Assembly (NCBI GenBank): GCA_044450345.1
Contig: JBIOIY010000009.1
Span: forward strand, 1 to 63,693
DNA: 63,693 nt
Origin: Thermodesulfovibrionales bacterium
Lineage (GTDB): Bacteria > Nitrospirota > Thermodesulfovibrionia > Thermodesulfovibrionales > UBA6898
Direction of reading: 5' to 3'
In this document: in pieces, positions 1 to 63,693 of the stretch
How positions within the stretch are numbered: the first letter of the stretch is position 1
How the letters are laid out: every line of letters begins with the position of its first letter
Translations under genes and position numbers: made by a program
The notes under the pieces: generated by a model
What the model was told of the DNA's origin: nothing
What the model saw: only the letters and a program-made list of their open reading frames with translations
Database searches by the model: none

Positions 1-174
1 AGGAAGGAAGCCTGATTTGACATCACGCTCTCTGAAGTGCAGATAACTCACGGTAATAGAGAGTCCATGAGATGCAAGGATGCCTGGTTAAGAATAACGG
101 TTACAACGATCGTCAACACAAATACTGTCTAGTACATCTTATAAAGGGATGCGATCCTATTTGTTAAGTCAACT

Positions 175-1065
175 TTATGAAGGAAAGATTGACACATTTA
201 AGCCTACGCGCTGCCCTACTTCCCAAGCGATCTCCTCAATTGCCTGATAAGAAACTTCAACTGTTTCCCATTTATATTTATTGATTAAATCATTTATATG
301 TCTTATTTCTTTTGCAATTTCTTGTCTGTTGGTATAGGGATCGTTAATGTCAAATTTTAACTTTTTGGCTCTTATATTTCTAACACTTTCAAGTCTGCTT
401 GGTGTTATTATTAATGCCACAATCTTTTTTCTATCAATTTGCAATAATTCTGGGGGGATCGACGTAGCATAATGGATTGGAACATTGGCGGTTTTTACGC
501 CGCAATAGCCTAAATAAAAAGCAGTACTACTTTTGGAAGCGCGAGAAACACCTACAAGGACGATATCAGCGTCTTTATAACCCTTTGGATCTTTCCCATC
601 ATCATGCTCCAGTGTAAATTCTATTGCAGAGAGACTTCTCCTAATGCGTTCCTTTTCAAACTCAAGAAATAAACCGGGGGTTTCAGACGGAGCACTTTTT
701 AATACTTTATGTAATATCTCAAGTGAAGATTCAAGCAGATCGACAGAAAGAACCCCTCTTTTTAGCGTCTCATTTTTCATAACTGCTCTGATATCTGATT
801 TAACCAGCGTAAAGAAAATTGGTGCACCATTCAACTTTGCCAGTTTCACTATTTCCTTTGCTTCTTTAATTGTAATAACTTTTGGCTTGACCTCTATTAA
901 CGGTTTGCTTTTAAATTGTGTCAGCGCGGATTTTACGATTCTTTTTGCTGATTCGCCGGTTCCATCCGAAACTACATAAATAGGGGGCGTATTTTTACCG
1001 TTTTGACTTAACTTTTTCGGGAATATAGTTTCACGTCGTATTGGAAAAGCATTCATATTTTCCAT
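175..1065 (-). CDS. ppsR: PEP synthase / pyruvate,phosphate dikinase regulatory protein (kinase-pyrophosphorylase, DUF299)
   Basis: Motifs VSDGTGESA, AIEFTLEHDDG, ADIVLVGVSRASKS, ANVP; visibly more AT-rich than the core genes. Confidence 0.9.
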   Translation of the reverse strand: MENMNAFPIRRETIFPKKLSQNGKNTPPIYVVSDGTGESAKRIVKSALTQFKSKPLIEVKPKVITIKEAKEIVKLAKLNGAPIFFTLVKSDIRAVMKNETLKRGVLSVDLLESSLEILHKVLKSAPSETPGLFLEFEKERIRRSLSAIEFTLEHDDGKDPKGYKDADIVLVGVSRASKSSTAFYLGYCGVKTANVPIHYATSIPPELLQIDRKKIVALIITPSRLESVRNIRAKKLKFDINDPYTNRQEIAKEIRHINDLINKYKWETVEVSYQAIEEIAWEVGQRVGLNVSIFPS

Positions 1066-1232
1066 CCTTTATTGTAGATAACAAGTTATTGAGCAGTTTC
1101 TGATCAAGACCCCAATAACGTGCTTAAACAGTCCTACCTTGCGGATTGTTGCAGCTTCGCCGGTACTGGGCCAATCAGGAAAATGGGATGAGTTACTAAT
1201 ATCTAATATCCCGAGCGGTTAAATCCTGCTCC

Positions 1233-1349
1233 CTATTTCACGGCTCTTTTTGGTTGTTTGTCCTTCTTCTCTTTTAGATCTTTTGTCTGTTGGGTTATCT
1301 TCTGCTTCCGGTCCTTGTCTTTGTCCTTTTTGCCGCCTTTGTCTCCCAT
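1233..1349 (-). CDS. Small Lys-rich hypothetical protein, 38 aa (MGDKGGKKDKDKDRKQKITQQTKDLKEKKDKQPKRAVK)
   Basis: Hand-translated, below the ORF-track cutoff; strong AAGGAGG Shine-Dalgarno 6 nt before the ATG. Confidence 0.7.
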   Translation of the reverse strand: MGDKGGKKDKDKDRKQKITQQTKDLKEKKDKQPKRAVK

Positions 1350-1418
1350 TGTGCGCCTCCTTTGCTGTTGTCAGTCATATTCCCGCCGTGAGGGGCGAGT
1401 TTTTGAATCGATACCCGC

Positions 1419-1435
1419 TGCTTGCATTGTGCCAA
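1419..1435 (-). promoter_or_regulatory. Putative sigma-54 (-24/-12) promoter for the small Lys-rich ORF
   Basis: Minus strand TTGGCAC-AATGC-AAGCA: correct GG-N10-GC spacing, imperfect TT at -14/-15. Confidence 0.4.
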
Positions 1436-1726
1436 TTTTTACAAAGAGTTCAGCTATTATATCGTCTGCTTTGCCTGCTATTTATCTTATCGATTTCCGT
1501 TCGGAATATGCATATTATAACAACTTTCGCAAGATGCGGACTAGGAGGAAGGACGTCTCATTGTCCATCTGCCTCTTTGAAGTGCAGATAATGAACGGTA
1601 ATCGAGAGTGCATGAGGGGTAAAACGGAATCCCCGGTTATTAAACGTGCTTTGCAAAACTGTCAACAAAAATGCTGTCTGCTACGTAACGCTTCAGTTAC
1701 GGGTAGATAATCCCCCTTTTGGGATA

Positions 1727-1860
1727 ATAACTCCCCTTTAACCCGTGCCTACCGGACAGGCAGGCCCTCTTATCTTTTCTCCTCGGCGAATCCGCCTGAG
1801 TGCGGAACGAGGGGGAGAGGCGCCATGCCTGCCGGCAGGCATGGAGGCCGGGGGCGTTAC
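1727..1860. repeat. Composite nested palindromic intergenic repeat
   Basis: Contains GCCTACCGGACAGGC, TCTCCTCGGCGA, ATCCGCCTGAGTGCGGA and the perfect palindrome CCATGCCTGCCGGCAGGCATGG (1823-1844); submotifs recur at 46812-46844 and 54702-54721. Confidence 0.7.
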
Positions 1861-1871
1861 TGCCCCCTGGC

Positions 1872-2837
1872 TTACTTTAATTTCGCCCCGCTCACCTCGA
1901 CTATCTCTTTTTCGATCTCGCCGGGCATGCGCATATTTTTCATGAAGGCCCAATTGCCCGCATCTTCAAAATATAGCTTCATCCTGTACATCTCATCGAG
2001 AGTGACGACCCTTACCATGCCGTTTTCCCTCAGAACAACAACCTCGACGGGAAATGCGGGCGAGTGGTCGATCCCCGGGCAAGAATTATTTTTCGTTTCC
2101 CTCTTTTCGCCCGCAATCTGAAAGGCGCGTGCCTCTGTCTTTTGCTTGTCGATTCCATACACAATTGCGCCGCCCCCGGGCTCAAGGGAATAGACAAGCC
2201 TCCAGCCTTTATTGTTAGAAGCTATTCCGTCCCTGACCTTCGCGGCGATATCATTGAAATTCTGGCCGGCATCTTCTTTCTTGTATATCTCGGCAATCTT
2301 GCCGATAAAAGCGCCGCCTCCCATCCCCCCGACATAGCCCTTGCTTCTTATCTCCCCTGTCTGCCGGTTGACTATGACGCCTTTTCCGACAGAAGCCAGA
2401 AGGACAGACAATTCCTTCATCTTGGAGAGGGAAAGGTCTTTCTCCGCTGAATCTCCGAGAACCGTCCTGTTCAGTTGCGCAGGATTGAGGAAGGATATGT
2501 TCGTTCCTTTCTCGTCTGTATATATGCCTACCCTCAGGGGGAGGGCAAAGGCGGCGTTTGGACCGTGAGACATGATTTTCCGCGCGTAGTCGGGAGAATT
2601 GATGACGAGGGTATGCGCCCTGAAGCCGCATCCTTCAGGCACGGCCGCCTCATAGGAAGCAAGCACCTGCCATCCGTTTTTGGTGAGGACATTTTCCGTA
2701 TTTTTTACGACCTCTTCGAATGTTCCGGTCACTTTCTCCGATACCTTCACATAGACGCCGTATTCTTCAGCTTTGACTCCTGCAGACAGGGTCAGCGAAA
2801 GAAACAGAATGAAGAGACAAAAAAACTTTTTCATCAT
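1872..2837 (-). CDS. Exported hypothetical protein, probably tandem DUF302-like domains
   Basis: Signal peptide MMKKFFCLFILFLSLTLSAGVKA; internal two-fold similarity (GWQVLASY / GWRLVYSL; FALPLRVGIY / AFPVEVVVL); AAGGAGG RBS. Confidence 0.6.
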   Translation of the reverse strand: MMKKFFCLFILFLSLTLSAGVKAEEYGVYVKVSEKVTGTFEEVVKNTENVLTKNGWQVLASYEAAVPEGCGFRAHTLVINSPDYARKIMSHGPNAAFALPLRVGIYTDEKGTNISFLNPAQLNRTVLGDSAEKDLSLSKMKELSVLLASVGKGVIVNRQTGEIRSKGYVGGMGGGAFIGKIAEIYKKEDAGQNFNDIAAKVRDGIASNNKGWRLVYSLEPGGGAIVYGIDKQKTEARAFQIAGEKRETKNNSCPGIDHSPAFPVEVVVLRENGMVRVVTLDEMYRMKLYFEDAGNWAFMKNMRMPGEIEKEIVEVSGAKLK

Positions 2838-3014
2838 CGCCTCCTTAGTTGCTTTGTTTCGATATTTAACCTGTGGTTAACTTTAAAACTATTTCTCAAT
2901 GCAGTCAACAAAAAAAAGCAGGGAGGCGAGCTTATATTATTTCTTGAGAAAACGGGAACTTTCCTGCATAGTATAGGGTAGGTTTTTTGCGTCGCAGAGG
3001 AAGACTTGACCGGA

Positions 3015-4397
3015 ATGAATGAAGGGATTGAGAATAAGCAGCACTTGGCCAGGCTTGGTCTGCGACTGTTCAATACGCTGACCAACTTGAATTTTTGGCA
3101 TTTCCTCTGGATTTCCATCGTCTTGTCCGAAGTACTGACCGCACTGATGGGGCTTCTCCTGAAAGGCTCTGTCACCTATGACTATCTTGTTACGGGCGGT
3201 GTTGTTTCCTTGATCGTTGCCGGCATCGTCATCTTTTTTCTCAAGGTCACGATGCAGGTAAGAGTGGACAATAAAGTTCTCCGCGCAGAGGTCGAAAAAC
3301 AAAGAGAGACAACGGAAGACCTTTCGCATGCGTTGAATTTCCAGTCGCTCCTCATGGAAACAATCCCCGATCTGCTGTACGTTCTCAATCCTGCCGGGAC
3401 GCTGATCAAATGGAACAAGATCGCAGAGGAGACCACAGGTTATAGTCACGACGATTTGGCTGGAAAAGACGCGTTGACTTTTGTTGCGGAAGAAGACAGG
3501 GACGAAGCCGTGGCCGGACTTGAAGAAGCCTACGCAAAAGGGAGGGCCACGCGTGAGCTGCGGCTGCTCGCAAAAGACGGGAAGAAGGTCGTCCATTTCT
3601 TCAGCGGCGCGTCGATAAGGGACACCACGGGAAGGTTCGTGGGGTTCATCGGCATCGCCAGAGATATATCGAAACTGAAGAAAATGGAAGAGGAGATGCA
3701 CAGGGCGCAGAAACTCGAATCAGCAGGTATACTCGCAGGCAGCATCGCCCATGACTTCAATTTCCTTCTGTCCTCAGTTTTGGAAAACATCCATATCGCG
3801 GTAATTAATGTTGACCAAAGGGACTTACTGCGAGAAACTCTCCAGAAGGCGCAAAAGGCGTCCGTCCTGGCAAAGGACCTGACCGGACAATTGCTCGCCT
3901 TTTCCAGTGGAGTATTCCCGGTGAAGAGATTAACGGCGCTTGGAGACATCATCAGGGAATATGCCGACATCGCGACAATCGATTCCAATGTCGGATGCAA
4001 CTTCACTATCGCGGCCGACCTTTGGAGCGCAGAAGTCGATGAGGGACAGATAGGGCAGGTGATCAACACTATTGTCCTTAATTCCATCGAGGCAATGCCA
4101 CAGGGAGGGACCATCGGGATAACTGCGGACAATATCGAGATCTCGGCCGGCGATCTGCCGCCATTGCTCGAAGGCAGGTATGTCAGGTTATCTATTTCCG
4201 ACAACGGGGCCGGTGTACCGAATGAGCTCCTCCAGAAGATATTCGATCCCTATTTTACCACCAAGCAGCCTGGGAGAGGTCTGGGTCTGACGATTGCATA
4301 CGCTATCATAAGGAACCATGACGGACACATCCGGGTTGAATCAGAGCCGGAAAAGGGGACTGTTTTTCATATCTATCTCCCCGCCCCCTCCTCTTAG
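3015..4397 (+). CDS. Membrane PAS-domain sensor histidine kinase
   Basis: Two TM helices, PAS/PAC, H-box AGSIAHDFN, HATPase motifs NSIEAM, DNGAG, FDPYFTTK, GLGL. Confidence 0.9.
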   Translation: MNEGIENKQHLARLGLRLFNTLTNLNFWHFLWISIVLSEVLTALMGLLLKGSVTYDYLVTGGVVSLIVAGIVIFFLKVTMQVRVDNKVLRAEVEKQRETTEDLSHALNFQSLLMETIPDLLYVLNPAGTLIKWNKIAEETTGYSHDDLAGKDALTFVAEEDRDEAVAGLEEAYAKGRATRELRLLAKDGKKVVHFFSGASIRDTTGRFVGFIGIARDISKLKKMEEEMHRAQKLESAGILAGSIAHDFNFLLSSVLENIHIAVINVDQRDLLRETLQKAQKASVLAKDLTGQLLAFSSGVFPVKRLTALGDIIREYADIATIDSNVGCNFTIAADLWSAEVDEGQIGQVINTIVLNSIEAMPQGGTIGITADNIEISAGDLPPLLEGRYVRLSISDNGAGVPNELLQKIFDPYFTTKQPGRGLGLTIAYAIIRNHDGHIRVESEPEKGTVFHIYLPAPSS

Positions 4398-4582
4398 GAA
4401 CAAATTTTTTAAATATAATAGGCAGAGGGGTTAATCGCACGAGAAAATCATGTCTTCCCGGGCCTAAGCCGGAAAAAAAGGACAAGCAGATCGTTTTTCT
4501 ATTTTTGAGACGTATAAGTTAAGATAAAGCCTGAAACGTTCTTGATGTGTCTGATGCGACAATAGGTAAAGAAGGAGAGGTC

Positions 4583-5215
4583 TTGATTAAGGAACTCCAT
4601 AAACACCAGTTGATGGTTGCGGTCCGGACGGAAACTCCTGAACAGGCCTATATGGCGGCCATGGCGTGCATAGAAGGGGGGATAAAATTCATCGAGATCA
4701 CCTTTTCAGTCCCTGATGCAGCGGAAGTCATCGGAAAACTCAGCGCTGATCCCAGGGCCGAGGTGGGCGCAGGGACTGTCCTCAATGCGGGGGATGTAAA
4801 AAAGGCCCTGCGCGCCGGCGCGAGGTACATAGTCAGCCCGACCTTTGACGAGGAGGTAGTTGCGCTCACCAAAAGGGAGGGGGCGGTATCAGTCCCCGGG
4901 GCGTGTACGCCAACAGAGATCTATCGCGCCTATAAGGCGGGCGGCGATGTGATAAAACTCTTTCCCTTTGCAGAAATCGGAGGCCTTGATTTCCTGAGGG
5001 TGATCAGGGGGCCTTTTCCATATATTAACTACATGCTCTGCGGGGGGGTCAAACTGGACAATATCTCCGGATACCTTGCGGCGCGGGCGGCCGGCATTCT
5101 GGTCGGTTCGGCCATAATCAGACGCGACCTCATCGCGGCATCCGACTGGCCTTCAATCACCGAAATTGCAGCAAAGTTCGTTCGGAAAGTGGAAGATTTT
5201 CACGGCAAGAGATGA
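4583..5215 (+). CDS. eda: KDPG/KHG aldolase family protein
   Basis: EITF, GAGTV, YIVSP, PGACTPTE, KLFP motifs; start chosen at the TTG after GGAGAGG. Confidence 0.85.
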   Translation: MIKELHKHQLMVAVRTETPEQAYMAAMACIEGGIKFIEITFSVPDAAEVIGKLSADPRAEVGAGTVLNAGDVKKALRAGARYIVSPTFDEEVVALTKREGAVSVPGACTPTEIYRAYKAGGDVIKLFPFAEIGGLDFLRVIRGPFPYINYMLCGGVKLDNISGYLAARAAGILVGSAIIRRDLIAASDWPSITEIAAKFVRKVEDFHGKR

Positions 5216-5323
5216 ACGCGGCCTTCACGGAAATGGCATAAATCGTGTATAATTGCATGACTGTTCTTATTTTTGAATAAGGTATCACAGGGGCATGAAT
5301 GACCCTTTCAGGAGGTAACGTAA

Positions 5324-6274
5324 ATGTTTCGACCGCAGATTAAGGTTCTTGATTGTACTGTCCGCGACGGCGGCCTTATCAATAACTGGCAGTTCAGCGA
5401 TGATTTTGTGAGAAAGGTTTTTCTCGCCCTGTCGCACGCCGGGGTAGATTATATGGAAATAGGATACAAATCTTCCGAGCAGTATTTTTCCAGGAAGGAT
5501 TGCGGTGCCTGGAAATTTTGCACTGAAGAAGATCTCAAGAAGATCATCGGCGAGATTGATATCAGGATGAAGCTGTCCGCCATGGCCGACATAGGCCGCA
5601 TAGAGCAAAAGGATATTCCCTTGAAGAAAGACAGCCTTTTGGATATGATCAGGGTCGCCTGTTATGTAAAAGAAGTCGATAAGGGCATACGCCTTGCGGA
5701 GCAGTGCATGGACAAGGGCTACGAGACGACCATAAATCTTATGGCGGTTTCAAAGGTCCTTGAAAGGGACCTGGATGAGGCCCTCAATGACCTTTCCAAG
5801 AGCCGGGTGGAGACTGTTTATATTGTGGACAGTTTCGGCGCCATGTATTCCGAGCAGATCCATTTCCTCGCAAAGAAGTACCGCGAGGCGCTGACCGGCA
5901 AGGAACTCGGTATCCATACGCATAACAATCAGCAGCTGGCATTCGCCAATACAATAGAGGCGATTATCGCCGGAGCGAACCGTATTGATGCTACCCTCTA
6001 CGGCATGGGCAGGGGTGCGGGCAATTGTCCGCTCGAGCTTCTCCTTTCATTCCTGAAGAACCCCAAGTTCGATATAAGGCCGATATTTGAGGTCATACAG
6101 GAATTATTCATACCGCTGAAGGCGGAGGTCGAATGGGGCTACCACATACCCTATATGATCACGGGAATACTCAACGAGCACCCCAGAAGCGGAATGAAGG
6201 CGATGGCGGAGAAAGATCTACCTGATCTCAGGAAGTTTTACGAGGACCTGCTGGACGATACGCCGCTGGAATGA
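5324..6274 (+). CDS. DRE-TIM/HMGL-like aldolase (4-hydroxy-2-oxovalerate aldolase-like)
   Basis: LDCTVRDGG, YIVDSFG, GIHTHNN, GMGRGAGN motifs. Confidence 0.85.
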   Translation: MFRPQIKVLDCTVRDGGLINNWQFSDDFVRKVFLALSHAGVDYMEIGYKSSEQYFSRKDCGAWKFCTEEDLKKIIGEIDIRMKLSAMADIGRIEQKDIPLKKDSLLDMIRVACYVKEVDKGIRLAEQCMDKGYETTINLMAVSKVLERDLDEALNDLSKSRVETVYIVDSFGAMYSEQIHFLAKKYREALTGKELGIHTHNNQQLAFANTIEAIIAGANRIDATLYGMGRGAGNCPLELLLSFLKNPKFDIRPIFEVIQELFIPLKAEVEWGYHIPYMITGILNEHPRSGMKAMAEKDLPDLRKFYEDLLDDTPLE

Positions 6275-6544
6275 AACTCCGGGTGATGACCCGATTGGGG
6301 TCGTCTCTGTGTGATCTAAATGCGTATATGATTTTCCGGGCCATGTTCGGTTTATCGTATCTCTTTCAGCCGTCCTAAGCGTTTCGCGTCTTCAATGATC
6401 CCGGTCATTTTTTTGTATAGCCGAAAAAAGTTTCTTAATTGTGTTTTTTCAAATCAATTAATATCCGATCTCTCTTATGAAGAGCGAAAAATTCCCGCGG
6501 AGGTAAGGGGATAGGTATACTATCTATTGAGGAGTCATTTAGTC

Positions 6545-6856
6545 ATGAAAATTAAGGTACGCAACCAGGGCCCTATAGAAGCGCTTGATGCCGAACTGGA
6601 TGAGTTCCTGAGAGCTGAATTAAGCCTCAGGGAACAACTCAGGGAAATCAACAGATTGGGGAAAAAGTATTCTGTTCGCTTAATGAAGCCCCTGATCGAA
6701 GAGAAAGGAAAAAGGGAAGTCGTCACCGACATCAAATATGAGCGGCTGGCCGAATTTTTCGATGAGGATGAACTTGCCAAAAAGTATGGGAGTGTAGAGA
6801 AAGGCATAAGCCAACTTCAGAAAAAAGGATACAAAGTCTTTTCCAGGGAGGAATGA
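6545..6856 (+). CDS. Hypothetical protein
   Basis: GAGGAG RBS, coding-like composition, no recognised motif. Confidence 0.6.
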   Translation: MKIKVRNQGPIEALDAELDEFLRAELSLREQLREINRLGKKYSVRLMKPLIEEKGKREVVTDIKYERLAEFFDEDELAKKYGSVEKGISQLQKKGYKVFSREE

Positions 6857-6887
6857 CCTTGGAGGCGTGAAGAGTCGGCCTAAAAAG

Positions 6888-6924
6888 GTGAATAGGACCG
6901 GCGGATTCCGCCGGTCCTATTCAC
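6888..6924. terminator. 17-bp perfect hairpin between convergent genes
   Basis: GTGAATAGGACCGGCGG-ATT-CCGCCGGTCCTATTCAC. Confidence 0.7.
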
Positions 6925-6933
6925 GCTCAAGAC

Positions 6934-8187
6934 CTAATGAGATTCCTTCAGTTCGAAAACAGGGAAGATCTTGGCAATTATCCAGAACAATAGAAAAGGC
7001 ATAACGAAGATCGAGAGGGCGCCGAAGACCCCCTCCTTGAAGGTCTCCCAATCACGGGGGACAATCGGCATCTTGTAATGCATGTACCCCGCAAAAGAGA
7101 GCGAGAAAGCCTGGCCGCCGATCACTACGTTCCACCTCATCATGAACACGCCGAAGAGCACCAGTAACACCCCGAGGACCGCCCTCCTTATCGTCAGACC
7201 TGGGATCAGGAAAAGGATCATCGGGACGAGGTTGCCGATGCCGTACTGGAGAATGAATATATCCGTGAAGTCCTTCCCATAGATGACACTCCTCAGGACG
7301 TCCCAGGATTTTACCGCGGTATACCCTCTGAAGATGAGGTCGAGGAGTTCGAGGCTTATGGCGAAGACAAAGAAAAACAGGAGATATCGCGCAGTCATGC
7401 GTATCACGCTTACCTCGACCCCCTTTATTTCTTCCGTTGACTGGGAGAGCTGATATGGTGTTTTCTTCCGCGACGCAAGGAACTTTCTTATCTCCATTGT
7501 CACGATGTAGGTGAGCATGCAGAGCGCTATGCCCGACACGATGGCCGACATTATGAAAATGACCGGCATAAGCGGCGTCATCCAGAGTGCGTTTGCCTTG
7601 ACCGAGCCGAAGATGAAACCGGCATATCCGTGGAGGAAACATGCGACCGGGATGCCGACCCCGGCGAGCACTTTGATCGCCTTCTCATCCTTCTTCAATG
7701 CCCCCTCACTGATGTCGTAAACCCCGAGGGTGAGGGTGCAGAAAAGGATAAATTTCAGCCACTCGGAGAGTGTCTTATCCTGCTTTTCTTTTAGCGGAAG
7801 GGCGACCTCGACAAAGTGTTTTCTATAAAGGAACCAAAGTTCAGAAGCAACGATCGCCCCGTAAGTGAAGAATACGATTCCGAAGGCGGCGATGGCCGAG
7901 GTAAAGTGGGGTGTCATGAAGATATTTATTCCCCTGAACGGATGCTGCAGATGAAGGACGATCGGCATCGGCGCTGCAAAGAGGAGGGCAAATGAGAAAA
8001 CGAGCGCAAAACGCGCCATCTCCTTCAACTGCTTTATTCCGAATACGTGATAGAGGGACGAAAGCACGAATGCTCCTGCGACCAGTCCTGTCATGAAAGG
8101 GTACATTACTATCTGTATGCTCCAGTAGATATACTCGTTTGGGTAAACAAAAAGTTCCTTCAGCGTCCAGATTTCTCCGTGGACCAT
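6934..8187 (-). CDS. NrfD/PsrC-family quinol-interacting membrane subunit (CbcU-like)
   Basis: YPFMTGLVAGA, LHLQHPFRG, HGYAGFIFG, RWNVVIGGQ; multiple TM helices. Confidence 0.9.
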   Translation of the reverse strand: MVHGEIWTLKELFVYPNEYIYWSIQIVMYPFMTGLVAGAFVLSSLYHVFGIKQLKEMARFALVFSFALLFAAPMPIVLHLQHPFRGINIFMTPHFTSAIAAFGIVFFTYGAIVASELWFLYRKHFVEVALPLKEKQDKTLSEWLKFILFCTLTLGVYDISEGALKKDEKAIKVLAGVGIPVACFLHGYAGFIFGSVKANALWMTPLMPVIFIMSAIVSGIALCMLTYIVTMEIRKFLASRKKTPYQLSQSTEEIKGVEVSVIRMTARYLLFFFVFAISLELLDLIFRGYTAVKSWDVLRSVIYGKDFTDIFILQYGIGNLVPMILFLIPGLTIRRAVLGVLLVLFGVFMMRWNVVIGGQAFSLSFAGYMHYKMPIVPRDWETFKEGVFGALSIFVMPFLLFWIIAKIFPVFELKESH

Positions 8188-8188
8188 G

Positions 8189-8971
8189 TTATTTTACCTC
8201 CCTGTCGAGACCTATGTAGTAAACCTGCGGCTTGGTCCCGTACTCTTCTTTCAGTATGCCGACCCTCTCCTTCATGATAACTTTCGCCACGGGATCGTTG
8301 GGGTCTTTGATGTTCCCTATCTGTCTTGCCCCGAAGGGGCACGCCTGCACGCATGCGGTCTTCAGTCCTTTCGTGATCCTGTGGTAGCAGAAATTGCACT
8401 TTTCGGCGGTCTGGTATACGGGATGGAAGAAGCGCACGCCGTAGGGACACCCCATGATGCAATATCCGCAGCCGATGCACCATGTCCGGTCGACGAGGAC
8501 GATGCCGTCATCGGTTTGGTATGTCGCCCCCACGGGGCAGACCTGGACGCAGGGAGGGTTCTCGCACTGATTGCATAGTTTCGGCACGAAGAATGCCTTG
8601 TCGACGTCGTCCTTCTTTATATCCTGATATTTTCCTTGGCCGAGGTCGATCTTCGATGTGGTGAAACCGTCCCTGGCCCCCTTTGGGGTATCGGCGAAGG
8701 TCTCTCCCTCCTTGGTGATGACATACCGCTCAACCCACGTCCTCGTTACATTAGCATCATAAGGTATTTCGTTTTCGAGCTTGCAGGCCTTGACGCACAT
8801 GCCGCAGCCGACGCATTTATAGGTGTCGACCAGAAAGACCCATCTCGTCTTTGCCTTGTCGCCCGTTGAAGCGAAAATCTCCTTCGGGGTGATTATCCTG
8901 AAGGCGGCGAGCGGAAGCGACAGTCCGCCTATCACCTTTGCCGTATTCGTAAGGAAGTCTCTTCTGTTCAT
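8189..8971 (-). CDS. Tat-exported 4x[4Fe-4S] protein, NrfC/DmsB type (CbcT-like)
   Basis: MNRRDFL Tat motif; CVGCGMCVKAC, CNQCENPPCVQVCP, CIGCGYCIMGCP, KCNFC..CVQACP; ATGA overlap with the upstream gene. Confidence 0.92.
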   Translation of the reverse strand: MNRRDFLTNTAKVIGGLSLPLAAFRIITPKEIFASTGDKAKTRWVFLVDTYKCVGCGMCVKACKLENEIPYDANVTRTWVERYVITKEGETFADTPKGARDGFTTSKIDLGQGKYQDIKKDDVDKAFFVPKLCNQCENPPCVQVCPVGATYQTDDGIVLVDRTWCIGCGYCIMGCPYGVRFFHPVYQTAEKCNFCYHRITKGLKTACVQACPFGARQIGNIKDPNDPVAKVIMKERVGILKEEYGTKPQVYYIGLDREVK

Positions 8972-9441
8972 TTCAGTCCCTCCAGAGAAGGTTTGTGCGG
9001 GTTGTGGCACATTACGCATTCGACGTCCGGGTTATGAGTCTCGGGGTCGATGCCCCTTATCTGAGACCTTCCGCTTGACGGGTAGGGCAGGGCACTGTGA
9101 CAACGGAGGCAGAGCCCCCTGCTCTTATCGATCGCAAGTTTCGGCGGGTCCGACGGATGGTCGGTCGCGGGACCGTGACAGTCTTCACAGGGGATGATCG
9201 CATGGGGCGTCGTCATGATGCTTTCATACTTGTCCGAATGGCAATCTTTGCAGTATTCCGTGCCCTGATACTTGACCTTGAAATCTTTCCAGAACTTGAT
9301 ATTGTTTTCCCTGTACCATCCGTACATGTAGCCTCTTCTATGCACTCCGAAATCCTTCGGCACGTAAAAAAAACGGACGATCAGGATGATGCATACAAGA
9401 CCTATAACTACCCATAGAGGCCGATAAATGTGACTTTTCAT
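8968..9441 (-). CDS. Membrane-anchored tetraheme cytochrome c (CbcS-like)
   Basis: N-terminal TM helix; CKDCH, CEDCH, CLRCH, CVMCH. Confidence 0.9.
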   Translation of the reverse strand: MKSHIYRPLWVVIGLVCIILIVRFFYVPKDFGVHRRGYMYGWYRENNIKFWKDFKVKYQGTEYCKDCHSDKYESIMTTPHAIIPCEDCHGPATDHPSDPPKLAIDKSRGLCLRCHSALPYPSSGRSQIRGIDPETHNPDVECVMCHNPHKPSLEGLK

Positions 9442-9719
9442 TCAGTAGTACCTCATCTCTTGCCGCTTTAATTTTTTATACCATAGTAGCACGTATCCGG
9501 CATGTCGACAAATGTGAAGCAATAGAGGAAAACGATTTCGCCCGGATCGCATTCACGATGAGACGACTGAGGAGAAACCCGCAATCTGCCCCTCTCACCA
9601 TTTCATCTTTCGCAGTGAGGACACTCCGCACTTTTTTCAGATTCAGCCAGCGGCGACAGCGTCCCCGGCTGAGAGTCTTGTCTCGCCGGAATATCGTTTC
9701 AGAGGGAAACAAACCGGAT

Positions 9720-10010
9720 TCAGTGATCGGCAGGGGTCTTGACGGTCCCGGCACCGGACTTGGTGGATGTTTTATCGGTCGTCTTTTGGTCTGTGGCGGG
9801 GCGACCGGCATCGTTTTTCCCGGTTTCTTTGATCTCAGAAAGATCGAACTTCCCGCCAACGCAGAATTTGCAACCGCTCCCTACAGCAGTAGAGCCTCCT
9901 CCGTTTATGCACTCGTTCTCGGTCACTGCCATTGCAGCGGACACGAAGACGAAACTAACGGCTATGAGAAATACTGTCATAGTAATCCTGGGTATTGTCG
10001 TCTTTGTCAT
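9720..10010 (-). CDS. Small exported Cys/Gly-rich hypothetical protein
   Basis: Signal peptide ending AMA; core ECINGGG..GCKFCVGGKFD; low-complexity T/K tail; GGAG RBS. Confidence 0.6.
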   Translation of the reverse strand: MTKTTIPRITMTVFLIAVSFVFVSAAMAVTENECINGGGSTAVGSGCKFCVGGKFDLSEIKETGKNDAGRPATDQKTTDKTSTKSGAGTVKTPADH

Positions 10011-10375
10011 TCGGTTCTCCCATCATTGAAATAGATTGGGCAATTGCCGTATGCCCACTTGCCATGCACAGAAAATTAAGCTTCTCTCGTTGCCTCCTTT
10101 CTCAAGATATTTTCCGAAAAATTTCACCCGGAGGGCTTTCCGGTTTTATTTAAGAACTTCCCAAGTGAAGAATATAGTTATTCTCCGCATCACAGTACAC
10201 GTCTAAAATTATCATCGCGGTGACAGGTCTGTCAATTTAAAGTTTAAATATATAAGCAACTTTAAAATTGCAATTATCCCGGCCCGGCAAAGCCCGGGCC
10301 GGAAATACATTTTTAGCTTAGTGGCCGGTGTCCGGTGTACAGGGTAAAAGATGAGAGGGGCACGAGAAAACAAGA

Positions 10376-10399
10376 CGGGCCGGAAAGATTTCCGGCCCG
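10376..10399 (-). terminator. Hairpin downstream of the 11-heme cytochrome gene (related hairpin at ~10278-10304)
   Basis: CGGGCCGGAAA-GA-TTTCCGGCCCG. Confidence 0.5.
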
Positions 10400-10412
10400 A
10401 AGTGTAGTCTCT

Positions 10413-11411
10413 TTACGAAAGGAATTTTTTGGGGTCCCTATATTCGTGGCATTTGACGCAGTCTTTCTTGGCCTGCTCGGGAGAGACCCTCCAGGCATGA
10501 GGTTTGTGGCAGTCCTTGCACTTCATATTCATGCCCTCGATATGCATCGAATGCTTGCCCACATTCATGACGTTCTTATGGCACGTCATACAGTTGCCCC
10601 AGTTCGGCCGCGCAGTCTTGTGCGGCTTATGGCACTCGTAACAGTAGAACTGCATAGGCGCATCTTCGGGAACATTGATCTTGATCGCCTTCCTGATCGT
10701 AATTTCGTCGGGCTGGTAGTGGGTGACGTCGAGCGTCCCGCCGGCGATCAGTTCCTTCCTCACCTTCTCAGGGCCGTGGCAGAAGAGACACTTCTGCCGT
10801 CCAGGCTTAAGATCTACTGTCCTGTCGGTATGGCAGTTAAGACAGGCAAGCCCTTCCATGCCGGCCCCGTGGACCTCCCTGCCCTCGTGGCACCTGACGC
10901 AGAAACGCGGCTCGGCCGTGAACTGGTGGATATTGTATCCGTGACACTTTATACATTCTATCTGCTCCATATAATAGTGCCTTGCATGCAGCCGGGAATG
11001 GCTTATATTTTTTGCGTCAGGGTGTTTCGGGTTCTTTTCCCAATGGCACTGATAACAGATCTTCCAGGCGACAAGGATTTCCCCGTGTCTGGGCGAGACC
11101 GCTTTGACCCCCATAAAAGCGAAACGGTACATCTGGACCATCTGATCTTTTTTCGAGGCGTGGTGGCAGTCGTGGCAGCCGATGGATTTGTGCTCGCTCA
11201 CCTGCCATCTCTTGTTCGCGGCGTCATGGACGTGGCAGGTCATGCAGGCGTTCGGGTCGTGTTCAAAATAGTCGTTGATCTTGTAAGCCGTGAAGCCCAT
11301 ACCGACCATCATGGCCAGTCCGATTACGGCGATGATGACCTTCGCCATTACCGAGATACCTTCACTAAACCAATTGTAAAGCCTTCCTATAAGGCTGAAC
11401 GGATTAAACAT
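10413..11411 (-). CDS. Membrane-anchored 11-heme cytochrome c with NapC/NirT-like N-terminus
   Basis: 11 CxxCH motifs: CMTCH, CHDCH, CYQCH, CIKCH, CVRCH, CLNCH, CLFCH, CYECH, CMTCH, CKDCH, CVKCH; one N-terminal TM helix. Confidence 0.9.
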   Translation of the reverse strand: MFNPFSLIGRLYNWFSEGISVMAKVIIAVIGLAMMVGMGFTAYKINDYFEHDPNACMTCHVHDAANKRWQVSEHKSIGCHDCHHASKKDQMVQMYRFAFMGVKAVSPRHGEILVAWKICYQCHWEKNPKHPDAKNISHSRLHARHYYMEQIECIKCHGYNIHQFTAEPRFCVRCHEGREVHGAGMEGLACLNCHTDRTVDLKPGRQKCLFCHGPEKVRKELIAGGTLDVTHYQPDEITIRKAIKINVPEDAPMQFYCYECHKPHKTARPNWGNCMTCHKNVMNVGKHSMHIEGMNMKCKDCHKPHAWRVSPEQAKKDCVKCHEYRDPKKFLS

Positions 11412-11454
11412 ATAAAAGCCTCCCCTAATTTCTTCCTAAATCTTAACTTCTTCT

Positions 11455-12759
11455 TTATATTTTTTTAAGCGCTTCGTATGCTGCTCTTATGGTGCTTTCG
11501 ATGTCTTCATCGGTATGCGCGAGGGACATGAAGCCTGCTTCGAACTGCGAGGGGGCGAGGTTTACGCCTCTTTGCAGCATCTCTGAAAAAAACTTCGAGA
11601 ACTTCCTCGTGTCCGAGGTCTTTGCGGTCGTATAATCAACCACCTCTGTGTCGGTAAAATACGTGCAGAACATGCTCCCCGCCCTGTAAAAACGGGTCTT
11701 GGCGCCTGCCCTCCGGGCCGCGTCGGCAAGCCCCTTTTCGAGCAGGGACGATTTTTTCTCTATCTGCCTGTAAATGCCTTTTTTGGACAGCTCCTTTACG
11801 GTTTCGATGCCCGCAGTCATGGCAAGAGGATTGCCCGATAATGTCCCTGCCTGATACACCGGACCTTCAGGGGAAACCATCGACATGATCTCCCTCTTCC
11901 CTCCGTATGCCCCTACCGGCAGGCCTCCGCCGATCACTTTTCCGAGGCAGGTCATGTCCGGGTCGATCCCGTAAAATGCCTGCGCACCGCCGAATGAAAC
12001 CCTGAAGCCGGTCATCACCTCGTCGAATATGAGGACGATGCCGTGCTTGCGGGTAAGTTTCCGCAGTGTCTCAAGGAAGCCGGGCCTCGGAAGCACGCAT
12101 CCTATGTTGCCGACAACCGGTTCGATGATTACGCATGCGAGGGAGCGCCATTCTTTTTCTATCATGGTCTTCAATGCCGTGATGTCGTTATAGGGAAGGG
12201 TGATGGTGTTCTTTGCATAAGCCTTTGGCACGCCGGGACTGTCCGGCAGCCCGAATGTCATTGCGCCCGACCCCGCCTTTACCAGGAGACCGTCGGCATG
12301 GCCGTGGTAACAGCCTTCGAACTTGATGATCTTGTCCCTTCCCGTGAAACCCCTTGCAACTCTGATGGCGCTCATTGTCGCCTCGGTGCCGGAGTTTACC
12401 ATTCGCACCTTCTCCATAGAGGGATATCCCTTCAGCACAAGCTCTGCGAGTTCGATCTCGAGCTCGGTGGGCGCCCCGAAGCTTGTGCCTTTTTCAACGG
12501 CTTTCTTGAGGGCCTTCACTACCCGCGGATGCGCGTGGCCGAGTATCATAGGTCCCCAGGACAATACGTAGTCCAGATAAGCGTTTCCATCGGCGTCATA
12601 TATCCTCGGACCTCTCGCCTTTTCGATGAAGAGGGGATTCCCGCCGACGGCCTTGAAAGCACGGACAGGGCTGTTTACCCCGCCCGGGATGAGTGCTACA
12701 GCTCTTTTAAAAAGGGCCTTTGATTTTTCGAATTTTCTCATGGTATAAGCAAAATCCAT
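11455..12759 (-). CDS. hemL: Glutamate-1-semialdehyde 2,1-aminomutase
   Basis: [52 protein letters not shown]. Confidence 0.97.
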
Positions 12760-12862
12760 TTAATCTATCATAAAGAAACTTTCCCTGTCAAAAAGCGGGA
12801 AATATCGCTTCATTATGATATACAATAGAAAGCAGTAAAAACTACATTTGGAGGATATAGTA

Positions 12863-13795
12863 ATGAAAAGGATTGTGGTGAGCATCTTATGTGCGGGGCT
12901 GCTCTTTTCCTGCACGCAGAAGGCGGCGGACAAGACTATGCAGGGGCCTATTGTCGCGATGGTCGGGAGCGCCGGCATAACGCAGGCCGATTTCGAAAGG
13001 GAGATGAAATCCCTGCCCGACTACGCACAGCAGTTGTTCGAAGGTGAGGCGGGCAAGGGGAAGTTCCTTGACGAGATAATAAAAAAGGAGATCCTCTACC
13101 AGGAGGCATTGAAAAGGGGCCTCGACAAAGGCCCTGATTTCAGCAGGAAGCTCGAAGAGTTCAAGAAACTGACACTTGCCTCGGAACTTCTTGAAAAAGA
13201 GGTAATGTCCAAGAACAAGGTGACGGAACAGGAAGTGAAGGACTACTATAACAAACACAAGGATGACTTCACGACAACGAGCCAGATAAGGGCGAGTCAC
13301 ATTCTCGTAAAGACGGAGGCCGAGGCGAACAAGGTCTTGGCGAGGTTGAAAAAGGGAGAGAAGTTCGAAGAGATAGCGAAGAAGGAGTCTCTCGACACCG
13401 CGTCGGCAAAGAACGGCGGAGATATCGGGTTCTTCACGCGGGGGCAGCTGGTGCCGGAATTTGAGAAGGCCGCGGCCGGCCTCAAGGGCGGGGAGTTGAG
13501 CGGCCCTGTCAAAACAGCTTACGGTTACCATATCATCAAGGTCACGGACAGGAAAACGGGGCCCGTTGTTGAGTTCGACAGGGTCAAGGACGTTATCTTC
13601 CAGAGGCTCTCAGGGGAGAAGCAGAAAGAGGCATTCGACAACTATATCGCCGAACTCAGGAAGAATTATAAAGTAGAGATCAACAAAGACGTACTCGCAA
13701 AGATCTCCCAGGAGCCGAAAAAGGCTGAAAAGCCCCAGGCTCTCCCGGAAAAACCCTCCGACGCAAATCAGAAGAAGGAAGAGAAGAAGAAATAA
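12863..13795 (+). CDS. PrsA/PpiC-type peptidyl-prolyl isomerase lipoprotein
   Basis: Lipobox LLFSC; parvulin motifs RASHILV, GGDIGFF, GYHIIKV. Confidence 0.92.
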   Translation: MKRIVVSILCAGLLFSCTQKAADKTMQGPIVAMVGSAGITQADFEREMKSLPDYAQQLFEGEAGKGKFLDEIIKKEILYQEALKRGLDKGPDFSRKLEEFKKLTLASELLEKEVMSKNKVTEQEVKDYYNKHKDDFTTTSQIRASHILVKTEAEANKVLARLKKGEKFEEIAKKESLDTASAKNGGDIGFFTRGQLVPEFEKAAAGLKGGELSGPVKTAYGYHIIKVTDRKTGPVVEFDRVKDVIFQRLSGEKQKEAFDNYIAELRKNYKVEINKDVLAKISQEPKKAEKPQALPEKPSDANQKKEEKKK

Positions 13796-13842
13796 AGACT
13801 GATATAGTTCGAAACGAAGCGGCTCAAAGTTCTTGATTTGGG

Positions 13843-13874
13843 AAAAAGGCAGGCTGTTCAGCCTGCCTTTTTTT
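13843..13874. terminator. Bidirectional Rho-independent terminator
   Basis: AAAAAGGCAGGCTG-TT-CAGCCTGCCTTTTTT. Confidence 0.85.
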
Positions 13875-14242
13875 GCTCTGCAAATTGTCGGAAAAATCGT
13901 CGCCCCGCGCCATTCGGTTCATTTCTCTTGTTACCGATAATTGATCTGACGGGACGATAAAGTGAGCCGCTTTCGTAAAGAAAGAACTAACCTTTCTCGA
14001 ATTGTCCGATATCGCTGACACTGACGAGGCCTCACTTTCAAGAACCCTAAACTCTATCAAGATTACAATCGGAATAAAACATCGAAAAAACTTGCGGGTG
14101 AGAAGTACAGCCACAACTAAACAGTTACCAGCTCTTAATACATTTTCATCATTTCTTCATCAAAGTCGCATCGTCGGGTTTTTGCATTAGGGATAAAGTG
14201 TCTACCCGCAGGAAACACACTGCTTTGGACTATCCCGTCTCT

Positions 14243-15175
14243 CTATGTAGCCATTTGACGCAAGCCCGTAATGTTGCGTAACGGCGAGTCACCAAACAAG
14301 CGGCTGTACTCTCTGCTAAATTGTGAGGGACTTTCATAGCCGACCTGAAACGCCGCTGTTGCCGCATCCTGATTTTCGGCGAGCATCAACCGCCGCGCTT
14401 CGTTCAAACGCAACCATTTCTGGTATTGCAGCGGGCTCATGGCCGTCACCGCTCGGAAATGATGGTGGAAGGTCGACGTACTCATATTGACTTGCGTTGC
14501 GAGATGATCGATACGCAACGGCTGTGTGAAGTTACCCTTCAACCAATCGACTGCACGCGCAATCTGTTGACTCTGACTTCCAGCCGACGCCATCTGGCGC
14601 AGACGCGTACCCTGATCGCCCACAAGTAACCGGTAAAATATTTCCCGCTGGATGATCGGCGCAAGGATCGGGATGTCCTTCGGTTCATCAAGCAGGTCGA
14701 TCAAACGTTGAAAGGCGGCGAGCAGCGGAAATGTAACCTCGCCGGTCGCCATTCCACGGCTCGTTTGCTGTGGACGGGGGGGAGGCAGATTGATGTCCAC
14801 CATCAGTTGTGAAATCTCGCGCTGATCAAGTTTCAATATGAGCCCCAGGAAGGGCTTCTCCCGGCTTGCTTTGATGATCCGCACAACTGCGGGCAGATCC
14901 ACGGACGTGATTAAAAAGGTGTGTGGGTCATAAACATACGTGTCGTCTCCGAGCAGCACGCGTTTTGCACCTTGTGTGGTCAAGCAAATACTTGGCTCGT
15001 ACATGGCGCTCCCCGGCTGAGTCGGTTCATCCCGCCGAAAAAGTGACAAGCCCGTAATCGCGGTCATGATCCGGTCTGGTTTATCAGTCCATCGGGCAAT
15101 GCTCTTTGCCAAAGCCTCAATCGCAATATTCAGGCTGCTATTCTCAATTGTGCGATTCTTGGTCAGCTTATGCAT
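14243..15175 (-). CDS. AraC-family transcriptional regulator (YqhC-like)
   Basis: AraC_N-type region (QGAKRV, FLITSVDLP) plus HTH MSPLQYQK..RLNEARRLM..VGYESPSQFSREYSRLFG. Confidence 0.95.
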   Translation of the reverse strand: MHKLTKNRTIENSSLNIAIEALAKSIARWTDKPDRIMTAITGLSLFRRDEPTQPGSAMYEPSICLTTQGAKRVLLGDDTYVYDPHTFLITSVDLPAVVRIIKASREKPFLGLILKLDQREISQLMVDINLPPPRPQQTSRGMATGEVTFPLLAAFQRLIDLLDEPKDIPILAPIIQREIFYRLLVGDQGTRLRQMASAGSQSQQIARAVDWLKGNFTQPLRIDHLATQVNMSTSTFHHHFRAVTAMSPLQYQKWLRLNEARRLMLAENQDAATAAFQVGYESPSQFSREYSRLFGDSPLRNITGLRQMAT

Positions 15176-15403
15176 TGATACCTCCTTTTCTCATAATACC
15201 AAGCTTTACTTCCTCGTAACAACAAATTTATCGTGAGCTCGGACGATTAGGCAAGAAATTAACAGAATTGGTCTACCTGACTTTGGTTTTTCAGAATTAC
15301 AATAAAATCATGAGCAGGGCGGCTGACGCCTCGTTAGCTACGTAGAAGGCAATATGATACGATCTGATAAGGAAACATTGCGTTTGATAACCAAGGAGAA
15401 TAA

Positions 15404-16393
<990 letters not shown>

Positions 16394-16459
16394 GGAGCAG
16401 AAGCGGAGGGAGCCCTCGGGAGAGGACGCCCTTCAAGTGAGAACAAAATTTGGTTTAAC

Positions 16460-17539
16460 ATGGAGGAAAAAGCAATGACGATGAATGTACAAGGTTACGC
16501 AGCACAGTCCGCCAAGGATGCCTTAGCGCCATTTCGCTTTGAACGCCGCGATCCGCGGCCTGACGACGTGGCCATCGAGATACTCTACTGCGGCGTATGC
16601 CATTCTGACCTGCATACCGTCCGTAATGACTGGGTGAGCTGGTTTCCCACAACGTACCCGGTCGTGCCCGGCCATGAGATCATCGGCCGCGTAACAAGCG
16701 TCGGAAAGGATGTTAAGCGTTTCAAACCGGGCGATCATGTCGGTGTCGGTTGCATGGTCGATTCCTGTCAGAAGTGCACAGCCTGCGAACAGGGAAATGA
16801 ACAGTATTGCTCGGAGATCGCGACATTCACCTATAATCATGTTGACCGCCGTGACAAGATGCCTACCTATGGCGGGTATTCAGAGAAGATCGTGGTATCG
16901 GATAAGTTTGTGCTCAAGATTCCTGATGGGCTGGACCTGAAAGGGGCAGCGCCTCTCCTGTGCGCCGGCATCACCACCTGGTCACCGCTTCGCCACTGGA
17001 AGGTGGAGAAGGGAAGCAAGGTGGCGGTTGTCGGCCTCGGCGGACTGGGCCACATGGCGCTGAAGCTCGCGAATGCGCTGGGCGCCGATGTCACGCTGTT
17101 CACCCGTTCAGCGGGCAAAGAGAAGGACGCGCGCCGTCTGGGCGCCCACAATGTCGTGCTCTCTACCGACAAAGGCCAGATGGCATCCGTGCAGGGACGT
17201 TTCCATCTGATCATCGATACCGTGCCCTATGTCCATGACCTCAACCACTATCTGCCGACGCTGACGATCAACGGCACGCTGGTGCTTCTCGGGTACGTAG
17301 GTGATCTGGAGTCGATGCTGAGCACGGTTCCCTTGGTGATGGGGCGGAGATCGGTCGCAGGGTCCGTCATCGGAGGCATTGCCGAGACCCAGGAGATGCT
17401 CGACTTCTGCGGCAAGCATGGCATCACGTCCGATATTGAAGTGATCAAGATCCAGGATATTAATAAAGCGTACGAACGCATGCTGAAAAGCGATGTGAAA
17501 TACCGCTTTGTGATCGACATGGCATCGCTGAAAGCTTAA
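16460..17539 (+). CDS. Zn-dependent NAD(P) alcohol dehydrogenase (CAD/YahK family)
   Basis: CGVCHSD, PGHEIIG, structural Zn C..C..C.......C, GLGGLGH, KYRFVID. Confidence 0.95.
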   Translation: MEEKAMTMNVQGYAAQSAKDALAPFRFERRDPRPDDVAIEILYCGVCHSDLHTVRNDWVSWFPTTYPVVPGHEIIGRVTSVGKDVKRFKPGDHVGVGCMVDSCQKCTACEQGNEQYCSEIATFTYNHVDRRDKMPTYGGYSEKIVVSDKFVLKIPDGLDLKGAAPLLCAGITTWSPLRHWKVEKGSKVAVVGLGGLGHMALKLANALGADVTLFTRSAGKEKDARRLGAHNVVLSTDKGQMASVQGRFHLIIDTVPYVHDLNHYLPTLTINGTLVLLGYVGDLESMLSTVPLVMGRRSVAGSVIGGIAETQEMLDFCGKHGITSDIEVIKIQDINKAYERMLKSDVKYRFVIDMASLKA

Positions 17540-17555
17540 TGCCGAGGAGGTTGTT

Positions 17556-18121
17556 ATGAAAAGTGTCACGGTTTTAACCTCACAAGCATCTCCGAAGCAA
17601 ATTTTGGCGGTTGATGTGTATGGCACAGCAGTCGTGCTTGAGGAGTTTGGAAATATCATCGCGCGTGGAGGTTCCGGTGTGGTCATCGCCTGGGGGCTCT
17701 CACAAAGGAACAAAATAAGCTTCTTGCGACCACGCCAGCCGATCAGCTTTTATCGCTTCCGATGCTTCAGCTTGATCAGGTGAAGGATTCCTTGCACGCT
17801 TATCAACTTTCAAAACGCGGGAACGCTTTGCGGGTGATGGCGGAAGCCGTCAGATGGGGTAAGCGCGGAGCGCGAATCAATGCGATTAGTCCAGGGATTA
17901 TTATCACACCCCTCTCGAAAGATGAGCTGACCGGTCCTCGCGGAGAAGGTTACCGTCGCATGATTGGGCTTTGCCCCGCGGGGAGAGCGGGCACGCCTGA
18001 CGAGGTTGCCAATGTCGCAGCCCTTCTCATGGGTCCGGAAGGTACGTTTATCACGGGAAGCGATTTTCTGATGGATGGCGGAGTTACGTCTTCGTATTTC
18101 TTTGGTGAGCTTGCTCCGTGA
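17556..18121 (+). pseudogene. SDR oxidoreductase remnant (internal deletions and a frameshift)
   Basis: First frame MKSVTVL-SQASPKQILAVDVYGT..GGSGVVIA lacks the Rossmann glycine motif; a second frame continues ALTKEQNK..HAYQLSK (YxxxK)..INAISPG..FITGSDFLMDGG. Confidence 0.85.
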
Positions 18122-18147
18122 GGAGCAGCCAGAATGGAGAAAAAAAT

Positions 18148-18264
18148 ATGAATAAACAATCGAAAGATAGCAAGAGTGGAAGTACTATCAATATTGATCG
18201 TCGGAAATTTATTATTTCTGTAGCTGCGTTAGCAGCGGCGTCGATGCTCCCAAGTATAGGGTAA
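18148..18264 (+). pseudogene. Orphan Tat signal peptide, 38 aa, with no mature domain
   Basis: MNKQSKDSKSGSTINIDRRKFIISVAALAAASMLPSIG*; GGAG RBS; twin-arginine DRRKFI plus hydrophobic stretch, then stop. Confidence 0.6.
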
Positions 18265-18327
18265 AGGGGATAGTGTGAAGTCATTTTAATAAAAAAGCAA
18301 TCAAAGTAAGAGGTAATGGAGTAAATC

Positions 18328-18604
18328 ATGAGCACAAACGATCTTAGCAATAGTGTAATTTTTCCCATTGGGGAAATATTTGAAAGCGAGAATTTTAACG
18401 GAACGGTATGGCTTCATATGCTAACAACCGGCCAGGGAACTTCACGCAGGAGATGCTGTCGAGATTTCTGCCGATGTTAAGCACTGGCACGGTGCTGCAA
18501 GGGATAGTTTGTTTGTACACCTTGCAGTTGAGGTGAATCCCGAAAAAGATCCGGTAACATGGTTGGAGCATGTATCGGACGAAGATTACAATAAATTGAA
18601 GTAA
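18328..18604 (+). pseudogene. Cupin-domain protein remnant (internal deletion and frameshift)
   Basis: N-terminus MSTNDLSNSVIFPIGE..ENFNGTVWLHML; a different frame gives PARELHAGDAVEISADVKHWHGAA..HLAVE..VTWLEHVSDEDY; the first cupin His motif is missing. Confidence 0.8.
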
Positions 18605-18616
18605 GGAGGAATTCCT

Positions 18617-19363
18617 ATGTCTATCAGTGAAACAGCACAGAAGAATCATGAGGAACTGTTCCCAAATCATAAATCAACATTAAAAATAACAGATCCTGAA
18701 CTGATAGAAGTATTCGACAATTTTGCTTTTGACGAAGTGCTTAGGTATGGAAACTTGAATGCCAGAACAAGGTTAATGGTTATCTTGGGATCAATGATTG
18801 CAAGCCAGGCTTTAGGCGAATATAAAGTGATGCTCGGTGGCGCGCTGAATGTAGGTGTAACTCCGATTGAAGTGAAAGAAATTGTATATCAGGCTGTGCC
18901 TTATGTTGGAATTGCAAAAGTACTTGATTTTATCCATGTCACAAATGAAATATTGGAAAGCAAGGGAATAAAGCTGCCATTAGAAGGACAATCTACCACT
19001 TCACCGGAAACACGATTTGAAAAAGGATTGGAATTACAAAAATCAATTTTTGGAGAAATGATTGATAAAATGTATAAGGAATCACCGGCAAATCAGCTTC
19101 ATATTCAAAAATATTTATCGGCTAATTGTTTTGGTGATTATTTGACAAGAAAAGGATTAGACATAAAAACAAGAGAACTTTTAACGTTTTCCATGATCTT
19201 ATCTTTGGGTGGATGTGAGCCACAGTTAAAAGGGCATATACAAGGCAATATAAATGTTGGAAATGATAAAGAAATATTACTTAGTACTGTTACTCAATTA
19301 TTACCTTATGTGGGTTATCCAAGAACATTAAATGCGATAAGATGTATAAATGAAGCAGGGTGA
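18617..19363 (+). CDS. Carboxymuconolactone decarboxylase family protein (tandem CMD domains)
   Basis: DPELIEVFDNFAFDEV, YQAVPYVG, NCFGDY, PYVGYPRTLNA; AT-rich. Confidence 0.92.
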   Translation: MSISETAQKNHEELFPNHKSTLKITDPELIEVFDNFAFDEVLRYGNLNARTRLMVILGSMIASQALGEYKVMLGGALNVGVTPIEVKEIVYQAVPYVGIAKVLDFIHVTNEILESKGIKLPLEGQSTTSPETRFEKGLELQKSIFGEMIDKMYKESPANQLHIQKYLSANCFGDYLTRKGLDIKTRELLTFSMILSLGGCEPQLKGHIQGNINVGNDKEILLSTVTQLLPYVGYPRTLNAIRCINEAG

Positions 19364-19384
19364 CCGCTGAGCAAGTGAGGATAT

Positions 19385-19486
19385 ATGACGCCCCAACCGA
19401 CTCACGACAACCCTGAACAAAAATACGAGGTCACGCCGCTGGAGCTCGTCTTCGATGGAGAAGGCGTGAATCATTGCCGCTGCTAA
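19385..19486 (+). pseudogene. N-terminal fragment resembling low-temperature-requirement protein A (LtrA family)
   Basis: MTPQPTHDNPEQKYEVTPLELVFD then unrelated sequence; resembles the LtrA N-terminal motif VTPLELFFDL; GAGG RBS. Confidence 0.55.
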
Positions 19487-19708
19487 ATCACATTTGTTAC
19501 AAGCGGGATAAAACAGTTCTCCAAAGCCGAAACTACCGCGAATTTCAGGAAAGACATCTCCCCTTATGAGAGTCCTGCCGTTGAGACTTCCCGAAAAGTT
19601 TGCCCAAGCGTATCAGAATGAGATCAGGTCTATATTTGAGTTTTCGGAATTCTTCTGCTCTCTGGATCAAGAAATGATTTCCTTTTGTTTCTTATTTTGT
19701 CCTGACTT

Positions 19709-21541
19709 TTACGATTTGGGCGCTTCAGGACCGGCCCTTTTCATAAATTCAATCCAGATGGGCAGCGCGGCCTGCGCTCCCGTCTCTTTGTTCCCGATAG
19801 GTTTATGGTTGTCCCTTCCTACCCAGACCCCGACGGCCAGGCTGTCGTCGAACCCTATGAACCAGGCGTCGGTAAAATCGTTTGTGGTCCCGGTCTTTCC
19901 GTAGACCGGCCTCCCCAGTTCCTTTGCCTTGACCCCGGTCCCTTCCCGGACAACGGCCCCGAGAAGGACCTTCAGCTTTTCGACAGTGTCTTCGCTAAGT
20001 ACCTCCTCGAAGTGGGGGTATAACTCTTCGATCACGATCCCGTCCCTGTTCTCTATTCGTTCATAGGGTATCAGGCTCATCTTTTTTCCTGTTGCAAACC
20101 CGCAGTAGGCACCGACCATCTCGGCCAGGGTGACGTCGGAAGCGCCCAATGCAATAGGAAGGTAGGGCTGGAGTTCACTCGTAATCCCGAGTTTTTTTGC
20201 AGTATCGATGATATTGTCTATCCCCACCCTGCCCGCGAGCCTCACCGTCGCGGCATTCAGCGATTTTGCGAGGGCGGTCTTGAGCGTGACTCTGCCGTGA
20301 TATTTCCCGTCATAGTTCTTTGGAGACCACTTCTGCCCGGGACGTGCCCCTCTGAAAGAGATCGGCGCATCTGCGATGACATCTTCCGGCGTCATGCCAT
20401 TTTCGAGTGCGGTGCAATATACGAAGGGCTTGAATGCGGAACCCGGCTGTCTCAACGCCTGGGTGGACCTGTTGAACTGGTTCTGCCAAAAATCGAAGCC
20501 GCCGACCATAGCCTTTATATGCCCGGTGCGGATGTCGATCGCGATGAGCGACGCCTGAATGCCGGGTTTGACCCTTTTTTCGACATTCTTCACGCCCCTT
20601 CCGAGGGCCTCTTCCGCAATATGCTGCATGGATGAGTCGATCGTGGAGCGGACCCTGTATCCGGACGTATAGATCTCGGTGCCGTATTTGTGTTCCAGCT
20701 GCTGTCTCAAGATCTCTACGAAATAAGGCGCCTCGTATTTCCTGTAATGAGGTGAAGAGGGGATCGGCTCCCGCAGCGCACTTTCGTACTGGTCGCTGGT
20801 TATGAACTTGTGTTTCAGCATGATGTTCAATACGGAAGCGCGGCGGTCCTTCGACTTCTCGGGGTTTCTGAAAGGCGAATATTGAGAGGGCGCCTTCGGC
20901 AGCGTTGCGAGGAGAGCACCCTCCGCGACGGACAATTCCGTAACGGATTTCCCGAAGTATGCCTGAGAGGCCGCTTCGATACCGAAGGCCCTTGTTCCGA
21001 AATATGCCTGATTGAGATATATGCCGAGGATCTCGTCTTTTGTATAACGTTTCTCGATCTGAAGCGAGATCACCGCCTCTTTGATTTTTCTCGTGAGGGA
21101 TTTTTCCGGTTTTAAAAAGAGCATTTTTGCAAGCTGCTGAGTGATCGTGCTGCCCCCCTGGACCATTCCGCCCGCCCTGACATCGTGCACCATCGCCCTG
21201 ACTATTCCGATGAAGTCGACTCCCGGATGGCTGTAAAAGCGGACGTCCTCGATTGCGATGAATGCCTTCTTGACATGGTCGGGTATCCTGTAGTGCGGGA
21301 CGAATGTCCGGCGTTCGTAATAAAATTCAGCCAGGATTTTGCCGTCGCTTGAATAGACTTTGGACGACTCTGCCGGAACATATTCTTCGATGGCGTTGAC
21401 CCTGGGGAGATCGGAAAGTGCCCAATAGAGAAACCCCCCGGCGGCGCCAAAAAGTGCGCAGACGAAGACAAAGGCATAAATGAATTTTCTCGAGAGGGCC
21501 TTCCCTTCGGCCTTTTCAAGCTCCCGATCAAGATTAGACAT
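19709..21541 (-). CDS. Class A penicillin-binding protein (PBP1A family)
   Basis: Transglycosylase EDVRFYSH, GGSTITQQL, RKIKE; transpeptidase SAFK, SLN, KTGT. Confidence 0.95.
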   Translation of the reverse strand: MSNLDRELEKAEGKALSRKFIYAFVFVCALFGAAGGFLYWALSDLPRVNAIEEYVPAESSKVYSSDGKILAEFYYERRTFVPHYRIPDHVKKAFIAIEDVRFYSHPGVDFIGIVRAMVHDVRAGGMVQGGSTITQQLAKMLFLKPEKSLTRKIKEAVISLQIEKRYTKDEILGIYLNQAYFGTRAFGIEAASQAYFGKSVTELSVAEGALLATLPKAPSQYSPFRNPEKSKDRRASVLNIMLKHKFITSDQYESALREPIPSSPHYRKYEAPYFVEILRQQLEHKYGTEIYTSGYRVRSTIDSSMQHIAEEALGRGVKNVEKRVKPGIQASLIAIDIRTGHIKAMVGGFDFWQNQFNRSTQALRQPGSAFKPFVYCTALENGMTPEDVIADAPISFRGARPGQKWSPKNYDGKYHGRVTLKTALAKSLNAATVRLAGRVGIDNIIDTAKKLGITSELQPYLPIALGASDVTLAEMVGAYCGFATGKKMSLIPYERIENRDGIVIEELYPHFEEVLSEDTVEKLKVLLGAVVREGTGVKAKELGRPVYGKTGTTNDFTDAWFIGFDDSLAVGVWVGRDNHKPIGNKETGAQAALPIWIEFMKRAGPEAPKS

Positions 21542-21638
21542 ATGCTTTTATTATACAGGAGATGACCCGGGTGATGGGTAAGCGGGGAAATTCGGGGAAG
21601 ACCATTATAGAAAGACTAGAAATACTCCCCGATAAACC

Positions 21639-23645
21639 TCAACGTTTCTTTTTTAACAATCTCCTGGCACGGCCGGCAATGTTTTCCGCGGTGAATCCGA
21701 ACTTCTCGAAAAGCACCTTTGCAGGGGCCGAGGCCCCGAAACGGTCGATGCCGATGATATCACCTTTCAGGCCGACGTATTTATGCCAGCCGAGTGTTGC
21801 CCCGGCCTCGACCGCAAGCCTCGCTTCGACAAAAGGCGGCAGGACCTTATTCCTGTATGCTTCTGGCTGCGCATCGAAGAACTCGAAACAGGCCATATTG
21901 ACGACCCTCGCCTTCACACCCTCTTTTCTCAAAGACTCGGCGGCAACGAGCGCAAGGTGTATTTCGGCACCCGAGGCAAGAAGGATGATATCAGGGCCCC
22001 CCTTGGAATCAGAAAGTATATAGCCGCCTTTCAGGAGACCTTCGGCCGCTGCGTATTTCTTCCTGTCGAGCACAGGGAGGTTCTGCCTGCTGAGGATGAG
22101 CGCGTGGGGCCTGCCTGTGTCGGTGATCGCAGCTTTCCAGGCCGCGGCTGTTTCGTTTGCGTCCGCCGGTCTTATGACCGCCAGGTTCGGCATCGCGCGA
22201 AGGCTCGTAAGATGCTCTATCGGCTGGTGCGTCGGTCCGTCTTCTCCGAGGCCTATCGAATCGTGTGTGAGCACGTATACCACATGCTGTTTCATGAGTG
22301 CTGAGAGCCTTATCGCGGGCTTCATGTAATCGGCGAAAACAAAGAACGTGCCGCCGTAAGGTATGAGCATCTTGCTCAGCGCCATACCGTTCAACGCAGC
22401 TCCCATCGCGTGCTCCCTCACGCCGAAGTGTATGTTCCTGCCGTGCTTGACGATGCCCATATCAGGGTATTTCTTCAGGTATGTATTATTGGAGGGCGCG
22501 AGGTCCGCGGACCCTCCAATGAGCTGGGGCAGCGCATCGGCGATCGCGTTCAACACCTTGCCTGAGGCGCTTCTTGTTGCAACCGGTCCGTCGGCGGGCT
22601 TGAATACGGGCACCCTTTTCTCCCATCCGGACGGAAGCTTGCCCTCCGAAAGGTCATCCCATTTTTTGCCGGGTTCGGGATATTTTTTTGCGTATTTCCT
22701 GATGAGAGCATTCCATGCATTCTCCTCGCTCTTCCCCTTCCGCACTGACTTCTTTAAATGAGACGCGACTGCCGCCGGTATACAGAATTTTTTGTTTGGA
22801 GGACAGCAGAGGTTTTTCTTTGTCAGACAGAGTTCTTCTTCACCGAGTGGAGAGCCGTGGACGTCAGGGGTGTCCTGCTTGTTCGGGCTGCCGAACCCGA
22901 TATTCGTCCTCACCATGACGAGCGAAGGTCTCCCCTTTTCCTTCTTCGCCTTTTTTATCGCATCTTCGATCTGTCTGACGTCGTTGCCGCCCGCCCGGAG
23001 GACCTGCCAGCCGTAAGCTGCGAACCTCTTTGCCACATCCTCAGTGAAGGCGAGGTCGGTGCGACCCTCTATCGTGATCTTATTATCAGAGTACAGGTAA
23101 ACGATCTTGCCGAGTTTCAGATGTCCGGCAAGAGACGCGGCCTCCGAAGCGACGCCTTCCATCAAGTCTCCGTCGGATACGATGCCGTAGATGTGGTAAT
23201 CGACGACGGGGAACCCCGGCTTGTTGAACATCCCGGAGAGGTATTTCTCCGCCATAGCCATGCCGACGCCGGTTGCGAACCCCTGTCCGAGCGGGCCGGT
23301 TGTGGTCTCTATTCCGCATTCAGGCGCGTATTCCGGATGGCCGGGCGTTTTACTTTCCCATTGTCTGAAGTTCTTGATGTCATCGAGGGAGAGGTCATAA
23401 CCGGTGAGGTGGAGGAGGCTGTAGAGAAGAGCGGAACCATGACCGGCCGAAAGAACGAACCTGTCGCGGTTATGCCAGAAGGGGTTTTTCGGGTTGTGCT
23501 TCATGAACTTCGACCAGAGCGTATATGCCATGGGCGCATCGCCCATCGGCATGCCCGGATGTCCCGAGTTCGCCTTCTGCACGGCATCGGCCGCGAGCAT
23601 TCTTATCGTGTTGATAGAGAGTTCGTCAATGTTGGTCTTCTTCAC
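21639..23645 (-). CDS. tkt: Transketolase
   Basis: [51 protein letters not shown]. Confidence 0.98.
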
Positions 23646-23793
23646 TTCGTCGCCTCCAGTACCTCATAATTAATCACTGATTCTTTATCGATATTCCTGC
23701 TTTCGGGCAGATTATATTAACACAACCAACAGCATCATTTCATAGGGCATGTATGGACAGTATTTCGGCTGCAAAGACACGATATGTTCCCTC

Positions 23794-24663
23794 TCAGGGG
23801 ACCCTGAACCGTTCATTTTTTTTCTCCAGGAACCCTTCCTTGACGAGACATGCGAGTATCCCATCGATATCGCCGGCGTATCCGGAGACCCTTTTTTTTA
23901 TTTGATTTTTTGACATAGCCGACGACCCTATCAGTGCCCTGAGTATTGCCCCTCTCACTTGCCTTGCAGACCCTTTGAAGGGAGACTGCTTCCGGTAACC
24001 GGCAGACCTCCTGTTGGGGTTTTCGACTTCAGCCTTCAATTTGACGCCATAGTCCATGAGCGCGTAATACCATTGACGGGGATCTTTGGCGTCCATGGTT
24101 TTTTCCAGGATTGGGATTATCTCCTCGTCCCCGATACCCTGTCTGTCCTGGAAAAAGAAATGGATATATACCCTTCTGATGTTCGTCTCGACAAAGAGGG
24201 AGGGCCTGCCGGTCACGAAGGTGTAGATCGCGGGCGCTGAATATTTCCCGATGCCCGGAAGTGTAATGAGGACCTCAGGATCTGAGGGGAGACTGCCCCC
24301 ATACTGTTCCACCACCGTTTCTGCAATCTTTTTTAGTGAAATAGCCCGTCTGTTGTAGCCAAGTCCCTTCCATGCATTCAAGATGTCTGAAATGGGGGCC
24401 TCTGCCAGGGCCGCAAAATCAGGGAAGGCCTTGATGAAAAGCCTGTATTTATCGAGTACCCGCCCTACCTGTGTCTGCTGGAGCATGATCTCGGAAACAA
24501 GTATCCTGTAGGGATTTCTGGTTTTCCGCCATGGGAGCGGACGTCCCTCCCGCAGGTAGTGGTCATAGATCATTTTTCTGAAGCGGGAGATCGAACGGAC
24601 CGAGACGCCCTCGTGCATGAAGATGGCTTTGAACTCGATCCCGAGGTTTCTTCCCTTTTTCAT
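23794..24663 (-). CDS. mutY: Short MutY-like A/G-specific adenine glycosylase lacking the [4Fe-4S] motif
   Basis: [30 protein letters not shown], HhH LPGIGKY; no Cys cluster after ALMDYG and no C-terminal NUDIX-like domain. Confidence 0.85.
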
Positions 24664-24716
24664 GGTGCACATTTAAGATAAAAGTGCAACGCCAAAAAAT
24701 CAAATGGGGGCTTATC

Positions 24717-25109
24717 ATGGTCAAAGTAGTCGCAGGAGTGATCGAAAGAGACGGGAAGGTCCTTATTGTCAGGAGGATGAAGGGAGACAAGCTCGGCAAC
24801 AAATGGGAGTTTCCCGGGGGCAAGCTGGAGAGCGGAGAAACCCCAGAAGAGGCCCTCAGGCGCGAGTTGCGCGAAGAGCTTGACATCGAAACGGAGGTCG
24901 GGGCTTTCATCTGCTCCAGCAGCTATGAGTATCCGCATATCACGGTGGAACTGCTTGCTTACCGCGTAAGGCTTCTTTCGGGAGAGATCACCCTTCACGT
25001 GCATGATGCCTCTGCGTGGGTCGCACCCGAGCGACTTGACACTTTCGATTTTCCGGCCGCGAATAAGGCGATTATCGAAGAACTCAGAAAGAAAGGAGGA
25101 TACGCGTGA
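24717..25109 (+). CDS. mutT: NUDIX hydrolase, MutT/NudG-like
   Basis: [26 protein letters not shown]udix box. Confidence 0.85.
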
Positions 25110-25377
25110 CGCCTTGTAGCCTGATGACTCTTCCGATATTGACAGAAACCTGTCATTCCGGAATGCTTCGGGCAGTGACAACTTCAAAAGAAACTCGTAC
25201 CCCGATGTACTTCCTCCGCAGCTAAGTAGTGTATATATATTTTTAAGTGTCACCGGCGAACTGCCTGTAAGTAAAGGCTCTATGATAGTGTAAGTTTTTA
25301 TCGGTAAACAACTATAGGGAATTCCAGGATCGTACGTAAAAACCTGTAGCAAGCAGGTTGAGCATAATTCGAATACT

Positions 25378-26070
25378 TTATAACGTGTCTATCTTGAAAC
25401 TCATATATCCCTCAAGTACGGTGAATTCTATTTGCACTCCGGTAAATCCGGGCGAATATTGAGTCGGGGACGGTACAGCGACCCAACTGATCTCTTCAAG
25501 GAAAGCCTTTAATTCAGGTGACGCGGAATCGACGTGTACCTCACTCAAAATACCGTCCGATCCAAACTTTAAACTGACGATGGCGGTGCCGCCGTAAAAA
25601 TGTCGTTTATTAACCTTGAAGGCCTCACCTAAGAGTTCATTTACTCTGGCCCCGGCCTTCTGCTCGAAGATTTTTTTATGCATAATGATGAATTGGTAAT
25701 AGGCTTCCAGACTGGAGAACCCCCCTGTCCGAGCGGAAGGTTTTTCAACATTTTTAATTTTCGTCGAGTCGGGACTAGCTTCGACTTTCTTTCCGGGCTC
25801 GGGCGTTTCTTTTGACTCCTCGGGCAGACTGTTTACTGCTTGATTGGACAAGCTTCCCTCCTCGCTGGGCGGCGGGCTCGCAGTCAGGGACGGTTCGTCT
25901 GTAGAGTCGATCCCCGCATCGGGCAGATTTTCTTCCCTAGTAAGATCAACTGAGACGATGTTCTGGCGGTCCATGGATAAGCCGGTTATATAACTTGATG
26001 CAGCGGCCATGAGCAAAAATAGAATTAGATGAAAGAAAGAAGATGATATTATTGATTCTTTTAGATTCAT
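25378..26070 (-). CDS. Hypothetical TonB/TolA-like single-pass membrane protein
   Basis: TM helix with S-x3-H pattern (SSFFHLILFLL), Pro/Glu/Ser-rich linker, small C-terminal domain. Confidence 0.55.
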   Translation of the reverse strand: MNLKESIISSSFFHLILFLLMAAASSYITGLSMDRQNIVSVDLTREENLPDAGIDSTDEPSLTASPPPSEEGSLSNQAVNSLPEESKETPEPGKKVEASPDSTKIKNVEKPSARTGGFSSLEAYYQFIIMHKKIFEQKAGARVNELLGEAFKVNKRHFYGGTAIVSLKFGSDGILSEVHVDSASPELKAFLEEISWVAVPSPTQYSPGFTGVQIEFTVLEGYMSFKIDTL

Positions 26071-26271
26071 GACCAATTTTATTATTATAACCGATACACC
26101 TGCCGATGTTATGCCTTGGCCGTGCCGGCTTGACCGACGTTTTCGGGGACGTTGATGCAAACTTGAAACGCCGAGGAACTGAGGGTCAGGTCTATATTGT
26201 TAACATTTTGTTGTTCCTTCGGGGGCGCATAAAATTTTGACTTAGCCTTCTTTATAATTTTATGCTTATAC

Positions 26272-26532
26272 ATGTCCGGCAAATGGATAGAACTGCTTGT
26301 GACGTATGACTCTCTCGAGGCGGAGATGATAAAGGACCTCCTCGAAAGCGGCGGCATAGGAGTGGAGATAAGGTCTGCAAAGGTAACGCCCTATCCGGTG
26401 AATATCGGGAAGATGGGAGAAGTGAAGGTGCTTGTAAAGGAAGAGGACAGGGCCACGGCCGAGGAGATGCTGAGGGACCGGCAGGATAATCCGGCCGCAG
26501 GAGAACGAGATGACAGTAGCGAACCTGGATGA
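26272..26532 (+). CDS. DUF2007-like putative signal-transducing protein
   Basis: EAEMIKDLLESGGI..V.VLVKEED..A pattern. Confidence 0.8.
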   Translation: MSGKWIELLVTYDSLEAEMIKDLLESGGIGVEIRSAKVTPYPVNIGKMGEVKVLVKEEDRATAEEMLRDRQDNPAAGERDDSSEPG

Positions 26533-26944
26533 ACTGAAAAAAAAGATATTCTTCGACATGCTCGACCTCATCGGCAGGGTCTTTATCCTTGCACACTTTT
26601 CTCCGGACGTCGTCATCGGCAACCGGGGGTTTTTGCCGGAGGAGAAGGAAAAGGGGATGGTCCTTGTGTTCAACAGAAGGATGAATTTCGAATGGGACGC
26701 AGAGGGGATTTCGGCAAAACTCGTTTTCGGTCCCGCCACGCATGAGTGTTTTATTCCGCATGACGCCATCGTTTCGGTTTTTTCTCCCGAACTCTCGGCC
26801 CAGTTTTCCATTTCCCCCGGACCGGTCTCGCAGGTCAAAGAAGAGGGCCATTCAAAGAAGCGGCCGTCCAGGCCGCGCGAAAAGACGGCAAAGCCATCCC
26901 ATAATAAAGTCGTCCGGGTCGATTTTAATAAAAAAAGTAAGTAG
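26510..26944 (+). CDS. SspB-like ClpXP adaptor
   Basis: GISAKLVFG..CFIPHDAIVSVF, flexible tail ending KVVRVDFNKK. Confidence 0.7.
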   Translation: MTVANLDELKKKIFFDMLDLIGRVFILAHFSPDVVIGNRGFLPEEKEKGMVLVFNRRMNFEWDAEGISAKLVFGPATHECFIPHDAIVSVFSPELSAQFSISPGPVSQVKEEGHSKKRPSRPREKTAKPSHNKVVRVDFNKKSK

Positions 26945-26952
26945 TGAATAAC

Positions 26953-26980
26953 GTAGGGGCATATGGCCATGCGCCCTTAT
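26953..26980. repeat. Degenerate GTAG-type REP palindrome
   Basis: GTAGGGGCATATGG-CCATGCGCCCTTAT; same architecture as 32651 and 50697. Confidence 0.55.
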
Positions 26981-27167
26981 TTCAGGACGACCAGCGGGGC
27001 CGTCAAAAATTTTTTGTCAGGCCGCGTTCCGTGGATTACCCTTTCTCAGGCATTTAAGATAAGGTAACTGGGGCGCGGGGCGAAGCCCCGAACTCGCTGA
27101 TGAAACCTTGCAATCGGCAATCTGTGAGTGCTAAACTTTTAAATCCAATTTTTTCCCGGAGGTCTTT

Positions 27168-28622
27168 TTGGAGCCTTATAGTTTAGGCATCTTTGAACTT
27201 CAGCGCTTGCTCGAAAAGAAAGAAATTTCGGCGGCAGAGGTCGTATCTTCGGTCTATGGAAGGATAGACGCCGTCGAAGAAAAGATACAGGCATATGTAA
27301 CTCTCACGCGGGATGAAGCATATGAGACGGCTGCTGCAGCGGACAGGGACAGGGCCGCAGGCGGGACCGGGGCACTCATGGGGGTCCCCATGGCCATCAA
27401 GGACAATATGTGCACGAAGGGGATAAAGACTACATGCTCTTCGAAGATCCTGCAGAACTTCGTGCCTCCCTACGAAAGTACTGTTACCGCAAAGTTGATA
27501 AAAAACGGATATGTGCTTGCGGGCAAGACTAACCTCGACGAGTTTGCGATGGGATCGTCGACGGAGAATTCCGGATTTCATACGACGAGGAACCCGTGGG
27601 ACACCGGAAGGATACCGGGCGGATCGAGCGGCGGTTCGGCGGCCGCGGTGGCGGCGGATGAATGCGCTGCGGCCCTCGGCTCGGACACCGGCGGGTCTAT
27701 AAGGCTCCCTGCTTCGTTCTGCGGCGTTGTCGGTCTTAAACCCACCTATGGCCGTGTCTCAAGGTATGGACTAGTCGCATTCGCCTCCTCCTTAGACCAA
27801 ATAGGCCCCATCACTAAGAACGTAAGAGACTGCGCAATAATGTTGAACGCCATCTCAGGACGTGATCTCAGAGATTCAACCTCAGCACCGATAGAAGTTC
27901 CTGATTTCACTAAAGTTTTGGGACAAGATATCAAGGGATTGAAGATCGGCATTCCGCAGGAATATTTTGTCGAGGGCATGGATAAGGACGTTGAAGGGAC
28001 GGTCAAGGCTGCCATCAAACAGCTTGAGTCCCTCGGCGCATTACCAGTCGAGATATCGCTGCCCCATACCGAGTATGCCATCGCTACTTATTATCTCCTT
28101 GCCACGGCTGAGGCATCTTCGAACCTTGCCAGATACGACGGAGTTAAATACGGGTTCAGGACAGAGGGTAAGGACCTGCTCGACATGTACATGAAGTCAA
28201 GGGCGCAGGGATTCGGTCCGGAGGTAAAGAGGAGGATCATACTCGGCACTTACGCGCTTTCATCGGGTTATTACGACGCATATTACAAAAAGGCGCAGCA
28301 GGTGAGGACGCTCATCAAGAACGATTTCGAAAATGCGTTTAAGAAAGTCGACGTCATCGTGACCCCCACTTCTCCCACCGCCGCCTTCAGGCTCGGCGAA
28401 AAGACTGCGGACCCTCTCCAGATGTATCTTGCCGACATCTTCACGATATCGGTAAACCTCGCCGGCGTCCCGGGCATTTCGGTCCCCTGTGGTTTCACAT
28501 CCGGTAATCTGCCTATAGGACTTCAACTGATCGGGAGGCACTTCGACGAAGAGACATTATTGAAGGCGTCGTTTGCCTACGAACAGTCTACAGACTGGCA
28601 TAAAAGGAAGCCGGTTCTGTGA
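27168..28622 (+). CDS. gatA: Asp/Glu-tRNA amidotransferase subunit A
   Basis: Amidase signature [35 protein letters not shown] start with GGAGG. Confidence 0.98.
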
Positions 28623-30046
28623 AATACGAAGCGGTAATAGGACTTGAAGTCCACGCCCAGATGCTGACGGAAACCAAGGTATTCTGCGGATGTTCGACGA
28701 AATTCGGCTCGGGGCCGAACACGCAGACATGCGAGATCTGTATAGGGATGCCCGGTGTCCTTCCCGTCCTGAACAAAAAGGCGCTTGAATTTGCGATAAG
28801 GACCGGGCTGGCGACGAACTGCACCATATCCTCTTACAGCCGTTTTGCCCGGAAGAACTATTTCTATCCGGACCTCCCTAAGGGCTATCAGATAAGCCAG
28901 TACGAACACCCGATCTGCGAGCTAGGATTTATCGACGTTGTGGTGGACGGCGAGACCAGAAGGATAGGCATTACAAGGATCCATATGGAGGAGGACGCAG
29001 GCAAGAACATCCACGAAGGCGGCGGCAACTACAGTTTCGTTGATCTGAACAGGGCTGGCGTGCCTTTGATGGAGATAGTCTCGGAACCCGACATACGCAG
29101 TCCTAAAGAGGCGTCTGAGTATATGAAGAAACTCAGGGCTATCCTGAGGTACCTCGGTGTATGCGACGGCAACATGGAAGAGGGCTCACTGAGGTGCGAC
29201 GCGAACGTATCGGTCAGACCCGTCGGCCAAAAGGAATTCGGCACACGCGCAGAGGTGAAGAACATCAATTCTTTCAGGTTCGTCGAAAAAGCGGTCGAAT
29301 ACGAGATAAAGAGGCAGATAAAGGTGGTGGAGGAGGGCGGCAAGATCGTGCAGGAGACGAGACTATGGGATTCGGCCAGGGGCATCACCGAATCGATGCG
29401 CTCGAAGGAGGAGGCCCATGACTACAGGTATTTTCCGGAGCCGGACCTGGTCCCTATCATCGCCGAGAGAAAATGGATCGACGAGATAAGGGCCGGGCTT
29501 CCGGAACTTCCCGATGCGAGGAAGGGACGTTTCGTGTCGGAGTACGGTATACCCGAATATGACGCAGACCTTCTCACGGCGGAGAAGACGGTCGCCGCTT
29601 GGTTCGAGGATGCGGTAAAGGCCGGCGGCCAGGCGAAGGCGGTATCCAACTGGATGATGGGCGATCTTATGCGGCTTCTTAACGAGGAAAATACGTCTCT
29701 GGAAGAGTGCCCGATGAAGCCCGCGCAATTGGCGGAGATGCTGAAACTCGTTGATAAAGGGACGATCAGCGGAAAGATCGCAAAGACGGTATTTGAAGAA
29801 ATGTACAGGACGGGAAAGGACGCAGGGGAGATCGTAAAAGAAAAGGGCCTTGTACAGATCAGCGATGAATCCGAGATCGAAAAGGCGGTCGACGAAGTGA
29901 TAGCCGGACATCCGCAGGAGGCCGGGAGGTTCAGGTCTGGAGACGAGAAACTTTTGGGGTTCTTCGTCGGCCAGGTGATGAAGACGACCAAGGGGAAGGC
30001 CAACCCTAAGATGCTGAACGAGCTGCTCAAGAAAAAACTTGGCTAA
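28619..30046 (+). CDS. gatB: Asp/Glu-tRNA amidotransferase subunit B
   Basis: [43 protein letters not shown]. Confidence 0.98.
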
Positions 30047-30164
30047 CCCACATTATTAATTAACTATGGTTAAGAGTAAGGCGAAACCGTTCGAATACCA
30101 TATCATGCCTTATTCTGGAATGATTTGTATTAAATTGTGAATTATGCTGGCTAAGAGGGCACTC

Positions 30165-31043
30165 ATGGAAAAAATAATCGTCGAAACTAATCTGCCGGAC
30201 ATAAAGCTCCTCAGAAGGGGCAAGGTCAGGGACGTGTATGAAGTCGGGGAGCACCTCCTTATTATCGCCACAGACCGCATTTCCGCCTTTGACGTGGTGC
30301 TGCCCAACGGCGTCGCGGGGAAGGGGAAGGTCCTGACGCAGATATCGCTTTACTGGTTCAGCCGGGTGAAGGACATAATCGAAAACCATATCGTTGCAAC
30401 CGAGGTGAAGGAGTACCCGTCATTGCTGCACAAATACCGGGATGTCCTTGAAGGCAGGAGCATGCTCGTAAAGAAGGCCGGACCGATGCCGGTTGAATGC
30501 ATTATACGGGGCTATTTGTCGGGCTCGGGGTGGAAGGAATACAAGGAAAAGGGTACGGTCTGCGGTATATCGCTGCCGCAGGGCCTTGTAGAGTCGTCGC
30601 GGCTTGAAGAGCCGATATTTACACCGAGCACTAAGGCCGAAGAGGGACATGACGTCAATATCAGCTTCGATAAGATGAAGGATATAGTCGGCGATGAGAC
30701 GGCGGGGAGACTGAAGGACGCAAGCCTCAGGATTTACACGAGGGCCAGAGATATCGCGGAGAAGAAAGGCATTATCATCGCAGATACCAAATTCGAATTC
30801 GGCATGTATGACGGCGGACTCATACTCATAGACGAAGTGCTCACGCCGGATTCGTCGCGGTTCTGGTCTATGAAGACCTATGAACCGGGGAAGGGGCAGG
30901 ACAGCTATGATAAGCAGATTATCAGGGACTATCTTCTGACCCTTGATTGGGACCAGACGTATCCGGGGCCCGTCCTTCCCGACCATATTGTCGAAAAGGC
31001 GATCGCGAGGTATAAGGAGATTTACCGCATTATCGTCGGATAG
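30165..31043 (+). CDS. purC: Phosphoribosylaminoimidazolesuccinocarboxamide synthase
   Basis: [36 protein letters not shown]. Confidence 0.97.
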
Positions 31044-31079
31044 CCCTTGCTTAGTGACGGAGGGGTTTGGAGGATTGTC

Positions 31080-31649
31080 ATGGAAAAAAAGATCTTCTAT
31101 TTTGAAAAAACGGGCAGGGACAATTCAGCAGCGTGTCTTGAGATCGTAACACGGACGCTCGCTGATGGAAAATACGGCCACTTGGTTGTTGCAACCACCA
31201 CCGGCGCCACGGGGCTGATGTTTTCAGATGCCCTGAAAGGGGGCGGTGTCAACGTTGTTGCCGTTACCCATTCCGCAGGTTTCAAGGGTCCCAACACGTT
31301 CGAAATCCCTGATGATCTGCTCACAAAAATCAAGGCGAACGGCGCAAAGATTTATACCGGAACGATACTCACGCATTCGATCGAGACGTCTCTTAATGCG
31401 AAATTCAGCGGCATTTACCCGGCGATGATTATCGCGCAGTCATTGAGAAGGTTCGGCGAGGGCGCCAAGGTCTGCTGCGAGATCACTATGATGGCCGCTG
31501 ATGCAGGGCTAATCCCAGAGGGCGAAGAGGTTATTGCCGTGGCCGGGACGGGTTACGGCGCGGATACGGTCATGGTGCTGAGATCAGCGGCGTCGAAGAG
31601 GTTCCTAGAACTGAGGGTGCTTGAGATACTTGCCAAACCGAGGGTTTGA
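31080..31649 (+). CDS. Conserved protein of the pyruvate kinase alpha/beta (PK_C-like) fold
   Basis: YFEKTG..N, VVATTTGATG, VTH..GF, FGEGAKVCCEI..MAADAG, GTGYGADT. Confidence 0.8.
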   Translation: MEKKIFYFEKTGRDNSAACLEIVTRTLADGKYGHLVVATTTGATGLMFSDALKGGGVNVVAVTHSAGFKGPNTFEIPDDLLTKIKANGAKIYTGTILTHSIETSLNAKFSGIYPAMIIAQSLRRFGEGAKVCCEITMMAADAGLIPEGEEVIAVAGTGYGADTVMVLRSAASKRFLELRVLEILAKPRV

Positions 31650-31655
31650 CTAAAC

Positions 31656-32627
31656 TCACTCTCTCCCTTGTGCAAGTTTGAGTTGTCGAACTCCATATGC
31701 CGCGCTGCCCCATAGTCCGCTGTTTTCGTTTGTAATCAGGAATACGGGTATCTTTTCGAGCAGACCGGCGAGCGTGTCCGAACTCCGGAATTCGGTCTCG
31801 AATGCCTTATGGGTGACCAATTCCGGACTTTTGGCGGCCACTCCCCCCGCGATATAAACACCCCCGGAAGAAAGGGTCTCGACGGCGAAGTTCCGGCAGG
31901 CCCTTCCATAAAACCTGGCGGCCCATTCGAGTGTCTCAGGCCGTTGGGAAAATCTCTCCGTGACTTCAGCCGGGGCCAGTTTCTCGCCAGAGAGAAAGCG
32001 ATGGACGTAGCTCAGCCCCATCCCCGACACCACCGTATTACCGGTAATATACCGTTCGCCGCGCTCCTTGAGGAGGAACTCCTGAAATTCATATTCCCGC
32101 TTCGACACAAAGGGAAAATTTGTATGGCCTGCCTCGGACGGAACTGCCAAATAGTCGCCTCTGCCGTCGGGGACAAGCGCGGCGTGTCCCAGGCCTGTGC
32201 CTGCCCCGATGACGGCCTTCACCGTGTCCCTTTCCGATTCCCCCGGAAGGATCTTCACGGCGGACCTGCCGGCTTCCGTAAGGCAGGAGAATGCCTGGGC
32301 GATAAAGTCGTTGATCAGGACGTATTCTCTGAAGCCGAAATCTTTCCCCGAGGAGGAAAGATCGACTTCCCACGGTATTAAAGGAGGCGAACTTCTTACG
32401 CTCTGTTCGACGGGTCCTGCGATGCCGATGACGACGATGTCCGCATCCTCGGGTTTGAGGAGCATTCCGGCCGATCGCAGATTGTCCATCAGCTGTGCAA
32501 AAGAAGCTGCATCAGCGGTATTCAGCCATTTGATTTCGAGAAGTGTGAGGTTCCACATTTTGTCCGTGCTGAAATGCGCGAAGCGGCTGTGGGTGCCGCC
32601 TATGTCCGCCGCGAGGATGTTTTTCAT
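31656..32627 (-). CDS. glk: Glucokinase
   Basis: ADIGGTHSRF, LINDF, GAGTGLG, SEAGH, GGVYIAGG. Confidence 0.93.
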   Translation of the reverse strand: MKNILAADIGGTHSRFAHFSTDKMWNLTLLEIKWLNTADAASFAQLMDNLRSAGMLLKPEDADIVVIGIAGPVEQSVRSSPPLIPWEVDLSSSGKDFGFREYVLINDFIAQAFSCLTEAGRSAVKILPGESERDTVKAVIGAGTGLGHAALVPDGRGDYLAVPSEAGHTNFPFVSKREYEFQEFLLKERGERYITGNTVVSGMGLSYVHRFLSGEKLAPAEVTERFSQRPETLEWAARFYGRACRNFAVETLSSGGVYIAGGVAAKSPELVTHKAFETEFRSSDTLAGLLEKIPVFLITNENSGLWGSAAYGVRQLKLAQGRE

Positions 32628-32650
32628 GTTACATCATGCTCGGTGATCGT

Positions 32651-32696
32651 CTGTAGGGGCAATTCATGAATTGCCCCTACAGCACGAATTGCCCCT
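32651..32696. repeat. GTAG-type REP: 32-bp perfect palindrome plus a partial extra arm
   Basis: CTGTAGGGGCAATTCA-TGAATTGCCCCTACAG followed by GAATTGCCCCT. Confidence 0.8.
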
Positions 32697-32699
32697 TCT

Positions 32700-33812
32700 T
32701 TATGAATGGTTGTGTATGTATCCCTCGATGAGGATATCTTCGCCGATCCTTTTTACGGCAATGTTATTAACCCGATATGCCTCTTCGAGTCTCCGGAATG
32801 ACCTGCCCCCGACGGCCGGGAATGAGTTTTTTCCGCCGATGATCTTCGGTGCAATAAAGAACATTACCTTGTCGACTACCCCGCTTTCGAGGCAGTACGC
32901 ATTAAGCGAAGAGCCCCCCTCGACCAGGACCGAGATAATGCTCATTCCGCCAAGCCGTTTCATGAGCCACTTCATGTCGACTTTCTCCCCCCCGTACTCT
33001 ATGATATGTGCTCCCCTGCTGAGCAATACCCTCTTTTTTTCGCGAATTGCAGTCCCCACGCCGCCCGTCTCTTCCGTCCTTCTCATGGCTATAATCGTCT
33101 CGGGGGGGATGCACAACACATTCGAGTCGGGCCTGATCTCAAGGGAGGGGTCTATGATGACACGGGCGGGGTCCCGGTCGTCACCTGTTCTGCAGGTGAG
33201 GCGGGGATTGTCGGCCTTTATTGTGCCGATTGCGGTCAGTATCGCATCGACAGAGCCCCGGAGGTCGTGCACTGCCGTCCTCGCCTTTTCGCCCGTGATC
33301 CATTTTGATTCGCCTTCAGGGGTCGCTATCTTTCCGTCCAGTGTCATGGCGACCTTCAGGACGACAAAGGGCATCCCGGTTGTTATATATCTAATGTAGA
33401 ACTCATTGAGTATCGCCGCCTTCTCGCCGAGTACTCCCGAGACAACCTTGATCCCCGCCGTTTGGAGTTCTGCTGCCCCTTTTCCGGATACCCTTGGATT
33501 GGGGTCATTCATGGCGATGACGACCTTTTTTATTCCTGACGAGATTATATTCCGGGTACATGGGGGGGTCCTTTTTTCCTTGTGGCAGCAGGGTTCGAGG
33601 CTCACGTAAAGAGTTGCGCCCCTCGCCCTTTCCCCGGCCTCTTCTATAACGATCGCCTCAGCGTGGGGGGTCCCCGCCTTTTTGTGGTATCCTTCGGCAA
33701 TTACCTTGCCGTTTTTCACGAGCACTGCTCCCACCATCGGGTTAGGGCTTGTCATTCCCCTTGCGCGGGCAGCGAGGGCAAGCGCCTTTTTCATATAAAA
33801 TTCGTCTGTCAT
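32700..33812 (-). CDS. ribD: Riboflavin biosynthesis deaminase/reductase
   Basis: PNPMVGAV, HAE, LEPCCH..TPPC, TLDGKIA, VEGG. Confidence 0.96.
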   Translation of the reverse strand: MTDEFYMKKALALAARARGMTSPNPMVGAVLVKNGKVIAEGYHKKAGTPHAEAIVIEEAGERARGATLYVSLEPCCHKEKRTPPCTRNIISSGIKKVVIAMNDPNPRVSGKGAAELQTAGIKVVSGVLGEKAAILNEFYIRYITTGMPFVVLKVAMTLDGKIATPEGESKWITGEKARTAVHDLRGSVDAILTAIGTIKADNPRLTCRTGDDRDPARVIIDPSLEIRPDSNVLCIPPETIIAMRRTEETGGVGTAIREKKRVLLSRGAHIIEYGGEKVDMKWLMKRLGGMSIISVLVEGGSSLNAYCLESGVVDKVMFFIAPKIIGGKNSFPAVGGRSFRRLEEAYRVNNIAVKRIGEDILIEGYIHNHS

Positions 33813-33928
33813 CGCGTTAAAGGATACCATAAAATGCTTTACATGTAATAGATTTATCACTAAAATCTAATTACTGCGGTCTATTAGGCAGCCGGAGAAT
33901 CTGTGATATAATTTCAGAAGGAGGCGGG

Positions 33929-34312
33929 ATGAATATAGTCTTAGAGGCAGTGGCGGCCGTTGTCCTTATCGCTATAGCGGCATATCTTATCCCTTTATTA
34001 TTAGAGCTGAAGAGGACGGTCGTTTCTCTGAGGAAGACGGCAGAGGAAGACCTCAAGCCAGCCCTTGAGGAACTCAATCTGGTGCTGAAGAGCGTCAGGA
34101 CGATAACCGACAATGTCGGTGAAGTCACTGAAGATGTGAAGCAGCTTTCCCATTCCGTCGGCGAGATGGGGAAGACGGTCGGTGCGGTGAATGCGATTAT
34201 CGGGAATGTTGGTGCGACGGCCGCTGTCAAGGCCTTAAGTGTGAAGGCCGGGACCAGGGCCGCGCTCGAATACCTGCTTGCTAATCTACTGAGAAAAGGA
34301 GAGAGGAAATGA
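33929..34312 (+). CDS. DUF948/YoxC-like membrane coiled-coil protein
   Basis: N-terminal TM plus heptad helix; typical partner of YtxH. Confidence 0.75.
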   Translation: MNIVLEAVAAVVLIAIAAYLIPLLLELKRTVVSLRKTAEEDLKPALEELNLVLKSVRTITDNVGEVTEDVKQLSHSVGEMGKTVGAVNAIIGNVGATAAVKALSVKAGTRAALEYLLANLLRKGERK

Positions 34313-34626
34313 AGGACGAGGGTTACAGTTCGGGTTCGATGCTGGTATCGTTTCTTTTGGGCGGGGTAGTCGGTGCGGGACTTGCGCTCCTTCTTGCGCC
34401 CCAGTCCGGTGACGAGACCAGGAAGAAGATCAGTGATTTTGCGGACGACGTAAAGGACAGGACAACGGACTATGTCGAAAAGACAAAGGGCAAGATCACG
34501 TCCTATGTAGACGAGGGCAAGGGACTTTACGAAGAGAAGAAGTCCATCGTGAAATCGGCGATCGAGGCCGGCAAAGAGGCATACGAGAAAGAGAAAGAAA
34601 GACTCGCCAAAGAGCGGAATGCATGA
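34309..34626 (+). CDS. YtxH-domain protein
   Basis: FLLGGVVGAGLALLLAPQSGDETR. Confidence 0.9.
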   Translation: MKDEGYSSGSMLVSFLLGGVVGAGLALLLAPQSGDETRKKISDFADDVKDRTTDYVEKTKGKITSYVDEGKGLYEEKKSIVKSAIEAGKEAYEKEKERLAKERNA

Positions 34627-34963
34627 GGCTTCTATAGCCGCAAGCCTGCTTGAAATAGTTTCAGGGCAGTGCAGGAAGAGCGGCTACAGCAGGATAGAAT
34701 CGATACATCTTAAGATCGGCAGGGCGTCGGGCATTATGACGGACGCCCTGATTTTTGCGTTCACCGCGATGAAAGAAGGCTCTCTGGCGGAAGAGGCGGT
34801 CCTGCAGATAGAAGAGATCCCGCTATCCGGTCATTGTGATGACTGCAAAAATACCTTTGCCACTAAACAGGAGTATATTTTAAGCTGTCCCTGCTGCGGA
34901 GGGAGTTCATTCCGCATGACTGCAGGACGCGAGATGGATGTAATAGATATGGAGGTTTCATGA
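34619..34963 (+). CDS. hypA: Hydrogenase nickel chaperone HypA
   Basis: MHE start, two CxxC motifs (CDDC, CPCC), GREM. Confidence 0.95.
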   Translation: MHEASIAASLLEIVSGQCRKSGYSRIESIHLKIGRASGIMTDALIFAFTAMKEGSLAEEAVLQIEEIPLSGHCDDCKNTFATKQEYILSCPCCGGSSFRMTAGREMDVIDMEVS

Positions 34964-35607
34964 AGGTAAAGGTCGCAACGAAGATCCTCGAGGCGAATGA
35001 CAGGATCGCGCTGGAAAACAGAAAGATATTCGACCGCGCAGGCCTGTTCGTGGTCAACCTCATGAGCGGCCCGGGCGCGGGGAAGACTTCGCTGCTGGAA
35101 AGAACACTGGCCGGCAGAAAAGACTTGAGGATAGGTGTCGTCGAAGGCGATATAGCCGGCAGCGATGATGCAGAGAGAATCGAGAAATTCGGGGCCCCGG
35201 TCGTACAGATCAACACTGGAGGCGCCTGCCATCTTGACGCGAACATGATATCGGATGTGCTGGCAGACCTGCCGCTGGATGAGATCGATGTCCTTTTTAT
35301 CGAAAATGTCGGCAACCTGGTCTGTCCTGCCGAGTTCAAGGTCGGCGAGGACATGAAGGTGATGCTCCTGAGCATTGCCGAAGGGCATGACAAGCCGCTT
35401 AAATATCCCCTTATGTTCCAGGAGTCTTCGGCGCTCATCCTCAACAAGATCGACCTCGTGCCCTATACGGATGTCGATATCGGCAAGATCAGAAAAGACG
35501 CCTTGTCCCTTAACCCCGGGCTGCAGATATTCGAGGTCTCATGCAGGACCGGAGAGGGCATCTCTGAATGGATCGACTGGCTCAGGAAACAGACGAAGAA
35601 GGGTTAG
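34960..35607 (+). CDS. hypB: Hydrogenase nickel incorporation GTPase HypB
   Basis: GPGAGKT, NTGGACHLDA, ENVGNLVCPA, DKPLKYP, NKIDL. Confidence 0.97.
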   Translation: MKVKVATKILEANDRIALENRKIFDRAGLFVVNLMSGPGAGKTSLLERTLAGRKDLRIGVVEGDIAGSDDAERIEKFGAPVVQINTGGACHLDANMISDVLADLPLDEIDVLFIENVGNLVCPAEFKVGEDMKVMLLSIAEGHDKPLKYPLMFQESSALILNKIDLVPYTDVDIGKIRKDALSLNPGLQIFEVSCRTGEGISEWIDWLRKQTKKG

Positions 35608-35776
35608 GAAATAGCGGGGGACACGCGTCCCGTTTAAAGTAAGGAAAACAAAGACGGCATGTCGACGGCCGATCTTGGGGAGCCCGTCAGCGATGAGGGG
35701 GAAAGCCTGCTTTCTTGACAAGTATTCTTGCCTTCGGATATCTTTTTACACGAATCAGGCTGATTGAGGAGAGCGT

Positions 35777-36541
35777 ATGGCCAAGGTTAAGATAGGCATT
35801 ATCGGCGGCTCGGGACTGGACGACCCCCGGCTGATGAAAGACATGAAAGAAAAGAAGGCAAAGACGCCCTATGGGAATCCGTCGTCTGCACTCACAATAG
35901 GGAAGATACATGGTGTCGATGCCGTCATACTTGCACGGCACGGCAAGGACCATTCCATTTATCCGACAGGTGTGAATTACCGGGCGAACATCCATGCGCT
36001 GAAAAGGGAGGGGTGCACCCACATCCTGGCTACTACGGCAGTGGGGTCCCTGAGGGAGAAGATAAGGCCGGGGGAACTTGTCTTCGTGGACCAGTTCATC
36101 GATTTTACCAGACATAGGCCGCTTACTTTTCATGATGAGAAGGTGGTTCATACGCCGATGGCCGAGCCCTTCTGCGGCCATCTCCGCACTTTGCTGACCG
36201 ACTCTGCAAGACAGCTCGGGTTCAGACATCATAAAAAGGGGACTGTCGTGACGATAGAGGGGCCGAGGTTTTCTACGAAGGCCGAGTCGTTCATGTTCAG
36301 GAAACTCGGTGCCGACGTGATCAATATGTCGACCGTTCCCGAGGTCGTGCTTGCGAGGGAGGCCGGGCTTTGTTACCAGACCATCGCGATGTCGACCGAT
36401 TATGACTGCTGGAAAGAAGGAGAGGAACCGGTGACGTGGGAGATGATACTCTCGATTATGAAAAAGAACGCGGAGAACGTCAAAGAGCTTATAGTAAAGA
36501 CGATCCCGAAGATAAAAAATACCGAATGCCCATGCAGATGA
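35777..36541 (+). CDS. mtnP: S-methyl-5'-thioadenosine phosphorylase
   Basis: [34 protein letters not shown]. Confidence 0.95.
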
Positions 36542-36554
36542 CAGGAGGAAGGCG

Positions 36555-37088
36555 ATGCCGATCAAATCGAAGATAAGGACCATTCCCGACCACCCGAAGA
36601 AGGGGATCATGTTCAGGGACATCACGACGCTCATTAAAGACCCCGTGGGATTCAGGCTCGTGATCGACGAGCTGACCCAGAGGTATATAACGGGAGATAT
36701 ACATTTTGATACGATTGTCGGCATAGAATCGAGGGGGTTTATCATCGGGGGGGCGCTCTCCTATACACTGGGGAAAGGATTTGTCCCCGTCAGGAAGGCG
36801 GGCAAGCTTCCGGCGGAAAAAATAACCCACGAATACGAACTCGAATACGGGACCGACAAGATCGAGATCCACAAGGACGCGATCCGGGAAGGGATGAAAG
36901 TACTCCTCATCGACGACCTCCTCGCAACAGGCGGAACGGCCCTGGCTGCTGCAGCCCTGATCGAGAAACTCGGCGGAGTGGTCTCGGAGATGGCCTTTAT
37001 CGTCAACCTTCCCGACGTGGGCGGAGAAAAAAGGCTCAAAGAAAAAGGGTATAAGGTCTTTGCCTTGACTGAGTTCGAAGGGGATTGA
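36555..37088 (+). CDS. apt: Adenine phosphoribosyltransferase
   Basis: FRDIT, ESRGF, RKAGKLP, LEYG, IDDLLATGGT. Confidence 0.97.
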   Translation: MPIKSKIRTIPDHPKKGIMFRDITTLIKDPVGFRLVIDELTQRYITGDIHFDTIVGIESRGFIIGGALSYTLGKGFVPVRKAGKLPAEKITHEYELEYGTDKIEIHKDAIREGMKVLLIDDLLATGGTALAAAALIEKLGGVVSEMAFIVNLPDVGGEKRLKEKGYKVFALTEFEGD

Positions 37089-37250
37089 CCATCCCTTGGT
37101 CTGTTGGACAGTCCTGACGATTTCCGGAGGCGTCGTTTGAGCGAAAAGCTATTTCCCAAAAAAGGGAGAAATATTTCTCAAAAGAGGATGAAAAATCTTT
37201 GATTTCCATGATGCTGGCCGGAACGATTTGATTTTAGTGCTTATTTAAGA

Positions 37251-37266
37251 TGGCACGCATCTTGTA
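37251..37266 (+). promoter_or_regulatory. Putative sigma-54 promoter
   Basis: TGGCAC-GCATC-TTGTA versus consensus TGGCAC-N5-TTGCW (one mismatch), ~57 nt before the ATG. Confidence 0.6.
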
Positions 37267-37322
37267 TATTGGGGAAATTAATAGAAGTATAAACCAATCT
37301 ATTAGGGAAGGTGGTGATATCA

Positions 37323-37676
37323 ATGAAGAAGTTTATCGCGATGATCGTTGCAGTTCTTTTCGTATTTGCTATTTCAGCAGTTTCGTTCGCTGCTGATACA
37401 ACAGCTCCGGCGGCAGCCGACAAGAAGGCAGCTGACAAGGCAGTCTCTACCGACAAGAAGGCAGCTGACGACCAGGCAGCTACTGACAAGATGACTGCAG
37501 CTGAGAAGAAGGCAGCCAAGAAGAAGGCAGCAGCTGATAAGAAGGCAGCCAAGAAGAAGGCAGCAGCTGATAAGAAGGCAGCCAAGAAGGCAGCAGCTGA
37601 GGAGAAGGCGGCAGCCAAGAAGAAGGCGGCTGAAGACAAGGCAGCTGGCGAAAAGAAAGCCGACGAAAAGAAGTAA
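37323..37676 (+). CDS. Exported Lys/Ala-rich low-complexity protein (Asr-like architecture)
   Basis: Signal peptide MKKFIAMIVAVLFVFAISAVSFA then KKAA repeats; own promoter and terminator. Confidence 0.85.
   Translation: MKKFIAMIVAVLFVFAISAVSFAADTTAPAAADKKAADKAVSTDKKAADDQAATDKMTAAEKKAAKKKAAADKKAAKKKAAADKKAAKKAAAEEKAAAKKKAAEDKAAGEKKADEKK
37506..37601 (+). repeat. 33-bp coding tandem repeat (KKAAKKKAAAD): two exact copies plus one shortened
   Basis: AAGAAGGCAGCCAAGAAGAAGGCAGCAGCTGAT at 37506 and 37539; the third copy lacks one Lys codon. Confidence 0.9.
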
Positions 37677-37697
37677 GATAAGTGATCGTCTTACCAT

Positions 37698-37728
37698 AAA
37701 AGGCAGGGGTTTTACCCCTGCCTTTTTT
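37698..37728. terminator. Bidirectional Rho-independent terminator
   Basis: AAAAGGCAGGGGT-TTT-ACCCCTGCCTTTTTT between convergent genes. Confidence 0.88.
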
Positions 37729-40090
37729 ATGTCATCGTTACTACGGTCACCCCATTGCCCCCCTCCGACTGTTCCCCCTTACGGAATTTCTTTACCAGCG
37801 GATGTCCTTCAAGATGTTCCCTTACCGCGCGCGACAGAGCTCCCGTCCCCAACCCATGTATTACGGTCACCTCTGAAAGACCCGCCAGCGACGCATGATT
37901 GAGGAACGGCTCAAGCTTAGAGAGGGCCTCTTCGACCCGCATGCCTATCAGCGTAATTTTGGTTGAAACGGATTCATCGCCGCTGTCTGTCATTACCTGG
38001 AGAGCATCTTTGCCTATCGGTTTCCCTCGCCTCAAGCCGACATCGGTCATGGGTATCTCTATCTCCTTATCGCCCGCCGCAACCCTTATGCGCTGATATC
38101 TGCTGATGATCTTCAGCACCGATGCGTCATAGCCGAGGGACCTCACAAAGACAGTGTCGCCCTCTTTGATATCATCTATCGCAGGCGAGCCCCTGTCAGC
38201 TGTATCATATTCCCTGAGTTTTTGAGATATCTGCTTTTGCCTTTCGCCGACTTCCCTGAGTATGCCCCGGCTTTTCGCCTTCTCCCCTTTCTTCATCTCT
38301 TCCATGAGAGCATGCATCTGCCTCTTCACCCCGTAGACGATTTCAGATGCCTCGGTGTAGGCCTTTTCGATCGACTCCTTTCTTAGTGCTTCCGCCTCGG
38401 AAAGTCTTTGTTCGGTCAACCTCTTTTCTTCGGCCAGGTCGGCCTTCTGCCTTTCGAGTTCCGCAATCCCGGTTTCATAATCCGTTCTCTTCCGGGTAAG
38501 GTCGGCGATCAGTGCATCGAACTCGACCTTGACGCCTCCCAGCATCGCCTTTGCGGAAGCTATAATACTTTCGGGGAGTCCGTATCTCTTTGCGGTCTCG
38601 AGTGCATGTGACTGTCCTGGCTCGCCTATGCGAAGCCTGTACGTGGGGCTGAGAGATTTTGGATCGAATTCCATGGACGCATTCAGCATGCCTCCTGTCC
38701 TATGGACGTAGCCCTTTATGTCGGACAGATGGGTTGTTGCAAAGACGAGCGCCCGGCTTTCCCTCAGTTCCTTCAGCACTGCGCACGCGAGGGCGCCCCC
38801 CTCGTCAGGGTCGGTGCCGGTGCCGAGCTCGTCGATGAGGACGAGAGACAGCGGGTCTGCGGTCTTCAGTATCTTCGAAATGTTGGCCACATGTGCAGAA
38901 AATGTTGACAGGCTGTTTTCTATAGACTGCTCGTCGCCTATGTCTACCAGCAGCCGATGCACGAGCGGAAAGGCAGATGAGGAGGACGCAGGCACCGGCA
39001 TCCCCGAAAGCGCCATGACGACCAGGAGGCCGATCGTCTTTATTGCGATGGTCTTGCCTCCTGCGTTCGATCCGGTTATTACCATCACCGTGGTATCGCC
39101 CCCAAGACCGACATCGAGGGGGACCACCTCCCGCGGGCCGGCTGTCTTTCTCAGCGCGAGGAGGAGCAGGGGATGGCGCGCTCCCCGGAGGGTGATGCCG
39201 CCCGAAGCCAGGACCCGAGGGAGTTCCATCCGCAGTTTGTCGGCCAGGACGGAGATCGCATTCAGGAGGTCGAGATGAACGACGACCGAATATTCCGCGC
39301 TGATGCCCTCGGCCGATTCCCGGACCTTTGAGGAAATACTCCTCAGAATGCGTATCTCTTCCGCCTTCTGCTCGGCCACGAGGTTTTCGAGTTCGTTCGT
39401 GATCTGGATGACCGCGAGCGGTTCCATAAAGGCGGTCTCCCCCGATTTTGAAACGTCGTGCACAACCCCCGCGACCTGTCCTTTGGAATCCATCCTCACC
39501 GGTATGACCCACCTGCCGGACCTTTTCGTAACGAAATTGTCCTGGAGAAAGACAGCTATATGTTCGTCCCTCACCATCTCTTCCAGTTTTTTCGTGATAC
39601 GCGCCTCAAGTCTCCTTATCCTTTCTCTCAGGTCTGCGAGCAGCGCAGAGGCGCTGTCGAGGATATTCCCCTCTCTGTCGACAGACCTTTTGAGAAGACG
39701 AAGCAGGTCTGGAAAGCCTGTGAGTCCGGAGACAAGCTCTTCGAGAAACGGCAGCCCGCCGCTTTCGCGGATCTGCTCCGAGATGCCTTCGGATATTTCC
39801 AATACGGGAATAAAACCCGCAAGTTCAATGCCCTCGAGCACCGCCCCTTCCGGTCTGGCCTTGGCGATCAGAGATGATATGTCCGGGAAGTAAGACATCC
39901 TGAGAGGCGCACCTTCGTCGGACATCCTCATAATCTCCCGGACGAGGCCCTGTCTGGTGAGTATGTCCTGCATCTCCTCAAACGGGACGATTGCCCGCAC
40001 GGCTTTTCCTGACGCTTCACTGTGGGTGAACCCTGCGATCAGTTCGAGAAGTTTGCGGAATTCAAGGGAATCGAGAGAGGTCTTATCCAT
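37727..40090 (-). CDS. mutS2: Endonuclease MutS2
   Basis: ITGSNAGGKT, DIGDEQSI..SLSTFS, DELGTGTDP, C-terminal Smr IHGLGTGAL. Confidence 0.96.
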   Translation of the reverse strand: MDKTSLDSLEFRKLLELIAGFTHSEASGKAVRAIVPFEEMQDILTRQGLVREIMRMSDEGAPLRMSYFPDISSLIAKARPEGAVLEGIELAGFIPVLEISEGISEQIRESGGLPFLEELVSGLTGFPDLLRLLKRSVDREGNILDSASALLADLRERIRRLEARITKKLEEMVRDEHIAVFLQDNFVTKRSGRWVIPVRMDSKGQVAGVVHDVSKSGETAFMEPLAVIQITNELENLVAEQKAEEIRILRSISSKVRESAEGISAEYSVVVHLDLLNAISVLADKLRMELPRVLASGGITLRGARHPLLLLALRKTAGPREVVPLDVGLGGDTTVMVITGSNAGGKTIAIKTIGLLVVMALSGMPVPASSSSAFPLVHRLLVDIGDEQSIENSLSTFSAHVANISKILKTADPLSLVLIDELGTGTDPDEGGALACAVLKELRESRALVFATTHLSDIKGYVHRTGGMLNASMEFDPKSLSPTYRLRIGEPGQSHALETAKRYGLPESIIASAKAMLGGVKVEFDALIADLTRKRTDYETGIAELERQKADLAEEKRLTEQRLSEAEALRKESIEKAYTEASEIVYGVKRQMHALMEEMKKGEKAKSRGILREVGERQKQISQKLREYDTADRGSPAIDDIKEGDTVFVRSLGYDASVLKIISRYQRIRVAAGDKEIEIPMTDVGLRRGKPIGKDALQVMTDSGDESVSTKITLIGMRVEEALSKLEPFLNHASLAGLSEVTVIHGLGTGALSRAVREHLEGHPLVKKFRKGEQSEGGNGVTVVTMT

Positions 40091-40130
40091 GTGCTTATTC
40101 AGTCGGGGCGTGCATGTTATACATCTGTTA

Positions 40131-40514
40131 TTATGCCCTGCCCCTGATCTCTCTTATCCTTCTGATAAGCGATATCCAGAGGTACGCGCCTCCGAGGATC
40201 ATCGCGAAGGCAGAGAGATGTTTGGCCATCAATCCCGGCAGATGGTCTTTGGCACGCGCATCGGCGAACTCGAAAGCCGAGAAGGTGAGGATCCTGGGCA
40301 CTGCGCCGGCTGCCAGCCATATAAGCGAGAATGTGACAATCTTCGAAATGCCGGCATATAGTGAAAACATGAATGATCTGATCTCGGGGCTTGAGGTATT
40401 CCCGAGCCGTCTGAGTATGACCCACATAATAACACCGCTTGCCATAAGCATCGTCGTAACGATGTCGTGGCAGTAATTGTTTAACGCGAGTAACGCGGCT
40501 AAGACCGGGTCCAT
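40131..40514 (-). CDS. Hypothetical membrane protein
   Basis: Three hydrophobic helices, AGGAAG RBS region, co-oriented with mutS2. Confidence 0.65.
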   Translation of the reverse strand: MDPVLAALLALNNYCHDIVTTMLMASGVIMWVILRRLGNTSSPEIRSFMFSLYAGISKIVTFSLIWLAAGAVPRILTFSAFEFADARAKDHLPGLMAKHLSAFAMILGGAYLWISLIRRIREIRGRA

Positions 40515-40599
40515 GGTTTCGTCGAATCAGACTTTCTTCCTGAACATACAGCACATTTTATCCCAGTCCTGCGATGCGGGTCAAGAAAGCCTTGTCTTG

Positions 40600-40619
40600 G
40601 GTAGTGTCTAGACACTACC
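40600..40619. repeat. Perfect 20-bp palindrome
   Basis: GGTAGTGTCT-AGACACTACC. Confidence 0.7.
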
Positions 40620-40742
40620 TTAGTCTTTACCGAAATGCGAATCGAGGTCTGCAAGCGTAAGATATAGAATAACAATAAAAATTACTTATTAGCCTATAGA
40701 TAAATATTTAGATAACCTCTTATTTTTAAATACAATAAAGTC

Positions 40743-40771
40743 TTGACAAACTTTTGGCCCTATGCTAATCT
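40743..40771 (+). promoter_or_regulatory. Sigma-70 promoter of the atp operon
   Basis: TTGACA-17 nt-TAATCT with TG extension and an AT-rich upstream tract. Confidence 0.75.
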
Positions 40772-40815
40772 TCGTGAGTTTCAAGGCAAAAAATCTCGAT
40801 ATAAAGAGGGATAAG

Positions 40816-41238
40816 ATGCTTGACATACACATTAACTGGCTTTTAATTTTGGCTGCAAATTTTATAGTCCTCATGTTTGTCCTCAATATCATCCTTTATA
40901 AACCGCTTCTGAAGATATTCAATGAGAGAGAAGCCTCGACCAAGGGGTTCCTCGATGCCGCAAAGGACATGAATGCCGGCAAAGAGGCTGGCATTGAAAA
41001 GATGAACAGGGAGATCGCAGAGGCAAGGAAGAAGGCAAAAGGGGTATTCGAGAACATGAGGAATGAAGGCCTCAGCGCGCAGAAGAAGGCCCTTTCCGAA
41101 GCAGAGGCAGCGGCAGCCGGCCTGCTCCAGAAGGCGAGGGAGGAACTGAAGGCCGAGGTCGCAAAGGCAACACAGGCGCTCAGAGGAGACGTAGAGAAAT
41201 TCTCCGACGAGATCGTCAGGAAGTTGGTAAAGGCATAA
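40816..41238 (+). CDS. ATP synthase F0 subunit b'
   Basis: ANFIVLMFVLNIILYKPL..ER TM plus coiled coil; first of two b-type genes. Confidence 0.9.
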   Translation: MLDIHINWLLILAANFIVLMFVLNIILYKPLLKIFNEREASTKGFLDAAKDMNAGKEAGIEKMNREIAEARKKAKGVFENMRNEGLSAQKKALSEAEAAAAGLLQKAREELKAEVAKATQALRGDVEKFSDEIVRKLVKA

Positions 41239-41831
41239 TGAAAAAAGTTCAGAGCCCAACGGTCTTTAATTACATGCTTTTTACTATTTACTTCTTGCTT
41301 CTCACTTCTGCTGCGGTGTTCGCGAATGAAGGCGGAGAAGCTGAGCCCTCGCTCTTCAAGGCCTATCTCTGGCCTGTCATTAATTTCATAATCCTCATAG
41401 TCCTTTTGACGTATGCGATGAAGAAGGCGGACATCAAGGGATTTTTCAGGAAGAGGACGGAGCTTATCGAACAGAGTCTGAAGGAGGCTAAGGAAGCGAA
41501 GGAACTGGCGCAGAAGGCCCTTGCCGAGGTCGAAGACAGGCTCAAGATGATAGACAAGGAGGTGGAGGAGATCATCGCCTCCGCGAAACTGTCCGGGGAA
41601 AAGGAGAAGGGCAGACTTGTCGGAGAGGGCGACAAACTGAAGGAAAAGATCCTGGAGCAGGCAAAGACGAACATAGATTTCGAGGTGAAGCAGGCGAAGG
41701 CGACGATAAAGAAAGAGGCCGTCGAGATCGCGATGGAACTCGCTGAAAAGAAACTGAAAGAAAAGCTGACGAAAGAAGAACAGCTGAAGTTGCTTGAAGA
41801 ATCCGTTGCAAAGATCGAGGGGAAAAATTGA
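41238..41831 (+). CDS. atpF: ATP synthase F0 subunit b
   Basis: INFIILIVLL TM plus coiled coil, N-terminal extension. Confidence 0.9.
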   Translation: MKKVQSPTVFNYMLFTIYFLLLTSAAVFANEGGEAEPSLFKAYLWPVINFIILIVLLTYAMKKADIKGFFRKRTELIEQSLKEAKEAKELAQKALAEVEDRLKMIDKEVEEIIASAKLSGEKEKGRLVGEGDKLKEKILEQAKTNIDFEVKQAKATIKKEAVEIAMELAEKKLKEKLTKEEQLKLLEESVAKIEGKN

Positions 41832-42367
41832 AACCGGTAAAACAGGCAAAGAAATACGCAAAGACATTGATCAGTGTAGTCGGCATCGACGAGATGCCCA
41901 AGGCCCTGGCCGAACTCGGCATGGTTGCGGACCTGATGCAAAAGAGCAGGGAGTTCAGCAGCCTTCTCGTTAATCCTGGCTTTACGGACGCAGAGCGGCA
42001 AAAGGCGTTCCAGCAGGTTGCCGCGAAGGCGGGCCTGTCTGAAATGGTCGTCAAGTTTATTATGCACCTTACGGGCCTCAAGGTGATTGCGGCCCTCCCG
42101 GACATCATCAAGATCGCTGCCGCGCTTTATCTGGAAAAGAAGAAGCGCGCAAAGGCGGTCGTCATGACGCCGGTCGAGGTGAGCAAGAACTACGAGGAGA
42201 GGCTGAAGGCGTCTCTCAAAAAGCTGATCAAAAGGGACGTTGACATCGAATATGTGCTCGATCCTTCCCTCCTCGGCGGGGTCCTCGTGAAGGTGGGCAG
42301 CACCATGTATGACAGCAGCGTAAAAGGCCAGCTTAGGCTTCTCAAAGATGAGCTTATAAAGGGGTGA
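41828..42367 (+). CDS. atpH: ATP synthase F1 delta
   Basis: [24 protein letters not shown]. Confidence 0.95.
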
Positions 42368-42371
42368 TCAG

Positions 42372-43880
42372 ATGGAGATTAAAGTAGACGAGATAAGTGA
42401 GCTTTTAAGGAAACAGATAACTGACTTTGAAAAGAAGGTCGACGTAAGCGAGGTCGGTACGGTCATCTCCGTAGGTGACGGTATCGCCAGGGTCTACGGC
42501 CTCGACAAGTGCATGGCGTCGGAACTTTTAGAGTTCCCCGGCGGCGTTATGGGCATGGCCCTGAACCTGGAAGAAGACAGCGTCGGCGCGGTCCTCTTCG
42601 GCGAAGACTCACTTATCCATGAAGGGGACGTGGTGAAGCGTACCGGCAGGATCATGTCGGTCCCCGTAGGCGATGAACTTCGCGGAAGGGTCGTGAACGC
42701 CATCGGCCAGCCTATCGACGGCAAAGGCCCCATCAATACCAAGGAACTGAGGATCGTCGACATGGTCGCCCCCGGTATCATCGAAAGGCAGCCGGTCAAC
42801 CAGCCGCTTCAGACAGGGCTAAAAGCCATCGACTCGATGATCCCGGTCGGAAGGGGACAGAGAGAGCTTATCATCGGCGACCGCCAGACGGGAAAAACCG
42901 CAATCGGCATCGATGCTATCATCAACCAAAGGGGCGGGGACGTGACCTGCATCTACGTTGCGATCGGGCAGAAGCGTTCAAACGTCGCCCGCGTCATGAA
43001 GACGCTCGAAGAAAACGGCGCCATGGAGCACACGATCATCGTTTCATCTACGGCGAGCGAGCCTGCCCCACTTCAGTATATCGCCCCATATACCGGCTGC
43101 GCAATGGGAGAATTTTTCAGGGACAGCGGCAGACATGCCCTGATCATATATGATGACCTTAGCAAACAGGCGACCGCATACAGACAGCTCTCGCTGCTGC
43201 TAAGGCGCCCGCCAGGTCGTGAGGCATTCCCCGGAGACGTCTTCTATCTCCATTCGAGACTCCTTGAAAGGGCCGCGAGGGTTTCAGATGCGCTCGGCGG
43301 CGGGTCTTTGACGGCACTGCCGATCATCGAGACGCAGGCCGGTGACGTGTCGGGCTACATCCCGACTAACGTTATCTCGATCACGGACGGTCAGATATAC
43401 CTCGAACCGGAACTCTTCTATGCGGGTGTAAGACCGGCCGTTAACGTCGGACTTTCGGTCAGCCGCGTCGGCGGCGCGGCCCAGACAAAGGCGATGAAAC
43501 AGGTCGCCGGTACGCTCAGACTCGACCTCGCCCAGTTCAGGGAACTTGCTGCCTTCGCGCAGTTCGGAAGCGACCTCGATAAGTCGACCCTCGCGCAGAT
43601 CGAAAGAGGGAAGAGGATGGTCGAACTCCTGAAACAGGGCCAGTATGTCCCTATGTCCATGGTCGAACAGGTCACGGTACTCTTTGCCGCGACGCAGGGA
43701 TACATCGACGACATACCAGTCGAATCCGTAAGGAAATTCGAGGAGGAGATCCTCCGCTATATGAAGGACCGCAAGGCCGATGTCCTGAAGGAACTTGAAC
43801 AGAAGAAGGCGATCGACGATGAGCTCAAGCCCAAACTGGTCGCGGCGATCGCGGACTTCAAGAAAGGGTTTCAGCCTTAA
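42372..43880 (+). CDS. atpA: ATP synthase F1 alpha
   Basis: [30 protein letters not shown]. Confidence 0.99.
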
Positions 43881-43954
43881 AGACAGCGAATAGTGAGGAG
43901 TGAGGGAAAAGAGAAGAAGCATCACTCATTACCGGTCACGATAAAGGATAAGAA

Positions 43955-44824
43955 ATGGCGACACTGAGAGACATAAAGAGAAGAATAAAAGCGGTACAGA
44001 GCACGAGCAAGATCACGAAGGCGATGAAGATGGTCGCCGCTTCCAAGTTCAGAAAGGCCCAGCAGCGGATGTTCGAGATGAGGCCCTATGCCGACAGGAT
44101 GAATGGCATCCTTTCGAGCCTCGCAAGCAGCGCTGAGGGGGAAATTCACCCGCTTCTTGCGGTGAGACCGAGGAAGAACGTCGAGGTGCTCGTCATGACG
44201 AGCGACAGGGGGCTTTGCGGCGCCTTTAATACTAATATACTCAGGGCGGCGACCCGACATACCAATGAGCTGAAAAAGGAAGGGTATGAGGTGGGTATCA
44301 GCATTGTCGGGAGAAAGGCCCGTGATTATTATAAGAGACGCGGAATCGAGATGCATAAGGCCTGGACCGGTATCTCCGGCAAGATATCCTATTCGAACGC
44401 CCAGGAGATCGCCGCCGAAATAATCGAGAACTACACGAACGAAACGATTGACGAAGTGGTGCTTATATATAACGAGTTCAAGTCTGCTATCGCGCAGCAG
44501 GTGGTGGTCCAGAGGCTGCTTCCCCTGGAGCCGATCATGGAGAGCGAAGAGGCGCTCCCTGTATACAATTTCATCTATGAGCCCTCGAAGCAGGAGATTT
44601 TCAGCAGGCTTGTGCCGAAGAATGTCGAGATCCAGATTTTCAGGGCGCTCCTTGAATCGCAGGCTTCTGAAGAAGCCGCCAGGATGGCCGCGATGGAAAA
44701 CGCCACGAGGGCGGCCAATGACATGATCGATGCTCTTTCGCTCCAGTACAACAAGGCGAGACAGGCCACGATTACGAAGGAGCTTATGGATATTGTCGGC
44801 GGTGTCGAGGCCCTAAAGGGATAA
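43955..44824 (+). CDS. atpG: ATP synthase F1 gamma
   Basis: KITKAMKMVA, DRGLCGAFN, YNKARQATITKEL. Confidence 0.99.
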   Translation: MATLRDIKRRIKAVQSTSKITKAMKMVAASKFRKAQQRMFEMRPYADRMNGILSSLASSAEGEIHPLLAVRPRKNVEVLVMTSDRGLCGAFNTNILRAATRHTNELKKEGYEVGISIVGRKARDYYKRRGIEMHKAWTGISGKISYSNAQEIAAEIIENYTNETIDEVVLIYNEFKSAIAQQVVVQRLLPLEPIMESEEALPVYNFIYEPSKQEIFSRLVPKNVEIQIFRALLESQASEEAARMAAMENATRAANDMIDALSLQYNKARQATITKELMDIVGGVEALKG

Positions 44825-44864
44825 ATGTAATGAATCGTAATATTGAAAATAAATCCGGGGGTAG

Positions 44865-46283
<1,419 letters not shown>

Positions 46284-46286
46284 ACG

Positions 46287-46700
46287 ATGGCAGAGGGAAA
46301 AATCCTTCTCGAAATAGTGACACCGCAGGGTCTGGTCTTCAGCGACGAGGTCGACGAAGTCACCGCTGCAGGAAGCGAAGGTGAATTCGGGGTCCTTCCC
46401 GGTCACGTGCCCTTTGTCACGACCCTCAAGATAGGCATACTCACCTGCAAGAAAGGGAACGAATCGAAGTACTTCTTCGTGAGCTGGGGCTATGCGGAGG
46501 TCGGCCACGAAAAGGTGATGATCCTTGCCGACAGCGCCGAGAAGTCCGAGGAGATCGATCTCGATCGGGCCATGGCAGCCAGGAAGAGGGCTGAAGAGAG
46601 ACTGAAACACGCCGAGAACGTCGACTTCGCAAGGGCCGAGTCAGCGCTCGAACGGGCTGTCACAAGGGCCCAGATTGTAGAAATAAGAAGAGTCAAATAG
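46287..46700 (+). CDS. atpC: ATP synthase F1 epsilon
   Basis: LEIVTP, GEFGVLPGH, ILAD. Confidence 0.97.
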   Translation: MAEGKILLEIVTPQGLVFSDEVDEVTAAGSEGEFGVLPGHVPFVTTLKIGILTCKKGNESKYFFVSWGYAEVGHEKVMILADSAEKSEEIDLDRAMAARKRAEERLKHAENVDFARAESALERAVTRAQIVEIRRVK

Positions 46701-46727
46701 ATTTCGGGAAGTACAAAGATTAACGGA

Positions 46728-46761
46728 GGGTTTGCGGAGATTATCTGCAGACCCTTTTTTG
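46728..46761 (+). terminator. atp operon terminator
   Basis: GGGTTTGCGGA-GATTA-TCTGCAGACCC followed by a T run. Confidence 0.8.
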
Positions 46762-46799
46762 TGCTGATAATGTAGTGCAGCAAATAAACAGCAAAGAGC

Positions 46800-46918
46800 G
46801 TCATTCCCGCGTCCGCACACAGGCGGATCCGCTCTCCTCGGCGAGTCGCCCGTGGCGACCGGGGAGGAAAGGCGGGAATCCAGGAATGCACTGGATTCCG
46901 GGTCAAGCCCGGAATGAC
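46800..46918. repeat. GTCATTCC..GGAATGAC palindromic element with nested mini-hairpin insertions
   Basis: GTCATTCCCGCG[insert]AAGGCGGGAATCCAG..CTGGATTCCGGGTCAAGCCCGGAATGAC; a half copy GATTCCGGACAGGCCGGAATGAC lies at ~50617-50639. Confidence 0.8.
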
Positions 46919-47257
46919 AACGAATTATATATAACTTAGATGTACTGAGGTCTATGACCCAGTTACTTCATTATTCGATGCCCCCCTACCTTAGTAGGAT
47001 TGATATCTTTATCTAAAAACCGCACAGTATTCGGCGATAAGATAAATGAAGGTTCTCTAAAAAAAGAACGGTCTAACATTGTTACTGTTACGAGAACGTT
47101 AATATGCTTATAAGAGGCATTTATCTATGTTTTTTCTCTGGACAGTAGCGGTTTGAATAGAATATACTTGAAAAAATTAAAATTTGGCAGGACTGAAAAG
47201 ACAGCTTTAAAAATAGATTTAAAAAGTCTCGAAAATACTTTCGGAGGATTCGGAGAT

Positions 47258-49105
47258 ATGTCTTTCAGCAGGACCGCATTAATTTTGTTCTTGATCTTCA
47301 TCTTATCACCTTTCTCTACTCCCGCCTTTGCGATGTCGGAAGAAGAAAAGACTTTTCTGAGTATGTATTTTAAGGACGAGGAGCTGGAGATCATTTCTGC
47401 AACGAGGAGCCTTAAGTCTATAACTCGCATTGCGGAGAATATCGAGGTTGTGACAAAAGAAGATATTGAATTGATGAACGCGCATACGCTTGCGGACGTA
47501 CTGAATACGGTCAACGGTGTACAGGTTTTTCCCTTCGGAAACGCACCCGGAGACGCTGCGCAGGTATTCATCCAAGGTTCGGCATCAAAGCATGTTGCGG
47601 TGTTTGTCGACGGCGTTTCGATGAATACCTTAAGCGGCCTAACTGCCGATGTCGGCGCTATACCTGTCCAGTTTGTGGAAAAGATCGAGATCATCAAGGG
47701 ACCGGCCTCTTCGGCTTGGGGTTCGTCTTTGGGAGGCGTGATCAACATTATTACGAAGGCCGGCATGGCAGATAAAACAAAGGGGATGCTTTCTGCGTCA
47801 TACGGCGAACATAATACAGGTGATTTCAGGGCAGAGGCTTCGGGCGGAGAAGGGAAACTAGGGTATTATTTCACTGTTGGCCGTCTTCAGACAGATGGCT
47901 TCAGGCCTGGCAATGACTCTAACGGACATAACTTCTATACTAAATTGTCCTATGAAATTTCAAAGGATACTCAGCTACTGTTTACCACGTTTTACACAAG
48001 CATCGCACATCGGGAGCTCGAAATAGACCCCGACATATTTAGTGATAAGTTCAGGAATATGTTCATGACACTTGCGATGAATTCTTCATTGAGCAGAGAA
48101 CTGAACCTGCAGTTGTCCCTAAGGTATCATCAGGACATATTCGATTCTTTTACCGATGATACTCCGGATTTCTTTGATAAGGATGATACCTATGGCGGAA
48201 GCGCGAAGATGACGTGGCGGCATGAAAACCATGCTATTGTTGCAGGCCTGGATTATGATAATCAACGCCTGGCTTCGAGCGCCATCGGACAAGTACTGCG
48301 GTTTACTAGGTGGGCAGTCTATGCCAATGACACCATCACCCTCGGCAAATTCGCCGTGACGCCGGGCGTGCGATACGATTACACCGGCATTGCAGGTTAT
48401 TTCCTTAGTCCGAGTCTCGGCATAACGTATCAGGTCGCAGACAATGCCATTTTGAGGGCCTATGCAGCACGGGGGTTCAGCAGCATCGAACCCCAAATCT
48501 CGAGGGCGGACTTCGGTAGTTTCATCCATAATCCCGATATAAAGCCGGAGAAGGTGTGGTCTTTTCAACTCGGCGGAGAGGCTGGTCTTACAAAGTATCT
48601 CTGGCTGAAGGTCTCCGGGTTCAGGCATGAGATAAGGGACGCTGAACAGGACGTCGATCTACCGGGAGGGTTCTTTACAACGGTGAATGCGGCGCGGCAG
48701 AGGAGGCAGGGAGTGGAGGTCAGTATGAAGACGACGCCTATTTATAATTTCACGCTTTCCGCAGGAACAACGATAATTGACACAAAGGATCTAGATACCG
48801 GTGAGGATATAAAGACAGTTCCCACGAACACTTATGATGTTGCGCTGAAATACGACGATAAAAAGTCTTTTAGGGCCCTTCTGCAAGGTCATTTCATCTG
48901 GTGGAATATGGATGATTCGGGTAATGCTCAATACAACTCGGTAATTTGGGATCTCAATATGATAAAGAAGCTTCGCTCGGAGGGTAAAAGCACGTGGGAT
49001 ATTTTCGTCACCGCACACAACCTGTTCAATGGTTCGCAATATTGGCAACAGTATTATCAAAATGCCCGCAGATGGATAGAAGCAGGGGTAAGGCTTACAT
49101 TTTAG
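47258..49105 (+). CDS. TonB-dependent outer-membrane receptor
   Basis: Signal peptide, plug (VTKEDIE, IQG, VFVDGV, EKIEIIKGPASSAWGSSLGGVINIITK), barrel ending AHNLFN..GVRLTF (terminal Phe). Confidence 0.95.
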   Translation: MSFSRTALILFLIFILSPFSTPAFAMSEEEKTFLSMYFKDEELEIISATRSLKSITRIAENIEVVTKEDIELMNAHTLADVLNTVNGVQVFPFGNAPGDAAQVFIQGSASKHVAVFVDGVSMNTLSGLTADVGAIPVQFVEKIEIIKGPASSAWGSSLGGVINIITKAGMADKTKGMLSASYGEHNTGDFRAEASGGEGKLGYYFTVGRLQTDGFRPGNDSNGHNFYTKLSYEISKDTQLLFTTFYTSIAHRELEIDPDIFSDKFRNMFMTLAMNSSLSRELNLQLSLRYHQDIFDSFTDDTPDFFDKDDTYGGSAKMTWRHENHAIVAGLDYDNQRLASSAIGQVLRFTRWAVYANDTITLGKFAVTPGVRYDYTGIAGYFLSPSLGITYQVADNAILRAYAARGFSSIEPQISRADFGSFIHNPDIKPEKVWSFQLGGEAGLTKYLWLKVSGFRHEIRDAEQDVDLPGGFFTTVNAARQRRQGVEVSMKTTPIYNFTLSAGTTIIDTKDLDTGEDIKTVPTNTYDVALKYDDKKSFRALLQGHFIWWNMDDSGNAQYNSVIWDLNMIKKLRSEGKSTWDIFVTAHNLFNGSQYWQQYYQNARRWIEAGVRLTF

Positions 49106-49157
49106 CTCAAAAGACCTCTTTCAGAGGGATAGTCTCATGAGAAAAGGAGGGGTGAAG

Positions 49158-49256
49158 ATGAAAGGACGCATTGTAGTTTTGGACAAGGGAGTTGAAAAAA
49201 AGTCGATGGTGAATTCAGGTTGTTGCAAACCGGGAATCGCTCAAAACAAAGTCTGA
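49158..49256 (+). CDS. Putative RiPP precursor, 32 aa, geopeptide-like (MKGRIVVLDKGVEKKSMVNSGCCKPGIAQNKV)
   Basis: Hand-translated, absent from the ORF track; strong AAGGAGG RBS; CC motif; directly upstream of an rSAM/SPASM gene. Confidence 0.85.
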   Translation: MKGRIVVLDKGVEKKSMVNSGCCKPGIAQNKV

Positions 49257-49268
49257 GGGTATTACAGC

Positions 49269-49292
49269 GGAGGGAGGATGGCACCTCCCTCC
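49269..49292 (+). promoter_or_regulatory. Intercistronic hairpin between precursor and maturase
   Basis: GGAGGGAGG-ATGGCA-CCTCCCTCC, 9-bp stem ending 7 nt before the maturase ATG. Confidence 0.7.
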
Positions 49293-49299
49293 TTCTCAA

Positions 49300-50604
49300 A
49301 TGATTCTGTCAAGATACTGTAAAAGTTATCATTCTACGGAGGATTCCGATTCTGTTGTCCTATACTCCACGAAGAAGGCGTCGTCTATTCTTTTGCCTTT
49401 TTCGATGCTGGCCGACATAGAATCCGGAAATCTTATCGAAGAAGAAAAGGAAACACTGGAAGAACTCGGTTTTCTTGTAAAGGACCACGATACAGAGACC
49501 ACGGAAGTCAGCGGCCTTATCGGCGAACTGAATACCCTTAATAAGACTTTCCATGTCAAACCCGTCATGAACCTGGACTGCAATCTTGCGTGCAAGTATT
49601 GTTTCGAAGGCCAACGTAAGGGGAAATTTTATATGACACAGGAGACCGCCGACTCTTTCATTCATTTTGTGGGAGAGCGAATCTCGGCCGACCTCTTCGA
49701 AGAAGTCGGCATAACCTTTTACGGAGGGGAGCCCCTTCTCAGTCTTGACCTAATACTTTATATGTCAGGAAAACTGAAAAAACTAAGTGAAAGCAAGGGC
49801 CTCAGGTTCAGCTTTTCATTCATCACGAACGGCACTCTTTTCACCAGGAAAACTGTAGAAAAACTGATTCCTCTCGGGCTTAAGAGCGCTGCTATAACAA
49901 TCGACGGTCCCCGTGAAATCCATGACTTTTTCCGGCCCTTTAAGGGAGGGGCCGGGAGTTTCGATGCGATCTTTAGAAACGTTAAAGAAGTCTGCGGCAT
50001 TACTGACGTTCAGGTCGGAGGGAATTTTACAAGGGAAAGCTATAAGGAATACCCATTGCTTCTGGACATTATGCTGGCCAGTGGATTGACGCCGGATAAA
50101 ATCTCGCAGGTGAGGTTTGATCCTGTGATGAGGGAACGGGAGGGGATCGCGTCGCCAGGGTTTCATGAGGGATGCGTCTCGCTCAGCGAGCCCTGGCTCT
50201 TTGAAGCGATGGTCTTCCTGAGGGAAGAGATACTCAAGAGAGGTTTCAGCAGCGGCAAGATCATGCCGTCGACGTGCATGATGGAATACACTCATTCTTT
50301 GGTTTTAAACCATGATGGCAGTATATACAAATGTCCCGGCTTTATCGACAGGCCTGAATTTAAGGTGGGCGATCTAAGGAAAGGCATCGAGGACTATAAA
50401 CACAGTCACAACCTCGAAAGCTGGAAGAATGAAGAATGTCTTGAGTGCGCATATCTTCCTTTGTGTTTCGGTGGTTGCAGATACATGAAGTTTATCCGCG
50501 ACGGAAACATGAAAGGCGTGGATTGCAGAAAGCCTTATTATGACGCCACGCTCGAGGCCTTTGTGAAGCAGGATATCAAATATGGGCTTTGCAAGCGGGG
50601 ATAG
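49300..50604 (+). CDS. Radical SAM/SPASM peptide maturase (geopeptide-maturase-like)
   Basis: CNLACKYC (CxxxCxxC), FYGGEPL, ITNG, TIDG; SPASM Cys set C..CPG..CLECAYLPLCFGGC..C; ~80-aa N-terminal extension compatible with a RiPP recognition element. Confidence 0.93.
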   Translation: MILSRYCKSYHSTEDSDSVVLYSTKKASSILLPFSMLADIESGNLIEEEKETLEELGFLVKDHDTETTEVSGLIGELNTLNKTFHVKPVMNLDCNLACKYCFEGQRKGKFYMTQETADSFIHFVGERISADLFEEVGITFYGGEPLLSLDLILYMSGKLKKLSESKGLRFSFSFITNGTLFTRKTVEKLIPLGLKSAAITIDGPREIHDFFRPFKGGAGSFDAIFRNVKEVCGITDVQVGGNFTRESYKEYPLLLDIMLASGLTPDKISQVRFDPVMREREGIASPGFHEGCVSLSEPWLFEAMVFLREEILKRGFSSGKIMPSTCMMEYTHSLVLNHDGSIYKCPGFIDRPEFKVGDLRKGIEDYKHSHNLESWKNEECLECAYLPLCFGGCRYMKFIRDGNMKGVDCRKPYYDATLEAFVKQDIKYGLCKRG

Positions 50605-50696
50605 TAAGTAAAGAAAGATTCCGGACAGGCCGGAATGACATCCATACAAAAAGCCAGTCGGGCATAAAAGGATATGGCACTTGCGGGGCCGGATAT

Positions 50697-50724
50697 GTAG
50701 GTGCACGTTGCAACGTGCCCCTAC
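50697..50724. repeat. GTAG-type REP palindrome
   Basis: GTAGGTGCACGTTG-CAACGTGCCCCTAC (one mismatch). Confidence 0.75.
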
Positions 50725-50811
50725 GGGTAATTGCAATATAATCTATAATATTATTGTGTTATTTATCCGCTTTTGTTATATTTCAACGGAATAAATGTTC
50801 CGTGGGGACGG

Positions 50812-51714
50812 ATGGACAAGAGATCTTCGTTTTTTGTATTAATTACATTGCTCTTCCTCAATGGTTTCGCTGCCTCGTCCGGGGCGGGCGAGATCGTCGT
50901 AATAAAGAGCGCAGATATACAGCCCTATAACGATGCGTTGGAGGGGTTCCGCAGTTCCTTTGCCGATGACGTAACGGAGATAGTATTGTCCGAGACCGAG
51001 CCTGCCGAGGCCTTCAGAAGAGTCCACGATGCCCGTGCTGACGCGGTCTTTGCCATCGGTATGGACGCACTCAACCTCGCACGGTCGGTCGTGGACATCC
51101 CGGTCATATATGCCATGGTCCCACACCACCCTCCCTTGAGTTCCGGCCCGAAGCCCATTTCGGGTGTCAGCATGTATATCCCGCCGGACAGGTATATCGG
51201 GGCCATGCTCGATGTATTTTACGGCGCAAAGAGGATAGGCGTTATATACGACCCCAGAAACTCAGAGGCGTATATGAAAGAGGCGCTGCAATCTGCGCAG
51301 GGCAGGGGAGTGGAACTTGTCCTCAGAAAGGCGTCGAGGCCGTCCGACATCCCTGCTCTTGTCGACTCCTTGAAAGACAAAATAGACGTCTTCTGGATGC
51401 TTCCCGATACGACCGTGATCAACCCTGAGACAGTGAAATACCTTCTCCTTTTCTCATTCCAGAATAAGGTGCCCATATTTACATTTTCGAAAAAATATGT
51501 CGAGATGGGGTCCACTGCCGGGCTCTATACCGCGCCCTTCGACATCGGCGTGCAGGCGGGGGAGATAGCGCGGAAGCTGGTCACGGAGAAAAACCCGAAG
51601 ACGATCAGGACAGACGCGAGAAGGACGGTCCTTGCGGTCAACAGGAAGATAATCAAAAAATTCGGAATAAGGGTGAGGGACGATATCTTAAACAGGGCCG
51701 AAAATGTTGACTGA
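50812..51714 (+). CDS. Orphan periplasmic substrate-binding protein (ABC_sub_bind type)
   Basis: Signal peptide; KRIGVIYDP, DVFWMLPD, IGVQAGEIA, VNRK motifs; no permease or ATPase nearby; overlaps the kinase start. Confidence 0.85.
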   Translation: MDKRSSFFVLITLLFLNGFAASSGAGEIVVIKSADIQPYNDALEGFRSSFADDVTEIVLSETEPAEAFRRVHDARADAVFAIGMDALNLARSVVDIPVIYAMVPHHPPLSSGPKPISGVSMYIPPDRYIGAMLDVFYGAKRIGVIYDPRNSEAYMKEALQSAQGRGVELVLRKASRPSDIPALVDSLKDKIDVFWMLPDTTVINPETVKYLLLFSFQNKVPIFTFSKKYVEMGSTAGLYTAPFDIGVQAGEIARKLVTEKNPKTIRTDARRTVLAVNRKIIKKFGIRVRDDILNRAENVD

Positions 51715-53284
51715 AAGGACAAAGAAGAGTTTCAGTTTCAAGGTATTCAGGTCGTTTGCTGTTTCGATCTTCCTGGTCTTTGCAGGCTTCACAGCCTTTT
51801 TTATCTATTATGAAAACAGGACCGTCCGGAACGACCTGTACAAAGAAGGAAAGATGCTTGCCGACCTCCTCGCATACAACACCAGGACGTGGGTATTCGC
51901 CGAGAACAAGGACATGCTGAAGGACGCGGTCCAGGGGATAATGGTCCAGAAAAATGTACTCGCCGTAGCGATATATAACATGGAGAAGAAGGCGCTGCTG
52001 GTCGAGACGAGGAAGGCCGCGGGGCAGGGGGCCTGGAAGACTGCCCAGCCTGTATCCGAAGCGTTCGCGCTCGACCCGGGCGATAAGACATCCGGACCTG
52101 TGGAAAAAGAAGATACCATCGATTTTCTCGCCCCTGTCTATCTTGAGACCTATAGAAATACAGAGGAGGCGCTTTATTTTGACGTCTCCGCTCCGGTAAG
52201 CAATCAGAGCGTCATCGGCTATGTAAAGGTCATACTCGATAAGGGCGTACTCAAACGGGAGATGAGGGCCATTTTGGTCAGGAACGCCCTCATTGCGGTA
52301 GTTTTTCTCTTTGCGGGCAGCATTGCCATCTATATCGCCATCAAAAGGGTCACCCTGCCGCTCACGAGACTTGCCGTCTCGGTGAGATCTCTTGGGAAGG
52401 GGGAAACGATCGACAAAGTCCCGGTGGAGTCGATGGACGAGATAGGAAGACTGGCGGTAGATTTCAACACCATGTACGACGACCTGAAGAAGAGGGAAGA
52501 GGAAAAAGAGGCCCTCGAAGAGCGGCTGAGGCATGCCCAGAAGATGGAGGCGATTGGGACCCTCGCCCGTGGGATCGCTCACGACTTCAATAATATCCTC
52601 GCGACCCTGAGAGGCTCTATCTACCTCATGGAGAAAAAGCTCCAGAAGCAGGTCAATGTGAAGCAGTATACCGGTCAGGTGCATAGTTCGATCACAAAGG
52701 CCCAGAACCTGATACGGGGACTTCTTACATTCAGCAGGACACAGACGATCAGTTCACGTCCGATGGACGTAAATAATATTATCAAAAGGCTTCAGCCGAT
52801 GCTCGTCAATATCGCAGGAGAAGATATCCGCATAAACATTTCTCTTTTTGAGGACCCCTTGATGGTGATGACCGACAGCATGCAGATGGAGCAGATCCTG
52901 ATGAACCTCTGTTCTAACGCGCGGGATGCAATGCCCGACGGGGGCGTGATTTTCGTATCGACGAGGGCAGAGACCGTCAATGAGGGCAAGCAGACCCTCG
53001 CTCCCGGCGAATATGCCGTTATTTCGTTGGGCGATACAGGTCCGGGCATGGATGACAGGGTCAAGGAGAGGATCTTCGAGCCTTATTTCACTACAAAGGA
53101 TGTGGGAAAGGGAACGGGCCTCGGACTTTCGATCGTATACGGTATAATAGAGCGGCATAAAGGGCATATCGAGGTGCACACGAAGAAGGGAGAAGGAACG
53201 GAATTTAGGGTATACCTGCCTCTCCTCGATGCACAAGAGGGAGATGCGGAAGGCGCGGCAGAGGACACTGCGGCAGAGGTGTGA
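51704..53284 (+). CDS. HAMP-domain sensor histidine kinase
   Basis: Two TMs, periplasmic domain, HAMP (PLTRL..DEIGRLAVDFN), GIAHDFNN, NARDAM, GTGLGL. Confidence 0.95.
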   Translation: MLTERTKKSFSFKVFRSFAVSIFLVFAGFTAFFIYYENRTVRNDLYKEGKMLADLLAYNTRTWVFAENKDMLKDAVQGIMVQKNVLAVAIYNMEKKALLVETRKAAGQGAWKTAQPVSEAFALDPGDKTSGPVEKEDTIDFLAPVYLETYRNTEEALYFDVSAPVSNQSVIGYVKVILDKGVLKREMRAILVRNALIAVVFLFAGSIAIYIAIKRVTLPLTRLAVSVRSLGKGETIDKVPVESMDEIGRLAVDFNTMYDDLKKREEEKEALEERLRHAQKMEAIGTLARGIAHDFNNILATLRGSIYLMEKKLQKQVNVKQYTGQVHSSITKAQNLIRGLLTFSRTQTISSRPMDVNNIIKRLQPMLVNIAGEDIRINISLFEDPLMVMTDSMQMEQILMNLCSNARDAMPDGGVIFVSTRAETVNEGKQTLAPGEYAVISLGDTGPGMDDRVKERIFEPYFTTKDVGKGTGLGLSIVYGIIERHKGHIEVHTKKGEGTEFRVYLPLLDAQEGDAEGAAEDTAAEV

Positions 53285-53287
53285 TGA

Positions 53288-54631
53288 ATGGACAGAATAC
53301 TCGTCGTCGATGACGACAAGGACTTAAGAGGAATAGTCGGGGAGGTGCTGAAAGAGGAAGGCTTCGCGGTAACCGAGGCCGGCGACGGTATCGGCGCCGT
53401 CAAACTCTTCAGGAAGTCCCCCCCGGATGCGGTGCTGCTCGATCTGAACATGCCATATATGAACGGGATCGATGCCATGCACGAACTCAGAAAGATCGGC
53501 CCTGATGTGCCCATCATTATTCTGACCGCATACGGCGACATTCCCACGGCGGTGGATGCCATAAAGAATGGTGTCTATGATTTCATGATAAAGCCCCCTG
53601 AGTTCGACAGGCTTGTTTTTACCCTCCGGCGGGCGCTTGAAAAACGGCGGCTTGAGATTGAGGTCAAAAGGACCACCACCGCGCTTGAGTCGTCGCTCGA
53701 ACACCAGCTTGGCAGAAGCAGTGCAATGAAGACGGTCGTGAATCGGATCAAACAGGTGGCTCACACGAATTTTTCTGTCATCATCCAGGGGGAGACAGGC
53801 ACAGGGAAGTCGGTGGTGGCAGGCGCCATACAGAACCTGAGCGGGAGGCCCGATAGGCCTTTTGTGAGCGTAGACATAGGGCTGATCCCGGACCTCCTTG
53901 TAGAGAGCGAGCTGTTCGGGTATAAGAAAGGGGCCTTTACGGGCGCCGAGAGGGACAAGGCAGGCTATTTCGAGACCGCTCACAGGGGCACCATATTCAT
54001 AGACGAACTGGAAAACATGTCGCCCCATGTTCAGGGGAAACTCTTAAGCGTCATCGAGAGGAAAAAGATTTATCCTCTCGGAAGCACAAGCCCGGTGGAT
54101 GTGGATATCCGCATCATTGCGGCGACCAACAAGGACCTGAAAGAAAGCGTGGAGAGGAAGGCGTTCAGGGAGGACCTTTTTTACCGCCTGGGTGAATTCT
54201 TCATCACGCTGCCGCCCCTCAGAGACAGGGTTGAAGACATACCTTTTTTTGCGAGAAAATTCTCCTTTGAGGCCGGGACAGAACTCAATAAGCAGATCAA
54301 GGAGATTGACGGGAACGCCCTCGCGCTCCTTGTGAGGTATTCATGGCCCGGCAATTTGAGGGAGCTCAAGAACGTAATGAGAAGGGCGACCCTCCTTGCC
54401 GAAGACGATGTGATCGATCAGACATGCGTCGAGGCGTTGATCAGCAAACAGGGAAGCGAGAAAAGTGCGTGTCCGGTCGTGCCGCTGAAAGAGGCGGTCA
54501 GGGACCTCGAGAAGAGGATAATTATTCAGGCCCTTGTCAGGACGGAGGGGAACAAGACAAAGGCAGCGGAACTGCTCGATTTGAGCTACGCGACCCTTTT
54601 TGCGAAGATCAAGGAATACGGCATAAAGTAG
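53288..54631 (+). CDS. NtrC-family sigma-54-dependent response regulator
   Basis: REC domain (VVDDD, LLDLNMP), GETGTGKS, ESELFG..GAFTGA, FREDLFYRL, WPGNLREL, Fis HTH. Confidence 0.97.
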   Translation: MDRILVVDDDKDLRGIVGEVLKEEGFAVTEAGDGIGAVKLFRKSPPDAVLLDLNMPYMNGIDAMHELRKIGPDVPIIILTAYGDIPTAVDAIKNGVYDFMIKPPEFDRLVFTLRRALEKRRLEIEVKRTTTALESSLEHQLGRSSAMKTVVNRIKQVAHTNFSVIIQGETGTGKSVVAGAIQNLSGRPDRPFVSVDIGLIPDLLVESELFGYKKGAFTGAERDKAGYFETAHRGTIFIDELENMSPHVQGKLLSVIERKKIYPLGSTSPVDVDIRIIAATNKDLKESVERKAFREDLFYRLGEFFITLPPLRDRVEDIPFFARKFSFEAGTELNKQIKEIDGNALALLVRYSWPGNLRELKNVMRRATLLAEDDVIDQTCVEALISKQGSEKSACPVVPLKEAVRDLEKRIIIQALVRTEGNKTKAAELLDLSYATLFAKIKEYGIK

Positions 54632-54672
54632 GCATCCCTCGGAATACCCCCTGATACGGATCGTTTGCGAAT

Positions 54673-54818
54673 GCAGCGTGGGACCGTCTTTTAGCTCATT
54701 CCCTGCCTGCCGGCAGGCAGGTCGCTTCGCTCCGAGGCATTTTCTCTACACGCCAATTATGAATACAAGGCGGGTGAATACGGGAAGATGAAACCGCTCA
54801 AAGACAGTCCCACACTGC
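54673..54818. repeat. 146-bp element bounded by 23-bp imperfect inverted repeats (MITE-like or structured RNA)
   Basis: GCAGCGTGGGACCGTCTTTTAGC ... GCTCAAAGACAGTCCCACACTGC (20/23); contains the palindrome CCTGCCTGCCGGCAGGCAGG at 54702-54721. Confidence 0.6.
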
Positions 54819-54977
54819 GTATCTTCGGTGTCGGGGCCGAAGCCCATGTATTAATAAGATAACTATATGAAATCCCATATACCTTTATAGACTTTTTTGT
54901 AGTCATCCACGAACCCGCGTAGATGGCCGCTGTCAAAAATATCTTCTAAAAACGCCGGGTTGTAGCTTTCCTCATTT

Positions 54978-54994
54978 CTGGCCTTTTCTTTGCA
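54978..54994 (+). promoter_or_regulatory. Putative sigma-54 promoter upstream of the LuxR-HTH gene
   Basis: CTGGCCTTTTCTTTGCA: TGGC and TTGCA with exact GG-N10-GC spacing. Confidence 0.6.
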
Positions 54995-55059
54995 CGTATT
55001 TTTGTATCCCTTTTCTTACAATTTTGACGAAACAACAAAAGGAGAGATGACAAGGAGAT

Positions 55060-55299
55060 ATGATTCGAAAAAAGAAGGGTACTGATATGGACACATCGCA
55101 ACTCCTTTCTCCGCGAGAACGAGAAGTTCTCATGTGGTTGAGATGCGGCAAGACATCATGGGCCATATCGCTGATACTTAGGATAAGCGAGAGGACGGTA
55201 AATTACCACGTCAACAATATCATGCGCAAGCTCGATGTCAGCAACAGGATGCAGGCGGTTTCCGTGGCCTACAATGGTGATATCGGCAGGGATGAATGA
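55060..55299 (+). CDS. Stand-alone LuxR-type helix-turn-helix protein
   Basis: LSPREREVLMW..GKTSWAIS.IL.ISERTVNYH..NIMRKL.VSNRMQAV; no N-terminal ligand or REC domain. Confidence 0.9.
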   Translation: MIRKKKGTDMDTSQLLSPREREVLMWLRCGKTSWAISLILRISERTVNYHVNNIMRKLDVSNRMQAVSVAYNGDIGRDE

Positions 55300-55353
55300 G
55301 GGGTCTCCGCGGTTTCGTATCGGATGTGCGTTCGAGGGGTCGGAGGTGAAATA

Positions 55354-56418
55354 GTGAACGATGAAGCGTTCAATGGCAGTAGTAGCGCATTAAGCCCGAA
55401 TTGCATGCCGGACAGAAAGGTGATCGATATACATGCGCACATGTTTGGCACCGGAGATGCCGTAAAGGGGATGTTTGTATCGCAGGAGTTTTTCTCCAGT
55501 CCTGCTTTCTCTTCCATGCTTATGTATCTCAATACCCCGCCCTCTGCGGCGACCGACGGAAAGATCAGGCAAGTCCTTCTTGAAGAGGTTGAAAGCTCCG
55601 GGAGTATAGATTATGCGGTTTTCCTTGCTATGGACGGCGTTTACAAAAACGGTAAATTCGCGGCATCTGAGACGCATCTTGTGGTCCCCAACGATTACAT
55701 AATCGATCTTTCAAGAATGAACAAGAGGGTGCTTTTCGGCGCATCGGTCCACCCCTACAGGGAGGTGACGGAGATGCTGGCTGCTGCGAAACGATGCATA
55801 GACGGGGGTGCAGCGCTCTTTATGTGGTCTCCCTCAGAACAGCAGATAAACCCCGAGGATGACAGGTGCATCCCGTTATATGTATGCCTGGCGAGAGAAG
55901 GCATTCCGCTGCTCGCGCACACGGGCGCCGAGTTTACGGCGCGCACAACCGAATTCAGGGCGGACACATGCGATGATCCGAGAAAGCTGAAGACAGCCCT
56001 CGACATAGGCGTCAAAGTGATTGCGTCGCACTGCGCGCTGCCATCCGGAGAGGACGTGATGCCGGGCTGCGGATATTGGGAGGTATTGCTGGATATGCTG
56101 AGGACTGCGGAAGAAAAAAAGTGGGACCTCTACGCCGACATATCGGCTTGTTGCATGCCCTCGAAGATAGGGTATCTCGAGAGGGTCAAACTGGAAATTG
56201 AAGAGGGAAGGATAAGTCCTAAACGATTCCTCTACGGAAGCGATTTTCCGATGCCTGCGGTGGATATCAATGATGTGAAAAAACCTCTCACTCCCAATGA
56301 GCTGATCGAGCATATGAGCGGTCAGGGCAACCATCTCGACAACTATTACAGGATACTGAAAGATTTCGGGATCCATGAGTCGATCTTTACGAATGCCTGC
56401 GATGTCTTGAGACTTTGA
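55354..56418 (+). CDS. Amidohydrolase family 2 metallo-hydrolase
   Basis: IDIHAH, ASVHPYR, HTGAE, ASHCA, ADIS, YGSDFP; GTG start after GGAGGTG. Confidence 0.88.
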   Translation: MNDEAFNGSSSALSPNCMPDRKVIDIHAHMFGTGDAVKGMFVSQEFFSSPAFSSMLMYLNTPPSAATDGKIRQVLLEEVESSGSIDYAVFLAMDGVYKNGKFAASETHLVVPNDYIIDLSRMNKRVLFGASVHPYREVTEMLAAAKRCIDGGAALFMWSPSEQQINPEDDRCIPLYVCLAREGIPLLAHTGAEFTARTTEFRADTCDDPRKLKTALDIGVKVIASHCALPSGEDVMPGCGYWEVLLDMLRTAEEKKWDLYADISACCMPSKIGYLERVKLEIEEGRISPKRFLYGSDFPMPAVDINDVKKPLTPNELIEHMSGQGNHLDNYYRILKDFGIHESIFTNACDVLRL

Positions 56419-56745
56419 GGCGATACCTCATTTTACCGATTCGGAATTCTTAGGCAATAACGCAGCATGCATGAATGGACTGCCTCCCCGCTCATTCTCG
56501 GCCCCAATAAACCGTGGCCTCCGAGGCAATTTCTCGCCTTGCCTGATGCGGGCAATACGAGAAATTGAAGCCGCTCGAAGGCAGTCCACTCCTGCATAGT
56601 TACAGCCTGCAGAAAAGTCTATAAATGAATTGCGCTTACGCTTGTGGCCATTCCCGCCATTTGAATTAATACGACTATTTTGTTTAGCATAAGAAACGAA
56701 GAATGTGTCGGGGCGGACTATTGGGCCGTACCTGTTCGATACGAT

Positions 56746-57873
56746 ATGAGAATGTTTAGACATATTCCTGCACCCCTGCTCGTGTCACTAGCCCTTTCCG
56801 GGATGCTCCATGCTGCCGCGATCTTCTCTATTCCGGGGACGAGTGTGTTGGGTATCGCCGGCCTTTTTTCCGAAAAAATGTTCTCTGCTGCTCTCGTGCG
56901 GGAGGGGCCGGAGAAGCTTTATGCGAGGGGCCCTGCCGGGAAACACGCCGGGGTGTATTCTCCTCGCGCCGTGTCCAATGAAGATGGTATAAGAACCGAC
57001 GGGAAAAATGAAGGAGGTGCGGAAGTTCAGGAAAAGGTCCCAGCGGACCTGGGAAAGACCCCGGAGATCGCGCCGCCAGGTGAAGAAAAGAAGGGGGCGC
57101 TTCTTGAAGACCCGGCGAAAGAAAAGGATAAAGAAGATGCATTAAAAGTTGCCAGGAATATTTTGCCTGAAGGGGCTGTAATGTCCTCTAAACTCGGCAA
57201 GGTCCCCAGTATAATCAATCTTAAGAGAGAGAAGTTTTATTACGACATATACTGGATGGGAATCTACGTCGGGAATGCGGTCATCGAGGCGGTAAATAAC
57301 GGTGGCATCACAAGGATCACTTCCGAAGTCCATTCCGCCCCTTTCATATCCACCTTCTACAAGGTGGAAGATTACGCCGAAAGCAGGGTCAAAGACGGAA
57401 GGCCCTTTAACTTCAGGATAAGGCAGCACGAGGGCAAATACAGAAGCGACAAAGAGACAATCTTTGACGCGGACAACAAAAAGATCACTTATTTCGACTA
57501 CCTGAAGGGAACTAAGAACGAGCATATTGTCGGGGACAGCATGTTTTGGGATGTGATTTCCGGTTTTTACCATCTTAGGACAAGGGGCCTCGAACCTGAA
57601 ACGACGGTCTTTGTCGATATCTTCGACAGTAACAAGGTGCTGAACGCAGAGGTGAATGTCCTCGGCAGGGAAAGTGTCAAGTTGATCGGAAAAGGAGACA
57701 TAGACGCAATTGTTGTGAAGCCTATACTGAAATCCGATGGTCTTTTTCAGAATAAGGGTGATATAAGGATATGGCTTTCGGACGATGAAAATAGAATGCC
57801 TGTCAAGGTTGAAACCAAGGTCCCCATCGGGAACGTTACGGCCGCACTGAGGCGTGTGGAAACCGAGAGGTAG
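56746..57873 (+). CDS. DUF3108-like protein with N-terminal membrane anchor and charged linker
   Basis: TM SLALSGMLHAAAIF, linker, beta-rich C-terminus E.F.YDIYW.GI.VG..IWLSDDENRMPVK. Confidence 0.75.
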   Translation: MRMFRHIPAPLLVSLALSGMLHAAAIFSIPGTSVLGIAGLFSEKMFSAALVREGPEKLYARGPAGKHAGVYSPRAVSNEDGIRTDGKNEGGAEVQEKVPADLGKTPEIAPPGEEKKGALLEDPAKEKDKEDALKVARNILPEGAVMSSKLGKVPSIINLKREKFYYDIYWMGIYVGNAVIEAVNNGGITRITSEVHSAPFISTFYKVEDYAESRVKDGRPFNFRIRQHEGKYRSDKETIFDADNKKITYFDYLKGTKNEHIVGDSMFWDVISGFYHLRTRGLEPETTVFVDIFDSNKVLNAEVNVLGRESVKLIGKGDIDAIVVKPILKSDGLFQNKGDIRIWLSDDENRMPVKVETKVPIGNVTAALRRVETER

Positions 57874-57892
57874 AGACGGACCCTCAGGCAGG

Positions 57893-58978
57893 TTACCCCC
57901 TTTTGTAGAATGCCTCTGATACCGACGTGTGGACTATCTTGCCCCGGTAAGTATTCAGCGCGGTTTTAATGGACTGATCTCCACTGATCGCCTGTTCGAT
58001 CCCTGCATCTGCGATCGCTTTAATGTAAGGGAGGGTCGCGTTCGTCAGCGCGAGCGTCGCTGTCCTGGGATAGGCCCCTGGCATGTTGGCTACGGTATAG
58101 TGAACAATTCCATCGACCGAATAGATAGGTTTGTCATGGGTTGTCGGCTTTGAGGTGTCGGCACAACCACCCTGGTCTACGGAGACATCGACGATTACCG
58201 CACCTTTTTTCATCGTCCCGAGCATTTCCCTGGAGATCAGCAGCGGGGTCCTGGCGCCGGGCACGAGCACGGCGCCGATTACTATATCGGCTTCCCTGAT
58301 CTCCACGGCGACATCGTGCATGGTGAAGGGCAATGTATGTACCCTGCCCACGAATAGCTCGTCCAGTCTCTGAAGTTTCCCGACGCCTTTGTTTATGACG
58401 ACCGTGTCCATACCCAGTCCGATGCATACCCGCGCCGCGTTTGACCCCACCACTCCCGCTCCGAGTATCAGGACCTTTGCCGGCCTCACCCCCGCAACGC
58501 CGCCGGAGAGAACGCCGGAGCCCCCGTGGATCATCTGGAGATAATAAGCGCCCATGAGCGGGGCCATTCTCCCTGCGATCTCGCTCATGGGAGAGAGGAG
58601 GGGAAGTCCGCCGCCTTTTTCGAGGGTCTCGTATCCGAAGGAGGCTATCTCCTTTTTTAGAAGGAACTCGGTGAGTTCCCTGTTCGGCGCGAGATGCAGA
58701 TATGTGAAGACCGCCTGTCCCGGCTTGAAAAAATCATATTCTCCGGCGAGCGGTTCCTTCACCTTTACGATAAGATCGGACTTTTCGAAAAGGACCTTTT
58801 TCCCAACGACGTCGGCATCCGCCTCGATGTACTCGCCGTCGGGAAATCCGCTGCCCTCACCGGCGCCTTTTTCGACGAGTACAATATGTCCCGCACCCTT
58901 GAGTTCCTTTACCCCCGACGGTATGATGCCGACCCTGTATTCCTCTTTCTTTATCTCTTTCGGGACCCCGATCACCAT
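57893..58978 (-). CDS. ald: Alanine dehydrogenase
   Basis: IGVPKEIK..EYRV, VKVKEP, FTYLHLA, PMSEIAG, GAGVVG, DQGGC, VANMPGA. Confidence 0.97.
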   Translation of the reverse strand: MVIGVPKEIKKEEYRVGIIPSGVKELKGAGHIVLVEKGAGEGSGFPDGEYIEADADVVGKKVLFEKSDLIVKVKEPLAGEYDFFKPGQAVFTYLHLAPNRELTEFLLKKEIASFGYETLEKGGGLPLLSPMSEIAGRMAPLMGAYYLQMIHGGSGVLSGGVAGVRPAKVLILGAGVVGSNAARVCIGLGMDTVVINKGVGKLQRLDELFVGRVHTLPFTMHDVAVEIREADIVIGAVLVPGARTPLLISREMLGTMKKGAVIVDVSVDQGGCADTSKPTTHDKPIYSVDGIVHYTVANMPGAYPRTATLALTNATLPYIKAIADAGIEQAISGDQSIKTALNTYRGKIVHTSVSEAFYKRG

Positions 58979-58979
58979 A

Positions 58980-59429
58980 TCAGACAAAGGTCTCGAAATG
59001 GCCCAGGATTTCCGATTTCTTGGTTTTTGTGAGGTCCTCTGTAATGTTTCTTGACAGCTTGCTCTTCACCGTAGGGTCGAGGCACTCCACTATCTGTCTG
59101 TTTATCTCCTCAGGCGCGGCAAGGTACCATCTTTCGTAACCGCTCCTGCCTATGAGGGCGTTAATGTCCTTTGCGATCAGCTTCGTCATTCTCCTTTCGG
59201 CCTCCAGCTTGGTGTTATGGGACTCTCCGTTGCCGCAGGCAGCACCCTTTTTCCCGCCCATCATTCCGAATCTGCCGTTGGCGTCACTGTATTTTTCAGA
59301 CAATTTCCCGTGCGCTTCTGTGGAGTCATAGCTTTCGATCAGCTGCACGCGCGGGCTTTCCCGCTCTTCCTTCGTTACGCTGTAGGCCTTGAAATGTCCC
59401 CGATCCGCTGCGATAATTATCTTCTTCAT
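58980..59429 (-). CDS. Host-attachment (AtsE/baeRF-like) family protein
   Basis: IIAADRG..KAY, W.LAAP, DLTK motifs. Confidence 0.75.
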   Translation of the reverse strand: MKKIIIAADRGHFKAYSVTKEERESPRVQLIESYDSTEAHGKLSEKYSDANGRFGMMGGKKGAACGNGESHNTKLEAERRMTKLIAKDINALIGRSGYERWYLAAPEEINRQIVECLDPTVKSKLSRNITEDLTKTKKSEILGHFETFV

Positions 59430-59620
59430 ACCGTCCCTTCTTTCTTTAGATAAGATGATTTTCCGCTCTCCTAATTTCATTTTAGCCCTTCCCGGGGTCC
59501 TTTGCAAAAGAAAAAAAGGAGATAAAAAAAACGGAGATGCCCTTGTCTGTCGGCCGTGGCGACTGGAGTATCCCGGGGGTTGCCCCTTGTAATTAAAGGG
59601 GAAAATGATACAATGAATTC

Positions 59621-61543
59621 ATGGCTGAAAAAGGAGATATCGGGGAAAGGGAGAGTATCGCCGACAAACTGAGAAGCCCTCAATGGAGGGCAAGCATTGT
59701 TGCCCTTCTCGTCTTTATTATCCTATTTGTCTGGGCGCAGTATTTTACACCGACGGGGCCGGAGCGGTACGAGATAAACTACAGTCTGTTTTTCGAACAA
59801 CTCAACGCAGGCAACATTAAATCCGTTTCAATAAGGAAGCTCCAGGTAAACGGCGAGTTCATTAAGGAAGTGAATATCACCTTACCCGGAGCGAAAAAAC
59901 CGCTGGCGGTGAAGGATTTTCAGACCTACCTGCCTTCTTTTCAGGGCGAAGGCCTGCTATCAGAATTGGAAAAGAAGAACGTGGTCATAAATGTCGAACC
60001 GTCCGAGGAAAAATCGCTCTTCTGGCAATTTATTATCGGGCTTCTTCCCTGGGTAGTGATTATCGGGGTATGGATGCTGATTATGCGCCGCGCCCAACAG
60101 CAGATACAGGGCGGACCGGGCGGGCTTTTCACCTTCGGCGCGAGCAAGGCAAAGCTGTTCGATGCAAAGAAGCCGGGGGTGACGTTCAAGGACGTTGCGG
60201 GCATGGAAAACGTGAAGCTGGAACTCAGGGAGACGATCGAGTTTCTTCAGGACCCTTCCCGGTATTTGAAGATCGGGGCAAAGGTCCCGAAAGGAGTTCT
60301 CCTGATCGGGCCGCCGGGGACAGGGAAGACACTTCTTGCCCGCGCCACAGCAGGAGAGGCGGGGGTGCCTTTTTACAGCATCAGCGCCTCGGAGTTTATC
60401 GAGATGTTTGTGGGGGTAGGAGCGTCCCGCGTGAGAGACATGTTCCAGAAAGCGAAGACATCTCATCCGAGCATTATTTTTATCGACGAGATCGACGCGG
60501 TAGGCCGCACCCGGGGCACGGGGCTCGGCGGCGGACACGATGAGAGAGAACAGACCCTGAACCAGCTTCTGAGTGAGATGGACGGTTTTGACCCCCACGA
60601 CGAGGTGATCGTCATGGCAGCTACGAACAGGCCGGACGTTCTGGATCCGGCGCTTCTGAGGCCTGGACGTTTCGACAGACATATCGTGATCGACAGACCC
60701 GGGTGGAAAGAGCGCAAGGCGATCCTGGAAGTGCATGTGCGGGAGAAGGCGCTTGCCGATAATGTCGATCTCGAGACCATCGCGAAGGGGACGCCGGGCA
60801 TGACCGGCGCGGACCTGGAAAATCTTGCAAACGAGGCAGCACTCGTCGCCTTGAGAAAAAATAAAGATAAGCTCGATATGAGCGACTTCGAGGAGGCGAT
60901 GGACATCACCCTGATGGGCTCCAAGAGAGAAGAGACGATCAGCGACGCTGAGAAAAAGATAACGGCCTATCACGAGGCGGGCCACACCCTGGTCGCATGG
61001 GAATTGCCCGGCACCGACCCGATATACAAAGTGAGCATCATCCCCAGGGGAGTGGCGATGGGCGTAACGCAGCTTCTCCCGGAGGAAGACAGACATTATT
61101 ATCCCAAGACGTATCTCGTGAACAGATTATGCGTGGCCCTTGGGGGCAGAAACGCTGAAAAACTCGTTTTCGGCGAAGTGAGCAGCGGAGCCCAGAGCGA
61201 CCTGAAAGAGGCGACGTCCCTTGCCGAGAAGATGGTCTCCCAGTGGGGAATGAGCGATAAGGTCGGCCCGGTGAATCTGGGAAGGGGCGAGGAACATCCT
61301 TTTCTGGGGCGTGAACTTTCAATGCCGAAGCGCTATAGCGAGGAAATGGCCTGGCTCATGGACCAGGAGATACAAAGGTTTATAATCGAAGCCGAGGAAA
61401 AGGTGAAGGAGATACTCATGCAAAACAGGCATATTCTCGATAAACTGGCCGACGCCCTCATCAAAGAAGAGGTGCTCGATAAGGACGACATCGAAAGGAT
61501 CATAACGGGGGCGGAGGAAAAAAAGGAGAAGCAGGGGGACTGA
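59621..61543 (+). CDS. ftsH: ATP-dependent zinc metalloprotease FtsH
   Basis: Two TMs, [43 protein letters not shown]. Confidence 0.98.
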
Positions 61544-61546
61544 AAA

Positions 61547-61873
61547 TCATTGCCTGAGCGAAAAAAGAGGCTCTCTTATGAGTTCTCCCTTACAGACCGG
61601 ACATTTCCCCGGCTTTTTGAGCCTCTCCCTCTTACTGAAGGTAAAACCGCATTTTGCGCACTCAGCCGGTGTCACGTCAAGCCGATGGTCTCTTTTGCTC
61701 ATCGTCTTCCGGATGTGATCGAGATGTTCATAGACCTCCTTTTCAGGGATCTTGACTTCCGAGGAAATATCTTTTGCCGAGACCGTCCCTGTCGCAAGAA
61801 CCGAGATTATCTGCCGGCGGACGGTCTCGTGCCTCTCCTCGGGTATGAAAGGACCTTTGATTTTCTTTTTCAC
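61547..61873 (-). CDS. HTH plus Zn-ribbon predicted transcriptional regulator
   Basis: GTG start with AGGAG RBS; EKEVYEHLDHI, CAKCGF..PGKCPVC. Confidence 0.85.
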   Translation of the reverse strand: MKKKIKGPFIPEERHETVRRQIISVLATGTVSAKDISSEVKIPEKEVYEHLDHIRKTMSKRDHRLDVTPAECAKCGFTFSKRERLKKPGKCPVCKGELIREPLFSLRQ

Positions 61874-62097
61874 ATAACTCCTGATGTGTGACCCAGGAAC
61901 TATTCTCAGTGTAAGACAGGAGAAGATAAAAGACAAGGACCGTTTTAAACAAAACATGACAAATGTTCGCGCAGAGCCGCAAAGAACGCAAAGAAGAAGG
62001 GGGGTCGCACTGGAAGGCAATAGGTCTAATGGTCTATTGAACACTGCGGACGCCGAGGAAGAGTATTCACAAAATACGTTTAATGGTAAAATGTGAT

Positions 62098-62337
62098 ATG
62101 AAAAGCGCAGTCGGGTTTGCCATCTTCGTGGCCGTAGTGGTCGGGCTTCTGCTCCTCTTTCCCGGCAAGACATATCCGCCTATCCCTGATGATGATTTTC
62201 ATAAGGCGCGAGGGGATAATTCTTCCTGCATGGATTGTCACGGACCGGGCAAAAAAAATGAATTAAAAAAGACCCACCCGCCGAAATTCGATTGTCTCAA
62301 ATGCCATGCATCGAAAGCGAAGAAGGCCCGAACTTAA
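62098..62337 (+). CDS. Small diheme cytochrome c
   Basis: N-terminal hydrophobic helix; CMDCH and CLKCH, with extra His residues as candidate distal ligands. Confidence 0.8.
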   Translation: MKSAVGFAIFVAVVVGLLLLFPGKTYPPIPDDDFHKARGDNSSCMDCHGPGKKNELKKTHPPKFDCLKCHASKAKKART

Positions 62338-62406
62338 GAAACATTTGCCCGCCTCTCGTTGATTTAATAGGTATCCATCAGTTAATATTTCTGACGCCTT
62401 TTTTAC

Positions 62407-62447
62407 GGAGAGATGACCGAGTGGCCGAAGGTGCACGACTGGAAATC
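62407..62447 (+). tRNA. 5' half of tRNA-Ser(GGA), truncated just after the anticodon loop
   Basis: GGAGAGA-TG-ACCGAGTGGCCGAAGGT-G-CACGA-CTGGAAA-TC, then TCT instead of GTG; no variable arm, T-arm or acceptor 3' strand in the window. Confidence 0.85.
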
Positions 62448-62749
62448 TCTGTTCCTTCCTTGAAAATCAAAGAGTTATAAGGCCGCTATCCAGGGCGGAT
62501 ATACTGAAGCACTATCTTGAGAAGCCCTCCGCAGTCCCCGCGTTCCTAGGCGGATGTATAAAGGAGCTCGAGAGGTGGATCGGTATGCTCTCCGACATGG
62601 AAAAGTACAAGATCCACGAGGCGTCTCTGGGGAAACAGTGGATGGACGCGTTTGTCGAGGGCCTGAAGATCAACATTCATAAGGTGCTGTCAAAAAAGAG
62701 GGCCCCGCCTTCAACCGAACGGCTTCCCTTCGAGGGCAACGGCTCTTAA
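62448..62749 (+). pseudogene. Start-less open frame (~100 codons), probable 3' gene fragment
   Basis: Stop-free frame ..RADILKHYLEKPSAVPAFLGGCIKELERWIGMLSDMEKYKIHEASLGKQWMDAFVEGLKINIHK..*, GC3-rich codons, no RBS/start at its 5' end. Confidence 0.5.
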
Positions 62750-62788
62750 TGAGGAGTACAGAAAGTGCACATAAAATAATTTTTATTT

Positions 62789-62810
62789 TGTTCCTCATAT
62801 GGGGTACAAT
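62789..62810 (+). promoter_or_regulatory. Probable TA autoregulatory operator overlapping the -10 box
   Basis: Imperfect palindrome TGTTCCTCAT-ATGGGGTACA (8/10) overlapping TACAAT. Confidence 0.55.
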
Positions 62811-62834
62811 AGAATAAGAAAGGAGATAATAGGC

Positions 62835-63095
62835 ATGGCGAAGACAGAAACTATAAGGGCAAGAGTAGAACCGGTCTTAAAAGAAGGAGCGGAGGGTATT
62901 TTGAAAAAGCTGGGATTGTCCAGCACAGAAGCGATCACCCTTTTCTACAGACAGGTTATTTTGAGAAGGGGGCTCCCCTTCAATGTCGAGCTGCCGAATA
63001 AAGAGACAGCGGAAACGCTTCGGAAGTCTCGCCAGGGGAAAGAACTGCATTCCCACAATAACCTTGATGAGTTCTTCGATAAAATGGGGAAGTAG
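62835..63095 (+). CDS. dinJ: RelB/DinJ-family antitoxin
   Basis: IRARVE..LK..AE.IL..LGLS..EAI.LFY.QV....GLPF....PN.ET. Confidence 0.92.
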   Translation: MAKTETIRARVEPVLKEGAEGILKKLGLSSTEAITLFYRQVILRRGLPFNVELPNKETAETLRKSRQGKELHSHNNLDEFFDKMGK

Positions 63096-63367
63096 TGCTC
63101 AAAATCCAAACTACCACCAAATTTGAGAGAGACTATAAAAGGATACAAAAGCGACATAAAGAAATGGAGAAGCTCCGCAAAATCATGCGGAAGCTCCAAA
63201 AGCAGGAGTCACTAGACTCGAAGCACAATGACCACCCTTTAACAGGGGAGTTTAAAGACTCACGGGATTGCCACCTAGAACCAGATTGGGTTTTGATCTA
63301 TCGAGTAGCAGGAGATACAATTTACTTTGAGAGGACCGGAAGCCATTCAGACCTTTTTCGTCAGTAA
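63095..63367 (+). CDS. yafQ: YafQ-family mRNA interferase toxin
   Basis: FERDYK, DHPLTG, RDCHLEPDWVLIY, RTGSHSDLF. Confidence 0.93.
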   Translation: MLKIQTTTKFERDYKRIQKRHKEMEKLRKIMRKLQKQESLDSKHNDHPLTGEFKDSRDCHLEPDWVLIYRVAGDTIYFERTGSHSDLFRQ

Positions 63368-63559
63368 TAACACCTTTTGACTTAAACTCCACGTGCTATG
63401 TCTCAAAGACATTTCTTTTAGAGACACTTTTCACCTGCACGGTCTGACTCTCAGTAATTGCTGGAGATTCCGGCCAACTATTCCGGCGAGAGGTTGCCAG
63501 GGGGCAAGGGAACAGACCGCAGCAGTTAACAAGGCCAGCGTCCACGTTTTTCCCCGTAC

Positions 63560-63693
63560 GTGCGCCACGAGGCTGCGCAAGAGATGAGGGTAGGCCCCTC
63601 GGAGTCGGTTTGCAGGAACAGGCTCCAAACCACCTTAAGCTGCATCTGTTAAGAGCAGGTGTGGTGAGCGTTAATTGCGCTACGAAGTTGCAA
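63560..63693 (+). mobile_element. Probable 5' end (domain I) of a group II intron, running off the window
   Basis: Begins GTGCG; GAGGG-TAGGC-CCCTC hairpin; AAGC then TGCATCTG..CAGGTGTG stem then GTGAGCG, resembling subdomain Ic with the epsilon' bulge; domain V and RT not visible. Confidence 0.45.

Follow-up and report, generated by a model that had tools for sequence, protein, structure and literature searches.

Two-component systems that read a ligand through a periplasmic binding protein are known from Vibrio, where LuxP docks on the kinase LuxQ and the signal feeds the sigma-54 activator LuxO. In the Gram-positive pherotype loci comQXP and agr, a hypervariable cassette of a peptide, its modifying enzyme and a recognition protein moves between close relatives, whereas the signalling genes next to it are conserved. 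Import by a TonB receptor is linked to a signalling response to the imported ligand in FecA-type cell-surface signalling and in siderophore sensing by PfeS/PfeR-PfeA, where a two-component sensor of a ferric siderophore is paired with a TonB receptor. Exchange of cassettes has a further precedent in pyoverdine-type receptor/metallophore pairs, and methanobactin operons encode a RiPP chalkophore together with the TonB receptor MbnT and the binding protein MbnE.

The locus studied here spans positions 47258..57873 of a DNA stretch of 63,693 nt (the window). Gene calls and a Pfam/NCBIfam profile search located nine co-oriented genes on the plus strand (Table 1), all at the places given by a first-pass annotation of this DNA, and the borders it had drawn, the atp terminator and the convergent alanine dehydrogenase gene, are as described. 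The genes downstream of the locus up to position 62173 encode Host_attach, FtsH and a PF0610-like protein. A circuit that makes, re-imports and senses a peptide (a geopeptide) is well supported, and the explanation that we favour, if only tentatively, is that this peptide serves as a self or kin signal, whose types are exchangeable between strains. Since the peptide is kept beside an importer, a binding protein and a kinase, it is probably taken up again and sensed by the cell that made it. No Rfam RNA, riboswitches included, was found within 46500-58000, which we count in favour of the circuit.

Table 1. Features of the geopeptide locus and its borders (positions counted from the first nucleotide of the window)
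Feature	Position	Strand	Evidence or remark
Intrinsic terminator of the atp operon, upstream border	46725..46757	+	14-pair stem, then T run
Sigma-70-like promoter candidate of the receptor-to-regulator transcription unit	47139..47168	+	TGGACA-18-TATACT, 10/12 matches, consensus match only
TonB-dependent receptor	47258..49105 (longest ORF from 47153)	+	PF07715 Plug 74.8 bits, PF00593 barrel 117.9 bits
Geopeptide precursor, 32 codons/32 aa, Cys-Cys	49158..49256	+	AGGAGG ~8 nt upstream (ribosome-binding site)
GC-rich hairpin between precursor and maturase	49254..49298	+	-21.7 kcal/mol, z -2.29; 4/200 shuffles fold as well
Geopeptide radical SAM/SPASM maturase	49300..50604	+	TIGR04280 578.7 bits vs cut-off 400; SPASM TIGR04085 59.7 vs 27
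PF04392 periplasmic binding protein, no transporter partner	50773..51714 (likely true start ATG 50812)	+	94.5 bits
Sensor histidine kinase	51704..53284	+	domain order TM, sCache_4, TM, HAMP, HisKA, HATPase_c
Sigma-54-dependent response regulator (REC, AAA+, Fis-type HTH)	53288..54631	+	PF00158 208.6, PF00072 100.1, PF02954 49 bits
Terminator-like hairpin 3' of the regulator gene	54724..54738	+	consensus scan only
Upstream activator site, part of a dyad, ~90 nt ahead of the sigma-54 promoter	54886..54901	+	dyad TATAcAAAGTTT / AAACTTTgTATA
Sigma-54 (-24/-12) promoter of the putative output operon	54979..54994	+	TGGC-N8-TGCA
LuxR/GerE HTH protein, 79 aa, without receiver or ligand domain; first gene of the putative output operon	55060..55299	+	PF00196 77 bits
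Amidohydro_2 metal hydrolase, putative output operon	55324..56418	+	PF04909 35.7 bits
Second activator-site copy, upstream of the DUF3108 gene	56608..56623	-	2 mismatches to the 54886-54901 site
DUF3108 protein, putative output operon	56680..57873 (likely start 56752)	+	PF11306 124.7 bits; Atlas record begins at residue 25
Alanine dehydrogenase, convergent	57893-58987	-	TIGR00518 440.8 vs cut-off 391.85

With a match that spans model positions 1-427 of 428, the maturase is assigned by its sequence as a full member of NCBIfam TIGR04280, the "geopeptide radical SAM maturase", and the cysteines of its CxxxCxxC motif (C94, C98 and C101) are invariant in 16 sequences. The peptide/maturase pair is already named in NCBIfam as the 'geopeptide' pair. 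A literature search found no paper bearing this name or the accessions TIGR04280 or TIGR04229 and none on such a peptide/receptor/kinase circuit, in line with the earlier statement that no characterised peptide-pheromone circuit has this architecture.

The precursor gene lies directly upstream of the maturase gene, 43 nt ahead of position 49300, and its product consists of a conserved leader (a hydrophobic strand plus Gly), the Cys-Cys and a polar tail of 9 residues, whose basic residues are found close to the end. A Cys-Cys ORF of the same build is found just upstream of the maturase in 57 out of 57 loci examined, and the 32-codon gene is therefore no chance ORF. The leader Gly sits 11-12 residues ahead of the Cys-Cys in 41 of the 46 loci having the motif, the tail is variable (7-15 residues in the 57 loci), and the leader type, hydrophobic strand or Lys/Ala-rich, goes with the maturase clade. 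Against the precursor model TIGR04229 the peptide of the window reaches 18.7 bits (E 0.0011), under the cut-off of 30, so that it is not a member by score. We read this as the result of a model trained on a too narrow set; in position, leader motif, Cys-Cys and tail length the peptide matches the ORFs of all 57 related loci. The hairpin between both genes is possibly an attenuator or a transcript-stabilising element, which would set the precursor-to-enzyme ratio.

In the proposed mechanism, the maturase would bind the precursor through the conserved leader and cross-link the Cys-Cys, probably as thioether(s). This chemistry is suggested by the nearest enzyme relatives: the best-scoring characterised ones are PapB (137.5 bits), the SCIFF maturase (97.9 bits) and QhpD (93.5 bits), all far under their own cut-offs, and the nearest solved chain is 5wgg (72.9 bits). 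The Cys-Cys is the sole invariant part of the peptide core across loci, which also fits a different purpose. The modified peptide might be a released RiPP metal carrier, comparable to methanobactin or siderophores, for instance for a thiophilic trace metal in a sulfidic habitat, which its cognate TonB receptor would take back for unloading in the periplasm, with the loaded form sensed by binding protein and kinase. We regard this as rather unlikely. Thioether formation, as carried out by the nearest enzyme families, would consume the thiols, and the tails beyond the Cys-Cys are Gly/Ala/Ser/Pro-rich or hydrophobic, without conserved His, Asp, Glu or Cys.

The product of the circuit would then have to leave the cell. 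No gene for an exporter or a leader protease is present among the nine genes or downstream up to 62173, as had been stated before. However, the earlier view that export is unexplained holds for the locus of the window and only in part for its paralogs: a small MFS protein follows the maturase in the two MFS-carrying gene orders, and only there, including the other three loci of the same genome. We propose this protein, here for the first time, as a candidate exporter in the paralogous loci.

Since the product would be too large for porins, it is supposed to re-enter through the dedicated TonB-dependent receptor, which might act as the selectivity gate and co-evolve with the peptide cassette. 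The receptor has a signal peptide, a plug, a barrel of 22-strand size and, as judged by eye, a candidate TonB-box-like stretch. Its only Pfam domains are Plug, barrel and the related OMP_b-brl_3, with no N-terminal signalling (STN) domain, and sigma or anti-sigma genes (an ECF pair) are absent from the locus. The receptor adjoins the maturase in 69 of 70 evaluable loci, and all four Plug-domain genes found in the genome (91% complete) lie beside geopeptide maturases. A dedicated receptor next to a RiPP cassette, in a genome with no other TonB receptors, also fits the metal carrier, and a TonB receptor with a two-component siderophore sensor is the known design of PfeS/PfeR; however, the locus holds neither an inner-membrane metal or peptide permease nor a reductase. 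No TonB_C domain was found in the genome at this completeness, and its single ExbB/ExbD/TonB_2 set is placed in a Tol-Pal operon, which counts against the circuit.

A comparison of 14 syntenic loci revealed that receptor, peptide and maturase have a history separate from the genus (AU p 5e-7 and 0.0015). Receptor and maturase vary together (Mantel r 0.63), and both are exchanged between congeners at a fixed place in the chromosome. Strong correlations are seen among binding protein, kinase and regulator (r 0.92-0.93), in contrast to r 0.39-0.45 for binding protein and kinase with receptor and maturase, and in the same-genus orthologue the binding protein is 78% identical while the peptide tail is different. 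By these phylogenies, the first three genes appear to be a swappable cassette with its own history, a finding new here, while binding protein, kinase and regulator follow the genus. The co-variation of the peptide with the binding protein, which had been predicted, is thus not seen. Cassette exchange among congeners is also in agreement with a receptor/metallophore pair of the pyoverdine type.

The exchange of cassettes at a fixed locus, the hypervariable tails, the presence of several cassettes in one genome and an RHS-repeat protein adjoining the related locus L086 would all suit a bacteriocin-like or kin-discrimination peptide, which enters its targets via the cognate TonB receptor, the variable cassettes being attack or entry types. 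This is highly improbable, as a strain with the entry receptor for its own toxin but no immunity gene would harm itself. Moreover, a conserved immunity-like small membrane protein is missing in the gene order of the window, and the tight link of binding protein and kinase would be left without a role.

It is conceivable, although unlikely, that the circuit is a TonB-gated pherotype system, in which the receptor reads the hypervariable cross-linked tail and the conserved binding protein reads only the invariant Cys-Cys core. That the cross-linked core is what the binding protein reads has to be assumed for the favoured circuit as well, because a tail-reading sensor should co-vary with the peptide, which binding protein and kinase do not, and this counts against the circuit. 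In such a pherotype system, a conserved Leu-Tyr-Phe loop of the kinase may be set free from the aromatic pocket of the binding protein. A gate that evolves fast and a detector that evolves slowly would then share the task of recognition, and strains of outer-membrane bacteria would change their 'language' by the swap of one three-gene cassette.

The genes for the binding protein and the kinase overlap by 11 nt, and the locus contains neither a permease nor an ATPase gene for the binding protein. On the binding-protein profile A2, the geopeptide-linked copies score 365-438 bits and the two unlinked paralogues 105 and ~40 bits. Co-folding of the binding protein with kinase residues 38-190 gave an ipSAE of 0.68 compared to 0.07 for the best control. 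In the calibration of the tool, this mark is attained by 116 of 157 solved complexes and by 2 of 215 mismatched pairs. The contacts agree in at least 79% between runs, with a partner pLDDT of at least 72. At the predicted interface, conservation is higher than elsewhere, with 0.62 vs 0.52 (equalled by 58 of 5000 random sets) and 0.56 vs 0.41 (15 of 5000). The model therefore supports docking of the binding protein on the sCache_4 sensor domain of the kinase, from where it might report the product in the periplasm. In the co-fold, the cleft of the binding protein is filled by L157, Y158 and F159 of the kinase.

The ligands of PF04392 proteins with solved structures are L-Trp, L-Tyr or L-Phe and not peptides (PMC10443332, Table 1), which counts against the circuit. 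It is possible, but distinctly unlikely, that binding protein, kinase and regulator sense an external compound, such as an aromatic amino acid, and are linked to the peptide genes as their regulators or within one regulon. This would agree with the evolution of the three proteins with the species, independent of the cassette, and with interface and cleft positions that stay conserved although the peptides of the loci differ (the window and its same-genus orthologue deviate at 4 of 30 interface positions, vs 55 of 276 overall). However, the linked type of binding protein occurs only alongside the maturase in the genomes tested, and its deep classes mirror the maturase classes (a class with a hybrid kinase of ~747 aa, two divergent classes together, and the class of the window).

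Flanks of at least 6 kb on either side are available for 43 maturase loci. Of these, the receptor is present in 42, the binding protein in 38, the sCache sensor in 38 and all three in 38, though these counts are not independent, since one phylum supplies most of the loci and many of them are orthologous. The linkage holds across at least four gene orders (co-linear, two divergent forms and one with an inserted MFS gene) and three classes of kinase transmitters (HisKA with a sigma-54 regulator, hybrid HisKA-REC and HisKA_3). That the binding protein/kinase pair stays with the cassette through all of them argues against a sensor of an external small molecule. In five genomes of the same family without the maturase, the best matches to the binding-protein profile reach 74-80 bits, so that, as far as profile scores tell, these genomes also lack a geopeptide-type binding protein. 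The first-pass annotation had named the loss of this co-conservation as the observation that would speak against its reading, and the 38 of 43 loci do not bear this out.

The kinase is supposed to phosphorylate the sigma-54 activator, upon which the promoter at 54979 would fire and switch on the LuxR-solo regulator, the amidohydrolase and the DUF3108 envelope protein. As to its identity, the regulator scores below the cut-off of every named equivalog, LuxO (NF041946, 324.1 bits vs 800) and AtoC (411 vs 714) included. The genome has one rpoN gene. In the window's gene order, 15 of 15 loci have a site of the sigma-54 form in the spacer from the regulator to the LuxR gene. Overall, the pattern is about as dense as chance would give (70 found vs 77 expected), and it is therefore the position of the site that is conserved. 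Dyads of the type TATAcAAAGTTT / AAACTTTgTATA were seen by eye 90-130 nt upstream in many of 17 promoter regions, and the window holds four activator-site matches with up to three mismatches (0.34 expected). The copy upstream of the DUF3108 gene is not followed by a well-spaced -24/-12 element.

LuxR, amidohydrolase and DUF3108 genes had been listed with the genes of the circuit. Judged from promoter position, they rather form the output operon of the regulator, outside the sensing path, and the conserved target of the regulator appears to be the dyad-site promoter ahead of this LuxR-solo operon and not the peptide genes, which is also new here. The LuxR-solo output would add a second regulatory tier beyond mere uptake feedback. 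Best NCBIfam match of the LuxR/GerE protein is EpsA (72.3 bits, under the cut-off of 170). The Atlas neighbours of the amidohydrolase all belong to PF04909, its Atlas record beginning at residue 11, and the DUF3108 protein carries a membrane or signal segment at its N-terminus and a linker of low complexity. For a metal carrier, a conserved regulator target that is a transcription-factor operon instead of the receptor is unexpected.

No sigma-54-type site is present ahead of the peptide or the receptor in the window. Across 83 loci such a site precedes the peptide in three and the receptor in three, with ~2 expected by chance. Since 80 of the 83 loci are without a regulator-type promoter ahead of the cassette, its regulation by the sigma-54 regulator is not visible, which also argues against the small-molecule sensor as the cassette's regulator. 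The autoinduction expected of a quorum-sensing-like loop is not borne out, as only three loci have the pre-peptide site. From the imported-signal circuit of the first-pass annotation, co-conservation and the docking seen by co-folding hold up, whereas co-variation with the binding protein and autoinduction do not.

The locus shares with the geopeptide system of NCBIfam a full-length maturase match above the cut-off, the SPASM domain and a short Cys-Cys precursor directly upstream, although this family is a computational definition only (TIGR04280 is a hypothetical equivalog) and the precursor of the window stays under the TIGR04229 cut-off. The SCIFF/ranthipeptide enzymes (PapB, SCIFF maturase, 5wgg) and QhpD are likewise radical SAM/SPASM enzymes, which form thioethers on Cys-containing substrates; in contrast, the geopeptide core is a Cys-Cys with a variable tail lacking a conserved acceptor residue. 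Like methanobactin operons, the locus unites a RiPP precursor, a maturase, a dedicated TonB receptor and a periplasmic binding protein. However, its maturase is of the radical SAM/SPASM type and not MbnBC, Pfam domains of an MbnB/MbnC-type maturase or a MATE exporter are absent from the nine genes, there is no sigma/anti-sigma pair, and the partner of the binding protein is a kinase instead of an import system.

With the FecA and PfeS/PfeR-PfeA types, the system has in common a TonB receptor tied to a signal pathway for an imported ligand. It differs from them in a receptor without an N-terminal signalling domain, in the lack of a regulator-type promoter ahead of the receptor and in a ligand that would be self-made and ribosomal. 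As in comQXP and agr, a hypervariable cassette made up of peptide, modifying enzyme and one recognition protein is swapped next to signalling genes that are conserved, but the variable recognition partner is an outer-membrane receptor and not the kinase sensor. The dedicated exporter or processing protein of agr/com-type loci has no counterpart among the nine genes or downstream up to 62173. The co-variation of sensor and peptide typical of agr/com-type pherotypes is not seen for the geopeptide binding protein and kinase, nor is an autoinduction promoter (3 of 83 loci before the peptide). The sensing part is similar to LuxP-LuxQ-LuxO in having a transporter-less binding protein on the periplasmic domain of a kinase, according to the co-fold, followed by a sigma-54 activator and a downstream regulator. 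It is distinguished from the Vibrio system by a binding protein of the PF04392 family, a sensor of the sCache_4 fold and a ligand that would be a ribosomal peptide in need of a TonB receptor.

Taken as a whole, the analysis strongly supports one functional unit, in which a modified peptide is made and readmitted by a dedicated outer-membrane gate, and a periplasmic detector is coupled to a sigma-54 cascade. All nine co-oriented genes listed by the first-pass annotation are present, bordered by the atp terminator on one side and by the alanine dehydrogenase gene (ald), in convergent orientation, on the other; the architecture that it described is thereby confirmed. The genes of the binding protein and the kinase overlap by 11 nt, and a GC-rich hairpin (-21.7 kcal/mol, z -2.29) lies between the precursor and enzyme genes. 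For the amidohydrolase and the DUF3108 protein the Atlas comparison gave family names only. No Rfam RNA was found in 46500-58000; a riboswitch 5' of the receptor, for instance of the cobalamin type as prompted by BtuB-like partial hits, was rejected, as a search up to an E-value of 1 gave no Rfam match.

Features of the locus and its borders (positions in the window)
Feature	Position	Strand	Remark
atp terminator	46725-46757		upstream border
GC-rich palindromic element, 136 nt	46790-46925		between atp terminator and receptor promoter; single-copy in the genome
sigma-70-like promoter	47139-47168		consensus match only; probable start of the receptor-to-regulator unit
TonB-dependent receptor	47258-49105	+	Plug and barrel only
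32-codon Cys-Cys peptide	49158-49256	+	good ribosome-binding site upstream
radical SAM/SPASM enzyme (maturase)	49300-50604	+	TIGR04280
binding protein	50773-51714	+	PF04392; no permease or ATPase gene nearby
kinase	51704-53284	+	sCache_4, HAMP, HisKA, HATPase_c
sigma-54 response regulator	53288-54631	+	
dyad site	54886-54901		
sigma-54-type promoter	54979-54994		TGGC-N8-TGC[AT]
GerE/LuxR DNA-binding protein, 79 aa	55060-55299	+	
Amidohydro_2 protein	55324-56418	+	
second dyad copy	56608-56623		5' of the DUF3108 gene
DUF3108 protein	56680-57873	+	
alanine dehydrogenase (ald)	57893-58987	-	convergent, downstream border; TIGR00518, 440.8 bits
Host_attach/baeRF family 12 protein	58980-59507	-	beyond ald, outside the finding
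FtsH protease	59621-61543	+	beyond ald, outside the finding

Four metagenome runs were compared with 43900-58900 in search of strains that carry another cassette between the same flanks. They yielded short contigs only, with unreliable joints whose sides were <30 letters at 90% likeness; a repeat common to the intergenic spacers was ruled out as their cause, as the repeat search found none. In the bins around the 136-nt palindromic element (46405-47406), three of these runs reached a very high summed contig depth, a depth that is not rankable, and sequence like it may be common among other organisms. Among the RNA data sets listed, none covered 47100-51800.

The maturase matches the NCBIfam model TIGR04280, 'geopeptide radical SAM maturase', over its full length (578.7 bits, cut-off 400), and therefore the peptide/maturase pair is already named, with the name being a computational 'hypothetical equivalog' only. 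The match of the precursor to the partner model TIGR04229 is weak (18.7 bits, below the cut-off of 30). A full-text search for 'geopeptide' or TIGR04280 found no paper, and a broader search of titles and abstract beginnings for such a circuit returned nothing relevant, both within the literature outside subscription journals. The best-scoring families after TIGR04280 are TIGR04463, CefB, the PapB ranthipeptide family, SCIFF and QhpD, all of them Cys-directed peptide maturases, and the closest solved chain is 5wgg, a SCIFF thioether synthase. By analogy to these enzymes, thioether links formed from the Cys-Cys pair are the best guess for the modification.

Maturase loci were collected from four sources, namely the window's genome, 60 related genomes, a metagenome scan with a maturase alignment and a phylum sample of 301 genomes. 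The enzyme scored above the cut-off in 27 of the 61 genomes formed by the related ones and the window's own, and the phylum sample contained it in 32/301 genomes and 24/122 genera; the two closest titled records are Nitrospirota MAGs. In the window's genome, four copies pass the cut-off (contigs C9, C57, C7 and C67). The three loci besides that of the window (C57:8001-19384, C7:1-12000 and C67:1-12000; L157-L159) are geopeptide loci of divergent gene order, approximately 90-95% alike, with a different peptide tail in each, and each lies at a contig end that cuts the MFS gene. Either true paralogy or strain variation within the bin (contamination 1.94%) may explain them. The receptor of the C57 locus is split into two ORFs of 115 and 511 aa. 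The C7 and C67 loci have no kinase after the binding protein, and at the expected kinase position of the C7 locus (5142-5895), directly after the binding-protein gene, there is a toxin-antitoxin-like nucleotidyltransferase/HEPN pair.

The first-pass annotation had proposed co-conservation of receptor, binding protein and kinase with the maturase as a test of the circuit, and this linkage was indeed found. Neighbours were counted over 83 maturase-holding loci, with profiles built from the first locus set and with thresholds of our own. The receptor lies within 1.5 kb of the maturase in 69 of 70 evaluable loci. In the subset of 43 loci that extend 6 kb or more to each side of the maturase, a TonB receptor was found beside it in 42, a binding protein in 38, an sCache sensor in 38 and all three together in 38; a sigma-54 regulator lies within 9 kb in 20, and a small MFS protein stands beside the maturase in six. 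The five exceptions to the full set are L001, L065, L091, L179 and L180. These counts are not independent, since many loci are orthologous and come from related genomes; most of the 20 loci outside the profile building have the same gene set.

The variety of gene orders carries more weight than the neighbour numbers. Order A, that of the window, runs from the atp genes over receptor, peptide, maturase, binding protein and kinase to the regulator. In order B, kinase and binding protein are divergent from receptor, peptide, maturase and MFS; order C runs from receptor, peptide and maturase to MFS, followed by a binding protein at some distance and a kinase of the hybrid type; in order D, peptide and maturase diverge from kinase, binding protein and receptor, and a sigma-54 regulator is adjacent. 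Three classes of transmitter are combined with the sensor module of binding protein and sCache_4 domain, namely HisKA with a sigma-54 regulator, hybrid HisKA-REC, and PAS-HisKA_3. Joint absence agrees with this linkage: in five maturase-free genomes of the same family, the binding-protein profile scored 74-80 bits or nothing, compared to 365-438 bits for the four linked copies of the window's genome and 105 and about 40 bits for its two unlinked PF04392 genes. Four of the six PF04392 genes of this genome, and all four of its Plug-domain genes, stand beside geopeptide maturases. Two loci have unusual neighbours. In L076 (2279-6328), a single peptide-maturase pair is preceded by two TonB-dependent receptor genes in tandem, and no binding protein or kinase was seen in the 1.9 kb between maturase and contig end; in the metagenome locus L086 (11983-16035), a 1350-aa RHS-repeat protein and small downstream ORFs directly follow the maturase.

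A Cys-Cys ORF precedes the maturase in 57/57 loci with upstream DNA (rule-based extraction). Left out of this count were L046 (masked letters), L068 (a near-copy of L067), L002 (a duplicate locus), five loci without upstream DNA (L057, L078, L081, L085, L092) and the 20 loci that had no part in the profile building. The tail after Cys-Cys has 7-15 residues (median 9), with a basic residue within its last three positions in 49/57. Where the leader is a hydrophobic strand, a glycine stands 11 or 12 residues before Cys-Cys in 41/46 loci. A second leader type, rich in Lys/Ala repeats, occurs in 13 loci (L056, L058, L059, L063, L064, L066, L067, L069, L075, L044, L077, L080, L082), and one well-supported clade of the maturase, with nine members, is made up entirely of such loci, as is to be expected if the enzyme recognises the leader. 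In these peptides, Lys/Ala/Thr-rich repeats of up to approximately 60 residues and histone-H1-like composition replace the hydrophobic strand. L047 (9000-9470) has two tandem precursor ORFs before one maturase, with near-identical leaders and different tails.

What is new here is the split of the unit into an exchanged cassette and a vertically inherited detector module. In Mantel correlations of pairwise identity matrices for the 14 order-A loci with all six genes, binding protein, kinase and regulator agree closely among themselves (r 0.92-0.94) and well with AtpD (0.65-0.75), whereas receptor and maturase reach only 0.30-0.39 with AtpD. The first-pass annotation had proposed, as a check, co-variation of the peptide core with the receptor and binding-protein sequences; here receptor and maturase co-vary (r 0.63), and receptor or maturase against binding protein, kinase or regulator gave 0.40-0.46. 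Compared to the orthologous locus L061 of the same genus, the nucleotide identity is 89.7% in the atp genes, 83.2% from binding protein to regulator, 76.5% from the LuxR gene to ald and a patchy 65-72% over receptor, peptide and maturase. Trees of the binding protein (96), the kinase (96), the regulator (99) and AtpD (86, not starred) unite the five loci of the same genus. Quick trees reject this grouping with p-AU 5.3e-7 (lnL difference 97.7) in the case of the maturase and with p-AU 0.0015 (lnL difference 452.5) in that of the receptor; the group was set by kinship label, with the maturase tree already known before the test. Even among congeners the leader type differs. The deep classes match in the maturase and binding-protein trees, with C apart, B with D and A as a group of its own. 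Because of these correlations, DNA identities, clade rejections and deep agreement, receptor, peptide and maturase form a cassette exchanged at a fixed site next to a vertically inherited detector, which fits the class of peptide rather than the individual peptide.

A direct contact within the detector module is supported, rather than shown, by co-folding the mature binding protein (residues 38-313, 33-row alignment) with the periplasmic domain of the kinase (38-190, 27 rows). The median score was 0.68, with 0.07 for the best control, contact agreement of at least 79% between runs and partner pLDDT of at least 72; the mark applied is reached by 116/157 solved complexes and 2/215 mismatched pairs, a calibration that is rough for own alignments. 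In both proteins, residues at the predicted interface show higher conservation than the remainder (0.62 vs 0.52; 58/5000 random sets as high; and 0.56 vs 0.41; 15/5000). In the model, the binding protein, whose closest solved chains are 3lkv, 6hni and 3lft, has the conserved kinase loop of residues L157, Y158 and F159 between its two lobes. The solved PF04392 proteins in Table 1 of PMC10443332 bind L-Trp, L-Tyr or L-Phe. The model thus places an aromatic loop at an aromatic-ligand site, which would fit a loop displaced by the ligand as well as a model artefact. These ligands, as far as that table goes, and the missing co-variation would also suit a detector that senses something other than the peptide, which we consider improbable.

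In the proposed circuit, the modified product re-enters through its TonB receptor, and the periplasmic detector acts via the kinase on the sigma-54 regulator and through it on a second regulatory tier. A sigma-54-type -24/-12 element, TGGC-N8-TGC[AT], lies between the regulator and LuxR genes in 15/15 order-A loci; since the density of this pattern over all loci is at chance (70 found vs 77 expected), what is conserved is its position. Dyads of the TATAcAAAGTTT / AAACTTTgTATA type lie 90-130 nt upstream of the promoter in many of 17 regions aligned by eye, and rpoN is present in the window's genome. The operon behind the promoter always starts with regulatory genes, namely a LuxR-solo protein and in some loci a CheY-like receiver or second kinase, and usually also includes the amidohydrolase and the DUF3108 protein. 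The circuit feeds forward into a second regulatory tier.

The label 'quorum-sensing-like' of the first-pass annotation is not yet earned. No autoinduction loop is visible, since sigma-54-type elements occur 5' of the peptide in 3/83 loci and 5' of the receptor in 3/83 (about 2 expected by chance), with none before either gene in the window; general autoinduction by sigma-54 control of the cassette is ruled out by the same rarity 5' of the peptide. Near-perfect promoters of the TGGCAC-N5-TTGCA type lie directly 5' of the peptide at L042:10850 (-), L074:3849 (+) and L046:3880 and 1593 (+), in L046 also 5' of the receptor, and in these three loci sigma-54 may control the cassette itself.

No exporter was found in the window's locus, in keeping with the first-pass annotation. 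All loci of orders B and C have a half-size MFS protein of 185-194 aa directly after the maturase, and the stop of one gene often overlaps the start of the next. Among them are the three other loci of the window's genome, whose MFS gene is cut by the contig ends. Mean tail hydropathy is +0.71 and +0.84 in the MFS-bearing orders B and C (hydrophobic or aromatic tails) and -0.36 and -0.94 in orders A and E (polar tails). As to energy supply, no TonB_C domain was found in the window's genome, where TonB may be missed because the assembly is 91% complete; its sole MotA/ExbB, ExbD and TonB_2 set belongs to a Tol-Pal operon (C14:31000-37000) with TolB, an OmpA-type Pal and a TPR protein.

Regarding the role of the peptide, we tentatively favour a signal or kin-recognition function, because the variable tails lack chelating residues, several cassettes occur per genome, the output is a transcription factor and there is no permease. 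A metallophore would account equally well for the receptor, the invariant cysteines and the cassette exchange, and we regard it as rather unlikely; an antagonistic peptide appears very improbable. A metal-carrying peptide would represent a radical-SAM RiPP metallophore of a new class, from anaerobes. Under both readings the locus offers a small and defined set of parts, consisting of precursor, enzyme, receptor, binding protein with kinase, and a mapped sigma-54 promoter as reporter.

Peptide signalling is a textbook Gram-positive trait, and peptides of such size cannot cross the porins of outer-membrane bacteria. To our knowledge, no ribosomal peptide signal with its own import gate has been characterised. 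If the favoured signal role is correct, the cassette would show a TonB receptor as an answer to the outer-membrane barrier, and a type of recognition that can be exchanged while the signalling core stays untouched.

Follow-up and report, generated by a model that had tools for sequence, protein, structure and literature searches.

A geopeptide-class Cys-Cys peptide gene and its radical SAM maturase lie beside receptor and sensor genes in a Thermodesulfovibrionales bacterium

Introduction

Thioether-forming chemistry is known from the PapB, CteB and QhpD families. Many sacti- and ranthipeptide-like products are antimicrobial, and short precursors served by a single SPASM enzyme also yield cofactors, as in the pairs PqqA/PqqE and MftA/MftC. 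Methanobactin operons encode, together with the precursor gene mbnA, the TonB-dependent transporter MbnT and the periplasmic binding protein MbnE; TonB-dependent receptors typically import complexes of scarce metals. In LuxP-LuxQ sensing, a periplasmic binding protein presents the signal to a membrane kinase.

The geopeptide family has been named in databases, with the model TIGR04229 for the precursor and the model TIGR04280, which is of the type 'hypothetical equivalog', for the maturase. Two adjacent cysteines are presumably the defining mark of the family, as read from the alignment of the TIGR04229 model. A preliminary description of the locus studied here knew of no characterised product of this family, and our literature search likewise found no study of a geopeptide product or of its role. 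As reported below, nearly every member is linked to an outer-membrane importer, and most are linked to a periplasmic sensor.

The DNA analysed (the window) is a stretch of 63,693 nt, the forward strand of contig JBIOIY010000009.1 of the assembly of a Thermodesulfovibrionales bacterium. It holds a 32-codon precursor gene and a maturase gene within a cassette whose receptor and binding-protein/kinase/regulator module is its most informative part and was absent from the preliminary description.

Results

Precursor gene and its family

The precursor gene was found at 49158..49256 of the forward strand. A Shine-Dalgarno sequence, AAGGAGG (49144..49150, forward strand), is followed by 7 nt (GGTGAAG) and the ATG at 49158, and the gene ends with TGA at 49254-49256. 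The translation of 32 amino acids, MKGRIVVLDKGVEKKSMVNSGCCKPGIAQNKV, is composed of the leader MKGRIVVLDKG, a 10-residue linker, the invariant Cys22-Cys23 and a polar tail of 9 residues. Both the AAGGAGG-N7-ATG reading frame and the 32-residue peptide given in the preliminary description agreed exactly with these coordinates and this translation, and its remark that the gene had been missed by the list of open reading frames fits the absence of the exact peptide from a collection of 15 billion proteins. A protein atlas yielded no usable match. GGAGG is kept at the equivalent position in the precursor paralogues. A version of 39 amino acids starting from the in-frame ATG at 49137 was ruled out, since the start codon of 30 aligned homologues lies 2-4 residues ahead of an invariant Ile, which favours the start at 49158.

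The sole NCBIfam match of the peptide was TIGR04229 'geopeptide' (18.7 bits, E 1.1e-3, under the curated cut-off of 30 bits), with model positions 1-18 aligned onto the IVVL...GCC of the precursor. The same model matched 10 of 30 aligned precursors at E <= 1 (best E 4.2e-4), and none of the 30, all of the Nitrospirota type, approached the cut-off of 30 bits. Precursor genes of Nitrospirota are therefore missed by the curated model and stay unannotated, as this one did. The maturase gave 578.7 bits against TIGR04280 (E 7.6e-174, model positions 1-427 of 428), the curated cut-off of which is 400 bits. Thus, the recall of the geopeptide family in the preliminary description stood for the maturase, and for the peptide the identity is plausible but sub-threshold. 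Judged by sequence, the pair belongs to the geopeptide class of precursor and maturase.

When species-representative genomes were scanned with the four maturases of the source genome, 49 loci were returned, of which 21 were examined. Nineteen of these were close relatives, with maturases 45-62% identical, from Nitrospirota (including Ca. Sulfobium and Thermodesulfovibrionia), Geobacteraceae, Desulfobacteraceae and Rokubacteria. A short Cys-Cys ORF was found upstream of the maturase in all 17 close loci with upstream DNA, the two others having none, and no such ORF was found upstream in the two examined loci at 29% maturase identity. In a sample of the phylum, a maturase above the TIGR04280 cut-off occurred in 44 of 401 genomes, and the four copies of the source genome were the most among those listed. 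Twenty-eight of the 29 loci fetched from this sample contained the Cys-Cys ORF; the exception was L080, with none within 565 nt upstream of its maturase. The preliminary description had made its reading depend on the recurrence of similar short ORFs upstream of homologous maturases, and this recurrence was seen in both sets, with CC in all 17 and 28 foreign precursors. Ile5, Gly11, Cys22 and Cys23 were invariant in 30 of 30 aligned precursors, the leader followed the pattern RIVVLxKG, and the spacing from Gly to CC was 10 in most. Two classes of tail were seen after CC, one polar, to which the window, L014, L019 and others belong, and one hydrophobic (CCxGxxxPxxx), which is that of the three other copies of the source genome. 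A third group of precursors carried a long Lys/Ala-rich repeat in the leader. The gap between the precursor stop codon and the maturase ATG was 43 nt in the window, and 46-136 nt was usual among the relatives.

Open reading frames of 32 codons are common by chance, with 120 ORFs of at least 25 amino acids found within 12 kb, and the peptide scores under the TIGR04229 cut-off, so 49158-49256 might be taken for a chance ORF that is no gene. This was weighed against a profile made from 26 precursors of other genomes, with the four of the source genome excluded, which was used to scan all 88,747 stop-to-stop frames of at least 20 amino acids in the whole source genome. Exactly 4 of the 88,747 frames matched (E 1e-14 to 2.1e-10), the next best having an E of 0.92. 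The window ORF scored 42.4 bits (E 2.1e-10), and all four matched frames sit directly upstream of the four TIGR04280 maturases of the genome. When the paralogues were compared with L021, leader codons 1-12 showed 6-7 synonymous and 0-1 non-synonymous differences and core codons 21-32 showed 1-2 synonymous and 3-5 non-synonymous differences. On these codon counts, purifying selection acts on the leader, and the tail of the core is variable. Contigs X1 and X7, from two other studies, also cover the ORF and differ by one synonymous change (Gly3) and Ser20Ala, with zero indels. The specificity of the profile, the mostly synonymous substitutions in the leader, the recurrence of the ORF (17/17 and 28/29 loci) and the four invariant residues all argue against a chance ORF, the probability of which we regard as negligible. 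We are nearly certain, from these sequence comparisons, that the precursor-maturase pair is real.

Maturase and substrate recognition

The maturase gene (49300..50604, forward strand) encodes a radical SAM/SPASM protein of 434 amino acids with a predicted N-terminal leader-binding domain at residues 1-80. The protein also matched PF04055 (55.1 bits) and the SPASM model TIGR04085 (59.7 bits). Lower NCBIfam matches were TIGR04463 (167.7 bits), CefB (154.6 bits), PapB (137.5 bits), SCIFF maturase (97.9 bits), QhpD (93.5 bits) and anSME (88.7 bits). In all 44 aligned maturases, the CX3CX2C motif (C94, C98, C101) and seven SPASM cysteines, as needed for two auxiliary clusters (C326-X13-G-X4-C345, C380-X2-C383-X5-C389-X3-C393 and C409) were invariant, and C292 was present in 38 of 44. 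In the AF2 model (pLDDT 84.4, pTM 0.83), residues 1-80 form three strands and helices, and no Pfam leader-binding family matched this N-terminal domain at E <= 0.01. The best PDB fold match of the model was CteB (5why), over the full length, with E 2.4e-20, TM 0.68 and approximately 20% identity. It was followed by anSME, TigE, ChlB and SuiB, with PqqE also among the matches. CteB was the closest solved structure by sequence as well (E 2.3e-19).

The predicted complex of precursor and maturase had a score of 0.87, compared to 0.01 for the best of 3 controls; among solved complexes 116 of 157 attain this mark, and among mismatched pairs 2 of 215 do, figures that apply only roughly here because own alignments were used. 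Since related enzyme-peptide complexes have been solved (CteB 5wgg, SuiB 5v1t and ChlB 9gm3), the score may reflect likeness to these and is no proof that this pair binds. At least 56% of contacts agreed between runs, and the pLDDT of the partner was at least 62. In the model, the stretch 5-12 of the precursor rests on residues 26-33 and 48-56 of the enzyme, and precursor residues 14-22 lie near enzyme residues 320-333, 345-346 and 393, beside Cys326, Cys345 and Cys393. Docking of the leader on the N-terminal domain of the maturase is thus supported as a structural prediction.

The predicted pose sets the precursor residues up to Cys22 next to the auxiliary-cluster cysteines. A thioether from Cys to carbon would be the best guess for the chemistry, because the nearest named families (PapB, CteB and QhpD) form such links, and by this analogy we consider it about as probable as all other chemistries taken together. 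No acceptor residue is conserved after CC among the 30 aligned precursors, so sacti- and ranthi-type links are indistinguishable and a thioether is not demanded by the sequences. Other SPASM chemistries are possible by analogy, such as an oxidation of Cys like that of anSME, which is the second-best fold match of the maturase.

Organization of the cassette

The ATP synthase operon is closed by the atpC terminator at 46725-46757, which separates it from the cassette. A sigma-70-type promoter-like site, TGGACA-N18-TATACT (47139..47168, forward strand; 10/12 matches), lies upstream of the receptor gene, and this block is kept in the orthologous loci L014 and L019 and in part in L018 and L013. The gene for a TonB-dependent receptor of BtuB-like size (47258..49105, forward strand; PF00593 117.9 bits, Plug PF07715 74.8 bits) sits in an ORF that is open from TTG 47153 onwards; translation probably starts at ATG 47258, after which a signal peptide follows. 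Between the receptor stop codon and the ribosome-binding site of the precursor there is a short hairpin, CCUCU-UUC-AGAGG (49115..49127, forward strand), which folded no better than shuffles (z 0.17); the equivalent position in the paralogues of the source genome and in L021 is occupied by CCTCCATTGGAGG.

A second hairpin, with a G+C-rich stem of 9 bp (GGAGGGAGG / CCUCCCUCC) and a weak U tract, was found between the precursor and the maturase (49269..49292, forward strand). The folded stretch around it (49254-49310) had an energy of -21.5 kcal/mol and a z of -1.8. At the same spot, the three paralogues and L021 have a G-rich stem and then a T run, in the canonical shape of a terminator. The hairpin at 49269-49292 is likely an attenuator.

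Downstream of the maturase, the forward strand encodes a periplasmic PF04392 binding protein with a signal peptide (50812..51714; PF04392 94.5 bits; nearest solved structure 3lkv, E 2.7e-18), a sensor histidine kinase with sCache_4, HAMP, HisKA and HATPase_c domains (51704..53284) and a sigma-54-dependent response regulator with receiver, AAA+ (PF00158 208.6 bits) and Fis-type HTH domains (53288..54631). After the regulator gene there is a sigma-54-like -24/-12 element, TGGCCTTTTCTTTGCA (54979..54994, forward strand), and then a gene for a LuxR/GerE-type HTH protein of 79 amino acids (55060..55299, forward strand; PF00196 77 bits). No exporter, leader peptidase or immunity gene was found among the neighbours in the window cassette. 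The precursor has no signal sequence, and no cleavage motif is conserved among the precursors.

Four cassettes in one genome

The source assembly consists of 86 contigs (3.19 Mb, 91% complete) and contains four TIGR04280 maturases, the three paralogues scoring 603-617 bits compared to 578.7 bits for that of the window. Upstream of each there is an ORF of 32 codons that has a GGAGG site, a leader of the form MK..IVVL.KG and CC at 22-23, and each cassette has one PF04392 paralogue. The maturase of the window shares 51-52% identity with the remaining three and groups with cassettes from other genomes that have a polar core. The remaining three share 89-90% identity among themselves and form a clade with L021 (SH-aLRT 100). 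In this three-copy lineage, the binding protein gene is divergently upstream and an MFS gene directly follows the maturase gene, and near-identical copies of the MFS gene form the break points of three contigs. The MFS gene is confined to this other lineage, and the window cassette lacks an exporter of its own.

Plug domains were found in the source assembly at the four cassettes only. No TonB_C domain or TonB gene was found in this 91% complete assembly, and its sole ExbB/ExbD/TonB_2 genes belong to the Tol-Pal cluster. TonB_C was found in all 15 of the further family genomes searched, in several of them 2-3 kb from a Plug-domain match on the same contig. An organism with cassette receptors only and no TonB was therefore rejected, and the missing TonB is probably a gap in the incomplete assembly. 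A tie of receptors to maturases by phylogenetic profile was rejected as well. Plug domains occurred in 99 of 121 genomes of the order, compared to 44 of 401 phylum-sample genomes with a maturase, and receptors are thus not confined to the cassette.

Receptor and sensor linkage

A receptor of the same clade adjoined the precursor in all four cassettes of the source genome, in 16 of the 16 loci with upstream DNA and in 27 of the 29 sample loci, the upstream DNA of the two without a receptor call being too short to tell. Most of the strongly supported clades of the maturase tree were also found in the receptor tree, so the receptor and maturase genes have travelled together. The PF04392 gene lies directly downstream of the maturase gene in 20 of 29 loci, and the kinase gene follows the binding protein gene immediately in 11 of 14 downstream regions fetched. 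The type of regulator varies among cassettes (sigma-54 type, NarL/GerE type or hybrid kinase). No gene for an ABC permease or ATPase was found in any cassette examined. The constant link to an importer and the usual pair of binding protein and kinase suggest that, in these Gram-negative-type anaerobes, the peptide has its site of action outside the cytoplasm.

These neighbours bear on a product that would stay inside the cell as a cofactor or regulator, in the manner of PQQ or mycofactocin, with the receptor and sensor genes being functionally separate. Such a product would agree with the absence of an exporter and of a signal sequence in the window cassette, and also with the combination of a short precursor and a single SPASM enzyme that is seen in cofactor pathways, PqqE being one of the fold matches. 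The receptor adjacency (4/4, 16/16 and 27/29) across two phyla and the similar trees nevertheless make a shared function hard to avoid, and further tailoring enzymes of the cofactor-pathway kind are not present. We consider an intracellular product quite improbable.

An antimicrobial, bacteriocin-like RiPP that kills competitors was also considered, with the receptor as entry gate or as a part of self-protection or sensing. The antimicrobial activity of many sacti- and ranthipeptide-like products favours it, as does the conserved leader with a hypervariable core that is typical of antimicrobial RiPP families, and the MFS gene of the one lineage could be an exporter or immunity pump. The window cassette, however, has no immunity gene, peptidase-domain ABC exporter or leader peptidase. 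It would moreover be odd for a producer to retain a dedicated importer of its own toxin, and the constant partners, namely the binding protein and the kinase, are sensing parts. An antimicrobial role is very improbable in our judgment.

The strongest alternative to a signal is a metal carrier (metallophore). The Cys-Cys peptide, modified or not, would bind a thiophilic metal outside the cell, the receptor would import the complex, the binding protein would take it over, and the kinase and regulator would report the arrival of the loaded carrier. The sole invariant residues of the core are the two adjacent cysteines, and two free thiols together with a TonB-dependent receptor would fit such a carrier. 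Receptors of this kind are the typical importers of metal complexes, and the solved plugs closest to that of the window receptor are those of BtuB (nearest, E 5e-21), Cir and FepA. All four receptors found in the assembly sit in cassettes, and, judging by record titles, cassettes are carried by anaerobes whose habitats are sulfidic or metal-reducing. The arrangement of precursor, receptor and binding protein is also similar to that in the methanobactin operon.

Against this, if the thiols become thioethers as in related systems, the best metal ligands would be consumed. None of the cassettes examined encodes an inner-membrane importer, and where an output is visible it is regulatory, either of the LuxR type or a single-domain response regulator, and not a transporter. 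The hypervariable core tails, polar or hydrophobic, suit specificity better than a shared chelating scaffold, and the confinement of all receptors to cassettes is a weak point because the receptor-TonB locus of the relatives is missing from the 91% complete assembly. A metal carrier is accordingly regarded as unlikely, although it is the main rival explanation.

Output of the sigma-54 regulator

All five cassettes that encode a sigma-54 regulator (the window, L012, L014, L018 and L091) have a sigma-54-like element at a distance of 100-450 nt past the regulator gene, against a background of 0.026 such elements per 250 nt of one strand. As in the window, the element is followed by a small LuxR/GerE-type gene in L014 and L018, in which the translations were judged by eye. 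It is followed by a LuxR gene with an autoinducer-binding domain (Pfam) in L012 and by a single-domain response regulator gene in L091. The gene for the 79-aa LuxR/GerE-type protein is the probable output of the sigma-54 regulator.

No sigma-54 promoter was found before the receptor and precursor genes of the window at up to 2 mismatches or a score of at least 9/12. Among 38 cassettes, the motif occurred within 250 nt upstream of the precursor in 2, and it was strong in L063 alone. A general autoinduction loop via sigma-54 is thus unsupported and not evident from these counts.

The window cassette has no exporter or peptidase and no evident feedback promoter, which counts against the signal model.

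Discussion

The best explanation of the whole cassette, which we hold with moderate confidence, is that the maturase-modified peptide is a self-made signal with active import across the outer membrane. The precursor would be made on the ribosome and then be modified by the radical SAM enzyme encoded at 49300-50604. In the modelled complex, the leader RIVVLxKG would dock as a beta-strand on the N-terminal recognition domain of the enzyme, and the fixed linker of 10 residues would place the invariant Cys-Cys at the SPASM auxiliary cluster and the SAM site. The hairpin past the peptide gene would probably leave the transcript of the peptide in excess over that of the enzyme. By analogy with relatives, one or both Cys sulfurs may become thioether-bonded to a carbon of a nearby residue.

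Gene context suggests the remaining steps. The product would leave the cell, perhaps by means of the MFS protein where an MFS gene follows the maturase gene, as in the other lineage, and would re-enter the periplasm through the TonB-dependent receptor of the cassette. There it would be bound by the PF04392 protein, which has no transporter of its own. The bound protein would act on the Cache/HAMP kinase, the kinase on the sigma-54 regulator, and the regulator on the sigma-54-like promoter of the LuxR-type gene. That the product is extracellular and taken up by the receptor is probable. A signalling role, as opposed to one as a nutrient carrier, is a more doubtful proposition, to which we give somewhat less than even credence.

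A wider proposal can be made only tentatively. In diderm anaerobes (Nitrospirota, Geobacteraceae, Desulfobacteraceae and others), radical-SAM-crosslinked Cys-Cys peptides may be private cell-to-cell signals with receptors of their own and an orphan PF04392 protein that leads to a kinase, forming several orthogonal channels per genome. Such peptides would be too large for porins, hence a TonB-dependent receptor for each, and the orphan PF04392 protein would show the peptide to the kinase in the periplasm. The four cassettes, the two ancient lineages and the diversifying core tails would then correspond to the orthogonal channels. If action outside the cell is true, the cassettes would represent a form of peptide signalling that is new and involves energy-dependent import, or else a metal carrier based on thiols or thioethers.

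Comparison with known systems places the locus closest to the TIGR04229/TIGR04280 geopeptide system, with which it shares a maturase over the cut-off and a short peptide gene directly upstream on the same strand. It differs from that system in its peptide, which at 18.7 bits is under the 30-bit cut-off of the TIGR04229 model, and in its host, a Nitrospirota-type anaerobe rather than Geobacter. The CteB/CteA (SCIFF) and PapB/PapA systems have in common with it an N-terminal leader-binding domain, a radical SAM core, a 7-Cys SPASM domain and a Cys-bearing substrate. CteB is the best match of the maturase in both sequence and fold, and its leader pose matches the one predicted here. Identity is approximately 20%, and, unlike in the CteB and PapB systems, the core of the window peptide has just two cysteines, side by side, with no Thr, Asp or Glu conserved as an acceptor. 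The receptor and sensor gene context of the window cassette is also unlike that known for SCIFF or Pap loci.

A two-component system and a TonB-dependent receptor are also present in an uncharacterised RaS-RiPP cluster of Parabacteroides (PMC9389541). According to what that report gives of it, this cluster differs from the window cassette in having a 61-mer precursor, a peptidase-domain ABC transporter and nucleotidyltransferases, and it is of a different family (PMC9389541). In the window cassette, no processing or export protein of the Agr/Com kind that serves Gram-positive-type peptide quorum sensing (AgrB or a peptidase-domain ABC exporter) was found beside the precursor.

The locus resembles the methanobactin operon in that a RiPP precursor is tied to its own receptor and binding protein, and in that the core Cys are essential. 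The modifying enzyme is unlike that of methanobactin, being a radical SAM/SPASM protein instead of MbnBC. It is the only enzyme encoded between the receptor and the binding protein, no MbnB/MbnC-type enzymes having been found beside the precursor, and there is neither a MATE exporter nor a sigma/anti-sigma pair. Unlike MbnE, the binding protein is of PF04392 and its gene is followed by that of a kinase. In this last respect the cassette is like LuxP-LuxQ, in which the gene for a periplasmic binding protein without a transporter also lies beside the gene for a sensor kinase. It departs from LuxP-LuxQ in its protein families, PF04392 and a Cache/HAMP kinase, and in its presumed ligand, a ribosomal peptide that would need a TonB-dependent receptor to reach the periplasm.

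Receptor and TonB genes

When the whole assembly of the organism's own genome (91% complete) was searched, no TonB_C domain was found. The only ExbB, ExbD and TonB_2 genes of this genome were found inside a TolQ-TolR-TolA-TolB-Pal-CpoB cluster at 31001-39500 of contig C14 (locus L103). TonB_C matches were present in all 15 of the other family genomes searched, at two to four per genome, and in several of them a TonB_C match shared its contig with a Plug-domain match and was located 2-3 kb away from it. Because of this, a receptor-TonB locus is probably missing from this assembly. In one hydrophobic-class cassette, on contig C57, the Plug domain of the receptor was spread over two reading frames (15938-16245), as a result of either a frameshift or an error in the assembly.

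Sequences upstream of the cassette genes

At 46800-46915, in the part of the window that separates the atpC terminator from the receptor promoter, one copy of a dispersed repeat containing nested palindromes was found. The 11-mer GTCATTCCCGC of this repeat occurred 39 times in the 3.19-Mb genome. Near-consensus sigma-54 promoters were found in two loci, one (L063:3031-3046, minus strand, TGGCACAATTGTTGCA) 96 nt upstream of the precursor and the other (L011, near 1594, TGGCACGCCGATTGCT) approximately 300 nt upstream of the receptor gene. These sites suggest that some cassettes may be sigma-54 driven, in contrast to the window cassette.

A hairpin located 5' of the precursor carries CCUCU/CCUCC, which could serve as an alternative pairing partner of the precursor's GGAGG ribosome-binding site (window 49115-49150; L001:1296-1340 and paralogues). 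When this stretch of the window was folded, the minimum-energy structure contained the pairing. The fold was no better than those of shuffled sequences, and compensatory changes were not observed.

Precursor variants in relatives

At six loci (L064, L067, L068, L071, L075 and L081), the leader and the Cys-Cys core of the precursors upstream of the maturases were separated by a long repeat rich in Lys and Ala (KKKAxKKKAx...), bringing the total length to 50-62 aa. These loci formed one strongly supported clade in the maturases and one in the receptors (SH-aLRT 99). For a RiPP, a polycationic leader that resembles histone H1 is unusual. At another locus (L062:1052-1430), one maturase was preceded by two nearly identical tandem precursor genes (...EKIVVLDAGREGSSWMSCCWGAFAFYRR).

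Downstream genes

In the window, the small LuxR-type gene is followed by a PF04909 amidohydrolase gene (55324-56418), and the same order was found in the orthologous locus L014. Directly 3' of the three hydrophobic-class maturases of the genome begins an MFS transporter gene with the motif GGYSDRLGRK (C57:19188-19384, C7:1-197 and C67:1-433). The three copies are nearly identical, and each contig breaks off inside its copy. The same MFS gene followed the maturase in L021, L060, L101 and L102. The MFS protein is a candidate exporter with no counterpart in the window cassette.
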